64,000 nt of DNA, from contig JBIJBE010000013.1 of NCBI GenBank assembly GCA_044345405.1, positions 1-64,000 of the forward strand. The letters are read 5' to 3'. Below, piece by piece: positions 1 through 64,000 of this stretch; position 1 is the first letter of the stretch; the number at the start of each line of letters is the position of its first letter. The notes beneath the pieces are model-generated. The model had not been told where the DNA came from. It saw only the letters and a program-made list of their open reading frames with translations, and did no database searches. The position numbers and the translations under genes are program-made. Origin of the DNA: Bdellovibrionota bacterium. Lineage in GTDB: Bacteria; Bdellovibrionota_C; UBA2361; OMII01.

Positions 1-443
1 GCCCCGCGGTCTCTCCGCCATAACGCGGCGAACGCGAGAAGCGCTACTCCAGCAGCGGAGAGATGATACCGAAGCATTACCGCGAGATTTCCTCTCAGGG
101 CAAAAAGCTCCCCGGTACACGAGAGAGCCAGCGCGAAGAGGTACAAAAATCCCCACAGAGGAAGCGATCTCGTACCAAGCAAAAGAAGCGAGATTGAGCC
201 GATAGCTCCCAACGCGCAGTAGATGGAGTAGGTATAGAGGGTGCGGGGCATGCCTCCCTCAAAGGTTGATTTGACCCACTCCGCAACAGAGGAGACCGGA
301 TACGAAAGGGCGCCAAGGCAGGCCATGTGATTCGACTCTGCCCACAAACACTCCGAACGGAGCGCCCAGAAGCCACCTGCCAGCACAACGAGGGTAAGGA
401 TTTGAAAGAGAAGTAACGCTCTGCGGGTAGTTGATGAATTCAT
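1..443 (-). CDS. Polytopic membrane protein, 5' part only (runs off the left edge); possibly GT-C-like
   Basis: Hand translation from ATG at 443 is open to the edge: MNSSTTRRALLLFQILTLVVLAGGFWALRSE...YCALGAIGSISLLLLG...LWGFLYLFALAL...GVALLAFAALWRRDRG, with several hydrophobic segments. Not in the ORF track because there is no stop inside the window. Confidence 0.7.
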   Translation of the reverse strand, partial: MNSSTTRRALLLFQILTLVVLAGGFWALRSECLWAESNHMACLGALSYPVSSVAEWVKSTFEGGMPRTLYTYSIYCALGAIGSISLLLLGTRSLPLWGFLYLFALALSCTGELFALRGNLAVMLRYHLSAAGVALLAFAALWRRDRG

Positions 444-868
444 ACTAGTGTTTAATCGACGGTAACAACCACGTACACACAGCCAGGCCCTCGTATCGTA
501 TTTCAAAATTCCCGCTGGGTATTTCGAAAGTGCCGAGACGATTCCGCCCTGTACGCCCCGTTTCGCGAAAATCTCAAAATGCTCACTGCGGAAACTTCTT
601 TCGCTACCCTACAGGACCGGCTTCCCGACCTCGGCCCCATGCAGCCGTGATGCCAATCCATAAACCGCCGGAGATGCACCCATGAGACCGCGCGTACCTT
701 CCCTTCGGAGCGCTCTAGAAGGATATCCCAGGTATCCAGGCCATGCATCAGAGAAAAGCTCGTGAACGGTCCCCCACTCAGTGGGGGCGTTCGAACTTGC
801 TCGAACTAGGAGTCCACAAAGGCGCTTTAAAAAGAGGCCCCACGGTCCACCACGAGAAACAAGAGGAA

Positions 869-1993
869 TCAGTTTTTCCAGGTAGTAAGGTCGAAGTACC
901 TTTTGAGAAACCAGCTCATAGGAGCGCTAAAGTACCTCATTTGGTGTTCGTGGCCGAAATACATCTGGGGGACGAATAGATTGAGAAGGAAGAGATGCCC
1001 CACCACCCTCTGAAAACTTTTTGCCTCCCACCGCTGAGCGAGGGCGAGAAACCCTAACCAGATGACCGGGAACGCGGCGCCCATCAACCGAGTCGTATCG
1101 ACCGCCACATACAGCTGCCCCCCCGCACAAGCGAGGATCAAGAGATAGAGGACGACTTCGAGGAAATTCTTCTCCCGCAGGTGGATGCCAACCGCAAACG
1201 CCGGTATCACCCAAAATAATTTGAAAGCTTGAAAGGCGCCGGCGTACAATCCTTTTGAAACGCCAAGGAGAGCCCCCGCGTTTGACGGACTGAAATAGTA
1301 CGACACTCCGTAGGTGGGAGGTTGATACGAAGCCACGTACCTCACCCACCAATACCAAGGCAATGCGCTCAATCCCATGAGCACGATCGCTACCAAGGCG
1401 CGAGAAACTTTTCGATCGTTTCGCAGGTAATAGAACAACAGGAACCAAGGGAAGACACAAAAATTACTCTCATGATTAAGCAACGCCAGGGCCAACATCC
1501 ACGGCCATACAAGGTTGTTACGCACAGCGCACATTGCGAGGAGGATCAAGGCGTAGGAGGTGATGTCGGTGAACCCCGGAAAGTGAATGAAAAAAAGTAT
1601 TGGAGAGGAGAAAGCCATCACCGCCGCGCCGAGCACAGATGTCGTAGGAGGAAGCCCTTGTCTCCGAGCCACCACATACAAGAGGGCAAGAAACGCGACG
1701 CCGATGATATCGATGAAGAGAAGGAAGTCGTGATACGGGAAATAAGGCAAGCGGTATGCGTAGTGCGCGAGGAGAGATGTCAAAATTCGATTTTGCACCT
1801 TGTACCCTTCGAGGAAATTGAAGGGATTGAATGACATCAGCGTGTATTCCCCTCCGTTACCCGTGGGACCAGGTCCGGGCTCGACATAGATGCGAGCGAG
1901 CCATAACAACGCCATGCCGATAAGGACACCGCTGACAAACTTGCTAACTCGACGTTCAATGAACAGGAGGATTTCGTCAATTCGAGGAGTCAC
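869..1993 (-). CDS. Uncharacterised polytopic membrane protein, paralog 1 of 3 (putative GT-C-like)
   Basis: 374-aa hydrophobic ORF with GTG start. Shares RID.LL, RILT.L.AHYAY, RNNLVWPWMLA.ALLNHE and FQAFKLFW with the two neighbouring paralogs. Confidence 0.85.
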   Translation of the reverse strand: MTPRIDEILLFIERRVSKFVSGVLIGMALLWLARIYVEPGPGPTGNGGEYTLMSFNPFNFLEGYKVQNRILTSLLAHYAYRLPYFPYHDFLLFIDIIGVAFLALLYVVARRQGLPPTTSVLGAAVMAFSSPILFFIHFPGFTDITSYALILLAMCAVRNNLVWPWMLALALLNHESNFCVFPWFLLFYYLRNDRKVSRALVAIVLMGLSALPWYWWVRYVASYQPPTYGVSYYFSPSNAGALLGVSKGLYAGAFQAFKLFWVIPAFAVGIHLREKNFLEVVLYLLILACAGGQLYVAVDTTRLMGAAFPVIWLGFLALAQRWEAKSFQRVVGHLFLLNLFVPQMYFGHEHQMRYFSAPMSWFLKRYFDLTTWKN

Positions 1994-2053
1994 AGCGGTT
2001 CCATCTAGAGACTAACAGATTCTGTGTGTGTGCACGCGGGAAGCGTGTCGCCA

Positions 2054-2120
2054 CCCCAAAATACATCCCCAAAATGCATCCCCAAAATGCATCCCCAAAA
2101 TGCATCCCCAAAATACATCC
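2054..2120. repeat. Tandem repeat, 5 x 13 bp CCCCAAAAT(A/G)CAT
   Basis: Read directly. Units start at 2054, 2067, 2080, 2093 and 2106; the outer units have TACAT and the inner three TGCAT. Confidence 0.95.
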
Positions 2121-2148
2121 ACTGCACACTATATACTGCACACTATAT
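2121..2148. repeat. Tandem repeat, 2 x 14 bp ACTGCACACTATAT
   Basis: Read directly; it abuts the 13-bp array. Confidence 0.9.
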
Positions 2149-2294
2149 AACGACGCTGCGCACGGGGGTTCGTTCTGAATTCGCGATAGGAGATACTCCA
2201 TGTCACCCCATACGAAAACGGGCAGTCCCCACCATTCAAAAGGTCGTCTATCCCTCCCGCCCTGTCAATAAGCGGTTTTGCCACGGCCGACTCA

Positions 2295-3425
2295 TCAGTG
2301 TCTCCATGATTCCATGTCAAAGTACCAACCCAAGAACCAACTAACCGGACGACTGTAGAACCGCACGAGAACATCATGTCCAACATAGAATTCAGGAACG
2401 AATAAATTGAGAAGAAAGAGATGTCCGATCATCCGTTGGAACGTCACGACATTCCATCGTCGCGCGAGGGTGAGAAATCCAAGCCATACAACCGGAAAGG
2501 ACGCGCTGATAAGTCGCGAAGTGTCAATCGCGAAGCATAACTGGGCACACGCGCATGCCACAATTAAAAGATACAAGCTGGCTTCAAGAAAGTTCCGCTC
2601 TCGAAGATGCGTCACAATCGCATACGCAGGTATCACCCAGAACAGTTTAAACGCCTGAAAGAATCCGACGTACAGGTACTCCAGAACCATACGGAGCGTG
2701 GTTACCATCCCGAGACTTGCGTAGTAGGACACGCCATAGAGTGGGGCCTGAAAAGAAGCGACATACCTCACCCAAAAATACCACGGCACGGCGCTCAACA
2801 CCATCAGCCCGACCGCGCCTAACGCGCGATATACCTTTCGATCATTTCGAAGGTAATAGAACAGCAGGAACCAAGGGAACGAAAAAAAATTATTCTCGTG
2901 ATTCAAGAGAGCCAGGGCCAACATCCACGGCCACACAAGGTTGTTACGGACCGTGCACATCGCCAAAAATACGAGGGCATAGGAGGTTATGTCTGTGTAT
3001 CCAGCATAGTTAATAAAGAACAGAACCGGCGCGGAAAAAGTCAGAACGGCGGCAGCTAGAAGCGAGCTTGTCGGCGAAAGCCCCTCTCTTCGGGCCGCTC
3101 CATACAGGAGCGAGATAAAGCAAACACCGACGATATTAATAACAAGGATAAAATCTCGGTACGGGAAGAACGGGAGTTTGTACGCGTAGTGCGCGACGAA
3201 AGAGGTCAAGATTCTATTGTGCACCTTAAACCCAGGGGTAAAATCAAACGGGTCGAAGGACATCTGGTTGAAATCGTTGCCGTGATTGACGGGACCGGGG
3301 GCCGGGGCCACATAGACGTGCGCAAGCACGAGGAGCACGGTTGCCACAAGGATGGCGCTACAAGCTCTACCAACCCGCTTCTCAAAGAAAAGGAGCAGTG
3401 CGTCAATTCGTGCGGTCAAATTCAT
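2295..3425 (-). CDS. Uncharacterised polytopic membrane protein, paralog 2 of 3
   Basis: The ORF track gives 2295-3521. Start moved to ATG 3425 (MNLTARIDALL) by alignment with the paralogs and a purine-rich GAAGAGGAG just upstream. Confidence 0.85.
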   Translation of the reverse strand: MNLTARIDALLLFFEKRVGRACSAILVATVLLVLAHVYVAPAPGPVNHGNDFNQMSFDPFDFTPGFKVHNRILTSFVAHYAYKLPFFPYRDFILVINIVGVCFISLLYGAARREGLSPTSSLLAAAVLTFSAPVLFFINYAGYTDITSYALVFLAMCTVRNNLVWPWMLALALLNHENNFFSFPWFLLFYYLRNDRKVYRALGAVGLMVLSAVPWYFWVRYVASFQAPLYGVSYYASLGMVTTLRMVLEYLYVGFFQAFKLFWVIPAYAIVTHLRERNFLEASLYLLIVACACAQLCFAIDTSRLISASFPVVWLGFLTLARRWNVVTFQRMIGHLFLLNLFVPEFYVGHDVLVRFYSRPVSWFLGWYFDMESWRH

Positions 3426-3731
3426 CTCCTCTTCAAGACATGGAAGCTGCAAGACACGGAAGCCGTAGGGTGGCACAGCTAGCGCAGCGTCGCTCCGCCT
3501 CGACACCATGGCGCGGTACATGCCGCTCAGCGCTTCGTCGAGAAGGCTATTCCCTCAAAAGTGGAGATTGACACAGCGCCGCCAACCACTATGCTACGCT
3601 GAAAAGATATCCGCAATCGCCGCATCCATTCGCTTTGCATACCTAGGGTATGCAGCCTGTGCGCATCCTTCACGAAGAGGAGCGCCACACGATGGGAATG
3701 CTGGCCTTTTCGTTCAAAGGACCTACGCACC

Positions 3732-4841
3732 TTGGCTAATCGAATCGACGCGCTACTGCAATGGCTTGAGAACAAGGGAGGAAGGGGGCTCGTCGCCACT
3801 CTCGTTGCGACCCTCTTGTTGGTGCTGGCCCATATCTATGTGACTCCGGGTAAGGGGCTCACGAATGAGGGCTCGCAGTACGCGCAGCTCTCTCTTCATC
3901 CGTTGGATATTGCGACACCACAACCACAACAGACGAGGATACTAACTCCCCTTCTCGCTCATTACGCCTATTTTCTTCCTCTTTTCCCATCACAGGACTT
4001 CGTTCTCTTAACCGATCTCATCGGCATTGTATTCCTTGGGGTGCTGTACGCGGGAACACGTTCTCAGGGGATCTCCCCGATCATGGCAACCATGGGCGCG
4101 GCAATCATGGCGTTCTCCGCGCCGATCTTACTCCCCATCTACTTTCCCGGCTCTATAGAGGTTACCTCATACCTCTTCGTCTTTCTCGCGATGTGCACGG
4201 TACGGAATAACCTTGTGTGGCCGTGGATGCTCGCATCCGCGTTGCTGAATCACGAAAACAACCTCTTTGCCCTGCCCTGGTTCCTCCTCTTTTATCACCT
4301 CAGAAACGATCGAAAGGCGCTTCGAACGCTAGGAGCTATCCCTCTTGTAATACTCAGCGCCCTTCCATGGTACTGGGTCACCCAGGCGGTATCCTCACAC
4401 GGTGGCTTCACCTCATCCTTCGCGTTCTTGTTAAACGCGCCACCGCCGAAGGAGATGTTTCGATTGGTTGCGCTCAATTTTTATCACGGCTCATTTCAAG
4501 CATTTAAATTATTTTGGGCACTTCCGGCCTACGCGATCGTTATCCACCTTAAAGAACGAAACTTCACGGAGATACTGCTCTATGTGCTGATCGTTCTCTG
4601 CTGCGTCGCGCAGGTATGCGTTTCTTCAGAGGTAACCCGACTTTTGGCCTCTGCCTTCCCTGTGATCTGGCTCGGGTTCATAACCCTCGCTCGAAGCGTT
4701 GAAACCGCCCTTTTTCACAAGGTGATGGCACATCTCTTCGTCATCAATCTTTTGGTGCCTCAGTTCTATCTCGGCAAGGATAAGCCGATCAGATTGTATA
4801 GCGTCCCGGGAGCCTGGGGCTTGAGGAAGTTCTTCGGATAA
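3732..4841 (+). CDS. Uncharacterised polytopic membrane protein, paralog 3 of 3 (inverted orientation)
   Basis: 369 aa with TTG start, MANRIDALL...RNNLVWPWMLASALLNHENN...FQAFKLFW; collinear with paralogs 1 and 2. Confidence 0.85.
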   Translation: MANRIDALLQWLENKGGRGLVATLVATLLLVLAHIYVTPGKGLTNEGSQYAQLSLHPLDIATPQPQQTRILTPLLAHYAYFLPLFPSQDFVLLTDLIGIVFLGVLYAGTRSQGISPIMATMGAAIMAFSAPILLPIYFPGSIEVTSYLFVFLAMCTVRNNLVWPWMLASALLNHENNLFALPWFLLFYHLRNDRKALRTLGAIPLVILSALPWYWVTQAVSSHGGFTSSFAFLLNAPPPKEMFRLVALNFYHGSFQAFKLFWALPAYAIVIHLKERNFTEILLYVLIVLCCVAQVCVSSEVTRLLASAFPVIWLGFITLARSVETALFHKVMAHLFVINLLVPQFYLGKDKPIRLYSVPGAWGLRKFFG

Positions 4842-5149
4842 TAGAGGGGCATACCAGAGCGGGCAACCGAGGATCCCAAATCAAACTTCTACCATGAGCC
4901 CCTATCCTCACTTCCTGCCCCTGGTAGTGCGAGCCCAAATCTCTGATACAAAAAGCCACGTTAAGGCCATGCGGGGCGATGCCGCGGCCTGGCGAAAATA
5001 ACCGCCGTTCTAAATGCTTACATCTCAAAAAAGCCCCCCACCGATTTAGAGCATTGAAGCATCTAACCTCTATCTGGTACGTACTTTATCTTGCGATGCA
5101 TCCGAGCGCCTGCTGATGTGGAGCTCGGAGCGTAAAAGCCCTCACCGTC

Positions 5150-5911
5150 ATGGACCTCTCTCTCGTCATCCCGATATACAACGGGGCCGCCTACGCGGCT
5201 GAGAGCGCCAAGCTCGTACACTCATACCTAAGCTCAATTCCCGACCTCACGTTTGAGATTATCTTTGTCGACGATGGAAGCTCTGACTCAACCAGCCAAG
5301 AGCTTAATTCTCTGACGTTAAGCCACCTGAAGGTCATCACCTTACCCGCGAATCAAGGAAAATTCGGGGCCATCAAGGCTGGCATGCTCTCTGCCGTTGG
5401 ATCTTGCCGCATCTTCACTGACGGTGACATTCCGTACGAGATGGAGGCGGTACAGTATATTTATTCGATTATTTCCGAGCGCCACGTCCACGTAGTGGTA
5501 GGCGATAGAAACCTGATGGGATCGGAGTATGCCGAGCAGCTCACGCCCATACGATCCGTCGTAACGCACATATTCACTTTCTTCGTGCGTACCCTTGTAA
5601 CCGCGGGCTTGTTCGACACACAGTGCGGGCTCAAAGGATTTAGGGGCGATGTGGCGGAAGCTCTCTTCCCCATGCTTCGAGATACCGGATTCTCAGGAGA
5701 TGTGGAGCTTCTCTACATCTGTCTCAAGTACAATCTGGAGATTAAGAGGATCCCTGTGCGACTCCGGCGTAGCGCTCCCTCGTCCGTGCGGGTCGTTAAC
5801 CACGGATTTCGGATGTTACGCCGAATCTCCCGCCTCCGTCGATCGTGGAGAAAAGGTTTCTACTTCTCAGAGAGGATGCATACGATAGCCGACCAACGCT
5901 ATTGGAGATAA
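5150..5911 (+). CDS. GT2 glycosyltransferase, polyprenol/dolichyl-phosphate glycosyltransferase-like
   Basis: LSLVIPIYN, VDDGSSD, NQGKFGA, FTDGD and DTQCGLKGF motifs typical of DPG/DPM-synthase-like GT2. Confidence 0.88.
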   Translation: MDLSLVIPIYNGAAYAAESAKLVHSYLSSIPDLTFEIIFVDDGSSDSTSQELNSLTLSHLKVITLPANQGKFGAIKAGMLSAVGSCRIFTDGDIPYEMEAVQYIYSIISERHVHVVVGDRNLMGSEYAEQLTPIRSVVTHIFTFFVRTLVTAGLFDTQCGLKGFRGDVAEALFPMLRDTGFSGDVELLYICLKYNLEIKRIPVRLRRSAPSSVRVVNHGFRMLRRISRLRRSWRKGFYFSERMHTIADQRYWR

Positions 5912-6109
5912 GGGGCCGCTTCGTACCACGACGGGAAACCCTCTGGTTCCTCGGTAATCAAGGTGGACGCACAGCTCACGAGTCTTTTCATCGCAACGTA
6001 CAACACGGCAGTTTTCAGAGCCATATTTGAGAGCTACGGCGCCTACGCTCGACGCATCCTACCAGAGTCCCCGTCCATTTTGGGCATGTTAATTCGAATC
6101 GGGCGAGCT

Positions 6110-8131
6110 ATGTCATCATCCGAAATAACCACGCAAGCCAATGATGAGTTAGATGTGCTACCCGAACGGTTAAGAAAGCTCATTTCATGGAGGTCGGCGC
6201 TGCGATTCGTGATTACTCTCGCGGTCACCACGGTCGCATATTGGGAGGCAACATACATAGCCTGGGTGGGAGACGACGCCGCTATCACCCTTCGAACCGT
6301 GATGAACTTCGTGTATGGGTATGGCCCCGTCTATAACGTCGGCGAACGAGTTCAAGCATTCACACATCCACTCTGGTTTCTTCTTGTCTCACTCGCAACC
6401 TATCTCTACCCGCATGTCCTTCAAGTAACCTTCGCGATATCAATCGGACTCTCAGTACTGTTCATGTTCCTCCTCACTCAAGGAATATGCACAACCTGGC
6501 TTTCATCTCTCCTTGCGGCAAGTATCCTGTTGATGTGCAAAAGCTACGTCGACTTCTCGGCGAGTGGCCTAGAGAACCCACTATCTAACCTTCTCCTGCT
6601 CCTGTTTGTCCTCGCGGCCCACAGGTGCCTAAAGGTCAAGTCGACCAGCTCTTTAGGGATGGTGGCGTTCGTTGCCTCGCTACTTTACCTGACACGCGCC
6701 GACCTGATGGTGCTTGTTGCGCCTCTGGGGTGTTTCCTTCTACTTCACGTCAAACCTCCCAGAGGACAACTTCTCAAAGCAGCGTGTATAGCCGCCACTC
6801 CTGTTGTGGGATGGACTATATTTTCGATTGTCTACTACGGATTCCCCTTTCCGAACACCGCATACGCGAAGCTGGGAACAGGAACAACGATCTGGGAGAA
6901 TACGATTCAGGGATGGCGATACCTTCAGGAGTCATTTTCAGTGGATCCTGTCACCTTGATGACCGTTCTGGCGGGAGGCATCGCGGGGATAATCTCGGCA
7001 GGTCCTAACCGAATGCTCGGAGTCGGAGTTCTCCTTTATCTGCTCTACATTCTGCGGATAAGCGGCGATTTCATGAGTGGGAGGTTTTTGGTCGCTCCTC
7101 TGGTGGTGAGCATCATCATCCTCGCACGGAAGCCACGCGCATTCTCCTTTGTAGGGATAGGTCTCGCTCTCTGTGGGGCGGTCAACATAAGACCGGCGAT
7201 TCTCGAACAGAGGGCGACCTTTAGTTGGGATAAGAATGGTATCGCTGATGAACGGAGGATCTATTGGCCGGCCCGCAGCCTTGGAAGAATGCAGTCCAGT
7301 CACCATATCCCTGACTTCAACAAACGGTGGATCTCCTTTGAGCCACAGCGCATGGGCACGCTCTCAAAGACATGTGGCGGCTTAGGATATACTGGCCTCG
7401 AAGGAGGCCCCCAACTTCACATAATTGACATCTGCGGCTTATCCGATCCACTTCTCGCTCGCTTACCGAGCCGCCCGAGGCAACGGGTCGGACATTGGGA
7501 ACGAAATCTCCCAACCAATTATGAGATGAGCGTGTACGACGACTTCAATCATTTGGTCGACGAGGATGTCCGGAGTTACTACGAAAAGATCCGTCTCGTT
7601 ACGAGAGGCCCTCTTTTCACCGCTGAAAGATGGAAAGCGATATACCAACTTAATTTTGGCGCTAAGCCGGACCTTTCGCGCTGGTCAACCTATAGTCCGA
7701 AACGGAATGATGGAGTCTCTGATCGAGTCGTACCCATTACCCGATTACGACCAACTGCTCGAGAGGCGGGAGCCTGCGGAGAGCTGGGAACAATTATCTT
7801 TGGCCAACATCTTGGCGATACTGTCGAAGTCAAACTCTCCCAGAAGGAAGCGATCGACTTCATCGACATCTCAATAAATGGCAATGAAAGATTCCAGATA
7901 GAGTATTTCAACGGCGCCTCGTATGCCCCCCTCTTTGAGATCGGCCCACGCACGAGTCCCTCAATGCAATCATTCATGATTCCGCCCTACGGCCCCTTGA
8001 GACCTGGGGAGGACTGCCTAGTGCGTTACAAAAGGCTTATAGCCGAGCCGAAGCCAATAACGGACCGAATTAGAATTGTGGCCCTCGATGGGAACAAAAC
8101 CTTGTCTATCGGACACCTTTTGGTGCGCTAG
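6110..8131 (+). CDS. AftB-like GT-C membrane glycosyltransferase with C-terminal soluble extension
   Basis: WVGDDAAITLR...GPVYNVGERVQAFTHPLW, SGLENPL, YYGFPFPNTAYAK, GDFMSGRF and GLSDPLLAR motifs. Start placed at ATG 6110 (track start 5963). Confidence 0.8.
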   Translation: MSSSEITTQANDELDVLPERLRKLISWRSALRFVITLAVTTVAYWEATYIAWVGDDAAITLRTVMNFVYGYGPVYNVGERVQAFTHPLWFLLVSLATYLYPHVLQVTFAISIGLSVLFMFLLTQGICTTWLSSLLAASILLMCKSYVDFSASGLENPLSNLLLLLFVLAAHRCLKVKSTSSLGMVAFVASLLYLTRADLMVLVAPLGCFLLLHVKPPRGQLLKAACIAATPVVGWTIFSIVYYGFPFPNTAYAKLGTGTTIWENTIQGWRYLQESFSVDPVTLMTVLAGGIAGIISAGPNRMLGVGVLLYLLYILRISGDFMSGRFLVAPLVVSIIILARKPRAFSFVGIGLALCGAVNIRPAILEQRATFSWDKNGIADERRIYWPARSLGRMQSSHHIPDFNKRWISFEPQRMGTLSKTCGGLGYTGLEGGPQLHIIDICGLSDPLLARLPSRPRQRVGHWERNLPTNYEMSVYDDFNHLVDEDVRSYYEKIRLVTRGPLFTAERWKAIYQLNFGAKPDLSRWSTYSPKRNDGVSDRVVPITRLRPTAREAGACGELGTIIFGQHLGDTVEVKLSQKEAIDFIDISINGNERFQIEYFNGASYAPLFEIGPRTSPSMQSFMIPPYGPLRPGEDCLVRYKRLIAEPKPITDRIRIVALDGNKTLSIGHLLVR

Positions 8132-8544
8132 GTGTGTGTGTTGCCACGGAGAATCGCGCCCCTGTCCGGACGCCTCACCGACGAGCCTCTACATAACGGT
8201 GTAATTCGATAGAAAAGGTCGTAAGCCGACATAATTCCATGGATTTGAGCAACGAACTTGCTCCTTACCTCATCTTTATCTAGGGGCTTTTTGCCCGGAA
8301 GGCTTCGGTCCAGATCCGTTGCGTCATTGCGCGCGTACCGGGCCGGTGCTCACGAGCGACGCGAACTCACTCGGTCGAGAAGCATTCCCCCTTGCTGGGC
8401 AAAAGTGGGCTTGCTAGCCTTTTTTAAGTTCTCGGCATCTATCCGAACGTGATGAGTACTGCCTCACGAGCGAAGAGATAAGCCGGCGAAAAGCTCAAAA
8501 GTTTTAGCGCCCCATTCCTGTCCGCAGACGGTATTTAGAGCAGG

Positions 8545-9801
8545 TTGATTTTGAAAAAAGATATTTTGCAGTCGTTGGACTATTGGGTGGGGATCCCCTT
8601 GTGCGCTGTCGCGACCCTGGCCCGACGCACGCTGAGACTTTTTTCATCGCGCCCCGTGGGCACGCGCCCCGGTCGCATCTCCAAGTTACTCATTATCGAA
8701 CTGAGCGAGATGGGAAGCGTCATACTTCTCTCGCCAGCCATGCTCGAACTGCAACGTCGAGACCCAGATATTCAGATTTACTTCCTCACCTTCGCCAAGA
8801 ATCGATCGAGCGTTCAATCTATCGGCTTAGTGCCGGACGATCACGTCCTTTGTATTAAAACAGACTCCTTCGTGAGCATGGTTACCTCCGCGCTCAAAAC
8901 CCTCTTTACGTGTCGGCGACTACGTTTCGACGCGGTCGTCGATGGAGAACTCTTTTCGCGATTTTCTCACGTGTTCTCCTTTGTGATCGGCGCGACCTGG
9001 CGCGTAGGGTTTCACCAGTTCCATCAAGAGGGCCTCTACTGCGGAGATCTTCTAACCCACCGGGTAAGCTACTCACCTCATATCCACATGTCGGGTAACT
9101 ATCACCGGCTCTTCACCGCGCTCGAATGCCCCGAATCGACGGATCCCGCGCCTAAAATTGCGAGACCGGCCATAGACTACATTCGAGATGTTCCTCACTT
9201 CAAAGCGGACCCAGAGGAGATGCGTTTCGTTGAACAGATGCTCTCCGAAAAAGGTGTCCTGAAAGGAGATAAGCTCATCCTTCTCAATCCCGACCCAGGC
9301 GAGGATATTCCCCTCCGCGGATGGCCGTTGCAGAGCTATTCAGCGCTCATCAAAAAACTGCGAGTCCGATACCCGTCCCACAAGATCGGTGTCATGGGAC
9401 TTCCAGCCTCACGGCGATACCTCGCGCCCCTCTTTTGGGAATGGGGCGCCGCGTTAATTGACTTCACGGGAGCTACCCGACACTGGCAAGATCTCGCATG
9501 CCTTCTCATGAAATCTGAGGTACTCGTCTCGACAGATTCAGGACCCGCTCACCTAACCGCCCTGACGCGAACACCTTCAGTGGTCATGTTTGGTCCCGAA
9601 AACCCACTCCTCTATAAGCCTCTCTCCGCGGTGTGCACGGTGCTCTATACACAACACCAGTGCAGCCCATGCCTCTCCGCGTTTAATGGAAGAACCAGCC
9701 CATGCAAGCGGAATGTATGCATGGAGGGTATCCATGTAGAGGAAGTATTCTCAGCGGTGTCAGCGATTCTTGGTGAGCAGTCGAACATTTCACACGGATA
9801 A
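8545..9801 (+). CDS. GT9 (heptosyltransferase-like) glycosyltransferase
   Basis: LSEMGSV, RGWP and VSTDSGPAHL...SVVMFGP motifs plus C-terminal CSPC...C...C. Confidence 0.85.
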   Translation: MILKKDILQSLDYWVGIPLCAVATLARRTLRLFSSRPVGTRPGRISKLLIIELSEMGSVILLSPAMLELQRRDPDIQIYFLTFAKNRSSVQSIGLVPDDHVLCIKTDSFVSMVTSALKTLFTCRRLRFDAVVDGELFSRFSHVFSFVIGATWRVGFHQFHQEGLYCGDLLTHRVSYSPHIHMSGNYHRLFTALECPESTDPAPKIARPAIDYIRDVPHFKADPEEMRFVEQMLSEKGVLKGDKLILLNPDPGEDIPLRGWPLQSYSALIKKLRVRYPSHKIGVMGLPASRRYLAPLFWEWGAALIDFTGATRHWQDLACLLMKSEVLVSTDSGPAHLTALTRTPSVVMFGPENPLLYKPLSAVCTVLYTQHQCSPCLSAFNGRTSPCKRNVCMEGIHVEEVFSAVSAILGEQSNISHG

Positions 9802-9806
9802 AGAAG

Positions 9807-10496
9807 ATGGAAAACAGAACAAAAACCGCTCAATTCTTCAATCAATGGGATCAGTATCACACCCTCGTGGAAACGCTTGATACCTACAGTAACCTTCGCA
9901 ACTCTCTCGGCGGGGTGCTCCAAGGAGATGTGATCGATGTCGGAAGCGGGGGAGTTATCAGCTACCCTGTCGAGGGTATAACATCCCTCACTCTTGTCGA
10001 TATCGCCACCATCACTCCCGGTCCATCATTAGAGGGACTGCCCTGCCCTCTTACCATCAAGTATTCCGACGCGGCGGCCCTCGATCTCCCATCCGAGAGC
10101 GGTGACCGGGTGCACATGCAGATGCTCCTCCACCACCTGGCTGAAGAATCGTTCGCGCGGAGCAAAGCACGCCTTAACGCATCCATCCAAGAGGCCTACC
10201 GCGTTTTGAGACCGGGCGGGAAGTTAGTTATTGTGGAGTCCGGTCTGCCGCGGTGGATAGAGGTTATCGAAAGGCTACTCTTCCGTTTTACAGCGCTAGC
10301 TCTTCGCAAGATCGATCACCCGCTTGTCTTTCAGTGGGCTCCTCAAACGGTGGAAGCGGCATGTAGAGACGCAGGATTCACCGAGATTGAGCGACAACCT
10401 ATCGAACGCGGCAGCTGGATGATCCTCCTTGGAAGGAAGTGGCCGACAGCTCTCTGTCCTCTCTTTCCGTACCGACTCATAGCGGTGAAGAACTAA
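9807..10496 (+). CDS. Class I SAM-dependent methyltransferase
   Basis: VIDVGSGG motif I, LLHH and RVLRPGG; 5 bp downstream of the GT9 gene. Confidence 0.85.
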   Translation: MENRTKTAQFFNQWDQYHTLVETLDTYSNLRNSLGGVLQGDVIDVGSGGVISYPVEGITSLTLVDIATITPGPSLEGLPCPLTIKYSDAAALDLPSESGDRVHMQMLLHHLAEESFARSKARLNASIQEAYRVLRPGGKLVIVESGLPRWIEVIERLLFRFTALALRKIDHPLVFQWAPQTVEAACRDAGFTEIERQPIERGSWMILLGRKWPTALCPLFPYRLIAVKN

Positions 10497-10555
10497 CAGG
10501 ATAGCCGCTTCACAGCAGCTTCCCTAGCTCTCCCGGGAGCGAGATAGACCCGCGC

Positions 10556-12757
10556 CTATCGCAGGTCGCTCAATTCACATTCGATCATGACGAACGGCTT
10601 GGGCGCCTGGACATTCTCTATCTTAGGATGGGCACACCGTTGAGTTGCGGTCTTAATGAGCGCCTCATCCACCTTGTAGTAGGGAGCCGGAGTCTGCAAG
10701 AGGAATACAATCCTCTTCCATCCTGTATAGTCGCGAGCTTCATCCAGTTGGTCGCGCAACTTCGTCCATGTATAGGCCCACGAGCGCCCGATCATTTCAC
10801 GACTCGCCAACGGATTCGCTATCACGTCAGAGATATCTTTATTGTTAGCGATAACCCACCGATTAGGACGCACGGCGGGATCGGAGAGCCGATCAAGCAG
10901 AAGGTAGAGATACTTCGCCCTATCATAGCCTTCCGGCATATAATCAACAAAAATAGTATCGGGCCGAATCGCTTGCGCCAGCTGGGCGGCAGCCTGAACA
11001 TCGCCCGGCTCCTTGTACTTCCAAAACCTCCCCGAAAACCAAAAATGATTGGCGAGCGATGTGTACATGAGGATCGCTACGCATATGGCGCTCAGCATAA
11101 ACCGTCGCACGAAAGTTCCTGAGTGCTCCCGGTAGTACACAAGGGTAGCCAACGCGACAGCGGCGATAATGTCCAACGCCGGATAAAAGGTCGAGAGACG
11201 CTTGGGGTACGCTTGCTCAGAGAGAACCCCTGGCAAGATAGCGGCGATGAGCCAACTCACCATTACCACGCTTTCAAAGCGAGCGCGGAACCGCCACAAC
11301 AGAGCGATGCCGATAAAGACAAAAGGCATCTCCATCCAGGGAACCGTTCGCAGGAAGGTGCCCTGCGTTGGCCGCAACCACTCCTGGTGACACATGAAAT
11401 TCTGGCGGAAGAAAAGCCCTTTTACGACATCGCCCACGTGAACGAGGGAGGACTTCGCCACAAGTAAAACTAATTCCAATTTACCCTGCGGCGCATCGCC
11501 GGCGCTCCACGTAGCCCGCGGCCCCGTTAAGGTGAAAGGGTTGAGCATGCGGAAACTCCCATCCGCGAGGTAGTTGCTGAGTGGGAACCCAAAGAACCAC
11601 ACAACGAGACCACATGCGATCACCGCACACTGGATCTTACTACAGGGGAGCACGAGGCGGTTTGTGATCCAGAATAACCCTATGGCCAGCAACGGAATGA
11701 TGACCGCGCTCTGTCCAGAGGGATACTGATGCCACGAGAGGCCCATCATAAAAACGACGATCCCAAACCAGGAGATCTTGCGAGTGTCGTATGCTCTCAG
11801 GAGAGCGTAGCACATCAACAAGGTCGGCCACGTCGTAACGCCATGGGGATGAACATCCGTGCGACTCCAACCGATATGCAAACCGTTCAGAGAAAAGAGC
11901 GCTGCGGCGATATACCCAGCAAGTCGTCCCCCCAGTCGAGAAGCGAGAAGGTACACAAGTGGAACAGTAAGAACACCAACAATAGCCGATGAGAGTCGAA
12001 GAGCGATGAGCGTGGTTCCGAAGAGCTTCGTTGAGATGTAGATAGGGACGTAGTAGAGAATTCCAAGAGGCGCCCACGGACCTCCAGCCCCCTGATTAGC
12101 TACAAACATCCCCTGCACCGAGGTTCCTCCGGCCGAGAAAGCCGCGAGTTCCCCCTCAAAAGCCTCAACCACAACGTTCAAAGCGTACATGCGCAGAACG
12201 AGAGCGACCAAGAAGATTACCGCAAGGATGGCGAACTCTCGGGCTCCGAAGATACTCACATCCTCTTTGCCGTTTTCATAGGAGATCAGATTTTCCTCCC
12301 GACGAAACGCCCGCTGCACAAGAACAAAAGCCAGAAGATAGGCGACGATCCCAACGACCGCTCCGATGACCTGCCCACCCGAGGCGGGGATCTCAGGACT
12401 TCCAGGAACTTCAAGACCGGACAACCAACTAAAGAGTCGCCACGCGTTAAAATTAGATAGGGAAAACTGCCCAACAACAGCGCATACAGCGGCGATAACG
12501 AGATATCGGTGTCGCGAAGACACGCCCACGACGCCAACGCATGCAAGAGCGAGCACCGAGGCTACGAAAGAATAGTCGTGCCAGTGATGTCCTACCTGAT
12601 AGAAAAGATCCGCGGGCTGAACGATCAGATCCACGACAGGTTTCAACACGTTGAGAGCGATTAGACCGCTACTCGTGTCCGAATTAGCAAGAAAACAAGC
12701 AAGATAGGTGAGTAAGCAAAAAACGAGGAAGGAAAGAGCGAAAACATTTCTTTTCAT
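10556..12757 (-). CDS. ArnT/PMT-like (GT83/GT39-like) GT-C membrane glycosyltransferase
   Basis: 733 aa, many TM segments; ALVLRMYAL...EGE, LFGTTLIALRLSSAIVGVLTVPLVYLLA and HIGWSR pattern. Confidence 0.75.
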   Translation of the reverse strand: MKRNVFALSFLVFCLLTYLACFLANSDTSSGLIALNVLKPVVDLIVQPADLFYQVGHHWHDYSFVASVLALACVGVVGVSSRHRYLVIAAVCAVVGQFSLSNFNAWRLFSWLSGLEVPGSPEIPASGGQVIGAVVGIVAYLLAFVLVQRAFRREENLISYENGKEDVSIFGAREFAILAVIFLVALVLRMYALNVVVEAFEGELAAFSAGGTSVQGMFVANQGAGGPWAPLGILYYVPIYISTKLFGTTLIALRLSSAIVGVLTVPLVYLLASRLGGRLAGYIAAALFSLNGLHIGWSRTDVHPHGVTTWPTLLMCYALLRAYDTRKISWFGIVVFMMGLSWHQYPSGQSAVIIPLLAIGLFWITNRLVLPCSKIQCAVIACGLVVWFFGFPLSNYLADGSFRMLNPFTLTGPRATWSAGDAPQGKLELVLLVAKSSLVHVGDVVKGLFFRQNFMCHQEWLRPTQGTFLRTVPWMEMPFVFIGIALLWRFRARFESVVMVSWLIAAILPGVLSEQAYPKRLSTFYPALDIIAAVALATLVYYREHSGTFVRRFMLSAICVAILMYTSLANHFWFSGRFWKYKEPGDVQAAAQLAQAIRPDTIFVDYMPEGYDRAKYLYLLLDRLSDPAVRPNRWVIANNKDISDVIANPLASREMIGRSWAYTWTKLRDQLDEARDYTGWKRIVFLLQTPAPYYKVDEALIKTATQRCAHPKIENVQAPKPFVMIECELSDLR

Positions 12758-13060
12758 AAGTTCGAAGGGTCCTGAAGCTTCCTACCGACCACGATACAAA
12801 GATTTTTCTGCGGCGCAATCCGTGGCATGCGCGATACCTTTGTTAGCGAAGGTTCACACGTGTTCGAAAATACCAGCGTCCCCTTTTGAGTCCGCAATTC
12901 CACAACAACCCTATAAGGTTATCTCAGGGTATCGCAACCTGAAATCGTTATGGAAAGCCTCGCGCGGGCCTTGGGCCTGGGCCCTGGCTGAGGCGATGGC
13001 AACAGAAGTACCCCCGCTCCCAAACTTGAAAACACCCGGCACGAAGGTGTGGACGCGGCG

Positions 13061-13318
13061 TTAGCCCTGATTCAAAACTCGCAACTTCTCCTCAGCACCG
13101 GAGAGCAGCTTTCTAAGGTGTTTGATGAGGGAGGTGCCGTGCTCATACGAGCCGATCGCCCGGTCGAGCGGAAGAGTACCAGATTCTACCGAGGTCACGA
13201 CCTCTTCCAGAAGCTTGAGCGCTTGTTCAAAGCTAAGGGCGCTCACCTGCGCTTCCGAAACCTCCCCGTTTATAAGGGCCTCAAGTGTTACCGATATATC
13301 CTTTCCTGCCTTTGCCAT
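13061..13318 (-). CDS. xseB: Exodeoxyribonuclease VII small subunit
   Basis: SFEQALKLLEEVV..VESGTLPLDRAI..YEHG motif; directly downstream of xseA; start at ATG 13318. Confidence 0.92.
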   Translation of the reverse strand: MAKAGKDISVTLEALINGEVSEAQVSALSFEQALKLLEEVVTSVESGTLPLDRAIGSYEHGTSLIKHLRKLLSGAEEKLRVLNQG

Positions 13319-13322
13319 ATCT

Positions 13323-14741
13323 CTATCTCTCCTTTGAACAACTCGTAACCGTTCCCTGAATGAGCCCATCCGCGATAGAGATATCCAAACCATCCCCACC
13401 ACGAACATCATCAACGGAGCGCACGGGCTTACCACCTACTCGCACGATACTGTATCCACGTTCCAACACCTTCCGAGGGTTTATGGAATCCAGGCGAAGC
13501 CCGAGGCTGGTGGCCTTCGTCTTTGCGTCATCAACACCTCTGGTAACGCCAACAAAGAGACGCCCCTGAAGCCCCTCAATAACAAGCCGATGGCGATCCA
13601 TGCTCTCTGTTGGAATCGCTCGACGCAGCCGCTCCCTGAGTTGAGAAATGGAGGTGCTTAGGCGGTCTGTTGACGCCATTCCGACCCGATACAACCGCCC
13701 GTGGAAGAGCTCTATGCGGCCCCGAAGCAACTCAATCACCTTATCAGGACGAATGCTCGCTAACTTAGCCTCCGCCGCTTTGATGCGGAGCTTCCCCTCG
13801 GCAACAAGCGTGGAGGCCCGGGTGTCTAGTCGCAACGAAAGCTCGTCGATTCGTTGCGCCATCGGCTGAAGCCACCTATCGAAATCTCTCAAGCGACGCT
13901 CAAGCTCGCCCACCCGCTGAAGAAGGTCGCTCACCTTGGGCACAACCATTTCGGCGGCGGCGGTCGGTGTCGGGGCCCGCACATCGGCCGCAAAATCACA
14001 CAAGGTGGTGTCGGTTTCGTGCCCGACTCCGGATACCACGGGAACCGAACACGCGAACACAGCTTTCACAACCGCCTCCTCGTTGAACGCCCAGAGGTCC
14101 TCAAGGGAACCTCCACCTCGAGCGACGATGATCACGTCGACGAGACCTGACTCATCGAGCTTTTTGACCGCGGTCGCGATCTCTTGCGCGGCTCCGTCAC
14201 CTTGAACGCGAGTCTCAGAGAGATAGACAACCATCGAGGGGAAACGCTCTCGCAATTTCACCATCATATCGTGCAATACCGCGCCCGTTCGTGACGTTAC
14301 GAGACCAACCGCTCGGGGAAGAAACGGGAGGGGTCGCTTGCGCTCGACTGAGAAAAAACCCTCTCGTTGTAGTCTATCTTTAAGCTCAAGGAACTTGCGC
14401 TGGAGCTCTCCCTCACCATCCTCCAAGAGACGAGACACGACGATCTGGAAGCGTCCGGTTTGCGCGTAGACGTTCGGGCGCCCGTGTACCCGCACGGCGA
14501 CCCCCTGGGCCGGCTTGAAACTAAGGGTTCGAGCCATCCCGGCCCACATGACACAAGAAAGCTGAGCCCCCTGATCTTTAACCGAAAAGTAGAGATGTCC
14601 ACTCGCCGCTACCGTGAGCTGCGAGATCTCACCATGAAAAAGAAGCTGCGGAAACTGCTCTTCAAAGGTATCGTTAATCTGACGAGTAGCCTCGGTAACG
14701 GAAAGGTATGGGTCACCTGATTTTGCCGCGTGTATCGCCAC
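13323..14741 (-). CDS. xseA: Exodeoxyribonuclease VII large subunit
   Basis: GEIS...SGHLYFSVKD, ARGGGSLEDLWAFNEE, SGVGHETD, APTPTAAAE and VLERGYS motifs. Confidence 0.97.
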   Translation of the reverse strand: MAIHAAKSGDPYLSVTEATRQINDTFEEQFPQLLFHGEISQLTVAASGHLYFSVKDQGAQLSCVMWAGMARTLSFKPAQGVAVRVHGRPNVYAQTGRFQIVVSRLLEDGEGELQRKFLELKDRLQREGFFSVERKRPLPFLPRAVGLVTSRTGAVLHDMMVKLRERFPSMVVYLSETRVQGDGAAQEIATAVKKLDESGLVDVIIVARGGGSLEDLWAFNEEAVVKAVFACSVPVVSGVGHETDTTLCDFAADVRAPTPTAAAEMVVPKVSDLLQRVGELERRLRDFDRWLQPMAQRIDELSLRLDTRASTLVAEGKLRIKAAEAKLASIRPDKVIELLRGRIELFHGRLYRVGMASTDRLSTSISQLRERLRRAIPTESMDRHRLVIEGLQGRLFVGVTRGVDDAKTKATSLGLRLDSINPRKVLERGYSIVRVGGKPVRSVDDVRGGDGLDISIADGLIQGTVTSCSKER

Positions 14742-15650
14742 GTCTGTTCCTCGTCACAGCACCCGGTATTGGACGCTACGGTGAGGGTACTACCAAATAA
14801 AACAAAATCAAACGGTTCTTCTGAGCGAGTGCGGCGAGGTCCTCACGCGAAAACGCATCTCGCGTGGCAGCTCATCCTCGGCTCCCTCATACTCGATCCG
14901 TTCATCCCGCTCATAACCTCACTGAGAATCCCACTCGAGCTAGCGAGTACCATAGCCACCTGGTGCGCTATCGGCACCCTACCCTTTCTCGCTCAGGATC
15001 GCGTCCATCGAACGCTCTCGAAGCTGAGGCTCCTCCATACAAAAAGTTTGGACGCCGGATCGAAAGCCGTGCCTATCTCGCTCGCGTTCGGCGCGGCGGC
15101 GGTGGTTCTCTTTAAAATAAGCATGTTCACTAATCTGCCCCCAGCGCTTCTCGCCCCCCTCGCTCTCGTCGTTATCTGGGCGAGCCGGAAATTTCTCACC
15201 CAGGTGACCGCGCAGACGGCGCAGGACAAAGCCCTCTTCTCCTCTAATCCATGGGCGAAGGTAGAGCGGTGGGAGCATCAGGTCATCGTGTTCGCGATGC
15301 TTCCCCTTATCTTGGCGCGAGCGATAGGGTTGTGCGGAGACCTGGCTGAACTCGATGCCGAGCACGAATACGCCCGACTCATCTTCCTAGGAACCAGCGC
15401 GGTCTTTCTAGGAATGCTCAGGCCGGAGCGATCGTTCTTTGTGGGGCTGTGCAAAACGTGCAAACGACCGGTACCGATCGTTTTTCAGGATATCGGAAGC
15501 TGTCTCTCATGCGACATACGGCTCAGGGTCGCGTACCACGCGTGGGTACACCGCTTACCTATCGAACAGGTTTTAGCTCCACCGAGTTCAGCAGAGCCGC
15601 CGGACGAACCACCAAGATCGCATACGCCACAGCCACCGAAAAAGAGCTAG
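14730..15650 (+). CDS. Hypothetical membrane protein with CxxC...CxxC motif and Pro-rich tail (true start probably downstream of 14730)
   Basis: 306-aa ORF with several hydrophobic segments and CKTC...CLSC; the track start overlaps the xseA start. Confidence 0.65.
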   Translation: MYRHVCSSSQHPVLDATVRVLPNKTKSNGSSERVRRGPHAKTHLAWQLILGSLILDPFIPLITSLRIPLELASTIATWCAIGTLPFLAQDRVHRTLSKLRLLHTKSLDAGSKAVPISLAFGAAAVVLFKISMFTNLPPALLAPLALVVIWASRKFLTQVTAQTAQDKALFSSNPWAKVERWEHQVIVFAMLPLILARAIGLCGDLAELDAEHEYARLIFLGTSAVFLGMLRPERSFFVGLCKTCKRPVPIVFQDIGSCLSCDIRLRVAYHAWVHRLPIEQVLAPPSSAEPPDEPPRSHTPQPPKKS

Positions 15651-15661
15651 GCGCCTCGCGA

Positions 15662-18346
15662 CTACCGCTTAAACCAAGAGAAGATACCTTTCGAGGATGC
15701 CTTCTCCTCGACGTCCTGATCATTAGCCGAGAGAAGATCACTGGAAGCGAGCACGCTGGCAACGGAATCCACCCGCGCCTCACGTGAAGCCTCCTCCGCG
15801 TCAGCCAAGATACCGATAACTTTTACGTCTTGTTGAACGGTGTGAAAAACTTCGTTGTACGCCGATACAAGAGAAACCTCGATCCGAAGACCTGAGGCGT
15901 TCATGTCTGGCAAAGTGTACTCGAACTCAACAGGCACCTGACTCAATCCCATCTGTTGTCGAACCCACGCCGCTGAGTGATGGGAGACAAGTCGATGCTT
16001 AAAGATCCGCTCCGCGCCGCCATCATTCTTCACAAGCGAAGCTACTACGGTAATTCCATCCTCGAGATGTCGTCCGTGAGGTATATTGAGCAACGATCGG
16101 CATGAAAGCCTGGTCGTCTGGACATAGGTGTTCGCGGCGATATCCACGATCTGAGGTCCGGGGTTGCCAACCTCAACAACGTGCTTACCACCACTTGTGA
16201 GCGGTCGAACGAAGAACTCCTTTGTCTCGGAGAGGAAGACTTCACCGTTCAGAGAGAGAGCGCGTACCCGCGCGAAGAGGCGAACTTTAGAGTTGGCGCG
16301 TTGCGCCTCAGAACCGAAGTACCAACCGAGAAGCTCCTCTCGCTTGAAGTTCGCCACGATCGAGTGCTCCGCGAAGCCCGAATGGCCCTCGACACACACT
16401 CCACGAGTGACCGGTTTAAAGCTCATGCCGAGTGAATCCGAGAACGCTTGAAGAAGGAGGTGTCCATCCTCTCGCTCAATCGAGACTTCAACTCGGTATG
16501 GGGAGAAAAGCTCTCCTGCCCGTCCAGCGGCGAGATCCGCAAGCTGCTTCGAGGAGTTTTTGGGTGAGAAGGTGGCCTGAACTCGCACTCCCTCTTCACC
16601 GCCAAACACCCACGCCGGTTCGATCTCGATTGACTCAAGCTCGATGACACTCGCCGCCGGAGAGAGCGCGAGAGCGCCGCCGGTGGCGCGAATGCCATCA
16701 TCAGCGTTCGCCACGGGAGCCGCTTTATCACCAGCAACATGCACGGATACGATCCCCATATCGCCGCACAAGATGCGCTCATCAGCGGAAACGATAACCA
16801 CCTCACACGTCAACGTGTGTGTACCTGACGACAACAACAAGAATTCAACGGGGATATCGATCTGCAATCCTCGATAGTAGGCCCACGCGCCGCGAGGATG
16901 GAGCACTCGCCGGTATCGATATGAGGAAACGGACTCAACAGGAACGTTAAGTTCCGAGGCCACATACGGAATGCCGAGCGAGGAGAGCTCTACGATCTCC
17001 CCCTTCTCGTCAATAAACCGACACTCAAGGAGAACGCTCTCTCCGGCGTGCATAAAGAGGGAGAGATCAAATTGCACGGATACCGTTCGTCGCTCCCATC
17101 CACCGACAACCCTGTATCCAGAACTCACTCGAAGATCAGAGATTTTATCACCCGACACTACGTCGTGTGGCCACATTCCCACCGAGTGAGGAGCGGGCAC
17201 ATGGGCACCCACAAGCTCTCGGCGTGGGACGCAGATACTATCGGGACGGGACGCGCTGAGCACCTCACGCCCATCGTTATCAACAACCGAGATAACGAGT
17301 TCCACGTCACAGCGACCAGAGGGAAGATCGAGGGCCGCGTATGGAAGAAAGGCTCGAATCTCGTCGATCACTAGTCGCTGCGCTTGCGGACGGATCGGAA
17401 CCAACGAGCAGAACTCCGTCTGCTCAGGCACTACCTCGCACAGCTCTGATCCACCTGGATCGGTCCAGCTCGACCAATCAGCTCGAGCCGAAACGGGTCG
17501 CCCGTTCCACCGAGCGGATACTCGAAGCCACAAAGGTTGACCATCATGTCCCACGAGCCGCAGGCCGCACATGACGAAGCACCCTTTCGTGCCAAACACC
17601 TGATGGTCGTGAAGCACCTCGAAACCGAAAAGAGCGTCCTCCTCATCGAAGGTTGGCTCAAGGTAGCCATCAGCGAGCGCGCCCTTCGAGATCTGGTCAA
17701 CTTCAAGGCCAGCCAAGCTCATCTTTCGGCGCACATACCACTTAAGCAACATGGTCAGCTCATCGAGCTCACGTCCGATGTCGTAGTCGAAGGAGGCGTT
17801 GGCGCCCGCGCTTGAACTCTTGCCACGCGACATCCCCTCCCGTTCGTCCATTGAGATGGCGGTAAGAGCAGCCTGCGCCCGACGAACAAGTCCGCTGACG
17901 ATGGACGTTTCAACGGATCCCGCGTAGAGCGCGTTCAAAAGGAGCGGCACGTTCGGATCGAGCGTAAAGAGACCTGTTTCGCGATGCGTGATTTGACGCG
18001 CAATTTTCAATACGAGCTCGGCGACCTTCGAAACCGCTACGGAACTAGCGCGCCGAGAACGTCCACGATACTTGGCTGATTTGCGAATCTCCTCCTCAAG
18101 GGGGGCGATGAACGATTGGAGCGATTCCGATCGCTCGTTTATGACCTTGCGAACCTCAAACCCGCTCATCGGGCGAGGCTCTCGAACAGCTACCGCGCGG
18201 GTCAATTTAGTTTGAGGGGAAACACCGCCCGACTTGGCGACTTTGAGTGGAGATGTTCCATCCCCGTTAGCGTGTTCAGCTCCGTGCTGCTGGGGGATCT
18301 CTTTCTCAACTACGCTCATGTCTTCCGGTAAACTACTAGGGTACAT
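15662..18346 (-). CDS. Large hypothetical protein with repeated beta-rich modules
   Basis: 894-aa ORF filling the gap between neighbouring genes; no family recognised with confidence. Confidence 0.8.
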   Translation of the reverse strand: MYPSSLPEDMSVVEKEIPQQHGAEHANGDGTSPLKVAKSGGVSPQTKLTRAVAVREPRPMSGFEVRKVINERSESLQSFIAPLEEEIRKSAKYRGRSRRASSVAVSKVAELVLKIARQITHRETGLFTLDPNVPLLLNALYAGSVETSIVSGLVRRAQAALTAISMDEREGMSRGKSSSAGANASFDYDIGRELDELTMLLKWYVRRKMSLAGLEVDQISKGALADGYLEPTFDEEDALFGFEVLHDHQVFGTKGCFVMCGLRLVGHDGQPLWLRVSARWNGRPVSARADWSSWTDPGGSELCEVVPEQTEFCSLVPIRPQAQRLVIDEIRAFLPYAALDLPSGRCDVELVISVVDNDGREVLSASRPDSICVPRRELVGAHVPAPHSVGMWPHDVVSGDKISDLRVSSGYRVVGGWERRTVSVQFDLSLFMHAGESVLLECRFIDEKGEIVELSSLGIPYVASELNVPVESVSSYRYRRVLHPRGAWAYYRGLQIDIPVEFLLLSSGTHTLTCEVVIVSADERILCGDMGIVSVHVAGDKAAPVANADDGIRATGGALALSPAASVIELESIEIEPAWVFGGEEGVRVQATFSPKNSSKQLADLAAGRAGELFSPYRVEVSIEREDGHLLLQAFSDSLGMSFKPVTRGVCVEGHSGFAEHSIVANFKREELLGWYFGSEAQRANSKVRLFARVRALSLNGEVFLSETKEFFVRPLTSGGKHVVEVGNPGPQIVDIAANTYVQTTRLSCRSLLNIPHGRHLEDGITVVASLVKNDGGAERIFKHRLVSHHSAAWVRQQMGLSQVPVEFEYTLPDMNASGLRIEVSLVSAYNEVFHTVQQDVKVIGILADAEEASREARVDSVASVLASSDLLSANDQDVEEKASSKGIFSWFKR

Positions 18347-18728
18347 ACGTTACCAAATTCCGGCGTCCTTCTGACCTTTCAGGACAACGCCGAGAATGCT
18401 CGATCGACCACAAAACAACCAGCCTCCGCCTCCCCGAACCACCCTGGGGGCGCATAAGGTCACCTTCTTGAATATTTTCAGATAGTTCCCTATTGCTTTG
18501 GGTCGTTTTTTGGATCACTCTGCGGCCACTGGGGAGATGAAATCCCACCTGGAGCAGGCGGGATTTCTACCTCACTTTTGACGAAACTTTCAACCCATGT
18601 TGTGAAGTTCTCGACCGATTTCCGGTGGTTTGTACAAATCCCCCCACTTGGAATATAAAGCGGTGCTCTGGCAGAGGATTTGAGTCACTAATCTGTCAGC
18701 ACGATTGTACATCAAAAAGAGGAAGTCC

Positions 18729-20021
18729 ATGGCAACCGAGATAAAGATGCCGCAACTGAGCGATACGATGAGTTCTGGTAAGATCCTTACCTGGAAGAAG
18801 AAGGAAGGCGATCAGATAAGCCGTGGCGACATCCTTGCTGAAGTTGAGACCGACAAAGCGAACCTCGAGATCGAGTCGTTCTTCAACGGCGTTCTTTTGA
18901 AGATCCTCACCCCCGCAAACTCAACCGCTAAGGTTGGAGAGATCATCGCAGTCATCGGTGCCGCGGGAGAATCAGTTTCAGCCGGTTCGACTCCAGCGGC
19001 TTCCGCTCCAGCACCAACTCCAGCGCCAAAAGCGGCAGCTCCAGCGCCAACTCCATCGATACCAGCTCCCGCGGCTCCAACAGCTCCATTGAGCGTTGTG
19101 GCAGGCGGAGATCGTGTGAAGGCGAGCCCTCTCGCGAAGCGAGTGGCTGAGCAACTTCAGGTAAACCTCTCATCTGTCCAAGGCTCAGGACCAAACGGAC
19201 GGATCATTCGACGCGATGTAGAGGCCGCGGCCGGTGGCTCCACCGCTCCAGAGTATCACCAAGCGCCGGCGCCTCAATACCACGCGGCGCCAGCTCCGAC
19301 AGCGGCTCCAACCCCAGCAGCGGCGCCAACGCAACCTGGCGCGGGAACGTACACCGCCCTCTCCAAGATGCGCGAGACGATCGCTCGTCGTATGCAGGAG
19401 AGCGTTAACACATCACCACACTTCTACTGCACGACCTCGATCAACATGGGAGAGGCGCTCCGACTTCGAGAGGTTCTTAAGGAACTTCCGGAGTACAAGG
19501 GCATCAGCGTCAATCACTTGGTAATAAAGGCGGCGGCATACGCCCTTAAGCGTGAGCCAAAGGTAAACGCCGCGATGAAGAATGAGCAGCTCTATCAGCC
19601 AGCTCAAATCAACATCGGTATCATCACCGCGATTCCAGATGGACTCCTTATTCCTGTCTTGAAGGAAGTTGATTCGATGAACCTTAAGGATGTTGTATTC
19701 GAGGCTCGCGCGGCGATTGAACGAGCTCGTGCTGGCCGCCCAAGCTCAACCGATCTCTCGGGTGGAACGTTCAGTATCTCCAACATGGGAATGTTTGACG
19801 TTGAGAACTTCACGGCGATCATCAACCCTGGTCAGGGAGGTATTCTCGCCGTGAGCGCGGTTCAGAAGCAGCCGATCGTTCACAACGGGCAGATCGTTGT
19901 TGGTTCCATCATGAAGGCTACCGTATCCGTTGATCACCGAATTATCGACGGCGTGATGTCGGCAACGTTCCTCAAGCACTTCAAGGAAGCGCTTGAGACC
20001 CCTGCCCTCCTCATGGCGTAG
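18729..20021 (+). CDS. pdhC: Pyruvate dehydrogenase E2, dihydrolipoamide acetyltransferase
   Basis: Lipoyl domain (MPQLSDTM...EVETDKA), E3-binding ASPLAKR and catalytic DHRIIDG. Confidence 0.93.
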   Translation: MATEIKMPQLSDTMSSGKILTWKKKEGDQISRGDILAEVETDKANLEIESFFNGVLLKILTPANSTAKVGEIIAVIGAAGESVSAGSTPAASAPAPTPAPKAAAPAPTPSIPAPAAPTAPLSVVAGGDRVKASPLAKRVAEQLQVNLSSVQGSGPNGRIIRRDVEAAAGGSTAPEYHQAPAPQYHAAPAPTAAPTPAAAPTQPGAGTYTALSKMRETIARRMQESVNTSPHFYCTTSINMGEALRLREVLKELPEYKGISVNHLVIKAAAYALKREPKVNAAMKNEQLYQPAQINIGIITAIPDGLLIPVLKEVDSMNLKDVVFEARAAIERARAGRPSSTDLSGGTFSISNMGMFDVENFTAIINPGQGGILAVSAVQKQPIVHNGQIVVGSIMKATVSVDHRIIDGVMSATFLKHFKEALETPALLMA

Positions 20022-20049
20022 TTGAAAACCTAAAAAGCGGGTCTTTTGT

Positions 20050-20952
20050 ATGTCAGTTGAAGTTCCAAGAAATACAGAGAAGATCGTGAAACCATCCTGG
20101 TTGAAGGTTCGAGCTCCTGGCTCACCTGAGTATCTTGAGACCCGCAAAATCGTGAAGACCCTCAATCTTCATACGGTGTGCGAGGAGGCTCAGTGCCCCA
20201 ATATCGGAGAGTGCTGGTCTCATCACACCGCGACCTTCATGATCATGGGTGAGCTATGCACCCGGAAGTGCCACTTCTGCTCGGTAAAGAAGGGAAGCGC
20301 CGATACCCTCCAACCTCTCGATCCGTTCGAGCCAGAGCGTGTCGGTATCGCGGTGAAGGAGCTTGGTCTTAAGCACGCGGTTATTACCTCAGTAGACCGA
20401 GACGATGTGGCGGATAACGGCGCTCAACACTTCCTCAAAACCGTGAAGTCGGTTCGTACACACGCTCCAGGGTGCAAGATCGAATTGCTCATTCCTGACC
20501 TGAAGGGGTCTCGCGCAGACCTCGAGACGATCCTCAGCGCTAAGATCGATGTGCTTAATCACAACGTAGAAACCGTGCCTCGTCTCTACAAGAAAGTTCG
20601 CCCAGGCGCAGGCTACATTCGGTCCCTTTCGATCCATCGTTGGGCTAAAGAGATCGATCCATCCGTAGTCACCAAGACCGGCATCATGGTCGGGCTCGGC
20701 GAAACGAAGGATGAGGTATTACGCTTGATGGACGATCTTCGCGCCATAGACATAGACGTTATGACGATCGGGCAATACCTTCGTCCAACGGAACGACAAC
20801 TTCCGGTCCGGGCCTTCATCACTCCTGATGAATTCAAGGAGTATGAAGAGGAGGGAATCAAGCGTGGCTTCAAGTTTGTCGAGTCAGGGCCCTTCGTTCG
20901 CAGCTCGTATCACGCTTGGAAGCACACCGCGGATATCGCGGTACGAGAGTAG
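20050..20952 (+). CDS. lipA: Lipoyl synthase
   Basis: CEEAQCPNIGEC, CTRKCHFC and RSSYHA motifs. Confidence 0.98.
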   Translation: MSVEVPRNTEKIVKPSWLKVRAPGSPEYLETRKIVKTLNLHTVCEEAQCPNIGECWSHHTATFMIMGELCTRKCHFCSVKKGSADTLQPLDPFEPERVGIAVKELGLKHAVITSVDRDDVADNGAQHFLKTVKSVRTHAPGCKIELLIPDLKGSRADLETILSAKIDVLNHNVETVPRLYKKVRPGAGYIRSLSIHRWAKEIDPSVVTKTGIMVGLGETKDEVLRLMDDLRAIDIDVMTIGQYLRPTERQLPVRAFITPDEFKEYEEEGIKRGFKFVESGPFVRSSYHAWKHTADIAVRE

Positions 20953-20959
20953 CAACTAA

Positions 20960-21694
20960 ATGGCGGCCATGAGCGTTACTTCCAGCGACCATCGCGGCGA
21001 ACTGTACCTTATTCCCAACCTCCTCGGCGAAACGGCTCTCGACTCATCTCTTCCACCGGTCATAGCGACGATTACCGCCTCCATCTCTCACTTCGTGGTT
21101 GAAGAGGAGAAATCGGCGCGGCGCTTCATTAAACTTCTCTGTCCAGATCGTGTCATTCGGGAGCTCTCCCTCCAGGTACTCAACGAGCACACGAAGCCTC
21201 ACGAAATCGATGCGCTCACAGCCCCACTCCTTCAAGGCCATAACGTGGGGATTATCTCGGAGGCTGGATGCCCCGCTATCGCGGATCCTGGCGCCGAACT
21301 CGTCCGTCGCGCGCACGAACTTGGCATCGCTGTTCGTCCCCTCGTAGGCCCCTGCTCGATGACGCTTGCCCTGATGGCGTCCGGTTTTAACGGGCAACGG
21401 TGGCGGTTCGTAGGCTATCTCCCGATCGAAGGGGGCGCTCGTAAGGACACGATCCGCGCTCTGGAAAAAGATCTCTATGAACATCAGGAAACTCAGATCG
21501 TGATGGACACTCCGTATCGCAATCAGAAGCTCTTTGAGGAGCTCCTCACGACATGCAGACCCGAGACCCGTATCTGCATAGCGTCTGCCCTCACCACCGA
21601 ACAGGAATCGATAGCGGTTCGCTCGGTACACGAGTGGCGTGCCATGGGATTCACAGTACCCAAATCCCCGGCGATCTTCCTCTTGGGTCGATAG
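20960..21694 (+). CDS. RsmI-like tetrapyrrole-methylase family SAM-dependent methyltransferase
   Basis: LYLIP..LG, ISEAGCPAIADPG, LALMASGFNGQ and TPYRN motifs. Confidence 0.85.
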   Translation: MAAMSVTSSDHRGELYLIPNLLGETALDSSLPPVIATITASISHFVVEEEKSARRFIKLLCPDRVIRELSLQVLNEHTKPHEIDALTAPLLQGHNVGIISEAGCPAIADPGAELVRRAHELGIAVRPLVGPCSMTLALMASGFNGQRWRFVGYLPIEGGARKDTIRALEKDLYEHQETQIVMDTPYRNQKLFEELLTTCRPETRICIASALTTEQESIAVRSVHEWRAMGFTVPKSPAIFLLGR

Positions 21695-22062
21695 CGGTCA
21701 CGCGTCCTCAAGGACGAGGCACTTATCCCAGAAAAATAAGCATCTTACCCACCGTTTCTTACCCACGGCAGGGTTCCAACTTGGCTCCAGAGGTAGTAAA
21801 ACACCTTGTACTTTGAGGTGGGCTCAGACGACGCATCGTTAGCGACGCGTTACCGCCCGGAACGAAGTGACGTAGCCGTAGGGTACCGATACATGTCGTC
21901 TATCGCGCCTTCTCAAACTCTGGCCATACTCTCACGGAGATCTCTTCGATCCCGCGCGCTCTCTTTCTCTTTCTCGCCTCGATTCCGGTCCCCCTCGTTC
22001 CCGCCTACTTCCTCGGATCTCATTCATTCCCGGTATCGCTGTACCCCTGAACGACGAACCGC

Positions 22063-25000
22063 ATGAAGCGTATCTCTGGAAACATCCTTGCTCTATTCGG
22101 ACTCATCCTCGGTTTGGTGAGCGGGCTTGGGGTCGTTACGCTTAAACGATACATCATCGGAGAGATCGTCCAAGCCCTTAACGAGGAGGTGGCGACATCG
22201 TGCAAAACGTGTTCGCTCTCATATGACTCATTCTCGCTCTCGTTCTTAACTCTCTCGGGCAAAGTTACGGGCGTCAAACTCCTCGACAACGGGACCCCGA
22301 AGCTCACCTTTGACAAGATAACCGCGACCTTCAGCATCAACGAAATCCTCGATCAAAAGGTTTACCTTGAGACCCTCATTCTCTCGGATGGACACGCTGA
22401 TGGTGTGGGACCCGACTCCCCCACCTTCCGCTTCATCGAACAGATAACGTCACCCCTACCACCGGAGCTCGCCAACCAGCCGCGATGGCGCGCGATCCTC
22501 AACAACCTTGAGATCCGAACGACCTCGCTTCGAGAATCGTTCGGGATGAGCGAGCTGTATGGTCACAACCTCTCCCTCTTTGTTAAACGGATCGGCGAGG
22601 AGTTCGTTATTCTTCCTGAGCTTAAAGACCTTCGCTACCGTTCGTTCCTCAATGAGGAAAAGACAGAGGTGCAGGAGCTCCCCCTGGGCCAATTAACCGG
22701 ATCCGTGGTCATCGAAGAGAATCAAGCCGTCTTCAACGGATTAAAACTTGGGCGAGATATCTCAACGGTCGATCTCAAAGGAGCCGCGGATACCGCGCAT
22801 GGGGACGCGCTATCAGGTAGCGCGGCGTACACTATCGACGCTCAATATGTTGGGATCCCCTCGTGGCTTCAAGGTCTCCTGACGGGAACCGGATCGCTGA
22901 AAGGAACACTCGGAAGCCCCATCATTGAAGGCTCGCTGACCCACGCGGAATCAGCGCCACTCACCCTCGCGTTCCCTCACGCGTCACCAGTCAAGTTGTC
23001 ATCCATCAAAGGAGACCTCTCGGTCGACGTCAATCACGGAGACCCTGTTGTAACCCTCCGAAACATCGCGGGAACCGGGGACAAATCAAAATTGACCGGC
23101 ACTCGACCACTCGTATTCTCTGATGAAGGGCTCTCCGCTGGATTTGACGTAGCACTCCCCTCGTTCACCTATGGTCCGTTCTCAGTACATGACGCGTCCG
23201 CCACTATTTCGGTGCGACCCAGTGGAAAAGACACCATCACAACCTTTGTCGTTCAAGCCGCGGATCTTAAAGTTCAAGGAACCTCTCTTGGACCGGTAAA
23301 GATTAACCTCGCCCTTGAGCCGCGTGGCATCTCGGTAAAGGTTGATTCTAGTGACCCTCGATACGGAACTCTTCGTTGGGACGGGTTCATCGATACTGTT
23401 GGAGCGGAGCCCTTCCTCAAAGATGGAAAGCTACTCCTTGAGAACTATCGCTATCCCCAAACCAGCCCACCGGATCCCTCTCGCCTTAGTCCGATTCAAC
23501 TCACAACCTCACTACCACTCTCTGGTCCTCTCGATCTCGCCAAGCTCGCGGGAGAAGGCCCCACAACAGTCGCGATTCCAGATTTTGGTCTTGGTCTCTC
23601 GATGAGCGGCAAAACAACGCTCAAGGATGGCAACCTCCTCGTGAACCTTCCAACATCCACGCAGCAGGCCTCGATGAATCTGAAGCTTGATGTGGCGCGA
23701 ACGTTCAACGGCAAGCTACAGATGGCGCTACCCGCCTCTCCGCTCTCCAGCTTTGTTCAGGAGGCTGACTGTGGCGTCATCGACGCGTCTCTCGATTACA
23801 ACTTCAGCATGTCCGCTCCACTCGGAGGCTCAGGCAACCTGATATTGGGAGACTTCTATGTAGGATGCGAGCCGTACGTTCTTCGCGTTCCTAAGAACAC
23901 GACCTTGCCGATAACAGTTGGCGCGCTCCGATTTAAAAATACCCGTCTCTCGAGCGGAGACACGGCGCTCATTCTCGATGGGTCTCTTGGTTTCGAGCCG
24001 GGGTTCGATCTCTCTCTCACCGGAGATCTCCACCTTAGCTCCCTTCTCCCTCTTCTCCCCTCCGTCGATAACTTACGGGGACTCCTCTCCACCAAGGTCT
24101 CTATCAAAGGACCTCTCGCCATGCCACGCTTCTTAGGAACGGCTGCCCTCTCTGATGGAGAGCTCGCGGTCGCGTCACCCGACATAGGGGCCCATGATGT
24201 TAAGGGACGTTTTGTTCTTTCCGAGGATACGATCAAGATAGACAGTTTGACGGGCTCGGCGAACTCCGGCTCCTTCGTGGTAAAGGGAAGTCTTGTCCCC
24301 TTTAACTGGCCGAACTCTCGCATGACCGCCGAACTAAAGGAGGTCACGATTGAGCCCGCGGCGGACGCCTCTATCACCTTCTCAGGCAACCTCGCTCTAG
24401 GCCCGAATAAAAATAAACACCAAACGCTCTCGGGAGACATCGGAATCGACTTCGCCGAGATCTCCAAGGATTTCGATCTCAACAAGATCCTCGTTCAAAC
24501 TATCAAAGGGTACTTCATTCCCGCGCGCGTCCAGCCTCAGATCAGTAAGAAGCCGGTCTCGCTTGACCTCGACGTAAAATTCTCCGCGCCTCGAAATATA
24601 TTCGTGCTCACCCCTTTCTTCAGCGCGGAACTCAACGCGAACATTTACGCGGGTGGCACCACAGCGGACCCCGCGCTCAATGGCTCGATGCAACTTTTAA
24701 GTGGATGGGTTGGACTTAAAGGAAATCGATTCGACGTCACATCAGGAAGTCTCACCTTCAAGCCAGGCTCATTAACTCCTACCATTGAGATCGCGAGCGA
24801 GGGGAATCTTCGAGCGCCAACTGGTGAGAGCGTGCTCGTGATTCTTGAGGCGTCCGGTCCCCTCACCGCTCCTCGCATCGCGCTGTCATCTGATCGCGGA
24901 CTGTCGCAAGAAGATCTCTTGCTCTTAATCACCTCCTCGCGGTCACTCACAGGACGAACGATGGCGAATCGGGTGGGAAATCAGTTCGCGCAAGACCAGC

Positions 25001-27789
25001 GATACTTCCTTTCCGAGGACTCGTTCAGCAGCGTTGAGGCGTTCTTCCGAAACCTCACCAAGATCGACACCCTCTCCTTCGAACCAACCTACAATCCCTA
25101 TACCGGTCTGGTAGAGCCGGCCGTCGTGGCGAAAAAGACACTGACGCCACGATTCGCGTTCGTCGGAAACAGCCTCTTTAGTAGCGTCAGCAATTCAAAG
25201 GTAGGCGCGGTGTACAACCTCACACCGAATCTCGACGTCAACGGATTTATCCAGTCTGTGAGCACACAGCAAAACCTTATCTTAAGTTCAGATCTGACCT
25301 ATACCATTCTCGCCGAACAAGCGGTTCTGGTGGATATAAAGGTTCAAGGCGCGGATCGAACGGATGAGCAGGATATTCTTAGCGCCGCTCGTATCGGTTC
25401 GGATTCACGAATACAAAACAATCCGGAGAGCCTGGCGACCATCCAACGAAACATCACCAGCTACCTCCACGATCAGGGCCTTCTCGGGGCGACGGTGGAT
25501 GTCTCCTGTCGCCTAGCCGATCATTTCTGCAAGCAACTCCTGATTACGATTAACGAGGGGGCCCCCTTTACGATCGGAGAGACGCGCGTAGAGGGTAACA
25601 CCCTCCCTGATACGATCACTTCTATCATGAGGTCTGTGGCCCCCCCCGGAACCGCGGCGCTTGGATCTGTAACCCAGCAGCTTGAGCGAAAACTAGTACT
25701 GGCGTTACGAAATGAAGGGTACATAGCGGCTCGAATAACACCTCTCTACGTCCATACCGATACGCCTCATACAGTTGATCTCGTCGTAAAGAGCGACCTA
25801 CGGGAACCGATATCGTTCAAGTTCTCGGGAAATACGGTTTTTACCGACGAACAGTTCCTCGACTCTATTGAGCTCTTTTCTCGAAAGCGTCCGTTCGGAA
25901 ACAATACCGTCAAATTGCTAGTTCAAAATATCGAGCAGATGTATCAGGCCGCCGGATACCTTTTCGCCCAGGTCTCCTACACCGAGGATCGCACTGATAC
26001 ACAACGACTCGTGTACACCATCACCATCTCTGAGGAAGCTCAAACTAAGGTGCGAGAGTTAAAGCTCGTTGGCAATGACTCACTCTCGGAGAAAAAGATT
26101 AAAAAGGAGATGCGAGACCTCGGCCTCACCGAGCAAATTGAGCTCCTGAAGCCCACCTACGCTATTCCAGCTCAACTTGAAACACTCAAGACGATCATCG
26201 AGACGGTCTATCAACAGGAGGGGTTCCCCAACGTTCAAGTCTCCTACACAATAGAGCCCGTTGAAAACGGCACCGCTCTCGACATCAACTACCACGTGGT
26301 GGAGGGAGAGCCTCTGCGAATTCAGAGCCTTTCCGTCAAAGGCTTTCCGGGCGACATCAAGATTCGAGAAGCGCCTCCGACGCCAGCCTCCTTGCCAGCA
26401 ATCAACCAATACATCGAGCATCTTGTGGCTCAACTCGAAGAAGAGGGCTTCATGGCGCCGACTATCGATGTCGACCCCTCACCTGACACCGCGCACGTCG
26501 ACTTCTTGATAGATCCAGGGCCTCGTTCAATCATCTCATCGGTGACCGTTGAGGGCCTCTCGCTCATCGATGAGTCAGTCGCCCGTAAATACATCCTTCT
26601 TGAGCCAGGCAAGCCCTTCCGCACCGAGGATGTGAACGCTTCCAAACGCGAGCTCCTTCGCTCCGGCCTCTTCTCCCGGGTGGAGGTAGTGCCAAGTGAC
26701 GGCTCCTTCGACCATCCAAAAGAGGCGATAACAGTACGCCTCGCCGAGCGAGCGCTTGAGACGCTGGAGGTGGGAACGGGCGCCAATTCAGAGTTCGGGC
26801 TCCATGTGTTCGGGGAAGCGGTCGATAAGTCGTTCTTCGCTGATGGACGAACCCTTTCAACGCGAATCGACACCTACTTTGATCAAGCTCAGATTAATCC
26901 GAATGGATCCAGCGCTATCAGTCAGGGATTCGCGAACGTACGGTACATGGACCCGTTCTTCCTCGGCTCGCAATACGCGCTCACCGAGGAATTGCGTTTT
27001 CAACGCCAAGAGCTTTCTACGCAGGAATTCAATCTGGATCGTATGACCTTCGCGTCCTACCTCTTCAGACAGTTCGAGTCACGAGTCACCTTTACCGGAG
27101 GTCACTCCCTCACCCTCGACAACTTGAACGATGTAAATCCTGGCGCGGTTATCACTCCGCTCGACACGGGCCATGTTCGGTTAAGCTTTCTCTCCGGCTT
27201 GTTGAAGTTCGACACCCGCGACGATCCCCTCACTCCTCACAACGGGTACACATTCACGGTCGAGCCAAAGCTCTCATTCCAGCAGATAGGATCAGAGGCT
27301 AACTTCGGCGGAATCCTCTCTAAAGCGACTGGGATCGTTCCGTTGGAGAGGATCCTCTCGCCTCGATTCTCTCTTGGATTGGGTCTATCAGGTGGGATCG
27401 CGCAACCGTGGGGCGACACGGTGGGAATCCCTATCACCCAGCGATTCTATCTCGGTGGTCGTACAACCGTTCGCGGATTCAAGGAGAACTCGCTTGGTCC
27501 TCTGGGCGATAACGGAGCGGTCATCGGTGGAGACACCCTCCTCATGGAGAAAAACCAGTTCCAATACCTGGTGACGGACTCCTTCAGTACACACACCTTT
27601 GTCGATATCGGCAACGTGTTCCTCCGCCACGAAAGCTTTGACCTTGCGGACCTCCGCTCAAGCACCGGCTTCGGATTCCAGTACATATCCCCTATCGGTC
27701 CTATCGGTTTTGACGTGGGGTACCCACTCGATAGAAAACCAAACGAGGATGTGTATCGGATTCACTTCTCCGTCGGTAGTACCTTCTAG
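22063..27789 (+). CDS. TamB/AsmA-like region fused to about six POTRA domains and an Omp85 (TamA/BamA-type) barrel
   Basis: N-terminal TM segment; long beta-rich region with TamB-like C-terminal part; repeated POTRA-type units (I.V.GN...Y...GY...V); barrel motifs DTRDD, FYLGGRTTVRGF and ISPIGPIGFDVGY; C-terminal Phe. Confidence 0.88.
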   Translation: MKRISGNILALFGLILGLVSGLGVVTLKRYIIGEIVQALNEEVATSCKTCSLSYDSFSLSFLTLSGKVTGVKLLDNGTPKLTFDKITATFSINEILDQKVYLETLILSDGHADGVGPDSPTFRFIEQITSPLPPELANQPRWRAILNNLEIRTTSLRESFGMSELYGHNLSLFVKRIGEEFVILPELKDLRYRSFLNEEKTEVQELPLGQLTGSVVIEENQAVFNGLKLGRDISTVDLKGAADTAHGDALSGSAAYTIDAQYVGIPSWLQGLLTGTGSLKGTLGSPIIEGSLTHAESAPLTLAFPHASPVKLSSIKGDLSVDVNHGDPVVTLRNIAGTGDKSKLTGTRPLVFSDEGLSAGFDVALPSFTYGPFSVHDASATISVRPSGKDTITTFVVQAADLKVQGTSLGPVKINLALEPRGISVKVDSSDPRYGTLRWDGFIDTVGAEPFLKDGKLLLENYRYPQTSPPDPSRLSPIQLTTSLPLSGPLDLAKLAGEGPTTVAIPDFGLGLSMSGKTTLKDGNLLVNLPTSTQQASMNLKLDVARTFNGKLQMALPASPLSSFVQEADCGVIDASLDYNFSMSAPLGGSGNLILGDFYVGCEPYVLRVPKNTTLPITVGALRFKNTRLSSGDTALILDGSLGFEPGFDLSLTGDLHLSSLLPLLPSVDNLRGLLSTKVSIKGPLAMPRFLGTAALSDGELAVASPDIGAHDVKGRFVLSEDTIKIDSLTGSANSGSFVVKGSLVPFNWPNSRMTAELKEVTIEPAADASITFSGNLALGPNKNKHQTLSGDIGIDFAEISKDFDLNKILVQTIKGYFIPARVQPQISKKPVSLDLDVKFSAPRNIFVLTPFFSAELNANIYAGGTTADPALNGSMQLLSGWVGLKGNRFDVTSGSLTFKPGSLTPTIEIASEGNLRAPTGESVLVILEASGPLTAPRIALSSDRGLSQEDLLLLITSSRSLTGRTMANRVGNQFAQDQRYFLSEDSFSSVEAFFRNLTKIDTLSFEPTYNPYTGLVEPAVVAKKTLTPRFAFVGNSLFSSVSNSKVGAVYNLTPNLDVNGFIQSVSTQQNLILSSDLTYTILAEQAVLVDIKVQGADRTDEQDILSAARIGSDSRIQNNPESLATIQRNITSYLHDQGLLGATVDVSCRLADHFCKQLLITINEGAPFTIGETRVEGNTLPDTITSIMRSVAPPGTAALGSVTQQLERKLVLALRNEGYIAARITPLYVHTDTPHTVDLVVKSDLREPISFKFSGNTVFTDEQFLDSIELFSRKRPFGNNTVKLLVQNIEQMYQAAGYLFAQVSYTEDRTDTQRLVYTITISEEAQTKVRELKLVGNDSLSEKKIKKEMRDLGLTEQIELLKPTYAIPAQLETLKTIIETVYQQEGFPNVQVSYTIEPVENGTALDINYHVVEGEPLRIQSLSVKGFPGDIKIREAPPTPASLPAINQYIEHLVAQLEEEGFMAPTIDVDPSPDTAHVDFLIDPGPRSIISSVTVEGLSLIDESVARKYILLEPGKPFRTEDVNASKRELLRSGLFSRVEVVPSDGSFDHPKEAITVRLAERALETLEVGTGANSEFGLHVFGEAVDKSFFADGRTLSTRIDTYFDQAQINPNGSSAISQGFANVRYMDPFFLGSQYALTEELRFQRQELSTQEFNLDRMTFASYLFRQFESRVTFTGGHSLTLDNLNDVNPGAVITPLDTGHVRLSFLSGLLKFDTRDDPLTPHNGYTFTVEPKLSFQQIGSEANFGGILSKATGIVPLERILSPRFSLGLGLSGGIAQPWGDTVGIPITQRFYLGGRTTVRGFKENSLGPLGDNGAVIGGDTLLMEKNQFQYLVTDSFSTHTFVDIGNVFLRHESFDLADLRSSTGFGFQYISPIGPIGFDVGYPLDRKPNEDVYRIHFSVGSTF

Positions 27790-27883
27790 AGGCTATTTGC
27801 GCCCTATCCCAATTGGACGTATGGTTATCGGAACGTTTGCCGATGTGTCGGCATCTTTTCTATGAGTCTTCGAGTACCGTACC

Positions 27884-28903
27884 ATGCCTAACGAGAACCT
27901 CATCTCACAACAAACTTTGAATCGAGCGTCGTTTCTCGCGTTCTTCTCCATTTTAACCGGTTTGTTCGTATTCGGCCTCGGGACGCCGTTTATAACCATC
28001 CTCTTCGGATATCTGATTCTCCACTACATCGGCACACGGATGCCCAAGCGCCTCGCCGTTTTTACCTTCTCAATTCTCGCCCTCATTCTATTCTATCTCT
28101 TTGTCCACTTCGTGCAGGAGGCGATACGAGCGCTTCCGCTCGCGGCGAGCAAGGCAATTCCAACCATCGTTTCCCTCGCTAGGAGTTACGGCATCGAGGC
28201 TCCATTTGAGGACCCCGAGGGACTTAAGTCATTTGTTCGTGATGGACTGGAATCTCAACTCCACTTCTTAGCCCGATTCGCACAGGTGTTCACCAAGGAG
28301 TTCGTCTACGTAATTATCGCCTTAGTGGCGACGACAGGAATATTTATGACCCGACGGATCGATCTCGCTCGGGAGACCTACGCGATTCGTCACAACTTCT
28401 ACTCAGATTTTACGGAAAAGCTGGAGCTTAGGTTCGGAAATTTCTTCAGAAGCTTCCACACCGTTATGGGAGCACAGGTTGTTATCTCTCTGGTAAACAC
28501 CTTTTTCACCGGGTTGTTTATCCTCAGCCTCTCTCTTTTTGACTCGCCGATGCCTTATCCCTTTGTCCTTATCACGGTCACCTTTCTCTGTGGGCTCTTA
28601 CCGATCATCGGCAACCTCATCAGCAACACCGTAATATTCTGCGTCGGACTCACTCAATCGATTCAGCTTGGTATCATCGCCCTCTCATATCTCATTATCC
28701 TCCACAAATTTGAGTACTTCCTTAACAGCAGGATTATCGGCGGGCGGATTAAGAACCCAATGTGGCTCACCCTCCTGAGCCTCCTCATTGGAGAGCGTCT
28801 GGCGGGCATCCCGGGGATGATTTTAGCCCCCGTTATTCTCAATTATTGTAAACTTGAGGGGTCCAACGTCCCGGTTAAGCCCCCACTCGAAAGAGTCAGC
28901 TAA
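27884..28903 (+). CDS. AI-2E family transporter (UPF0118)
   Basis: Hydrophobic 339 aa with LLPIIGNLIS and EYFLNSRIIG...LAGIPGMILAP. Confidence 0.85.
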   Translation: MPNENLISQQTLNRASFLAFFSILTGLFVFGLGTPFITILFGYLILHYIGTRMPKRLAVFTFSILALILFYLFVHFVQEAIRALPLAASKAIPTIVSLARSYGIEAPFEDPEGLKSFVRDGLESQLHFLARFAQVFTKEFVYVIIALVATTGIFMTRRIDLARETYAIRHNFYSDFTEKLELRFGNFFRSFHTVMGAQVVISLVNTFFTGLFILSLSLFDSPMPYPFVLITVTFLCGLLPIIGNLISNTVIFCVGLTQSIQLGIIALSYLIILHKFEYFLNSRIIGGRIKNPMWLTLLSLLIGERLAGIPGMILAPVILNYCKLEGSNVPVKPPLERVS

Positions 28904-29122
28904 GGCACTGAAATAGCTGAGCGAATTCCCTTTTCCCACACCGCAAAAATGGGAGAGGCCGCGTCTTTTTAAAAATAGTGAAAACCTTCACAGGGCCCCC
29001 GCATCATACCAAGTACGTTTCGAGGCAGCGCATTCGTTAGCGATGGCCCTTTGGGTCTTGAACTATCAAGTGAACTTACTCGGGCTGGTTTTAGAGATAA
29101 TTGAAAATTCTCTGGGGTATTT

Positions 29123-30208
29123 ATGTTTAGTACAATCGTAACAGATGATACTGGATCAAAGTTAGCGGTCCTGGAAAAGGTTAAATGTCTAAATGACATT
29201 AACGCAACGACCGACATCATCGTCGTGAGCGCCGACGCCCAGCCTGCCGAGTGGACAACTGGCATCTGGATTCAAGCTCCAACGATCGTTGCCGGCATGG
29301 CTAAGGCCGCTCAATTAGCGGCAAGCAAGCGCATCATCGTGATGAGCTCAGCAGTCGCCTTCGAGCCAGCTGATCTTGCGCGACTTGTCGCGGAGCTCGA
29401 CACTCGACAGATTCGTGAGCATACCATCGTAACCGCTCGTACCGAGTCTGGCTTTGTTCAGATCCCTGACCTTAGCGCTGAGCAAGTTCTTAACTCTATC
29501 AGCAAAACAGATATGTGGCCTCTCGTCGTCGTCGCTACGAGCCGCTTCGCTCTTAGCATGATCGGAGAGGAAGACGCTTCGTCCGCTACCGAGTACCTCG
29601 CGCAAGCGTTGGTTCGCTCAATCGCGGATGGAGATACCATTCGGCACTCAACCTTGATTGACACGGCGATCTCGGGGGCAGACCTCTCCGCCACCAGCAA
29701 ACTTTCGGATGGCGCTCGCGCTCGTATCTTGAAAGCTGCCGTTGACGCTTTCAATATCGAGGAGCTCTTCCCGAGCCACAACTGGATCTCGTATAGCCAA
29801 GAGAGCGCCGCCGCTTCGTATCACTCCATCGCGGCTCTGTTCCTCCGATTCGGAGACCCAGAGTCAGCTGCTGAGTGCCTCGATTGCAGCGAGCGTCTTG
29901 AGGAAAGCCCACGGTACTTCGCGCTTCAGGGCCTTATCCACAAGCAAAAGGGTGAGACACTCGGAGCGGTAGCGAGTTTCGTATCAAGCCTTCAGTGCTA
30001 CGAGGCTCGTAAGGTTGATAACGGTAAGCACTATATCACCTTCAAGCCAAGTAATCTTGAGGTCATCAACTCGCGATTAGTTGACGGTTTGAACGCTCTC
30101 AACAAGCGGGACAATGACAGCGCCCTGAACTACTTCTCAGAGGCGGTGTTCAATTTCGACCCGTTCTACGCGGAGCACGGAGTCCTTCCTTCTGGAAAGA
30201 CCCGCTAA
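29123..30208 (+). CDS. Hypothetical protein with TPR-like C-terminus
   Basis: 361 aa; helical repeats such as AALFLRFGDPESAAECL, QGLIHKQKGETLGAVASF and DGLNALNKRDNDSALNYF. Confidence 0.75.
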   Translation: MFSTIVTDDTGSKLAVLEKVKCLNDINATTDIIVVSADAQPAEWTTGIWIQAPTIVAGMAKAAQLAASKRIIVMSSAVAFEPADLARLVAELDTRQIREHTIVTARTESGFVQIPDLSAEQVLNSISKTDMWPLVVVATSRFALSMIGEEDASSATEYLAQALVRSIADGDTIRHSTLIDTAISGADLSATSKLSDGARARILKAAVDAFNIEELFPSHNWISYSQESAAASYHSIAALFLRFGDPESAAECLDCSERLEESPRYFALQGLIHKQKGETLGAVASFVSSLQCYEARKVDNGKHYITFKPSNLEVINSRLVDGLNALNKRDNDSALNYFSEAVFNFDPFYAEHGVLPSGKTR

Positions 30209-30248
30209 TCTGAGGGAACTCAGAGGTAGCAGACCGTATCTCTAAAAC

Positions 30249-30296
30249 AGCGAAAGCCCGATGTTTGCCCCCAGCGAACATCGGGCTTTCGCTTTG
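30249..30296 (+). terminator. Long hairpin, probable intrinsic terminator
   Basis: AGCGAAAGCCCGATGTT / AACATCGGGCTTTCGCT, a 17-bp perfect stem about 40 bp after the stop; the T tail is short. Confidence 0.7.
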
Positions 30297-30421
30297 ACCT
30301 CTCCCCTCTCGGCCCTCCGGCGACCCGCTCAAGCGAAGCTAGAAATGAGCCCAATTTTCTTCTTTTGAGACCATCTTCATGTGGTGTACAACCGGGGACG
30401 TAGCGTTACAGAATAGATTTA

Positions 30422-32359
30422 ATGGTCTCTCTTGTTGCTGATACCGACGTAGCGACGATATCTTCACTCTTAAGCCTCTCCGTCGCGCTCATGGGTCTGT
30501 TCGCCGCCCTTATCTGCCGACGCGGCGATACCTCAATTTCGCTCAACATTTGGTTCTCCCTCGCTTTTAGTTCCCTCTCGCTCATCACAACCGATTATCT
30601 TCGTTGGGTATGCGTATCCGTAGGAGCGGTCTGCGCCATCGCCCATCAGCGGTGGCGACGACATCAGTATGAGGTTGTCGCCCTTAATTTCCAATCCGCG
30701 CCACTGTTTATCCGCGCCATGGGCGTGATCTTGATATCGTGGATCCTTCTTTATCGCCTTGACTCAAATTTCCTTCCGCCTCTTGTCTGGGAAGCAACCA
30801 CAATCAACAACTTTTTCGCCGAGCTTTCGAGCGTTACGGTATGGAATGCCCTTCGGACACGCCTTCTATGGGCTCAAGGATTACTCAGCGAGGGAGATCG
30901 CTCCCTTCTCTATGGATATCCGACCCTTTATCTACTGAAGTTTAAAAGCTCACTCATCAGCCTCCGAGTAATGTCCGCGCTCTACTTTCTGGGGACAGCT
31001 CTCCTTCTCGCCGCCTTTTGCAAGCGCTTCTTTCATCCGACTATCGGATTGGTTGTGCTCTTCACCTTTGGTCTTAATGAGGCAGGCCTACTATTTGGCC
31101 GTTACGCCAGCTCTATCGCCGCCACACTCTTCAGTGTCGCTGCGGCACTGTACGTGTGCGCCGCGCTGATTGCGAGACCCTCGGTCAGTAAATCACTGGG
31201 AGCCGTCCTGCTCCTTTACATCGCGACCCTCGGGTACGCGCCCGGTCGGATCACGGTGCTTATTCTTCTCGGCATGACCGCTTTTGGAATTATGTGGAAC
31301 GAGGCTCAGAAGAGATCCTCTCGCCTTCATAGCTCGCTTGTGATCTGCGCTGGCGTATTGCTTGTGTGCACGGCGCAGTATCGGGCCGGACGTGTTCACT
31401 CGTTCGCGTTCGCCCGAGGCGAGCAACTCTCGATGATGATGAACAACGGCTTCTGGCCAGCGCCTGTATTGGACAAATGGAGGTCTTTTAAATCGGAGGA
31501 TAGACCACCTCACGTCCTCGACTACATCTCCTTCGCAAAAGAACTTGTCACAACAACCACGATTCCCGAGCTGCAACAGCTACTCTCTCCATTTGACCAG
31601 GCTCCTTCCCGAGCACGTCGATTCTCCTACGACCCCTTGAGGCTTGAACTCTACACCAAGCCACTCTATCCCTTTATGCTTTTGGGATTGCTGATGGCCT
31701 CGCGCTACACGACCCGATGGATTCATGCCACCTTGCTCCTTTGGCTCGTTGTAGGGGTCGTACCTGTGCTCCTTACAAATCGAGTCGACTCCTACCGAAC
31801 AAGCATGTTCATTATTCCCCTCTCGATCTGGCTAGCGGTGGGAATCGCGGAGGCTATCAATGAGGCGCGACGCGCTCGTATCCCTCGCGTTCTTGTCACC
31901 TGCGTTCCACTCGCGGCAGCGCTCGCAATCACGCTCCATCGCACCGAATCTCTTCATTTCGCCGGTGTTTCACCTTCAGCGACGGATCTCGTCATTAGCG
32001 AAGTTTCGCCGCGAATCCTTCACAACGCCACCGTAGGTGTCGAGGCCATAGAATTCAGAACACGAGCTCTCACGAATGTACTCCTCTTACAGAGAGAGCA
32101 GCGCGGTTGGATTAATCCCCGAATCGTCATGCCCGAAGACACGTACCAAGAACTGGTGAGTACCGAATCCTCAGAGGAGCACGAGAAAGCATTCGAAAAA
32201 CTTGTTGAGGACCTCACCAATCATAGACCACTCATCGTAGGGCCCTACCACGTCATGACGCCCACCCTAGAGGCGTTGTCACGTCGGGGCTTCAAAGTCT
32301 GGCCCCTTCGAGTGCGTCATCTGGAATTGGCGTATGTTGAGAACGGGGCCCCGCGCTAG
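30422..32359 (+). CDS. GT-C-like (ArnT/PMT-like) polytopic membrane protein
   Basis: 645 aa, many TM segments, ILLYRL...WE and SLISLRVMSALY pattern similar to the 10556-12757 protein. Confidence 0.65.
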   Translation: MVSLVADTDVATISSLLSLSVALMGLFAALICRRGDTSISLNIWFSLAFSSLSLITTDYLRWVCVSVGAVCAIAHQRWRRHQYEVVALNFQSAPLFIRAMGVILISWILLYRLDSNFLPPLVWEATTINNFFAELSSVTVWNALRTRLLWAQGLLSEGDRSLLYGYPTLYLLKFKSSLISLRVMSALYFLGTALLLAAFCKRFFHPTIGLVVLFTFGLNEAGLLFGRYASSIAATLFSVAAALYVCAALIARPSVSKSLGAVLLLYIATLGYAPGRITVLILLGMTAFGIMWNEAQKRSSRLHSSLVICAGVLLVCTAQYRAGRVHSFAFARGEQLSMMMNNGFWPAPVLDKWRSFKSEDRPPHVLDYISFAKELVTTTTIPELQQLLSPFDQAPSRARRFSYDPLRLELYTKPLYPFMLLGLLMASRYTTRWIHATLLLWLVVGVVPVLLTNRVDSYRTSMFIIPLSIWLAVGIAEAINEARRARIPRVLVTCVPLAAALAITLHRTESLHFAGVSPSATDLVISEVSPRILHNATVGVEAIEFRTRALTNVLLLQREQRGWINPRIVMPEDTYQELVSTESSEEHEKAFEKLVEDLTNHRPLIVGPYHVMTPTLEALSRRGFKVWPLRVRHLELAYVENGAPR

Positions 32360-32471
32360 AGAGCCCCAGGGAGGCCCCTCTGACCCTTTTGACGGCCGTG
32401 CCGAACAATTCTACTATACGAACGCGGCCCGGGCCGGAGAGAAACACCACCCGAAAAACACACATAATATC

Positions 32472-34640
32472 ATGAACTTAGCTCTTTCATTGGCTGCGCT
32501 CCTCGCCCTCCTCGGCCTCTCTGGGGGATCGTGGTATCTGTGGTCGCTGACCCCTCCCGCTCTCATTCCCTCGGGTAAGTACATCGGCGCCTGCGCGGTG
32601 GGGCTTCTGGTCGTAGGACTCGTGTATTCCCTCTTCATTCGACGCCAACGCCCGCGCCTCGCGGATTTTGCCTCCCCTTTGGTTTGGAGCTTTGGGCTGG
32701 TCCTCATCTTTCTCTCGGCCTGGCTCTGTCGGCCATATAGCTTCTTTCAGGCCCCTTGGTTCAGAAAGGAGATCGCCCTCGCCGCCGTGGTGGCGTACGC
32801 GATGACGTACACCTCGTGGAGACGATTCCTCGTGGCGCTTCCTCTTATAACCTCTCTTTTGAGCGTAGTGACCTTCTTCACCGAGTCAGCGGGACGACTC
32901 CTCTTCAGCGATGATCACGCCATGTTCATCTTTCGCCTTAAGCTCCTCAAGGAGAACTTCCCCTTCATTCCATTCTGGTCTCCACTATGGAACGGAGGGT
33001 TCGACGCTCGGGATTTCTTCGCTACTGGGGCCCTCAACGCGTTCCTCATCTCAAGCCCGCTCGTGTATCTCTTTCCTATCGAGTCGGTGTACAACCTCAT
33101 CATCGCTGGCATCCTCTTCGCTCTAGTTCCGGGCGCGACCTACGCCGCCGCGCGCCTCATGAACGCGGAACGGGTCGTAGCGGCCGTGAGCGCTGTTATC
33201 GCGATGAGCTCGAGCCTCTTCTGGTATCGGTGGGCTCTTAAGTACGGCACGATCGGATTCGTCGTGAGCACCGCTCTCATGCCGCTCACGATCGCCTACC
33301 TCCTTCGATTCCTGACGGGTAAAACCCTTTCCCTCCGCGATATCACGCTTTTCGCTCTCATCGCGACGCTTACCATGCTGTGGTCTCCCTCGGGCATCGC
33401 GCTTCTTCCACTCGGACTGCTCGTACTCCCGAAACTTCGAATGATAGTAAGCTCTCGACGACATCTGCTCACCGCCGTTATTATCTTGGCGCTTAACCTT
33501 CCGTGGATGTCGATGATGTGGAAGGTTTCAGGGGTTCAACGCTTCCTCAACTCCGAATCGACCAATCAGGTATCGCGCACAACGCAGACCGAGGAGACAT
33601 CAGAAGCGAAAAGTCCCTCAACCTATCGACACAAGTCTGAAGGAATCAACCTCAAGAAGAGCTTAAAGAACTGGCAGGAATCAGCCTGCTCAGCGAACCC
33701 TCTCGTAGTTGTACTCGCGATTCCCGCTATCCTCTCACTAGCGCGCCCCTACCGCCTCATCTTCGGCATGGTCAGCCTGTGGCTTGTGGGATTGGGAACC
33801 GTCGGGGTCTCTCTCAAACCACAACTTGAGCTCGATCGAATGCTCGTGGTCGCCGGCGTTCTCGCCTCATTCCCACTCGCCACCTACATCGTCACGATGT
33901 TCGAGCGAAGCTCGCGGGACCAATTCCACAGACTCTCCGCGAGTGTTGTGGGTGGATTTCTTCTCGCCTCTCCATTCGCTATTCACGCCATGCTCACCAA
34001 TCAGCTGTATGACAAGTACAACTTCGCGGAACCTGAGGTGGAAAAAATTAGTATGACCTTGGCGAACACCGCGAAGGATGGACGAGGGCTCTTCACAGGC
34101 TGCGTGCTCCACGAACTCAGCAACGGACACCTCGCGCCCCTTCCCTTGTGGTCAAACACACCCCTCATCGCCTCAAGCTATGCGCACAATATTTGGCGGT
34201 ATGAGCAACCTATTCCCGCGCCATTTTTGGAACAGGGAGATATCGGCATCGAACGTTTCTTCGATCTGATGAACGTCACCGTAGTGATGGCTCACGAGCC
34301 ACAGTGGAGAAAATATCTCCAAGACCGGCCTGATCGCTACGCGCTCAAAGAGCACCACAAGAACTTCATGATATTCGAACGCCTTGGATACACACCTTCG
34401 TATGTTCTTGAGGGTGAAGCTCGGGACCTCTCTCAGACCTCAAACTCCGTGACCCTCACGCCACTCTCAGAGCGAATCGTCCTTAAGTTTAAATATTTCC
34501 CCTTCCTCACGGCCTCACACTGCACCGTGTCGCCATTTCAGGTTTCGCCAGACCTTCAACTCGTGGAGCTTTCGAAATGTCGTATAGGCGAATCAACCCG
34601 CGTTGAAAGCGTCTCTCCGCTCAAGCGGTTATTTTCCTAG
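32472..34640 (+). CDS. GT-C-like membrane protein (YfhO/PTPS-related-like)
   Basis: SDDHAMF...PFWSPLWNGG loop motif after the N-terminal TM segments; start placed at ATG 32472. Confidence 0.65.
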   Translation: MNLALSLAALLALLGLSGGSWYLWSLTPPALIPSGKYIGACAVGLLVVGLVYSLFIRRQRPRLADFASPLVWSFGLVLIFLSAWLCRPYSFFQAPWFRKEIALAAVVAYAMTYTSWRRFLVALPLITSLLSVVTFFTESAGRLLFSDDHAMFIFRLKLLKENFPFIPFWSPLWNGGFDARDFFATGALNAFLISSPLVYLFPIESVYNLIIAGILFALVPGATYAAARLMNAERVVAAVSAVIAMSSSLFWYRWALKYGTIGFVVSTALMPLTIAYLLRFLTGKTLSLRDITLFALIATLTMLWSPSGIALLPLGLLVLPKLRMIVSSRRHLLTAVIILALNLPWMSMMWKVSGVQRFLNSESTNQVSRTTQTEETSEAKSPSTYRHKSEGINLKKSLKNWQESACSANPLVVVLAIPAILSLARPYRLIFGMVSLWLVGLGTVGVSLKPQLELDRMLVVAGVLASFPLATYIVTMFERSSRDQFHRLSASVVGGFLLASPFAIHAMLTNQLYDKYNFAEPEVEKISMTLANTAKDGRGLFTGCVLHELSNGHLAPLPLWSNTPLIASSYAHNIWRYEQPIPAPFLEQGDIGIERFFDLMNVTVVMAHEPQWRKYLQDRPDRYALKEHHKNFMIFERLGYTPSYVLEGEARDLSQTSNSVTLTPLSERIVLKFKYFPFLTASHCTVSPFQVSPDLQLVELSKCRIGESTRVESVSPLKRLFS

Positions 34641-34664
34641 TACGAAAAAATCACCTGAGCAGGT

Positions 34665-35129
34665 TTAGCCTTGAGATGCCTGCGCTTGAAGGTGCTTCTG
34701 GTGCGCTACTTTATCAAGCACACCGTTGATGAAGGTGGGCCCCTCCGGCGACGCGAATTCCTTGGCTATCTCAATCGCCTCATTGATAGCGCATTTAACC
34801 GGCACATCTGAACGATACAGTATCTCGTATGCCGCGACCCGTATGATATTCCGCTCGACAAGCGCCATGCGAGCGACGCTCCAATTCATAGACGCGAGTC
34901 CGATCGCGGTATCGATCGCTTCAAGGTTCGTGAACACGCCCTCAAGCATCTCTCGATAAAAGGGATGGCTCTCTCGAGGAGTATCGTTGTCTCCTTCGTC
35001 ATTTAAGCCACACTGTAGAAAATGAGAGGAGAAGACGTCAGCGGTCTCAAGCGAAAGCGTTCCCTGCGCGTCACAAAGATAGAGCGTCTGCATGGCCGCC
35101 TCGCGGCACGTTCGACGAGACTTCATCAA
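34665..35129 (-). CDS. nusB: Transcription antitermination factor NusB
   Basis: RRTCREAAMQ.LY, NWSVARM..VERNIIR, AINEAIEIAK and FINGVLD. Confidence 0.96.
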   Translation of the reverse strand: MMKSRRTCREAAMQTLYLCDAQGTLSLETADVFSSHFLQCGLNDEGDNDTPRESHPFYREMLEGVFTNLEAIDTAIGLASMNWSVARMALVERNIIRVAAYEILYRSDVPVKCAINEAIEIAKEFASPEGPTFINGVLDKVAHQKHLQAQASQG

Positions 35130-35299
35130 GGTTCCTTATAAAACGGTAGCGTAAAGGGTTATGTGGGAGGGAGAAGCCCATGATACCTGCTTAAACACCT
35201 GTAAAGAACACTCCCCAGAAGTTAATTTCCTAATCATCTCGAAAGATTACCAAATACTACTGAGGGCGCGGCGGATGCAACCTGGGAGAAATGGGGTCT

Positions 35300-36550
35300 T
35301 TATAAAAGGTGGCCGAGCTTATCTCGCTTAGTCCTGAGATACGACTCACTGTACCGGTCCGCCTCGACTACCATGGGAATACGCTCAACCACGGAGATTC
35401 CAAAGCGAGATAACGCGGCGGCTTTGGCCGGATTATTGGTAATAAGACGGATGGCGCGAATTCCCATGGCGAGAAGCATGTGCGCTCCTACCGCGAAGTC
35501 ACGCTCATCCGGATCAAACCCTAGATGGACGTTCGCCTCCACGGTATCGAGACCTTGGTCCTGCAGCGCGTACGCGCGAACTTTGTTCTCAAGTCCGATA
35601 CCCCGTCCTTCTTGTCGAAGATAGAGAACTAAACCCGCGCCCTCCTCCGTGACAAGCTTCATCGCCCCATCCAATTGACGACCACAATCACATCGTCTAC
35701 TTCCGAAAACATCGCCGGTCAAACACTCCGAGTGCAATCGCACCAGGGGGGCGTAGGACGCTGGCATCTTTGAGAGATCACCACGAATCATGGCGACATG
35801 CTCTTTCTTTCCAGCGTCATCGGCGTACACCACTGCACGAAAAGTACCGTAGTCGGTCTGAGCTTCCCCCTCACTGATTTGACGCACCGCTATCTCATGA
35901 AAAGCGCGGTGCTCACGAATGGCTTGAATGCTCGTAATACGGAGACCGTGCTTCGAGGCGAACGCCTGAAGTTCCGCTCCTCGGGCCATCGTGCCATCGG
36001 GATTAAGAACCTCACACAAAATCCCTGATGGAGCGAGCCCTGCCAGGCGCGCAAGATCGAATGCCCCCTCGGTATGTCCAGGTCTTCCCAACACTCCCGC
36101 GCTATTCGCGATCAGAGGAAATACGTGGCCAGGACTCACAAAGTGGTGTGGCTGCGCCTCTGGCTCTATCAGCGCCCGCATCGTTCGCGCCCGTCCCTCC
36201 GCCGTAACACCACGAGCGCCGACATCCTTATGATCGACGTTGATAGCGAATGGGGTCTGAAAGGGCGAGTTGTTATTGAGAACCTGAAGGGGGAGTCGCA
36301 ATCGCTCGGCGACCTCCGCTGGAACGCTGACGCAGATAAGCCCACGCGCCTCTCTCGTGAGAAACGCCACTAGCTCAGGGGTCACCTTCTCTGTCGCGAG
36401 AATAAGATCTCCCTCATTCTCACGATCCGCGTTATCGACAACGATAACCGCTTTTCCGGCGCGAATGTCCGCGAGAATATCTGAGAATGAATCAAGCGCG
36501 AGAGGGTCTCCTCCCGAAGTTTTTTTAACCCCCGAAGCTTTTTTAGCCAT
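35300..36550 (-). CDS. ribBA: Bifunctional DHBP synthase / GTP cyclohydrolase II
   Basis: RENEGD, PGHVFPL and GHTE in the RibB part; RLHSECLTGDVFGSRRCDCG, QEGRGIGL and TNNP in the RibA part. Confidence 0.96.
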   Translation of the reverse strand: MAKKASGVKKTSGGDPLALDSFSDILADIRAGKAVIVVDNADRENEGDLILATEKVTPELVAFLTREARGLICVSVPAEVAERLRLPLQVLNNNSPFQTPFAINVDHKDVGARGVTAEGRARTMRALIEPEAQPHHFVSPGHVFPLIANSAGVLGRPGHTEGAFDLARLAGLAPSGILCEVLNPDGTMARGAELQAFASKHGLRITSIQAIREHRAFHEIAVRQISEGEAQTDYGTFRAVVYADDAGKKEHVAMIRGDLSKMPASYAPLVRLHSECLTGDVFGSRRCDCGRQLDGAMKLVTEEGAGLVLYLRQEGRGIGLENKVRAYALQDQGLDTVEANVHLGFDPDERDFAVGAHMLLAMGIRAIRLITNNPAKAAALSRFGISVVERIPMVVEADRYSESYLRTKRDKLGHLL

Positions 36551-36559
36551 GAACGGAAC

Positions 36560-37042
36560 TCAGGAGGGCTCTACCTTCTTAAGGTGAGCGGTCTTTGCCG
36601 CGCTCCCTAAGCTCTCAAGCGCGTCTACAAATTGACTGACGTCGGAAAACTCACGATAGACCGAGGCGAATCGCACATACGCGATCTTGTCCATTTTGCG
36701 AAGCTCTTCAATAACGGCCTCACCCACAACGCGGCTATCAACCTCTCGAACGCACATCTCTTGAAGCTTACGCTCGATCGTCTCCACAGCGGCGTCGATT
36801 GCCTCTGTGCTCACGGGACGCTTTTCACACGCGCGCCGAAGCCCCCCTCGGATTTTTTCACGATCGAAGACCTCGCGCCGGCCATCCTTTTTGATAACCG
36901 CTGGAAGTGACAACTCAACCCGCTCATAGGTAGTGAAACGGTACCCGCAATCCTGACACTCACGACGACGACGAATAGCTCCGCCGTCACCGCGAGAGTC
37001 AGTTACTGAGCTTTTGTCCGAGTTGCACTTTGGGCAAAACAT
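36560..37042 (-). CDS. nrdR: Transcriptional repressor NrdR
   Basis: CPKC...RRRRECQDC..RFTTYE, ATP cone and AYVRFASVYREF. Confidence 0.98.
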   Translation of the reverse strand: MFCPKCNSDKSSVTDSRGDGGAIRRRRECQDCGYRFTTYERVELSLPAVIKKDGRREVFDREKIRGGLRRACEKRPVSTEAIDAAVETIERKLQEMCVREVDSRVVGEAVIEELRKMDKIAYVRFASVYREFSDVSQFVDALESLGSAAKTAHLKKVEPS

Positions 37043-37063
37043 GGTCGTACCGTTATCTCCTCG

Positions 37064-38347
37064 TTAGCGCGTCAAACGATGGCGATACAACGGAAACTTC
37101 TTGCTAAGCTCACGCACGCTATCCGCGACCGCCTTGAGCTTCGCTTCACTCTGGGCGTTTGAAAGCGCGTCGTAGATAAACTCAGCGACCTGAGCCATCT
37201 CGGCGACTCCCATTCCGCGGGTCGTGAGAGCTGGCGTTCCAAGACGGACACCGCTGCATACAGATGGCGGCTGTGGGTCAAACGGCACGGTGTTCTTGTT
37301 AACGGTAATTCCTACCTTATCAAGAACCTCCTCTCCTATTTTGCCAGAGACGCCGATCGGCCGAAGATCAACGAGTAGAAGGTGAGAATCCGTTCCACCA
37401 GACACGATCGTAAGGCCCTTCTTAGTAAGCCCTTCCGCCAACGCTTGCGCGTTAGCCACAACCTGCGCCGCGTACGTCTTAAAGTCTGGAGCGAGCGCCT
37501 CTTTAGCCATAACAGCCTTAGCGGCGATCGTGTGCATGTGAGGACCACCTTGAAGACCAGGAAACACCGCCTTGTTGATCGCTTTACGGTGAGCCTCCTT
37601 TCCCATCACCATCCCTGAACGTGGCCCACGGAGGGTTTTGTGAGTCGTCGTCGTGACGATATCAGCGAACGGAACTGGGGATTGGTATGAACCACCTGCG
37701 ACGAGACCGGCATAGTGCGCGATATCCGCCAGAAATATAGCGCCAACTTCATCAGCGGCCTCACGGAAAGGCTTCCAGTCTATTTGACGGGAATAGGCGC
37801 TTCCGCCCGCGATGATCAATTTCGGCTTGTGTTCACGAGCGAGAGTGCGAACCTGATCGTAATCGATCAATCCATCGCTCTCTTTTACTCCGTACCCAAC
37901 TACCTTGTAGTGCATACCGGAGAAGTTAACCGGGCTTCCGTGAGAAAGATGTCCACCTTGATCCAACCGAAGTCCCATGAAGGTGTCCCCGGGCTTTAAG
38001 AACGCCTCGAACACCGCTTGGTTCGCCTGCACACCGGAGTGCGGCTGCACGTTCGTGAAATCCGAGCCAAAGAGCTCACACACACGAGCGCTCGCGAGGT
38101 TCTCCACATCATCAACAACATGACATCCACCGTAGTATCGCTTGCCAGGTTGTCCCTCAGCGTACTTGTTCGTCAACGTCGAGCCCATCGCCTCGAGAAT
38201 CGCTTCACTCACGAAGTTCTCTGACGGAATCATCTCCAAGCCGTACTCTTGTCGCTCCGTTTCACGCTGGATGAGCGCGAACACCTCAGGGTCAGATTGC
38301 TTTAGCGACTTACTACGAGCTTCGTACGATGGCGTGGTGGAAGACAT
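37064..38347 (-). CDS. glyA: Serine hydroxymethyltransferase
   Basis: [25 protein letters not shown] and [12 protein letters not shown]. Confidence 0.98.
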
Positions 38348-38370
38348 GAATTGCTCCGAAAAATTAGGAC

Positions 38371-38396
38371 AAAAAAGGGCCCTCGAAGGGGCCCTT
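38371..38396 (-). terminator. Intrinsic terminator after acpP
   Basis: The minus strand reads AAGGGCCCC-TTCG-AGGGCCC-TTTTTT. Confidence 0.8.
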
Positions 38397-38450
38397 GTAG
38401 CGTACCAAATTATCTCCCGTCAGGGATAGGATTTCGTACGCTTGACGCTA

Positions 38451-38696
38451 TTACGACTGCTTTCCTTGGATGTACTTTGTTACATCGTCAACAGTCTGGA
38501 TCTTCTCAGCGTCCTCGTCTGGAATCTCAAGGTCGTACTCTTCCTCAAGAGCCATGATGAGCTCAACGATGTCGAGGGAATCCGCACCGAGGTCCTCGAT
38601 GAACGAAGCCTGAGGAGTAACTTCCTCCAAGCTGACACCAAGCTGCTCTACGATAATCGATTTAACTCGCTCTGATATCTCCTCAGGTGTTGCCAT
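38451..38696 (-). CDS. acpP: Acyl carrier protein
   Basis: [12 protein letters not shown] phosphopantetheine motif; AGGAG ribosome-binding site upstream. Confidence 0.98.
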
Positions 38697-39352
38697 GTAA
38701 CACTTCTCCTAAATGGTCCAATAATAAAAATACAGTCGGTTGCGTCCTGCTTGAGCGAAGATGATTGTCGCTCACACAGCCAATCTTTCAAGTAACTGGC
38801 AGGATCCCAACGTATCTCTCCTCTGAGGCAGGCGCGATGTTTTTCACAAAGAAAAACCCCTCGTCGACCTCACAAGAGCCTCTTACATCGAGTCTCTGGC
38901 TTTCGACTTTTTACACCGGGGGAATCTAAGTAGACCCTGCCCTAATAGTCAAGAGGTGGACCCCTAACTCCTCCACCTTCCACCTGATTCTGAGTAGTTA
39001 GGCTGTTCTTTTTGGTAGCTCTTGGAAACAAAGTGACACTTTGAGGGTATAACAACTATTTTTTGGCTCGTCCCCTGTGCCAGGCCAATCGTCAATCCCT
39101 TGGGTTCCGTGATTGCGTTCGAGTCACAACGCTTCGTTTCGGCGTCCCTCTCCCACCTCATGCAGACAAAATCCGCGCGAAGGCAGCATGAACTTCATTC
39201 AGTCCATCGTCCCCTATTCATACGTAGATGAGAGCGCCCCCAACTTACCGCGCCCTTCCTCACGATGCCCTCAAGATTTTTTCATCCTCCTCTTTTGAGC
39301 CCGATCTGATCCTCACGGAGTCTGTCGTAGGAGAAAAAACGCTGGAGCACCC

Positions 39353-39625
39353 ATGAAAATCCTGTGCGCATGCCAAGGGAATGGAAACGGACACGCTTCA
39401 CGCGCCCGGGCTATCCTACGGGAACTCGCTCGCCACGCTGAGGTCGACGTAGCGACCAGCGGTAGCAACTTTCAACTCTACATCGGACATCCCGTTACAT
39501 TCTCCTTTTCCTGCTTTAGCTTTCGCCTGATAGAAATGGCAAGTTCTCCAGATGGGCAACGGTCAAGTCGTCGCGTGTTGGAATTGAGGCGATCGAGCGA
39601 GTCCTCCTCTTGTGCCCATACCTAA
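39353..39625 (+). pseudogene. Truncated, frameshifted GT-B glycosyltransferase (MJ1255/VC2487-like N-terminus)
   Basis: MKILCACQGNGNGHASRARAI matches the MKILYxxQGTGNGHxxR start of this family; only about 90 codons fit before the convergent gene. Confidence 0.7.
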
Positions 39626-39663
39626 GTACCGCCGATGGCGGGAAGGCATACGCCACCGGCGTG

Positions 39664-40821
39664 TCACCGCGGGACAAGGGTATGTATCGCGACTCCCGGA
39701 GGATGGCGAAGACCTCTATATGGAACGTAATACCGAGCGAGTCCGGGATGCACATAGGAGCGCGTCCGGTCGGTGAGCATCTCCCAATGTTTCGTGTGTC
39801 GATTCAGGTTGTCTGAGTATCCCCACCAATTCATGACCCGTGCGCCATCGAATAGCTTGAGCTCTCCCCAATGAGTGTGGCCCGACAGGACCAGATCGAT
39901 ATCCTTCGGAAAATCACCCCGAATGGAATCAAGATTGTGAGTAAGGACTATGTTCGTTTCCTCACCTGATACCGCGCTGGGAGGGCTTGGAGTGCCAAAG
40001 TAGGCATCATCAATTCCATAAATATTAAGAGGAGCGCCTCCAATCCTAAGACGGACATGATGATTATTGATATCATGAAATCCCACCTGTTCGAGTTGTT
40101 TACTGATAATAGCTGGAAGATGTCCGTGATAATCATGATTGCCATGCACCATAAACGCTTGTGGGCATATCGCGCTCAAGCGTTTCAGTTGCCTCAAGCT
40201 TTGTGAACACAGGTCCTCTGGCCCCTTCGTAATTACATCGCCCGAGAGGAGAATGAGATCGATTCGCCGCTCCCCTCTCTCCAAGAATTCCGCCACCCGA
40301 CTCATCTCTCTCCAGGGACGATCCGATGATTTTAAGAAATGAATATCGGAGAGATGCAGGATCGTTACACCGTGTAAGGGCGCGGGCAATCGGTCGAGAG
40401 GAACCTCATATTCATAGACGGATGTCCACCGAGTGAGAGGCCACACCTTTTCACTACGGCCAATGGCGTGTTTGACCGTTTTGCGATCCAAGGCGGCCGC
40501 TACATCGCGAGGTTCCTCTCGAAACGAAACCTTCGCCATGGGGTGAAGCGATTCTTGGCGAACGGGCAAGTCATGCGCCTCAGGTGCCCAAGGCCCCTCA
40601 AGTACCGCGGCTATTCGCTTTCTCCACGTAGGAGAATCCACATATCGACGCTTGAGCTCTTGCGCGGCTTCCACCTGCTCGGCCAGCAACGCGGCGAAAT
40701 CGACTCGAGGTAGAGAGAGCTCCTTTAACGCGTCAGAAACCACAGGGGGAGCTCGAAAAAGCTCTCCTGAAGATTGAGAGACAGGAACGTTAAACAGCCT
40801 CATCGATTCAGCACTTCGCAT
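39664..40821 (-). CDS. Calcineurin-like metallophosphoesterase (YkuE/YaeI-like)
   Basis: HLSDIH, SGD, GNHD, THN and SGHTH metal-binding motifs. Confidence 0.9.
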   Translation of the reverse strand: MRSAESMRLFNVPVSQSSGELFRAPPVVSDALKELSLPRVDFAALLAEQVEAAQELKRRYVDSPTWRKRIAAVLEGPWAPEAHDLPVRQESLHPMAKVSFREEPRDVAAALDRKTVKHAIGRSEKVWPLTRWTSVYEYEVPLDRLPAPLHGVTILHLSDIHFLKSSDRPWREMSRVAEFLERGERRIDLILLSGDVITKGPEDLCSQSLRQLKRLSAICPQAFMVHGNHDYHGHLPAIISKQLEQVGFHDINNHHVRLRIGGAPLNIYGIDDAYFGTPSPPSAVSGEETNIVLTHNLDSIRGDFPKDIDLVLSGHTHWGELKLFDGARVMNWWGYSDNLNRHTKHWEMLTDRTRSYVHPGLARYYVPYRGLRHPPGVAIHTLVPR

Positions 40822-40970
40822 ACCCGCACCGTATGCGCATTCAAGAAGGATCTACAGTTAGATTTGGTTAAGGACCGATGAGAAAATTGTGAGGGCTGTA
40901 GTTCCGTCCTGATTCTCGCCGCAACATCCCTTCCGCGGAATATTCATAGGCCCAGCCGCACCGTCCGTAC

Positions 40971-41006
40971 AACAAAAAAGGCGACCTCCCTCATCAGGAG
41001 ACCGCC
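40971..41006 (-). terminator. Intrinsic terminator after fabG
   Basis: The minus strand reads GGCGGTCTCC-TGATGAG-GGAGGTCGCC-TTTTTTGTT. Confidence 0.8.
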
Positions 41007-41034
41007 CCTTCAAAGCCCGCGCATCGGGCGAAGA

Positions 41035-41781
41035 CTACATGTACATTCCACCGTTGATGCTGATGGTCTGCCCAGTGATGTAGCCGGCACTATCGGACGC
41101 GAGGAAGGCAACGAGCTTCGCGACCTCCTCTCCCTGACCGTAACGACCAAGAGGGATCGACTTCATATGCTCAGCGCGAAGCTTCTCATCAAGAGCAGCT
41201 GTCATATCGGTCTCGATGAAACCAGGCGCGACCGCGTTAACGGTTACATTGCGGGAAGCGAGCTCTCGAGCGAGCGCCTTGGTCATGCCGATAATTCCAG
41301 CCTTCGAGGATACGTAGGGAACCTGCCCCGCGTTCCCCATCTCTCCAACAACGGAACTGATGTTAACGATACGTCCCCACTTCGACTTCAGCATGAGTCG
41401 AGCGGCGGCACGCGCGCAGAAGAATGAACCGTTGAGGTTAACGCCGAGGGTCGTGAGCCACTCCTCATCCTTCATTCTCAACACGAGACCATCCTTTGAT
41501 ATACCCGCGTTGTTCACGAGGATATCGAGCTGACCGTGACGTGACTTGATACCATCAAAGGCGTTTTCAACAGCCTGGCTGTCTTGTACCGAGAACTTCA
41601 AAAGCTCTCCATCACTGCCCGCCTCTCGAATCGCGTTCAAGGTCTCCTGAGCCGCTTCTGGTGACGATGAATAGTTCACGATTACGTACGCGCCAGTCTT
41701 CGCGAGTTCAATAGCGATGGATCTTCCGATTCCGCGCGAAGCGCCCGTTACAAGCGCGATCTTTCTCTTAGCGTCTGTCAT
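41035..41781 (-). CDS. fabG: 3-oxoacyl-ACP reductase
   Basis: TGASRGIG, NNAGI, YVSSK and PGFIETDMT; overlaps the plsX stop (ATGA). Confidence 0.96.
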   Translation of the reverse strand: MTDAKRKIALVTGASRGIGRSIAIELAKTGAYVIVNYSSSPEAAQETLNAIREAGSDGELLKFSVQDSQAVENAFDGIKSRHGQLDILVNNAGISKDGLVLRMKDEEWLTTLGVNLNGSFFCARAAARLMLKSKWGRIVNISSVVGEMGNAGQVPYVSSKAGIIGMTKALARELASRNVTVNAVAPGFIETDMTAALDEKLRAEHMKSIPLGRYGQGEEVAKLVAFLASDSAGYITGQTISINGGMYM

Positions 41782-42941
41782 TTTTTTCCTCCATTAATCT
41801 CGTCAGCGCCTTTGCTATCTTTTCGTCCGCGAGTCGTTCGTTTTTCGAACACCCGCGACCATCCGTTTCCCCCGTCATGATCCACAGGGCCTATCTTTGA
41901 ATCGAGGTGCCCCAGCGCGGTGTGAAGCTGCCGCATAACGTCCTCATCCACGAACTTACGAGCGACACGGATGCCGTTCATAATAGCGCGGCTCTTCGAT
42001 GAACCGTGGCATTTGATAGCGATCTGACCCAATCCAAGAAGGGGCGCTCCGCCGTACGCTGATGGATCGAGTTTATCTTTGAAGACACTTCGAAGGACGG
42101 GTTTAGCCAACCACAATCCGAACTTGGCTCGGATGCTGTGCTCCATCGCCTTTTTTATAGAGTCGATAACGAGACCGACACTGCCCTCCATCGCCTTGAG
42201 GACGATATTTCCGACGAATCCATCGCACACGACAACATCAACGACGTCACGAGCGATATCCCGCCCCTCGATGTATCCGATGAAATTGAGCCCCTCTATT
42301 TCGGAGAGCATCATCGCCGCGGAGCGGATGATATCGTTCCCCTTAGAGACCTCTGTACCGTTTGAAAGTAGCGCGATGCGCGGGCTCTCAATACCAAGAG
42401 CGGAGCGAGCGTACTGATGTCCCATCAACGCGAACTGAACGAGCTGAAAAGCCTGACATCCGGTGTTAGCGCCTGAATCAAGAAGAACCGTTGGCGTAGC
42501 GCCTACCCCTTTTGGGATCAGGGACGCTATCGCTGGACGGGCTATACCGGGAAGGGTCCCTCCGACAAACACTCCAGCGGCCATAATAGCGCCGGTATTG
42601 CCCGGACTGACTACCGCCGAGGCTTTCCCCGCGCTGACAAGTTCGAAGGCTACACGAATGGATGAGTCGGGCTTGCCACGAATAGCAAGACCGGGGGACT
42701 CATCCATTTGAATGAATTGGGAAGCGTGATGAACTGATATGAGCGAGCGATCGCTCTCAGGGTATTGCTTGAGGAGCTTATCGAGCTCCTCTTGGTTACC
42801 CACGACGATAGACGAAATCCCGTCACGTCGGGCAGCCATGACAGCTCCCTCGACCACCACTTTGGGACCGTGATCGCCCCCCATAGCGTCAACTGCGATG
42901 GGAAGCACACCTGTTCCTGGCGTCTCGGTATGGGAGCTCAC
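41778..42941 (-). CDS. plsX: Phosphate acyltransferase PlsX
   Basis: IAVDAMGGDHGP, LDSGAN, CDGFVGN and GGAPLLG..KCHGSS. Confidence 0.97.
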   Translation of the reverse strand: MSSHTETPGTGVLPIAVDAMGGDHGPKVVVEGAVMAARRDGISSIVVGNQEELDKLLKQYPESDRSLISVHHASQFIQMDESPGLAIRGKPDSSIRVAFELVSAGKASAVVSPGNTGAIMAAGVFVGGTLPGIARPAIASLIPKGVGATPTVLLDSGANTGCQAFQLVQFALMGHQYARSALGIESPRIALLSNGTEVSKGNDIIRSAAMMLSEIEGLNFIGYIEGRDIARDVVDVVVCDGFVGNIVLKAMEGSVGLVIDSIKKAMEHSIRAKFGLWLAKPVLRSVFKDKLDPSAYGGAPLLGLGQIAIKCHGSSKSRAIMNGIRVARKFVDEDVMRQLHTALGHLDSKIGPVDHDGGNGWSRVFEKRTTRGRKDSKGADEINGGKK

Positions 42942-42961
42942 TGGTTACTCAGGTACCCTTG

Positions 42962-43147
42962 TTACGCAGCCACTTTGCCTGCAGCGACTTCCTTACCACG
43001 GTACGAACCGCACGATGCGCATGCACGGTGAGGAAGTACTGGCTCAGCGCACTTAGGACATACGATAGCGTATGTTCGGGAGAGCGCATGGTGAGAACGT
43101 CTCATGTTTCGCTTCGAGCGGGAGGTTCGTTTCTTAGGAACTGCCAT
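42962..43147 (-). CDS. rpmF: 50S ribosomal protein L32
   Basis: [19 protein letters not shown]...CPKC...PHRAC..CG.Y. Confidence 0.98.
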
Positions 43148-43170
43148 AAATCACAACCAATTAACTAATA

Positions 43171-43211
43171 TACCCTAGGGAGGTGAGGTTTTATCACGTC
43201 TCCCTAGGGTA
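43171..43211. repeat. Inverted repeat between actF and rpmF
   Basis: TACCCTAGGGAG (43171-43182) / CTCCCTAGGGTA (43200-43211), extended by GTGA/TCAC. Confidence 0.8.
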
Positions 43212-43219
43212 ACTCAACA

Positions 43220-44500
43220 CTACCAGTCCCTACTTCCGTGCGTTAACGGATGAGAAACTTGGATAAATGGATACTTGCTCAGGAAGGTTCTTACACAAAG
43301 GAGGTAAGCACCTAGAAACCCTACAAAAATACCAACCTCAGTTATTCCGAATGGAATGTGGTGAGGGCTAATTTCCGGCATAATAATAAGGTAACGGTCC
43401 AACCAAACACCTGTCATGAGGGTCAAACACACCACGGCGTAGGTCTTTGGAGTCTTCTTGAGGTCACGGCTCAACAAGGTGATGAACGGGATGATGAACG
43501 CCATCGGGAACACAATCCACGCCAGACCCTTCCATGGGAACTCACGGGTCCTCAAGATAAGCCACTGAGTCTCCTCAGGAAGGTTTCCGTACCACTGAGG
43601 CAAGAACTGCGACCAGAACATGTAGCCCCATAACATACAGAAACCGAAGTTGAGCTTACCGAGATCCCAGAACTGTTGGCTGTGAATCTGAGCGCCGAAC
43701 GCTGGGTTCTTCTTAGCGAAGAACATGGTCATGAGGGCGAGTCCTGCCCATGCGATGTAGATCTGGCTCACGAACACAAACGCTCCGAAGAGGTTTGAGA
43801 ACCACACCGGGTTCTGACCCATGATCATTTCGAACGCGAAGAGCGATACAACGAACATGTAGCAGATAACAACAACAGGCGCGTTCACCGACATCTTACG
43901 CTGAAGAGGGATAACCTCACGCTCAGCGCCCTTCCATCCAGAGAGAAGGTAGCGATGAATTGGAAGCTCCCACTGCGACTTGTCCTTAGCCCGGTCATGG
44001 GCAAGTCCAACATCACTTCTAAGCGACATGAACACAAAGCGGGTCATGAGAAGGAAGAGCACGAAGAACAACACAGCGAACCGAATGTAGACGAAGGTTG
44101 GCTCCATCCACCACTCGCGCCCTGGCATCGGATGACGTCCCCAATAGAAGATGTACTCGCGACCGAAGTACGTCGTGAGGAACACAACGAACGCCACCGG
44201 GAGGTAAGCCACGTTCGCCTCCGCGAGACGTCGCACCGGCGCGCCCCACTTTGCTCGAACGATCTGCATGATCACGGTGGTCATAACACCACCAAGAGCG
44301 AGCCCCTGGAAGTATACCGCGTTGACGTAGAAAGCTCCCCACGTCTGACCGGCGTCTCCGAACAGGAGCCCCACGGAGAACACGACGATCCCCACGAGCA
44401 CCATAAGCCACAACTTCCCGATGGTGCTGCCAGAGACCTTTATAGGTCCAGCTTCGATCACCTTATCGATGTTCACAGGAACAACGTCTACGTGCGACAT
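43220..44500 (-). CDS. actF: Alternative Complex III membrane subunit ActF
   Basis: Polytopic; WFSNLFG and DLGKLNFGF.MLWGY..WSQFL.QWYGNLPEE motifs; last gene of the act operon. Confidence 0.9.
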   Translation of the reverse strand: MSHVDVVPVNIDKVIEAGPIKVSGSTIGKLWLMVLVGIVVFSVGLLFGDAGQTWGAFYVNAVYFQGLALGGVMTTVIMQIVRAKWGAPVRRLAEANVAYLPVAFVVFLTTYFGREYIFYWGRHPMPGREWWMEPTFVYIRFAVLFFVLFLLMTRFVFMSLRSDVGLAHDRAKDKSQWELPIHRYLLSGWKGAEREVIPLQRKMSVNAPVVVICYMFVVSLFAFEMIMGQNPVWFSNLFGAFVFVSQIYIAWAGLALMTMFFAKKNPAFGAQIHSQQFWDLGKLNFGFCMLWGYMFWSQFLPQWYGNLPEETQWLILRTREFPWKGLAWIVFPMAFIIPFITLLSRDLKKTPKTYAVVCLTLMTGVWLDRYLIIMPEISPHHIPFGITEVGIFVGFLGAYLLCVRTFLSKYPFIQVSHPLTHGSRDW

Positions 44501-44514
44501 CTTCTATCCCCTTC

Positions 44515-45033
44515 TTACTTAATACCTTGCTGATTACGAATATAGTTCACGATATCCCAGTGGTCCGTCGGAGAAAGCTTCCAACCGTGTCCTGGCATCA
44601 AACGAATTCCGAAGTGGATGGTCGCGAAGATGCTTCCATCGGTGCGGGTTTTGTATGTGTCGAGCGTGAGATCTGGTGGGGTTTGCAGGGTCTTCTTGCC
44701 CACCGCGCCAGGAGCGTATGGCTTCTTGCTGATATCTCCGTGACACGGCAAACAATTCACCGCAAACAAACGTTTTCCGTTCGCTAATGAAGCGGTGTCG
44801 GCCTTTACCGGATTCGTCATCTTCTCAGCCTCTTCGCGCGAAGGGACGTAATACTCCGACATACCGATAGCGACGGTACCTGGCGCCTTTTGACGCATAA
44901 TCGTACCGGTGCGCTTCTGCACGTTCACCATGTCATCGTTGAATGGAAGCGCCATCGCCTCTGACACCGCTACTAAACTAGCGAGTGAGAGAACGAGAGC
45001 GACTTTCAACTTTCCTACTTGAGCTAACTTCAT
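44515..45033 (-). CDS. actE: ACIII monoheme cytochrome c ActE
   Basis: Signal peptide, single CLPCH and distal LMP methionine; operon position. Confidence 0.85.
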   Translation of the reverse strand: MKLAQVGKLKVALVLSLASLVAVSEAMALPFNDDMVNVQKRTGTIMRQKAPGTVAIGMSEYYVPSREEAEKMTNPVKADTASLANGKRLFAVNCLPCHGDISKKPYAPGAVGKKTLQTPPDLTLDTYKTRTDGSIFATIHFGIRLMPGHGWKLSPTDHWDIVNYIRNQQGIK

Positions 45034-45050
45034 GAGCCCCTCTTCTCCGT

Positions 45051-45569
45051 TTACAAACTCTCTCTAACGTCAACTTCGTCCGCGCCCGAATCCATCATGC
45101 GCTTCTTCACGTCATCGACCTGGTTGCCGGCGCATGCCACTACAACGCCGAACTTGTCGTGAGAGAAACGAGGATCGTATCCAGCTGTGCGCAAAACATT
45201 CGGGATCTTACAGAACACGAAGATCGCCGCGAGGGTTCCAAGACCTCCGAAGAGAATCGTCCACTCGTATCCTGGAACGAAGAACGCCGGAATCGAGGCG
45301 ATGTTCTTCGCGCTCGTTCGCATCGGCCAGTCGAGAGAACAGAGAATCGCGAGGGCGAAGCCCGCGCAACAACCTGTGAAGGCACACGCGAGGGAAACGA
45401 TCCGCACTGGACTCTTCTCCGGGTATGTTACCTCCTCGATCTCGTGACGAGGAACTGGCGAGTACATGCGGTACTCATGATTCGCGGCCTTCACCTTCTT
45501 AACGGCCTCAAGGGCATCGTCCATGTAGGTGAAGATACCAACTACTGCTCGGGTTGATGAATCTACCAT
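45051..45569 (-). CDS. actD: ACIII subunit ActD (DUF3341)
   Basis: YSPVP.H, two TM segments and YDPRFS.DKF. Confidence 0.9.
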   Translation of the reverse strand: MVDSSTRAVVGIFTYMDDALEAVKKVKAANHEYRMYSPVPRHEIEEVTYPEKSPVRIVSLACAFTGCCAGFALAILCSLDWPMRTSAKNIASIPAFFVPGYEWTILFGGLGTLAAIFVFCKIPNVLRTAGYDPRFSHDKFGVVVACAGNQVDDVKKRMMDSGADEVDVRESL

Positions 45570-45580
45570 CTGACTACCTC

Positions 45581-46954
45581 CTAGTGACCTGAACCGTGTG
45601 AGGACGCGCGACGCATCGGCGGTGGAATGACCTCCTTGATCTCAGTGATAGCCACTGATGGGAAGTACTTGATGAACAATGTCATCCACATACCGAACCA
45701 ACCGAACGCTCCAATCGTAATACCAACCTCGGTCCACGAGAAGTTGTAACCACCCCACGCCGCGGGGATGAACTCTCGGGAGAGCGATTGGAAGATGATA
45801 TTGAACCGCTCCAACCACATTCCGATGTTGATGAAGATCGAGAGTACGAAGAGGAACGGAATGTTCGTTCTCAACGACTTGATCCAGAGAAGCTGTGGGA
45901 AGATACAGTTACAGAACGTCATGCCCCAGAACGCGAGCCAGAATTCACCGAACGGACGGAACCAAAACTGGAATCGCTCGAATGGGTTGTTGCTGAACCA
46001 CGCTGTGTAGAACTCGGTAACGTACGAGTACGTAACCACTCCTGACGTAACGAGGATGAGCTTGCTCATCGCGTCGAAGTGGAAAAGGGTTACGAGTCGC
46101 TCAAGGTGGAACGCCTTACGAAGTGGGATGATCAAGGTAACTACCATCGCCACGCCGGAGAAGATCGCTCCCGCTACGAAGTACGGTGGGAAGATAGTCG
46201 CGTGCCATCCTGGAACGATCGACATCGCGAAGTCCCACGATACCACTGAGTGCACGGATACCACGAGCGGAGTCGCGAAGGCGGCGAAGATAAGATACGC
46301 GGCGCTGTAGTGCTTCCACTGAATGTGGTTTCCACGCCATCCGAGCGAGGTAACTCCGTAGAGAACCTTGCGGAACTTCGTGGTAGCTCGGTCGCGAGCG
46401 GCCGCGATGTCCGGGATCAATCCAACGAAGAAGAACGTCGCCGAGATGGTGAAGTATGTCGATACCGCGAACACGTCCCAGAGAAGTGGCGAACGAAAGT
46501 TCGGCCACAACGCACGCTCGTTCGGATACGGCATAAGCCAGAGGGCGTACCATGGTCGTCCCAAGTGGATGATCGGGAAGAGACCGGCGGTCATTACCGC
46601 GAATACGGTCATCGCCTCGGCCAATCGATAAATCGGTTGACGGAAGTGAGCTCTGAAAAGATAGAGCACCGCGGAGATGAGGGTTCCAGAGTGCGCGATA
46701 CCTACCCAGAATACGAAGTTGGTGATGTAGGTACCCCATCCAATCGGATGGCTCTTACCTGACTCTCCGAAGCCGCTCCACATCTGGTAGAACCAGGAGG
46801 ACGCTCCGATAGCCAAAAGGAAGAGACAGGAGAAAAGAAGAAGGAACCAGCCCGTACCCGGAGGCTCCATCATCTTAAGAACCGTGTCATTAACCTCAGC
46901 GTAGGTTACTGGAGGCTCATGCTTTGAATCGTGTTCAGAGTGTGTGTGTTCCAT
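45581..46954 (-). CDS. actC: ACIII quinol-binding NrfD-family subunit ActC
   Basis: ITNFVFWVGIAHSGTLISA, HLGRPW, NFRSPLLWD and SVHSVVSWDFA. Confidence 0.95.
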   Translation of the reverse strand: MEHTHSEHDSKHEPPVTYAEVNDTVLKMMEPPGTGWFLLLFSCLFLLAIGASSWFYQMWSGFGESGKSHPIGWGTYITNFVFWVGIAHSGTLISAVLYLFRAHFRQPIYRLAEAMTVFAVMTAGLFPIIHLGRPWYALWLMPYPNERALWPNFRSPLLWDVFAVSTYFTISATFFFVGLIPDIAAARDRATTKFRKVLYGVTSLGWRGNHIQWKHYSAAYLIFAAFATPLVVSVHSVVSWDFAMSIVPGWHATIFPPYFVAGAIFSGVAMVVTLIIPLRKAFHLERLVTLFHFDAMSKLILVTSGVVTYSYVTEFYTAWFSNNPFERFQFWFRPFGEFWLAFWGMTFCNCIFPQLLWIKSLRTNIPFLFVLSIFINIGMWLERFNIIFQSLSREFIPAAWGGYNFSWTEVGITIGAFGWFGMWMTLFIKYFPSVAITEIKEVIPPPMRRASSHGSGH

Positions 46955-46976
46955 ATAGCCGCAAAGATCTCAAATA

Positions 46977-49900
46977 CTAGGCCTTGTAACGAATATCATT
47001 GAGGTAGCTAACCGATGGCTGCGTGTTGAGGTGGTGATCGAGCACCTTGTACGCACGCTCATGCTTCGCGACCTTGCTAACCTTACTGTTCGCATCCTTA
47101 AGGTTTCCGAAGGTGAGAGCTTGAGTCGGACATGTCTGTACGCACGCCGGTGTAACCTCACCATCCTCCACCAATCGACCAAGGTCCTTGGCGACATCCT
47201 TCGCCTCAGCGATACGCTGAACACAGAAGGTACACTTCTCCATCACTCCGACCGTTCTCTTCGTAACGTCCGGGTTAACCTGCCAGTCGAGAAGCTCAGG
47301 CCACTCATACTGGAACCAGTTGAAGCGTCGAACTTTGTAGGAACAGTTGTTCGAGCAGTAACGAGTACCCACGCAACGGTTGTAGACCATCGCGTTCATA
47401 CCCTCTTCGTTGTGGTAGGTAGCGTACACTGGACATACTGGCTCACATGGAGCGTTCTGACAGTGCTGACACATCATCGGAAGGAAGCTGACCTTCAACT
47501 CCTCTCCACCATCCTCGGTCTTGATTGAATCGTAGTAACGCTCGATACGGATCCACGCCATCTCTCGGCCTTGGTTCACGATCTTCTTTCCTACAACTGG
47601 AATGTTGTTCTCCGCCTGACAAGCGACAACGCACGCCGAACATCCGGTACACGCCGCGAGATCGATAGCGAGACCCCACTCATAGAGCGGATGCTCACGC
47701 TGTTCGTACATCTGCTTTGGTTCGTGGTGCCCACTGTGGCCTTCGCCGTGCCCATCGCCGTGTCCAGCGGCGTGCGCGTCACCAACCGCATGGCTGGCCG
47801 CTACAGCTCCCGCGCCGATAATGCTGGTTCGCGCAAGCTCACGGTCCAACTGATCGGAGAAGTCTTGAACGGTAACGAGGTCACCCTTTCCAAGTCCACG
47901 AATGACTTTGACTGGGCTGCCCGTAAGCGGCAAGGCGGCGGCGCCGGTCGCGAGCGTCTTCGGAAGAAGGCCGTACACACTTCCGTTACCACCAGCCTTC
48001 GCGTACCGACCGTACGCGGTGTGGCCTTGTCCGAGTGGGATAGCCACGATGCCAGGATGTACGTGCTCAGTCACATACGCTGGAACGTGCGCCTCTCCGT
48101 CGTCGGTACGAACGATAACGGCATCGCCTTGCTTCAGACCGAATCTCTTGGCGGTGTCTGGATGAATCTCAGCCCACGCGCCCCATACGGCTTGCGTGAT
48201 AGGATCCGCCAACTCCTGCATCCAGGGCTTATTGGCGGCGCGACCATCGAAGGTCTTCACTGATGGGTATGGATAGAGAATCAACTCATCGTCGTGAAGA
48301 TGAGGACTCGAGATGCCATACGACAACTGGAAGATCGAAGGGTTGATCGCGACCTTAGACGGAGCGCTGTTTGTTGAGGTAGGGAAGTATCCACCCTTCT
48401 CAAGGCTCGCCATCCAGAACTTCTCGGTATCAGCTCCAGCCTGAGCCGCGGTAGCGGTCAGGAAACTAGCCTTCACGAACTTGTCGAATGAGGTGACCTC
48501 AGCCGGAACGATCGTCTTGTTAGCGTTCGACGCGATTGTGAGAAGAACATCCCCCACGCTCTGCGTATCGAAGATAGGACGCATCGATGGCTGAATAAGG
48601 CTGATAGCGTCCTTGGACGGACGTGTGTATCCCCAATCCTCAAGTCCAGTGTGCATTGGAAGGATGAAGTCAGCGAGCTGCGCTGTTTCATCCAAGAAGC
48701 TTGAGAAAGCGACCACAAGCCCCGCCTTCTTGGCACCATCCTTGATGCTAACCTGATTTACGGCGAAGTCGTATCCGTGAGCGGCTGGGAATGTGAACGC
48801 TGGGTTCGACCCGTAGGTGAAAAGAACATCCACCTTGCCCTGCTGCATCTCGTTGATAGCGTCGGCGAGATCCGAAGCTGAGGAACGAGGCGTAGACATC
48901 TGGGCGATGTTTACGGTTTCTCCTACGTTACCAAGCATCACGTTCAAGATGTTCACAGCCACCTGAAGCGGAAGTGGGTTCGCGGTACTCGACGCGGTAC
49001 CACCAGCTAACACGAGTGACGTGTCAGCGTCGCTGAGGTATTGCGAAACAAGAAGGAGCTTCTCCTTCGAGATCCCTGTCTCCTCCTCAACCGCCTCAGC
49101 GGTAATCCCCTTGGTGAGCTCCTTGAGGCTCGAGAGCGTGTCACCGGAGAGTCCCTGGGTACGTCCACGTTGAATGAGTTGTCCGATAATGAAGAGAGCC
49201 GCGCGAACCTCTGAACCTGGGTTCGACTTCAACCAGAGATCAGCGTTTGCGCCGGTCAACGAGAGCCGTGGCTCGATGTGAACGAAGCGAAGTGGATGCT
49301 CCGAACGACGGGAATCAGCCCACTGACGCGCGTACCCCACCGGGTTAACGAACGTCTCAAGGAAGTCCGCGCCGAAGTTCACAACAACATCAGCCTTGTC
49401 GATCGAGAAAGTTGGAACACCGAAGGTGCCGTACACAAGCTCCGAAGCCTTCGCTACGGCGACCGGCTGCATCGGATCCCATACAACCTGATTGAACCCA
49501 AGCTGCGAGACCCAAGGAGTAAGCAAATCTGTGTGAGCTGCTTGCGTTTCGCCTGTGATCAGCAACTTCTTATTCGTGGCGTTGGTAAGAGCCTCGTTAA
49601 TCTTGCCGTACACCTCATCCCAGGTAGTCGCTTCGAAAACTGGGCCCTTGGCGGTCATCCCCTTCTTCTTAAGTGGTTGACGAATACGGTCCGAGTCGTA
49701 GAGCGATTGAAGCGTTGACTGTCCAAGAGCGCAAAGGCTTCCTCGGTTTACCGGGCTGTTTGGATTACCCTCAACCTTAACGGCGCGTCCCTCGCGAGTA
49801 CGAACTCGGAGACCGCATCCCGCGGAGCACTCCGTACATGTGGAGCTGTACCATACCGATACACCGGGGATCTGCTCAGGATCCGCCTTTACATACGGAA

Positions 49901-50075
49901 GGATCTCCTGCTTCGCCGGCGACGCGCACGCCGCGGCTCCAACCGCCGATGTAGCTCCAAGAACCTGGAGGAACCGACGGCGAGTGATGTTTACGAGCCC
50001 CTCTCCGTTCTGAGTCTCCGCCTGCTTGCGGTTCTCATTAAGCTGAACCAATTCGCCTTTCATTTTCGACCTCAA
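46977..50075 (-). CDS. actB: ACIII ActB (molybdopterin-oxidoreductase-like domain fused to Fe-S domain)
   Basis: TAT signal TRRRFLQ with lipobox-like AAAC; Fe-S motifs CTGCSAC..AC, CQHC..APC..VCP, RCVGTRYCSNNC and KCTFC...C..TCP. Confidence 0.93.
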   Translation of the reverse strand: MRSKMKGELVQLNENRKQAETQNGEGLVNITRRRFLQVLGATSAVGAAACASPAKQEILPYVKADPEQIPGVSVWYSSTCTECSAGCGLRVRTREGRAVKVEGNPNSPVNRGSLCALGQSTLQSLYDSDRIRQPLKKKGMTAKGPVFEATTWDEVYGKINEALTNATNKKLLITGETQAAHTDLLTPWVSQLGFNQVVWDPMQPVAVAKASELVYGTFGVPTFSIDKADVVVNFGADFLETFVNPVGYARQWADSRRSEHPLRFVHIEPRLSLTGANADLWLKSNPGSEVRAALFIIGQLIQRGRTQGLSGDTLSSLKELTKGITAEAVEEETGISKEKLLLVSQYLSDADTSLVLAGGTASSTANPLPLQVAVNILNVMLGNVGETVNIAQMSTPRSSASDLADAINEMQQGKVDVLFTYGSNPAFTFPAAHGYDFAVNQVSIKDGAKKAGLVVAFSSFLDETAQLADFILPMHTGLEDWGYTRPSKDAISLIQPSMRPIFDTQSVGDVLLTIASNANKTIVPAEVTSFDKFVKASFLTATAAQAGADTEKFWMASLEKGGYFPTSTNSAPSKVAINPSIFQLSYGISSPHLHDDELILYPYPSVKTFDGRAANKPWMQELADPITQAVWGAWAEIHPDTAKRFGLKQGDAVIVRTDDGEAHVPAYVTEHVHPGIVAIPLGQGHTAYGRYAKAGGNGSVYGLLPKTLATGAAALPLTGSPVKVIRGLGKGDLVTVQDFSDQLDRELARTSIIGAGAVAASHAVGDAHAAGHGDGHGEGHSGHHEPKQMYEQREHPLYEWGLAIDLAACTGCSACVVACQAENNIPVVGKKIVNQGREMAWIRIERYYDSIKTEDGGEELKVSFLPMMCQHCQNAPCEPVCPVYATYHNEEGMNAMVYNRCVGTRYCSNNCSYKVRRFNWFQYEWPELLDWQVNPDVTKRTVGVMEKCTFCVQRIAEAKDVAKDLGRLVEDGEVTPACVQTCPTQALTFGNLKDANSKVSKVAKHERAYKVLDHHLNTQPSVSYLNDIRYKA

Positions 50076-50102
50076 ATAAAATCTTGATCCGTTGCGTCTG
50101 CT

Positions 50103-50801
50103 CTATCTGTGACCGTGACACACTAAGCAATCGATGCTCGCTCCTCGCTGACGGTGACAGTCGATACACCATCCCATCTTCATCGAGGAAACACGCTCAA
50201 CCTTCTCCATCTCTGGAATCTGGCCGTGACACTCTTGACAGGAGACTCCCGCCTTAACGTGACGCTTGTGATTGAACTTTAGGTAGTCAGGCATGACGTG
50301 GACCTTGACCCACGGAATAGGCTGACCGTTCTTGTAGTATTCCTTGAGCTTCTCGATGTCCTTTTTGCCCTGCTCCGACTTACCGGCAACAAGCGCTCCG
50401 TGACATCCCATACAGGTCTCAACTTCTGGAATCGCCGCGTAGGAAGCCTTAGCCACAGACCAGTGGCAGTACTGACACTCCATCTTGTTCTGCTGAACGT
50501 GGATGACGTGGCTGAAGTTGATTGGCTGCTCTGGCTTGTAACCGCGAGCGCGTTGGGGAGGACCGAAGTAATGGAAATGGTCCCAGATGTTAAGATCCCA
50601 GAGAGCCGCTTGGCCATCGTTGAACACGCCGGTTCGAACACCAACCTTCGGATAGTCTGAGGCCGGAGAGCCAGAGGACTCGGTGCTAGCGTCCTGCGCG
50701 ATAGCCGCAGTCGTCACACTTCCCCCTTTGAATCCAATGAAGAGAGCCGCAACTGTCAGAACACAGGCTCCCGCGAATGCTAATCTGATTTTGTTTATCA
50801 T
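50103..50801 (-). CDS. actA: ACIII pentaheme cytochrome c ActA
   Basis: PEQPINFSH and five CxxCH motifs (CQYCH, CMGCH, CQECH, CIDCH, CLVCH); start placed at ATG 50801. Confidence 0.92.
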   Translation of the reverse strand: MINKIRLAFAGACVLTVAALFIGFKGGSVTTAAIAQDASTESSGSPASDYPKVGVRTGVFNDGQAALWDLNIWDHFHYFGPPQRARGYKPEQPINFSHVIHVQQNKMECQYCHWSVAKASYAAIPEVETCMGCHGALVAGKSEQGKKDIEKLKEYYKNGQPIPWVKVHVMPDYLKFNHKRHVKAGVSCQECHGQIPEMEKVERVSSMKMGWCIDCHRQRGASIDCLVCHGHR

Positions 50802-50960
50802 GGATGAAGCAGATACCAGGAAGGGCCGACTTTCGGTGGCCGGTGATCCCCGAGCCATCGTGTACTGCCCACCTGTGATACAAAAAAGGTGAAGCCATCT
50901 CCCCACGATCTAAGGTACTACTAACGAGACGGGGGAACCGGGCCTAAGGACCTAGAACCT

Positions 50961-50988
50961 TTGACAAATCACGTCTCGGTTGTATCTT
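50961..50988 (+). promoter_or_regulatory. Possible sigma70 promoter for gabD
   Basis: TTGACA-N16-TATCTT in the divergent actA/gabD intergenic region. Confidence 0.4.
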
Positions 50989-51115
50989 CTGGTAAACCGT
51001 GGGCAAATCTTCGCGCTAAGATTTAGATCGAAATGAGAAATATTGAAATATCCCATCGCAACTTAACGACGTTCTAAAATCAATCGGTTACCAACTTCCA
51101 AACGAGAGAGCGTGT

Positions 51116-52552
51116 ATGACACTCACCCCTTCTAAAAATTTCATTAACGGCGCATGGCAAGACTCCTCGTCAGGGGAGACGTTCGCGGTGACAAATCCAG
51201 CGAACGACGAGGTACTTGCACAGGTGCCAGCGCTTGCGCCCAAGGACGTTGAGGAGGCAATCACCACCGCCCACCAAGCTTTTTACGCATGGCGAGAGGT
51301 TACCGCGCGAAAACGCTCCGATATCTTGCTCGCTATCGCGCAAGGGCTCGTGGCTCGAGCGGAGGAATTCGCAAACATAATAACCGCGGAACAGGGCAAG
51401 CCTCTCGCCGAATCTCGCGGCGAGGTTATGTACTCGGCGAACTATTTTAGGTGGTTTTCAGAGGAGGCGGTTCGCGTCAACGGCGATATCATCCCAGCCG
51501 ACGCCCCGAACAAACGGATATTTGTTCTCAAACAGCCAGTAGGAGTTGTCGCCGCGATAACTCCGTGGAACTTTCCGATCGCGATGCTCGCTCGAAAACT
51601 CGGGGCGGCTCTCGCCGCCGGATGCGCGTTTATCGCCAAGCCAGCTCCGGAAACTCCCCTCTCCGCGCTCGCCCTTGCGGAGCTGTGCGCCCTCGCTGGA
51701 GTTCCCGCAGGTGTGTTCAACGTCATTACAGGTGACGCTGAAATGATCGGCTCTCAGCTCATGAAATCTCCACTTGTTCGCAAGGTCACCTTCACGGGCT
51801 CCACCGAGGTCGGTAAGATCCTCATCAGACAATCCGCTGAAACCGTGAAGAAATTAACCCTTGAATTGGGTGGGAACGCGCCATTCGTGGTGTTTGACGA
51901 CGCGAACATCGAACAAGCAGTCGAAGGCGCCATCTACGGTAAGTATCGAAACGCCGGCCAAACGTGCATCTGCGTTAATCGGTTCCTTGTGCACGAGAAG
52001 GTGCAGCAGGCGTTTACCGAGCGTTTAATTGCTCGCTCAAAGGAGCTCGTGGTTGGAGACGGATCAACTCCAACCACAACGGTGGGGCCACTCATCACCG
52101 ATGAGGCGGCGGCTAAAGTAACTCGTTTGATCGAGTCAGCTCGTCGTGAAGGAGCGTCCATTCCACTCGCTCCGGTAGAGAGCTCCCGTGGAAAACGATT
52201 TATCTCACCTACCGTCATCACAGGTGTGAAACCATCAATGTCGATCTGGAGCGAAGAGATCTTTGGACCAGTCAGCGCCATAACGACCTTTACGACAGAT
52301 GACGAAGCTATCACTCTCGCGAACAGCACCCCCCACGGACTCGCCGCGTACGTCTACTCGAACAACCTCTCGCGCGCGATGAAGGTCAGCGAGCGGCTTG
52401 AGTACGGGATGGTTGGCATCAACGATACGGCCATTTCATCGGTTCAAGCTCCATTCGGCGGGATCAAGGAATCCGGATTCGGTCGAGAGGGAAGCAAGTA
52501 CGGGATCGAGGATTATCTCGTGCTCAAGTATCTCTCAGTCGCCATGCCGTAA
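51116..52552 (+). CDS. gabD: NAD(P)-dependent succinate-semialdehyde dehydrogenase
   Basis: ITPWNFP, FTGSTEVG, LELGGNAP, RNAGQTCIC and EEIFGP. Confidence 0.9.
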   Translation: MTLTPSKNFINGAWQDSSSGETFAVTNPANDEVLAQVPALAPKDVEEAITTAHQAFYAWREVTARKRSDILLAIAQGLVARAEEFANIITAEQGKPLAESRGEVMYSANYFRWFSEEAVRVNGDIIPADAPNKRIFVLKQPVGVVAAITPWNFPIAMLARKLGAALAAGCAFIAKPAPETPLSALALAELCALAGVPAGVFNVITGDAEMIGSQLMKSPLVRKVTFTGSTEVGKILIRQSAETVKKLTLELGGNAPFVVFDDANIEQAVEGAIYGKYRNAGQTCICVNRFLVHEKVQQAFTERLIARSKELVVGDGSTPTTTVGPLITDEAAAKVTRLIESARREGASIPLAPVESSRGKRFISPTVITGVKPSMSIWSEEIFGPVSAITTFTTDDEAITLANSTPHGLAAYVYSNNLSRAMKVSERLEYGMVGINDTAISSVQAPFGGIKESGFGREGSKYGIEDYLVLKYLSVAMP

Positions 52553-52553
52553 T

Positions 52554-54251
52554 TCACTGCCTTCGGGAAGGAGATACACTGGCGAGAGCGGGAGCTTCCC
52601 GAAGTTGCTTGGCGACCAAGAGCGCGTCGAGTACCCGCATCTCGTTTGGTCCCCATCCAGAACTCCGCGGTAGGTTGTAGTGCTCTTGAAAGAAGCTCAC
52701 CACCTTCTGCATCTCAGGACCAAACTTTGAGTCAGCGGCTACGGTATAGCCAACCGAGGTGAGTCGCTGCTGCAACATTCGAATTAATGCGCCTTCGTTT
52801 GAGTGAGGTTTGAGCGTTATCGTCCCCGCTCGAACCGGATCCATGAGATCACATCCGCGCGGAGCCGTGCGCTCAAAGACCGCGGTCAACTGTTCAAACT
52901 GTTTCGAATGGGCATACTCGTTGACGGCGCGAGCCCGGCGAATCCACCCCTCAAGGTGGCCGGATTGATCGATCGGGCGCTTAAAGCCCGGCGCTTTCCC
53001 CTGCGAAACCGCCTCGTCGTATTCCTGAATTTTAGCGCTCACTCGCGCGACTTTGTCCCGATGTCGCGCGATACGAACCTCTGTGATCTTGTCACATACC
53101 GCGTCGGCTCCAAGCGCATTCATCGCCTTTACCGTCGCGGAGTCGATCTTAGCGGTCTGAGACACTCCAAGAGCGCTCTGCAAAGCACTCAACGTTGAAT
53201 CCCGGCCACCCAACACTCCCCAATCAAAGAGGAGAAACGCGACCTGCTTGTCCAGAGATTTGAAATCCTGCTTCCAATAGTTTCGAGCGTAGATGTCGAG
53301 AGCCTCATCGTAGGTGAGCGCCTTAATTCGAGCGGTCAGCTCCTCCCCCGAAGGCTTGCGGTCAGCCCCCTCGGTGGCTTTGATGTATTCAGTCATCGCC
53401 ATGCCCGTTATTCCAAAGTTGGTAATCTTCACACTGCCCTGATGCGCCAGATCCTTGGAGTTCTGTGACAATCCACCCTCATGAGTTAGGGAGCGCATGA
53501 CACTTACGAAAAAACTAGGCGCGGGCTGGCTCGGAAGAGGTGACACAAATCGGGAGTTGAGCAGGGCCGGATCAACCGGAACTGGCTTCCACTGCCCGGG
53601 GGTCGTAGCGACATCCGGGCGTTGGGGCGCCGCGGGGATGGTTCGCGGTAAAAACTCGGGAGACTTGCTCGAAACTGTGGACGGCGGAGTCGGCGTGACC
53701 GCGCGTTCGGTTCGTTGCGCGGGTGGCGGCTCCGGAGCGTGAGCAGCACGAGGCTCACGAGCTCCTTGAACGGGAAGAAAGATCGGCTGACCGATCTGTA
53801 AATTCGTTGGAGCGACCTTTGGATTAGCCGCAAGAAGATCGTTAACCGGGATCTTCATCTCAGAGGCGATCTTTCCAATCGTGTCTCCCGCCTTTACGAT
53901 CCTAAAATTCTGTTGCACACCTGGGATACGAAGCGTATGCCCCGGCATCAATTTCGTCGGTTCAAGCTCAGGGTTCTCGGCGAAAAGCGCGCGTACCGGC
54001 ACCTTGAAGCGCGCGGCTATCGTCGATGGATTATCACCAGGCTGTATTCGATACACCGCGATTGGAACAGCGGAGGCATCGGGAGCGGAGGAAGAGGCAA
54101 CCGTGTGAGCTCTGGTTGTCTGAGCCGATGTCATAATCCGCTGAGCCGTCGCGCCACGCTCCGGCATCGAGAGAGCCTCAGAGTGCTTCTCAACCTGCGG
54201 AGCGCCAATCTGCGAAGACGTTCGCGGAGTGGATACTGGATTAGGACTCAT
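52554..54251 (-). CDS. Modular peptidoglycan hydrolase: 2 x LysM, GH108-like lysozyme and peptidoglycan-binding domains
   Basis: LysM motifs YRIQPGD..STIA..F and IVKAGDTIGKIA; HEGG...D...TNFGIT GH108 motif; EGWIRR; C-terminal LQQRL..VGY...DSKFGP. Confidence 0.8.
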   Translation of the reverse strand: MSPNPVSTPRTSSQIGAPQVEKHSEALSMPERGATAQRIMTSAQTTRAHTVASSSAPDASAVPIAVYRIQPGDNPSTIAARFKVPVRALFAENPELEPTKLMPGHTLRIPGVQQNFRIVKAGDTIGKIASEMKIPVNDLLAANPKVAPTNLQIGQPIFLPVQGAREPRAAHAPEPPPAQRTERAVTPTPPSTVSSKSPEFLPRTIPAAPQRPDVATTPGQWKPVPVDPALLNSRFVSPLPSQPAPSFFVSVMRSLTHEGGLSQNSKDLAHQGSVKITNFGITGMAMTEYIKATEGADRKPSGEELTARIKALTYDEALDIYARNYWKQDFKSLDKQVAFLLFDWGVLGGRDSTLSALQSALGVSQTAKIDSATVKAMNALGADAVCDKITEVRIARHRDKVARVSAKIQEYDEAVSQGKAPGFKRPIDQSGHLEGWIRRARAVNEYAHSKQFEQLTAVFERTAPRGCDLMDPVRAGTITLKPHSNEGALIRMLQQRLTSVGYTVAADSKFGPEMQKVVSFFQEHYNLPRSSGWGPNEMRVLDALLVAKQLREAPALASVSPSRRQ

Positions 54252-54373
54252 ACAACCTCATAACAACCGCTGAGGTTATGAGGTGATACTAAGGAGCGGT
54301 TGCACACTTCACGCGAGAGGAAGGAACATATCCTGATTTCTCGCACGATGAGCTACGAAAAGCCCTCATGGAG

Positions 54374-55180
54374 TCATTTCCAAATCGCCTTTGAAACAGC
54401 CTCAGCAATCTCTCGAATGAGCGAACGGACCTGCTCGAAGCCCTTACCACGGACCGTTTTCTCTTCATCCATATAGGTCGCTCGATTAATCTCGAGCATA
54501 AACGAGGTTACTCGCCTATCGCCGTACATTGAGAGTGGAACTACCGTTCCCGCGAAGGGTCGATTAACGCCGAACGTGTAACCGGCCGCGGTAACAATCC
54601 GCCGCACCTCTTCCCTCACCCACTCCGGCGTGTGAATTGGATCGTCACCAAACACGACATCAGCGCGAGGAGCGTCGCCGTATAACTCATATGGCAAAGC
54701 CTTCTCCGGATAGGAATGACAATCGATCAAGACGCATCGTCCGAAGGTCGCGACGACATGCTCAATCCGCTCCGTAAGCGCTTTGTGGTACGGACGATAA
54801 AACTCCTTAAGAAGCGCCTCCCGCTCACGGCTCGTGATATCACGGCGAATGCGCTGCCTTGCGGTGCCGTGTGTGTATACGACTCCCATGCCCTGTTGAG
54901 CCATACACTCCTGGGCATCTTCCTCGAAACGCTCCGGGTCACACACGAATCGACTCACCATGTAGCGCATCAGCGTACCGCCAAGTTCAGCGACCGGCCC
55001 GTAGAGATCATCCGTGAACCAATCAACGAGTTTCCGATTCTCCTCGTGAAGCTCATCCTCGGAGACCATGAACTGATACAGTACGTGCTCAGGAATAAAA
55101 CTCGAACTGTGTGGAATGTGCGCGACAACTGGAACGGTAGGCGAGCTATTCACAATAATTGGATCGGTGCTCGGTTTCAT
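54374..55180 (-). CDS. N-formylglutamate amidohydrolase family protein
   Basis: HIPHSS, DWFTDDLY, SRFVCDPERF, YRPYH, IDCHSY and MLEINR. Confidence 0.88.
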   Translation of the reverse strand: MKPSTDPIIVNSSPTVPVVAHIPHSSSFIPEHVLYQFMVSEDELHEENRKLVDWFTDDLYGPVAELGGTLMRYMVSRFVCDPERFEEDAQECMAQQGMGVVYTHGTARQRIRRDITSREREALLKEFYRPYHKALTERIEHVVATFGRCVLIDCHSYPEKALPYELYGDAPRADVVFGDDPIHTPEWVREEVRRIVTAAGYTFGVNRPFAGTVVPLSMYGDRRVTSFMLEINRATYMDEEKTVRGKGFEQVRSLIREIAEAVSKAIWK

Positions 55181-55707
55181 CGTGACATCTCCACATAATC
55201 AGGTCGGCCCCACGCCGCGTAGTCCCACGTTTTCGGGGCGTATTCATCATTCCAGGGAGCTCGAAGGCTCTCCTTGAATCCGTGTCGACCGTACAGCGAG
55301 GGAAGCTTGCCTCGTGTATCGTAACAACTCAGTTTCCACGCTCCCAGTTCAACCGCGAAGGCTACTAACGCGTCGCCGTAGTGCGCCCCTGGAAGACTGA
55401 AAAGCGAGCCGAGCTCGCCGTCAATTAAGGCCACACCACCTCGCCCATCTAAGGTCAGAAAGAGTCGCGCTCCCTTAGAGGCGTACTCCTCTTGGGAATA
55501 GGGAACGATGAATCCTCGCAGATGAGAGGGAAGAGAATCCCTTGAGACGATAAACTTCTCCATCTCGTGGACAGTGTGACACTCCACTATCGCGCGGGCA
55601 CGAAAGGGCGACGGGCCTCCGTCCATCGGGAATGAGGCAGTGGAGAGGGAGAACACCTCATCCGAAGGAATTTCAGGAACGGGAACGCGATCGAGGTCTG
55701 GCGTCAT
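55177..55707 (-). CDS. Hypothetical protein, divergent GNAT-like domain
   Basis: LSCYD...LPSLYGRHGF resembles GNAT motif B, followed by WNDEYAP..W; its stop overlaps the amidohydrolase start (ATGA). Confidence 0.65.
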   Translation of the reverse strand: MTPDLDRVPVPEIPSDEVFSLSTASFPMDGGPSPFRARAIVECHTVHEMEKFIVSRDSLPSHLRGFIVPYSQEEYASKGARLFLTLDGRGGVALIDGELGSLFSLPGAHYGDALVAFAVELGAWKLSCYDTRGKLPSLYGRHGFKESLRAPWNDEYAPKTWDYAAWGRPDYVEMSR

Positions 55708-55969
55708 TGGCCACCGAACAAAAACAGATTGTCGTAATCGTCAGAAGGTTTTTCCCTGTCGGCGAACCAACGAGAGACTAATCCTCGCCCGGTAGTGATA
55801 CCGAGCTAAAAGCCCCACCGAATTGTGAGACCTTTTGTCTGGGAAGCACCGTGTGTTCGTTGGGAACGAACATCGGCTGCTGTGCGCTTAACCGGGCCAG
55901 AACCCTAGGCGCACTCTTGATTTCGTGAGGACACTACCACGAGACGGTGTGCTTCTTCAATCCGCTGTA

Positions 55970-56557
55970 TCAGGCCGCTCGTTGGACACGCGCCAACGCG
56001 TGCTGCTCTTTGTAACAGGCATAACACGCTGGGAAATATTTCTCCTCGGCACCGAGATCGACCGCGGGACCGGCGAGAGTGGCGACACCATCGATATGCT
56101 TAAGGTTCGTGATCGCTTTACGATTGCAGAACGCGCAGGTCGTTTTGATCTCCTCTATAGAGTCGGCTAACTCGAAGAGTCTGCGAGACCCCTCAAAAAG
56201 TTGAGTGCGGAAATCCGCTCGCAATCCGTAACAGATAACAGGGATATTAAGATCGATTGAGATCTCTCGAAGCTGGTCTATCACCGCGGCGCTACAAAAC
56301 TGCGCCTCATCGACGAGAATGCAACTGACGCCCTCGAAGTTTTTGCGATCCATCTGGGTATCCGCAAGGACCCTGATGTCGGCGTTTTGCTCGATGCCGA
56401 CTCGTGAGCGAATCACCTCAGCGCCAAAACGATCATCGAGCGCGGGCTTGATGAGCACTACCTGCTTTCCCTGACTACGATAGTTATGGGCCACCGCGAG
56501 GAGGTTGAGGGTTTTGGCGCTACTTACAGTGCCGTGTCGGAAATAGAGCTTTGCCAC
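55970..56557 (-). CDS. tdk: Thymidine kinase
   Basis: AKLYFRHGTVSSAKT, VDEAQF, YGLRADF and CAFC...CYAC; start placed at GTG 56557. Confidence 0.95.
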   Translation of the reverse strand: MAKLYFRHGTVSSAKTLNLLAVAHNYRSQGKQVVLIKPALDDRFGAEVIRSRVGIEQNADIRVLADTQMDRKNFEGVSCILVDEAQFCSAAVIDQLREISIDLNIPVICYGLRADFRTQLFEGSRRLFELADSIEEIKTTCAFCNRKAITNLKHIDGVATLAGPAVDLGAEEKYFPACYACYKEQHALARVQRAA

Positions 56558-56587
56558 GCGTGAACTCCGGGAAAATGTCGTCAGGGA

Positions 56588-56616
56588 GGTATAGATTGAA
56601 GGGGCGGGGGATTCAA
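56588..56616 (-). promoter_or_regulatory. Possible sigma70 promoter for tdk
   Basis: The minus strand reads TTGAAT-N17-TATACC about 30 bp upstream of the GTG start. Confidence 0.45.
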
Positions 56617-56680
56617 TGGTTTTTTGAGATGGGGGGATGGGGATGTCGGGAGGGCGAGGCACAACCCACCATCTTACCAC

Positions 56681-56722
56681 GTGAACGTTCACGTTTACGC
56701 GCACGAGCACGTTTACGTGTTA
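56681..56722. repeat. Degenerate hexamer repeat (GNNNAC)n
   Basis: GTGAAC GTTCAC GTTTAC GCGCAC GAGCAC GTTTAC GTGTTA. Confidence 0.75.
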
Positions 56723-56780
56723 ACTCAAATGGAGAGACACTCATCCGCTTTGCCGCGCTTACCTACGTCGGCACAATCCC

Positions 56781-58358
56781 CTACCGACTCAAAATCGTAT
56801 CGGTCGTAATCGACTGCGCGTATGGATAATCCAAGGTGTAGTGAAGCCCCCTGCTCTCTTTCCGCGCGAGGGCTGAGCGAATCACCAATTCCGCGACGAG
56901 ACTCAAGTTGCGAAGCTCTAAGAGGTCCGACGTTACGGTACACTGCCGGTAGTACTCCTGAATCTCACGTCGCATCAGTTCAATTCTGTGAAGCGCTCGC
57001 TCCAAGCGTTTAGTCGTGCGGACGATTCCGACGTAGTTCCACATCGTGCGACGGATCTCATCCCAGTTTTGAGTAATTACAACTTGTTCGTCGCTATCAA
57101 CCGCGCTTCCTGGATCCCATGCCGGGGGTTGAAGGTCACACTTCCGGTCACTCTTGTGCTCAATAGAATGAACCGCGGCTCGATGCCCGAACACGACACC
57201 TTCTAAAAGGGAATTGGAGGCAAGTCTATTCGCGCCATGCAATCCGGTACACGCGCACTCACCTGCCACGTAGAGATCTTGAATATCGGTGCGTCCGAAC
57301 TCATCGCTCATTACGCCACCACAAAGGTAGTGCGCCGCTGGCACTACCGGGATCGGTTCCTTGGTGATATCGAAACCGAACTGAAGACACTTCTGATAGA
57401 TCGTTGGAAAGTGTTCCTTGATAAAATCGGCGGGGCGGTGCGTGATATCGAGAAGCACGTAGTCATCCCCCCGACTCTTCATCTCATAGTCGATCGCCCG
57501 GGCAACCACATCACGAGGAGCTAGCTCAAGCTGAGGATGGTATTTCTGCATGAACGGCTCACCGTTCATCCGAAGAAGCTTCGCACCCTCCCCTCGCATC
57601 GCCTCCGTAATAAGGAAGCTTTTCGCTTGCGGATGGTAGAGACAAGTCGGATGAAATTGGAAGAACTCCATGTTGGCGACCCGAGCTCCCGCTCGGTAGC
57701 ACATCGCGATGCCGTCACCGGTAGCCACATCGGGATTAGAGGTATAGAGGTAGATCTTTCCGGCGCCGCCGGTCGCGACAAGGACCTTGTCCGCAAGGAA
57801 CGGCTCGATAACGCCGTCCTCTTTGAGGACGTACGCTCCGATTACCTTGTTGGGTTGATGGAGATCCCGTTTAAGCTTGTGGGTTGTGAGAAGATCAATC
57901 GCGTTGGTCCCGGTGAAACACTTGATGGACGGATGCTCCTTCACCGCGGCGAGCAGGGTATGTTGAATCTCTGAACCGGTGGCGTCCCCCGCATGAAAGA
58001 TCCTACGTCGAGAGTGTCCGCCCTCACGATGCAGATGGAACTCGCCGTGCTCACCCTTATCAAATTTTGCTCCGAGGGCGACGAGTTCGGCGACCCGTTC
58101 TGGCCCCTCGGTCACCACGATCTCAACGACCTCCCGTTTACACAAACCACCACCACAGACGAGGGTGTCTTGAATGTGGAGGTCGAAGGTGTCGTCAGGC
58201 TCATTAACGGCGGCGATCCCCCCTTGCGCCCATAAGGTCGATGAGAGATTCGGATCCTTCTTGAAGAGCACGGCAACGCTTCCGTGCTCAGCTACCTTGA
58301 GTGCGTAGCTTAAGCCGGCGATGCCGCCACCGATAACGAGGAAATCGAACCGCTCCAT
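56781..58358 (-). CDS. nadB: L-aspartate oxidase
   Basis: GGGIAG, AQGGIA, REGGHS, QFHPT, LITEAMRGEG and GLHGANRLASNSLLE. Confidence 0.96.
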   Translation of the reverse strand: MERFDFLVIGGGIAGLSYALKVAEHGSVAVLFKKDPNLSSTLWAQGGIAAVNEPDDTFDLHIQDTLVCGGGLCKREVVEIVVTEGPERVAELVALGAKFDKGEHGEFHLHREGGHSRRRIFHAGDATGSEIQHTLLAAVKEHPSIKCFTGTNAIDLLTTHKLKRDLHQPNKVIGAYVLKEDGVIEPFLADKVLVATGGAGKIYLYTSNPDVATGDGIAMCYRAGARVANMEFFQFHPTCLYHPQAKSFLITEAMRGEGAKLLRMNGEPFMQKYHPQLELAPRDVVARAIDYEMKSRGDDYVLLDITHRPADFIKEHFPTIYQKCLQFGFDITKEPIPVVPAAHYLCGGVMSDEFGRTDIQDLYVAGECACTGLHGANRLASNSLLEGVVFGHRAAVHSIEHKSDRKCDLQPPAWDPGSAVDSDEQVVITQNWDEIRRTMWNYVGIVRTTKRLERALHRIELMRREIQEYYRQCTVTSDLLELRNLSLVAELVIRSALARKESRGLHYTLDYPYAQSITTDTILSR

Positions 58359-58542
58359 CCCTTTACGATACCCCCCTTACGGCACCGTGTTCAACTACTG
58401 GGGAGATGAGAGATGAGCTTTCTTTCGGTTTCAAACAAAAAGGAGCCAGAATAAACCTTTATTTTGACGGTTTTCGCCCCAGTCAGTACACTCTCTTTGT
58501 TAGCTCACAACCAAGCCACAAAGCCAAAACCGATAACTCGAT

Positions 58543-60579
58543 ATGCCAACATCCCCCCTCCTCAACCGTACTTCCGAGATACCTTTCGACTCCTTCACAG
58601 CGAGCGAGATTCAGCCGAGCATCGATCGTGCTCTCGCCCTCGCAAACTCTGAACTTGAGGCGATTAAATCTATTCAGGGCCCTCGCACCTTCGAGAACAC
58701 GATTCGCGCGCTAGACAATCTGGGGCTCACCTTGAATTACGCGATGGGGATCGTCTCTCACTTGGAATCGGTTGCGACCACAGCTGAGTGGAGAACCGAA
58801 TACAACGCGGTACTCCCACGCGTAAGTGAGTTCGGATCAAAGCTCCTCCTCGATGAGGGATTATGGAAGGCTCTTAAGGAATACGCGGCGACCCCTGAGG
58901 CGAGCCAACTTACCGGCGAGCAGAAAAGGTTTCTCGACAAGACGATCGCTGACTTCCGTCGCAGTGGAGCGGACCTCCCCCCCGAAAAAAAACAGGAGCT
59001 CGCGGCGATCAACACTGAACTAGCGCAGATCACGAACAAGTTCTCGCAGAACGTTCTCGACGCCACCAACGCCTTCGAATACGTAACAACCGATGAGAAG
59101 GATCTCGCCGGTCTCCCTGAGAGTGCTCGCCAGATGGCTCGCCAGTCAGCTGCCTCAAAGGATCGAGAGGGGTGGCGCTTTACCTTACAGGGGCCAAGCT
59201 TTATGGCGGTGATGACCTACGCCGATTCGCGGGAGCTTCGCGAAAAGGTATACCGCGCGTATAACACCCGGTGCACCTCCGGAGATCTCAATAACGTGGA
59301 TATCCTCCATCGGATCCTTGAACTTCGAGCCGCAAAAGCGAAGCTTCTCGGATTTAAAGACTTCGCCGACCTCGTACTCGAGGACCGCATGGCGAAGACC
59401 GGGGACCGAGCGTTTACGTTCGTAAACGACATGCGAGGGCGGATAACCTCACACTTCCGCAATGACCAAGAGGACCTCACCACCTTCGTCAAAAACGAGC
59501 TCAAGGTAGATCCGAGTGAGATGCAACCGTGGGATGTCGCCTACTACGCGGAGAAGATGCGACTCGCGCACTACGACTTCGACGAGGAGGAGCTTCGTCC
59601 CTACTTCCCGCTTCCCAAAGTCATGCAAGGACTCTTCTCAGTTGTGGAGAAAACCTTCGGTCTTACCGTGCGCGAAAATACGGGATTAAAGGCGTGGGAC
59701 AAGCAGGTGACGACCTACTCCGTGTACGACTCGAAGAGCAACGAGCTGCTCGGTCACTTCTACTCCGATCTCTTCCCTCGCGAGAACAAGCGTGGAGGAG
59801 CGTGGATGAACGGGTTCGTTACCCACGTGAAGCACAACGATCCACTCCCTCACGTTGGCTTGATCGCGGGCAACTTCACCCCACCGACTGATTCAACTCC
59901 GTCACTCCTCACACACGATGAGGTAACGACCCTCTTCCACGAGTTCGGTCACCTTATGCACCAGCTCTGCTCTCGCACTGAGATGCGAGGCTTAAGCATG
60001 GATGGCGTGGCGTGGGATTTCATCGAGCTTCCATCTCAGATACTTGAGAACTGGTGCTGGGAGCGTGAAGCGCTCGATCTCTTCGCGGCGCACCACGAGA
60101 CGGGAGAGAACCTTCCGAACGATCTCTTTGAAAAAATGACGAAGGCGAAAAACTTCCGTAGCGCCTCGCACATGATGCGACAGCTCGGATTCTCGACGAT
60201 CGACTTTAAGCTCCACCGTGAGTACTCGAAAGAGAAGGACGGCCCGATCCTCGACTACTGTCGTGAACAGATGAACACCTTCGCGGCGCTTCCGCTGCCG
60301 AAGGACTACGGCATGATCGTTGGCTTCACGCACCTCTTTAGCTCCCCGGTGGGATACGCCTCAGGGTACTACTCGTACCAGTGGGCAGAGGTACTCGACG
60401 CGGACGCCTTCTCTCGATTCAAGCGAGAAGGATTCATGAATCCGAAAACGGGCGCTGAATTTCGAGATAAGATCTTGAGCCGGGGAGATACTCAAGATCC
60501 CGGAGATCTCTTTAAGAGCTTCATGGGGCGGGAGCCGGACGCTTCGGCGTTGTTAGAGCGGTCGGGATTGCTCGCCTAA
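58543..60579 (+). CDS. prlC: Oligopeptidase A (M3 family)
   Basis: KRGGAWM, TLFHEFGH, DFIELPSQ and GYYSYQWAEVL. Confidence 0.93.
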   Translation: MPTSPLLNRTSEIPFDSFTASEIQPSIDRALALANSELEAIKSIQGPRTFENTIRALDNLGLTLNYAMGIVSHLESVATTAEWRTEYNAVLPRVSEFGSKLLLDEGLWKALKEYAATPEASQLTGEQKRFLDKTIADFRRSGADLPPEKKQELAAINTELAQITNKFSQNVLDATNAFEYVTTDEKDLAGLPESARQMARQSAASKDREGWRFTLQGPSFMAVMTYADSRELREKVYRAYNTRCTSGDLNNVDILHRILELRAAKAKLLGFKDFADLVLEDRMAKTGDRAFTFVNDMRGRITSHFRNDQEDLTTFVKNELKVDPSEMQPWDVAYYAEKMRLAHYDFDEEELRPYFPLPKVMQGLFSVVEKTFGLTVRENTGLKAWDKQVTTYSVYDSKSNELLGHFYSDLFPRENKRGGAWMNGFVTHVKHNDPLPHVGLIAGNFTPPTDSTPSLLTHDEVTTLFHEFGHLMHQLCSRTEMRGLSMDGVAWDFIELPSQILENWCWEREALDLFAAHHETGENLPNDLFEKMTKAKNFRSASHMMRQLGFSTIDFKLHREYSKEKDGPILDYCREQMNTFAALPLPKDYGMIVGFTHLFSSPVGYASGYYSYQWAEVLDADAFSRFKREGFMNPKTGAEFRDKILSRGDTQDPGDLFKSFMGREPDASALLERSGLLA

Positions 60580-60905
60580 TCATCTCATTCGAAGCTGTCC
60601 CGTGATGTGACTCGACATCGACAGTAGGGCCCAACGCCAGGCGGGCCGTACGGCAACGTGCCTTCACATGCATTCGCATCGGACGACGAACGACACGAGC
60701 CGCTAGGAGTGGGTCACAACGTTCTACTAGTCAGGTCTTCCGACGTGAGCCAATCCACCCACGCCCTCGTACGCACACAGATTCTCCATAGTTTCCAACC
60801 GCTTAAACGACCGATGTGACGCCTCACAAAACGCTCCGCCGCATGCGTCATCAGCTCCGCCGAGCGCCATAACGATCTTAAGAGGTTAGGAGTTTCGCTT
60901 CTCAG

Positions 60906-61934
60906 ATGCTCTGGAATCACATGGCGATCAAAAAGCAACACACAGCACCGCGCTTAATCAGACACCTACCCTTGATCACGGTCGCAATCCTTCTGAGTGG
61001 AGTGTATGTCGCGGCTACCGAGCGCTCCGCGACTTCGCCCTTCACCACACCTTCAAAGCTCAACTCATCCACCATACGTTCTCACCAACGCCAGGTCTCA
61101 CGAATGCATGCGCGGATTCGCGCGATGAGACCTCACCTCAACGGAAACTCAGGAGAGGGATGCTTCGCGACAACAGAGGGAGAGGCCCGAGGAAAGTTGA
61201 TACAATCTTTGCGTGAGGCCGAGCCGGGCCTATGGGATCCCACGACCGACTTCTCAAGCTGGCTTCCCTCCGCGAGCTCCTTTGTGTGTACCGATGGGTT
61301 GCGTCAGGAGGAGGTAGCCGGAATAACGGCTGCCTTGAATGCGCACACTCACGTTAGGCCGCGACTGTCCATCAACGTTGAGGTTGAGAACGCGCCTGAA
61401 CCCGACGAAGCGCATTCCATTATCCAGGCTTACCTCGGTCAAGATCGATATCGTGAGCATGTAGCCGCATGTCTCGGAAAAAACCAATCGAACAATCGTG
61501 AATCTAACGCGAAACTTAATCAGACGATGGCCGAACTCCTCCACCTATCTCGTGAACAAGAAGAGGCGTTAAGACTGTTGCAGGCGAGATTGACAACGCT
61601 TGCTCCCGGCCCATTCATGCAAGCCCTTGATGAACAGGGTGAGTTGGTCGTCCTCAATGAACAGCCCGAAAGAGATATGGGCGAGGAACTACGGGAGCTT
61701 CTCTCAATTTCTGAGCGTGGATTTTCTATCCTTAGCGAGGAGCAAGCGCGCGCGTATAGAGAGTTCGCCACCGGGAGCGCGTATAGTGAGGTGCTGTCTC
61801 AATATAAGCTGACACAGGTCTTCCTCCCCATCCCCGAAGAGATCCGCGAGATGATCAAGAGCAACGAAGAACTGATAAGGCTCAATCAGGCGGAGGAGGA
61901 ACAACGACAGCAGACTCCAACGATTGGCAACTAA
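60906..61934 (+). CDS. Hypothetical exported or membrane-anchored helical protein
   Basis: 342-aa ORF with N-terminal hydrophobic LITVAILLSGVYVAA; start uncertain. Confidence 0.6.
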   Translation: MLWNHMAIKKQHTAPRLIRHLPLITVAILLSGVYVAATERSATSPFTTPSKLNSSTIRSHQRQVSRMHARIRAMRPHLNGNSGEGCFATTEGEARGKLIQSLREAEPGLWDPTTDFSSWLPSASSFVCTDGLRQEEVAGITAALNAHTHVRPRLSINVEVENAPEPDEAHSIIQAYLGQDRYREHVAACLGKNQSNNRESNAKLNQTMAELLHLSREQEEALRLLQARLTTLAPGPFMQALDEQGELVVLNEQPERDMGEELRELLSISERGFSILSEEQARAYREFATGSAYSEVLSQYKLTQVFLPIPEEIREMIKSNEELIRLNQAEEEQRQQTPTIGN

Positions 61935-62035
61935 GCCCCGGAATACTCTGAGGCACATCAATGTTTCAGAAAAGCTTCCTACAGGCTTCCTTTCGGGATG
62001 ACGGCACCTCCTTAGGAATCCCCTACAGCGCGAGG

Positions 62036-62467
62036 CTATGGGACCCTCTTTCCTCGACCTAGAAATGTAAGGTCGGCTTTAGCGTCGGCCTTTTCCTTCG
62101 ACCCACTCAATGTGGTCGTTGTAATTCCCTGAGTACCCCGGTCGGCATACACGAGATACGCTTTCCCTTTCACAAAGAAGTTGCTTCCGAGGCCGCAGGT
62201 AGCATCATCAAGCGATGTCATTACGGTGCGAACGCTCTTGCGAGAACCTTTCCACACCCGGCTCACTTGAAACGTAATCGTTGCGCGGGACCTCGATTCA
62301 TCGATCGAGACACTTCGGACGCGACCGAGAAAGATGTGATCGGCATGGCCCTGGAGATACTCCGGATCGGAGGAGTAGTCCGGAAGTGGCATGCACGCAA
62401 CCGCGCTACGAAGCGTTGCACATGAAAGGAGAGCTACCAGATAGATGAAGCCCCTGCGAACGACCAT
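62036..62467 (-). CDS. Secreted TIMP/NTR-like (OB-fold) hypothetical protein
   Basis: Signal peptide followed by ACMP...ADHIFLGRV...VSRVWKG...CG...GKAYLVYA. Confidence 0.6.
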   Translation of the reverse strand: MVVRRGFIYLVALLSCATLRSAVACMPLPDYSSDPEYLQGHADHIFLGRVRSVSIDESRSRATITFQVSRVWKGSRKSVRTVMTSLDDATCGLGSNFFVKGKAYLVYADRGTQGITTTTLSGSKEKADAKADLTFLGRGKRVP

Positions 62468-62783
62468 ACGAATCCCCTCCAGAAAAGCGACACCACCCGA
62501 CGGTGCGCATGAATGATGCTCCTTGGAACCGCGACGGTGTAACGCCGCCATTGTCGGCCCCTTCTTCACTTAATTGTACCGAACGGTCGATGTTCACGTC
62601 GATCTATATCTTGGTGACCCTGTAACCTAGTCCCTGCTCAAGCGTTAGGCGGCTTGACAGTTGCAACCGACAGTCATTTTGCTGTCTTAGCCGAGCTACT
62701 TTTTCTCGCGCTAGCCCGAACAGAGGGAAAAGACTCACCCCGGGCCCTGAGAAACGTATCAAAGCTCCTAGGACAGCACATCC

Positions 62784-63419
62784 TCAATCAGCAAGAATCG
62801 CATACCGTTTGTACATTCCGTGTTCATCAAACCAAATCAGGAGCCACTCCGAATCGACCCCAAAAAACGACGCACGCTCGGGCCCGGTAACATACAACAG
62901 ATCGCACCCTACGGATTTGAAATACTGGGTATCGTCCCCCTTCCCTAACATGTACTCAACTTCAGCTCGGCTTTTACCCGGCAGATTTTTGACGACATCA
63001 CCAAGCATCTTTTGTCGGGGAGTGATGAACTGCCCTTGACCGAAATCCGAGCCAGGCTCTGACCAAACCTCACGAGAGAACAGAGCCTCGTACGACCCGC
63101 GCGGCAACTGATAGGGGAGAATACGATTAAGGGCCAAAAATGCCACCAGCATAGAGAGTCCGGCGATCGCGGTATTCCCCGGGATCCTCGTCCATGCTCC
63201 GATCGGGCGCTTACGCCCTTTCGCGACAAGCAATTCAATCCCACCCCACATCGCAAGCAGGAGGAGCAACGGTACCGTCAGAAGAATGGAGAGCTGTACC
63301 GCACAAACATACCAGGTCGCGTCAAAAGCCGGAAAAACTAGGGCGGGAGTGAATATGAAACCGAAATAAAGAGCGAATGCGATAGTCACGAACCACCACG
63401 CTTTCGACCATACCCTCAT
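62784..63419 (-). CDS. Hypothetical membrane protein
   Basis: Three N-terminal TM segments and a soluble domain RQKML.D...GKSRAEVEYMLG...DSEWLLIWFD. Confidence 0.7.
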   Translation of the reverse strand: MRVWSKAWWFVTIAFALYFGFIFTPALVFPAFDATWYVCAVQLSILLTVPLLLLLAMWGGIELLVAKGRKRPIGAWTRIPGNTAIAGLSMLVAFLALNRILPYQLPRGSYEALFSREVWSEPGSDFGQGQFITPRQKMLGDVVKNLPGKSRAEVEYMLGKGDDTQYFKSVGCDLLYVTGPERASFFGVDSEWLLIWFDEHGMYKRYAILAD

Positions 63420-63613
63420 GATGATCTCCCACTTTTCAGCCGTAGACGACGGATCGGGCCCTCCCCTGTGGTGGTCCTGACCGTCTTGAGGAGTACCACA
63501 CCAAAGAGGTCACCAAAACACTGGAATAGGGTCGTGACGCTCGACGAGGATACGCTACCACCCTGCTAGCAGGAACCCAACGCTTCCGATATCGTCGGTA
63601 TACGGTGAAAGCA

Positions 63614-64000
63614 ATGCGCTCATATACTCAAGCAACGGTGTCGACACTACCGAGCAGAATAAACAACTTCCATAAGCGCTTACCTCGAGCCCTCTGCGCG
63701 TTGATCTTAATCGGCTTCGCCGTTTCTTCGGCAGGGTGCGGCGGCAGGGGTCTTCAAACAACGGGCGAGCCTCTCGTCGCAACGCTTTCAAACGCGAAAC
63801 TATGGTCAATCGGAATCGCGCAGGGACCAGATCTTGTCACACTCTCTGAGCGAAGTGTCCCCACGAACCCGGTGCTCTCATGGCGAGACATTCGTCATCC
63901 CGATGTCGCGTTTGTCGCCGATCCATTTCTTATACGGCAAAACTCCACGTGGCACCTCTTCTTTGAGCTCTTCAATACGAAGAGCGGCCGGGGTGAGCTC
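63614..64000 (+). CDS. Putative lipoprotein with GH43/GINT1-N-like beta-propeller, 5' part only (runs off the right edge)
   Basis: Hand translation: ...ALCALILIGFAVSSAGC (lipobox)...LWSIGIAQGP...NPVLSWRDI...AFVADPFLIRQNSTWHLFFELFN..SGRGEL. Not in the ORF track; start uncertain. Confidence 0.75.
   Translation, partial: MRSYTQATVSTLPSRINNFHKRLPRALCALILIGFAVSSAGCGGRGLQTTGEPLVATLSNAKLWSIGIAQGPDLVTLSERSVPTNPVLSWRDIRHPDVAFVADPFLIRQNSTWHLFFELFNTKSGRGEL

Follow-up and report, generated by a model that had tools for sequence, protein, structure and literature searches.

A TamB-POTRA-Omp85 fusion protein of an uncultured lake bacterium and its relatives, a candidate single-chain form of TAM, the translocation and assembly module

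An uncultured lake bacterium encodes a TamB-type protein and an Omp85 barrel as one fused chain of 1908 residues, the gene of which lies in the 64,000-nucleotide stretch of Bdellovibrionota DNA analysed here (the window). Fold models and the comparison with Escherichia coli make it fairly probable that this protein represents TAM in a single chain, with an anchor in the inner membrane, an outer-membrane barrel, a TamB end docked in cis, and a TAM-like transport function. A reading made from the letters alone (the sequence-only reading) had claimed an uninterrupted open reading frame, and the gene does run from an ATG to its stop codon without any internal stop. The features of the gene and its upstream neighbours are as follows.

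18705..21694, + strand: upstream syntenic genes for E2 acyltransferase, LipA, and TP_methylase (Pfam)
22063..27789, + strand: whole fused gene, ATG start, 1908 aa plus stop, no internal stop
22075..22143, + strand: signal-anchor-like helix, residues 5-27, after basic MKR; hydrophobic core 8-26 (hydropathy)
22210..24891, + strand: TamB/AsmA-type repeating beta-groove, residues 50-943 (AF2, Foldseek, VIA)
24907..25314, + strand: TamB C-terminal domain, helices 949-999 and six beta-strands 1003-1084, with LILSSDLTYTIL as the last
25312..25332, + strand: fusion junction, consisting of the last TamB strand, a 4-6-residue link, and the first POTRA strand
25327..26748, + strand: six POTRA domains, residues 1089-1165, 1170-1245, 1250-1323, 1329-1413, 1422-1484, and 1490-1562 (AF2)
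26758..27786, + strand: 16-strand Omp85 barrel, residues 1566-1908 (Pfam, AF2, PDB matches)

The TamB/AsmA-like character proposed for the N-terminal half is borne out by both profile and fold. The Pfam family TamB (PF04357) matches residues 729-1081 with 93.2 bits against a cut-off of 22.4, over profile positions 3-378 of 381; residues 1-728 searched alone gave no Pfam family, even at E values up to 5. AF2 modelled the groove as near-continuous strands with pLDDT mostly 80-95, and Foldseek matched the N-terminal half to TamB (9xdc_B, E 3e-12; 9xdd_B, 9.3e-10) and to the LPD-3 structure (9cap_A, 5.9e-9). With VIA, model residues 625-960 were superposed on TamB 870-1151 of 9xdc_B (Z 15.7, rmsd 4.3 Å, 269 residues aligned), 5vtg was matched with Z 13.9 and rmsd 3.1 Å, and LPD-3, Vps13-N, and Atg2-N were matched on residues 5-338 with Z 8.1-8.8. 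The models support the view that this half is folded like solved TamB and the bridge-like lipid-transfer proteins. The TamB C-terminal domain has a similar secondary structure in two independent AF2 models (mean pLDDT of the two models 78.7 and 81.3, with pTM just 0.54-0.61) and the same make-up of six strands and two helices as that of E. coli TamB (PMC12800296); its mean conservation is 0.65, compared with 0.50 for residues 28-728. The last TamB strand (residues 1073-1084) is not a chain end but is internal and continues into POTRA1, and it is without the terminal aromatic and basic residues of the split relatives described below, the TamB proteins of which end in ...R(Y/F)R(K/R)(S/A)F and a short tail.

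Over residues 1089-1562 in the second half, the AF2 secondary structure shows six units of the beta-alpha-alpha-beta-beta type, in agreement with the "about six POTRA-like units" counted earlier, and Pfam POTRA gave four scoring stretches (121 bits). The Omp85 barrel had been recognized from FYLGGRTTVRGF and a terminal Phe, both of which were found, and it is matched by Pfam Omp85 over residues 1624-1908 (142.7 bits, 2.5e-41) and modelled by AF2 as 16 strands with pLDDT of about 80-93. It contains the loop-6 motif RTTVRGF, with R1804 and G1805 invariant across 53 alignment rows, and its C-terminus is ...HFSVGSTF. The top PDB sequence match of the barrel part is TamA 8us1 (2.3e-29); Foldseek of the same part gave BamA 9hg5_A (6.9e-40) and TamA 8us1 with a TM-score (target) of 0.77, and POTRA4-6 together with the barrel (model 599..1180) were superposed on whole TamA 8us3 with Z 24.9 and rmsd 4.8 Å over 519/552 residues. 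The one hint that the TamB end docks in the barrel comes from barrel-only PDB chains, some of which are aligned starting at model residue 185-289, these figures being range ends only.

In E. coli, tamA precedes tamB, whereas in the fused chain TamB comes first and the barrel follows. With the E. coli TamA-TamB system (9xdc/9xdd; PMC12800296), the fused protein shares a putative inner-membrane signal anchor, the long hydrophobic beta-groove, the C-terminal domain of six strands plus helices, an Omp85 barrel with POTRAs superposing on TamA, and the same presumed job. It differs from that system in being one polypeptide instead of two, in having six POTRA domains rather than the three of TamA, in the internal position of the last TamB strand, which unlike that of E. 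coli TamB has no terminal aromatic residue, and in an Omp85 part which, unlike TamA, has no signal peptide of its own (there is no hydrophobic stretch ahead of the POTRAs). In addition, both NCBIfam equivalog models missed it, as the fused protein is far below their cut-offs (TamB NF047952, 30.2 bits vs 825; TamA NF047950, 129.6 bits vs 625).

Judging from these likenesses, we propose that the N-terminal hydrophobic helix would hold the protein in the inner membrane as a Sec signal-anchor that is not cleaved off, and that the other ~1880 residues would be exported, with the beta-groove forming a periplasm-spanning hydrophobic conduit. The six-strand TamB C-terminal domain would dock in cis with its own barrel, into the lateral gate or at it, a step patterned on the E. 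coli TamA-TamB hybrid barrel, and the six POTRAs would form a loop that leaves the barrel and returns to it. The job of the chain would be that of TAM, namely to supply the outer membrane with phospholipids and perhaps to aid the assembly of some barrel proteins. The E. coli complex has TamA beta1 paired with the last strand of TamB, and its barrel encloses four TamB strands (PMC12800296), and TAM stays functional when the TamA-TamB interface is locked by a disulfide (PMC13119328); by analogy, these two observations make a permanent covalent union of TamB and barrel plausible.

The genome also carries a separate canonical bamA, the presence of which had earlier been a matter for checking (770 aa, 5 POTRA, 614 bits vs the cut-off of 297.15 of the BamA equivalog TIGR03303, which the fused protein misses with 270.1 bits), and it encodes BamD. 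In quick trees, the fused Omp85 parts and their split partners formed one clade apart from BamA (SH-aLRT 100). The sequence-only reading had asked how the barrel is inserted while tethered. The puzzle is smaller than was implied, because the barrel would be exported last, its C-terminal beta-signal is ordinary, and BAM is separately encoded.

An unfused arrangement has been described in Bdellovibrio bacteriovorus, where the tamB-like Bd2494 (DUF490) is followed by Bd2495, an Omp85 protein with seven POTRAs, and Myxococcus xanthus MXAN_5764/5763 is described as a comparable pair (Milner et al. 2014, PMC3983030). By this published description, a pair of the Bd2494/Bd2495 type is likely the unfused counterpart of our protein: the order of a tamB-like gene and then a many-POTRA Omp85 gene is that of the window's split relatives, while here the genes are fused, six rather than seven POTRAs are present, and there is no upstream TPR gene. 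Because Bd2494-Bd2495, of which Bd2495 is called essential, was proposed to export predation proteins (PMC3983030), and because TAM was described as first defined by autotransporter assembly (PMC11014939), the fused chain could likewise be mainly a dedicated assembly or secretion device for particular outer-membrane proteins and not a lipid conduit, which we regard as rather unlikely. Upstream of the fused gene, the TPR gene found at the head of the Bdellovibrio operon is missing: no gene like bd2492 was found upstream in the window or in three relatives examined, and ORF 29123-30208 gave merely sub-threshold TPR matches (Pfam, E 0.07-3.7). The groove fold, moreover, resembles lipid-transfer proteins, and the fused gene is the sole TamB of the genome (a Pfam search found no second TamB domain) and one of only two AsmA-like genes found by two Pfam searches, the other being a 664-aa ORF. 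Protein-assembly and lipid-conduit functions are in any case compatible with each other. The E2, LipA, and TP_methylase genes are markers of the locus, outside the machine.

TamB-linked "duplicated BamA" proteins with 6-7 POTRAs were reported in operons of Acidobacteria and Aquificae (Heinz et al. 2015, PMC4494059). They resemble the fused protein in representing a second Omp85 paralog with extra POTRAs, tied genetically to TamB and distinct from canonical BamA. The words "fusion" and "fused" are absent from the main text of that paper, whereas many Acidobacteriota database proteins are in fact fused. For the TamB-BamA hybrid of Borrelia burgdorferi, published modelling suggests that TamB strands complete the barrel (PMC13382580). 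As these systems are described, a bridge of the TamB type terminates at an Omp85 barrel in Borrelia (PMC13382580, PMC5582053) and in chloroplast TIC236-TOC75, as in the window protein, but the partners there are separate chains, not covalently joined ones, and the partner in Borrelia is the sole BamA rather than a paralog. The literature searched (PMC4104836, PMC4494059, in its main text, PMC11014939, PMC4827864, PMC12045153, PMC10345924, and PMC12447247) contained no description of a natural TamB-Omp85 fusion, functional or otherwise, in line with the earlier statement that no functional characterization was known.

The hydrophobic stretch read as an N-terminal anchor is present. The Kyte-Doolittle 19-residue mean is 2.42 at residues 8-26, the sole segment of the protein at or above 1.4, and residues 6-46 are modelled by AF2 as one continuous helix; the corresponding peak in 52 homologs has a median of 2.34 and a minimum of 1.52. 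Hydropathy and visual inspection alone were used to assess cleavage by signal peptidase. On this basis we find it improbable that the fusion, though real, has a cleaved signal peptide at its N-terminus, in which case the mature protein would be anchored by the outer-membrane barrel alone and the free TamB N-terminus would merely touch the inner membrane. The segment lies at the extreme N-terminus behind basic residues and contains small residues (…VSGLG…), as a cleaved signal would, but its hydrophobic run is ~20 residues or more, the AF2 helix continues to residue 46, and no conserved AxA-type or small-x-small motif is visible by eye across the N-termini of the 52 homologs. In addition, a signal anchor is ascribed to E. 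coli TamB (PMC11014939). The 1908-aa chain contains exactly six Cys residues in three close pairs (47/50, 570/602, and 1149/1156), each Cys being kept in 49-52 of 52 homologs, and we count these conserved pairs in favour of a periplasmic body.

At the junction, SSDLTYTILAE occupies residues 1075-1085 (nt 25285-25317), where the sequence-only reading had placed it. Its claim of a direct junction is also correct, since hydropathy over residues 1050-1110 reaches a maximum of only 1.33, which argues that a signal-peptide-like stretch is absent. This region is well conserved (ILSSDLTYTIL(S/A)EQ), as a processing site would be, and the chain might be a polyprotein cut near the junction to yield ordinary separate TamB and Omp85 chains; we consider this very improbable. 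The conserved residues form the final strand of the TamB domain, a structural explanation for their conservation, and the link from there to POTRA1 is just 4-6 residues. Pfam found neither a protease motif nor an autoproteolytic domain, and the signal peptide and first POTRA of the partner have been lost, which suggests adaptation to the fused state.

We have practically no doubt that the fused gene is more than chance or artefact, as is confirmed by the agreement of protein clusters, genomes of the same order, and contigs of other runs. A query of 201 aa centred on the junction was used to survey 91 same-order genomes, and the junction was crossed in one stop-free frame in 85 of them, the other six giving nothing, a piece at a contig edge, or just a weak match of the BamA type. 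About 98 protein clusters of roughly 1900 aa, from several sources and with 28-95% identity, contain the same three Pfam families (TamB, POTRA, and Omp85). The window was compared with four other metagenome runs, namely those not marked as its possible sources; contigs from three of the four bridged nt 25285-25330 with 0 gaps and without an indel, and those of the fourth break at 25256/25265. No homopolymer was seen at the junction on sequence inspection. The suggested checks across the junction and among related genomes came out in favour of an intact fusion. Although the assembly behind the window is of the metagenome type and has 85 contigs, two genes joined by an artefact of assembly, binning, or frameshift is a reading refuted by these genomes, clusters, and runs as far as sequence data reach, and we give it practically no weight. 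Among the runs listed as containing the junction stretch, none is an RNA run.

In sister orders, the same locus carries two abutting or overlapping genes, tamB and then omp85, in 6/6 other-order loci examined, and a second locus of genome G011 is likewise a split tamB-omp85 pair. The split tamB genes encode 1275-1319 aa and the omp85 genes 939-995 aa (about 945) with a signal-peptide-like N-terminus, and tamB ends and omp85 starts at the point homologous to the junction. E2 and then LipB-LipA directly precede the split pair in G023 and G005, as does LipB-LipA in G031; alternatively, relatives carry a response-regulator ATPase upstream on the opposite strand. The upstream genes of the split pairs thereby agree with those of the window. 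Comparison of these genes shows a fusion that apparently arose from abutting tamB and omp85 with loss of the stop codon, the signal peptide of the partner, and ~1 POTRA, and that is kept intact across a whole order; the alternative direction, in which the split forms arose by fission, may also be compatible with the trees. G025 was placed with split partners in quick trees (SH-aLRT 98 and 90) on a long branch, and a single clade of all fused rows was not rejected in the AU test (p 0.273); the G025/G026 fusion may or may not have arisen independently. Acidobacteriota commonly encode a further set of fused proteins, distant from the first, which may have had a separate origin. Leads from the ESM Atlas include clusters with TamB, POTRA, and Omp85, a few members of which are labelled Acidobacteriota. 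The earlier guess that similar fusions were already annotated proved right, as they bear automatic names such as "TamB domain-containing protein" or "BamA" both here and in Acidobacteriota.

In type IV secretion, VirB10/TraF is a single polypeptide reported to be inserted in the inner as well as the outer membrane, but in its outer-membrane part VirB10 forms a helical oligomer and no Omp85 beta-barrel, and it is unrelated to the fused protein in sequence and function. Should the fused chain stay uncleaved, it would count among the rare proteins embedded in both bacterial membranes. More tentatively, we can picture a chain integral to both membranes, through an alpha-helical inner-membrane anchor and an outer-membrane beta-barrel, that would form a covalently closed lipid conduit, with the TamB end permanently plugged in its own lateral gate and the POTRAs arranged as a hairpin, in which three would lead away from the barrel and three TamA-like ones would return along the groove. 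Such a design, possible though less than probable in our view, would have become fixed in at least two distant lineages, the order of Bdellovibrionota-like bacteria and many Acidobacteriota.

It is debated whether TAM inserts proteins, acts as a bridge for phospholipids, or does both, and whether the hybrid barrel represents a resting or a working state. The fused proteins are single-gene, single-chain objects for structural work and complementation tests, and a clean natural comparison is offered by the syntenic locus, which occurs in a split and a fused form. That the fusion has been retained throughout one order, and in a second phylum as well, argues for a fixed 1:1 stoichiometry with no need for the parts to separate, for a TamB C-terminus that need not be free, and for a TamB end that is near the distal POTRA in space. 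The absence of a need to separate agrees with the E. coli TAM that still works when disulfide-locked (PMC13119328). A single conserved chain suggests that the TamB/TamA-like pair works as a permanent unit, and, if the covalently closed conduit pictured above is true, TAM never has to dissociate for its work.

One ORF with an ATG start, 1908 codons and no internal stop occupies window 22063-27789 on the forward strand, as the sequence-only reading had claimed, and the TamB-, POTRA- and Omp85-like parts that it placed in one chain were all found by Pfam. The parts of the fused protein, from Pfam and from two overlapping AlphaFold2 models built from a 53-row alignment, are as follows:

Window 22063-27789, forward strand: fused gene, 1908 aa
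Residues 6-46: helix (AlphaFold2)
Residues 50-943: strands, almost continuous (AlphaFold2)
Residues 729-1081: TamB, PF04357 (Pfam, 93.2 bits against a cut-off of 22.4; profile positions 3-378 of 381)
Residues 949-999: helices, low confidence (AlphaFold2)
Residues 1003-1084: six strands (AlphaFold2)
Residues 1089-1562: six POTRA units, beta-alpha-alpha-beta-beta (AlphaFold2)
Four scoring stretches: POTRA (Pfam)
Residues 1566-1908: sixteen barrel strands (AlphaFold2)
Residues 1624-1908: Omp85 (Pfam, 142.7 bits)

SSDLTYTILAE lies where that reading had placed it, at residues 1075-1085 (nt 25285-25317), next to the junction between the last TamB strand and POTRA1. A hydropathy scan (19-residue window) gave a single membrane-helix-like peak (2.42, residues 8-26); because the second-highest peak, located at the junction, is only 1.33, the POTRA part has no hidden signal peptide ahead of it, in agreement with the earlier claim.

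About 98 protein clusters of ~1900 aa from several sources (28-95% identity) carry the same three Pfam families. When a 201-aa junction query (residues 1000-1200) was run on the 91 genomes labelled as the same order, including the genome studied here, the junction was crossed in one stop-free frame in 85. There was no match in G095, G043, G071 and G118 (62-92% complete), the match in G119 begins at a contig edge, and G120 gave only a weak BamA-like match; none of these six has the split form, in which a tamB gene adjoins an omp85 gene. Twenty metagenome runs of lake or freshwater origin, from 20 studies, also contain the junction stretch; ten of the runs are marked as possible sources. With regard to a stop or frameshift at the junction, contigs span nt 25285-25330 gap-free in three of the four runs compared, none marked as a possible source, and break at 25256/25265 in the fourth; no insertions or deletions over the junction stretch are listed in the contigs of these four runs. 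The junction DNA contains no homopolymer run. As far as sequence data can show, an assembly artefact is ruled out by the clusters, the 85 open frames, the gap-free contigs and the lack of a homopolymer. In G081, of the same genus (C231:9358-15166), the TamB half lies in two frames on one contig with a break near residue 745, the junction itself being intact, and an N-terminal piece in another such genome, G093 (C11:4769-5485), contains a TAG; either may stem from sequencing error or decay.

The AlphaFold2 models had a mean pLDDT of 78.7 and pTM of 0.61 (residues 729-1908) and a pLDDT of 81.3 and pTM of 0.54 (residues 1-1100). The best PDB matches of the N-terminal model (Foldseek, VIA) include E. 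coli TamB chains of TamAB cryo-EM entries, and the proposed TamB/AsmA-like nature of this half is borne out by 9xdc_B (Foldseek E 3e-12; VIA Z 15.7, rmsd 4.3 A, 269 residues), in which model residues 625-960 align with TamB 870-1151. The TamB crystal fragment 5vtg also matched (Z 13.9, rmsd 3.1 A), and the eukaryotic bridge-like lipid-transfer proteins LPD-3, Vps13-N and Atg2-N gave borderline matches to residues 5-338 (Z 8.1-8.8). Six strands plus helices make up the TamB end of the fused protein, just as in the C-terminal domain of E. coli TamB (PMC12800296). The model contains six POTRA units where about six had been proposed. Foldseek matched the C-terminal model to BamA and TamA (E as low as 6.9e-40), and, treated as a rigid body, POTRA4-6 with the barrel fit onto the complete TamA structure 8us3 (Z 24.9, rmsd 4.8 A, 519 residues). 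Conservation, the mean fraction of homologs carrying the majority residue, peaks in the barrel (0.68), followed by POTRA3 (0.67) and the six-strand domain (0.65), and is lowest in POTRA1, 2, 4 and 5 (0.43-0.47). The protein has exactly six cysteines, as three close pairs (47/50, 570/602, 1149/1156), each kept in 49-52 of 52 homologs, a pattern that fits a periplasmic body with disulfide bonds.

Elsewhere in the assembly (3.59 Mb, 99.4% complete), a 770-aa ORF with five POTRA encodes a canonical BamA distinct from the fusion (TIGR03303, 614 bits against a cut-off of 297). BamD and one small AsmA-family ORF are also present, and no second TamB domain was found. Contig C85 of the assembly (L003:1261-3522, reverse strand) encodes a 753-aa protein of PlpD architecture, combining a patatin phospholipase domain at its N-terminus (112.5 bits) with a weak match to Omp85. 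Against the BamA model, the Omp85 part of the fusion reaches 270 bits and so falls short of the cut-off; the equivalog cut-offs for TamA and TamB are missed by a wide margin. Judging from these missed cut-offs, the different POTRA number, the lack of a separate signal peptide and the internal position of the last TamB strand, the protein lies outside the TamA, TamB and BamA equivalog families.

A whole-protein search across the phylum's 124 genomes, all labelled as the same class, found the ~1900-aa frame in same-order genomes and two side-by-side matches on one contig in eight genomes of other orders. In all six of the latter loci fetched, tamB (1275-1319 aa) abuts or overlaps omp85 (939-995 aa), with tamB end/omp85 start at, for example, 4143/4143, 4099/4099, 4072/4069 and 4042/4044. 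By eye, the N-terminus of the split omp85 product resembles a cleavable signal peptide. Because the BLAST alignments of this partner begin at partner residue 75-232 and fused residue 1070-1207, the fused form lacks the partner's signal peptide and about one POTRA; we infer that the POTRA count changed from seven to six, and the Bdellovibrio counterpart has been called a 7-POTRA protein (Milner et al., PMC3983030). In split TamB, a short tail comes after the terminal strand (e.g., ...VGVRYRKSF), whose counterpart in the fusion reads ...DLTYTILAEQ.

The order ahead of the fused gene is E2 acyltransferase, LipA and TP_methylase, and the split pair is preceded by E2 and LipB-LipA in G023 and G005 and by LipB-LipA in G031; since this upstream synteny is common to both forms, fusion in place is supported. 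LipA here is a stand-alone 300-aa protein (window 20050-20952), and three relatives, of other orders, have in the same place a 534-543-aa protein joining a LipB-type lipoyl ligase domain to LipA (L043:2580-4184, L045:2531-4135, L044:893-2524). Fused and split forms thereby differ a second time at this locus, in the direction opposite to that of tamB-omp85. The 368-nt gap ahead of the fused gene (window 21695-22062) is pyrimidine-rich (…ctctttctctttctcgcctcg…), with no obvious Shine-Dalgarno sequence before the ATG and two small ORFs without a Pfam family. No Pfam family (E <= 0.001) was found in the ORFs of 894 and 645 aa at window 15662-18346 (reverse) and 30422-32359 (forward).

In quick-search trees of the last 620 residues, BamAs formed one clade and all TamB-linked Omp85s another (SH-aLRT 100 each). 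The fused-order sequences formed one clade (SH-aLRT 100) that includes a fused copy from G011, a genome of another order holding both a fused 1875-aa gene (L027:1260-6887, reverse) and a split pair (L037:43-4586, forward); this copy could reflect gene transfer or bin contamination (3%). The fused gene found in G025/G026, from a third order, clusters with the split partners (SH-aLRT 98 and 90). Its branch is long, and one clade uniting all fused rows was not rejected by the AU test (p 0.273), so the class may have seen one fusion event or several.

The same order of domains is seen in proteins of 2000-2500 aa (21-28% identity over about one third of the query) from a second lineage, Acidobacteriota. 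The TamB-to-barrel part of one of them retrieved 305 proteins at E <= 1e-20 among 7993 scored candidates; among the matches listed, 120 of 120 carry all three families, and those named belong to Blastocatellia, Blastocatellales or Acidobacteriota MAGs, on contigs up to 6.3 Mb. Four of these fusions group by themselves (SH-aLRT 97; long-branch warnings apply), apart from both the split and the fused sequences of the class. The named matches are labelled 'TamB domain-containing protein' or 'BamA', so the architecture is widespread and has already entered databases under automatic names.

Among described systems, the closest is the split pair bd2494-bd2495 of B. bacteriovorus, with M. xanthus counterparts (PMC3983030). 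While a TPR gene heads that operon (PMC3983030), none lies upstream of the fused gene or of the pairs in the three relatives compared; because of that operon, we note the TPR matches, all sub-threshold, (E 0.07-3.7) in a 361-aa ORF two genes downstream (window 29123-30208). Heinz et al. (2015; PMC4494059) reported a 'duplicated BamA' linked to TamB and carrying six or seven POTRA; their main text does not describe fusions. No description of a natural TamB-Omp85 fusion was found in the literature searched, which excluded most subscription journals. The fused protein is not a new fold or system and probably works like TAM.

The architecture, integrity and origin of the fusion are established here, as is a separate BAM in the genome; the mechanism that follows is proposed as the most likely. 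The N-terminal helix would be retained as a Sec signal-anchor, E. coli TamB being signal-anchored (PMC11014939), while the remaining chain would be exported and its groove would fold across the periplasm. The barrel, last to emerge and ending ...HFSVGSTF, would be inserted by BamA/BamD, and the six-strand TamB end would dock in cis at the lateral gate of its own barrel. The E. coli complex has TamA beta1 paired with the last strand of TamB, and its barrel encloses four TamB strands (PMC12800296). By ordinary barrel topology, the C-terminus of the beta1-paired strand would face the periplasm, and therefore a chain running on into POTRA1 would be topologically possible. POTRA6 would have to enter beta1 from the same side, and the six POTRAs would form a hypothetical loop, three leading away from the barrel and three TamA-like ones back along the groove. 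Several barrel-only PDB chains align to the C-terminal model from residue 185-289 onward, within the TamB end, which, as range ends only, is the sole hint of cis-docking.

E. coli TAM was functional with TamA beta1 disulfide-locked to the last TamB strand, and a stable hybrid barrel was concluded to be the working state (PMC13119328, 2026 preprint). A natural covalent TamB-Omp85 union would agree with this view. The interest of the fused protein lies in what it implies for the TAM mechanism and in a possible single chain reaching both membranes.
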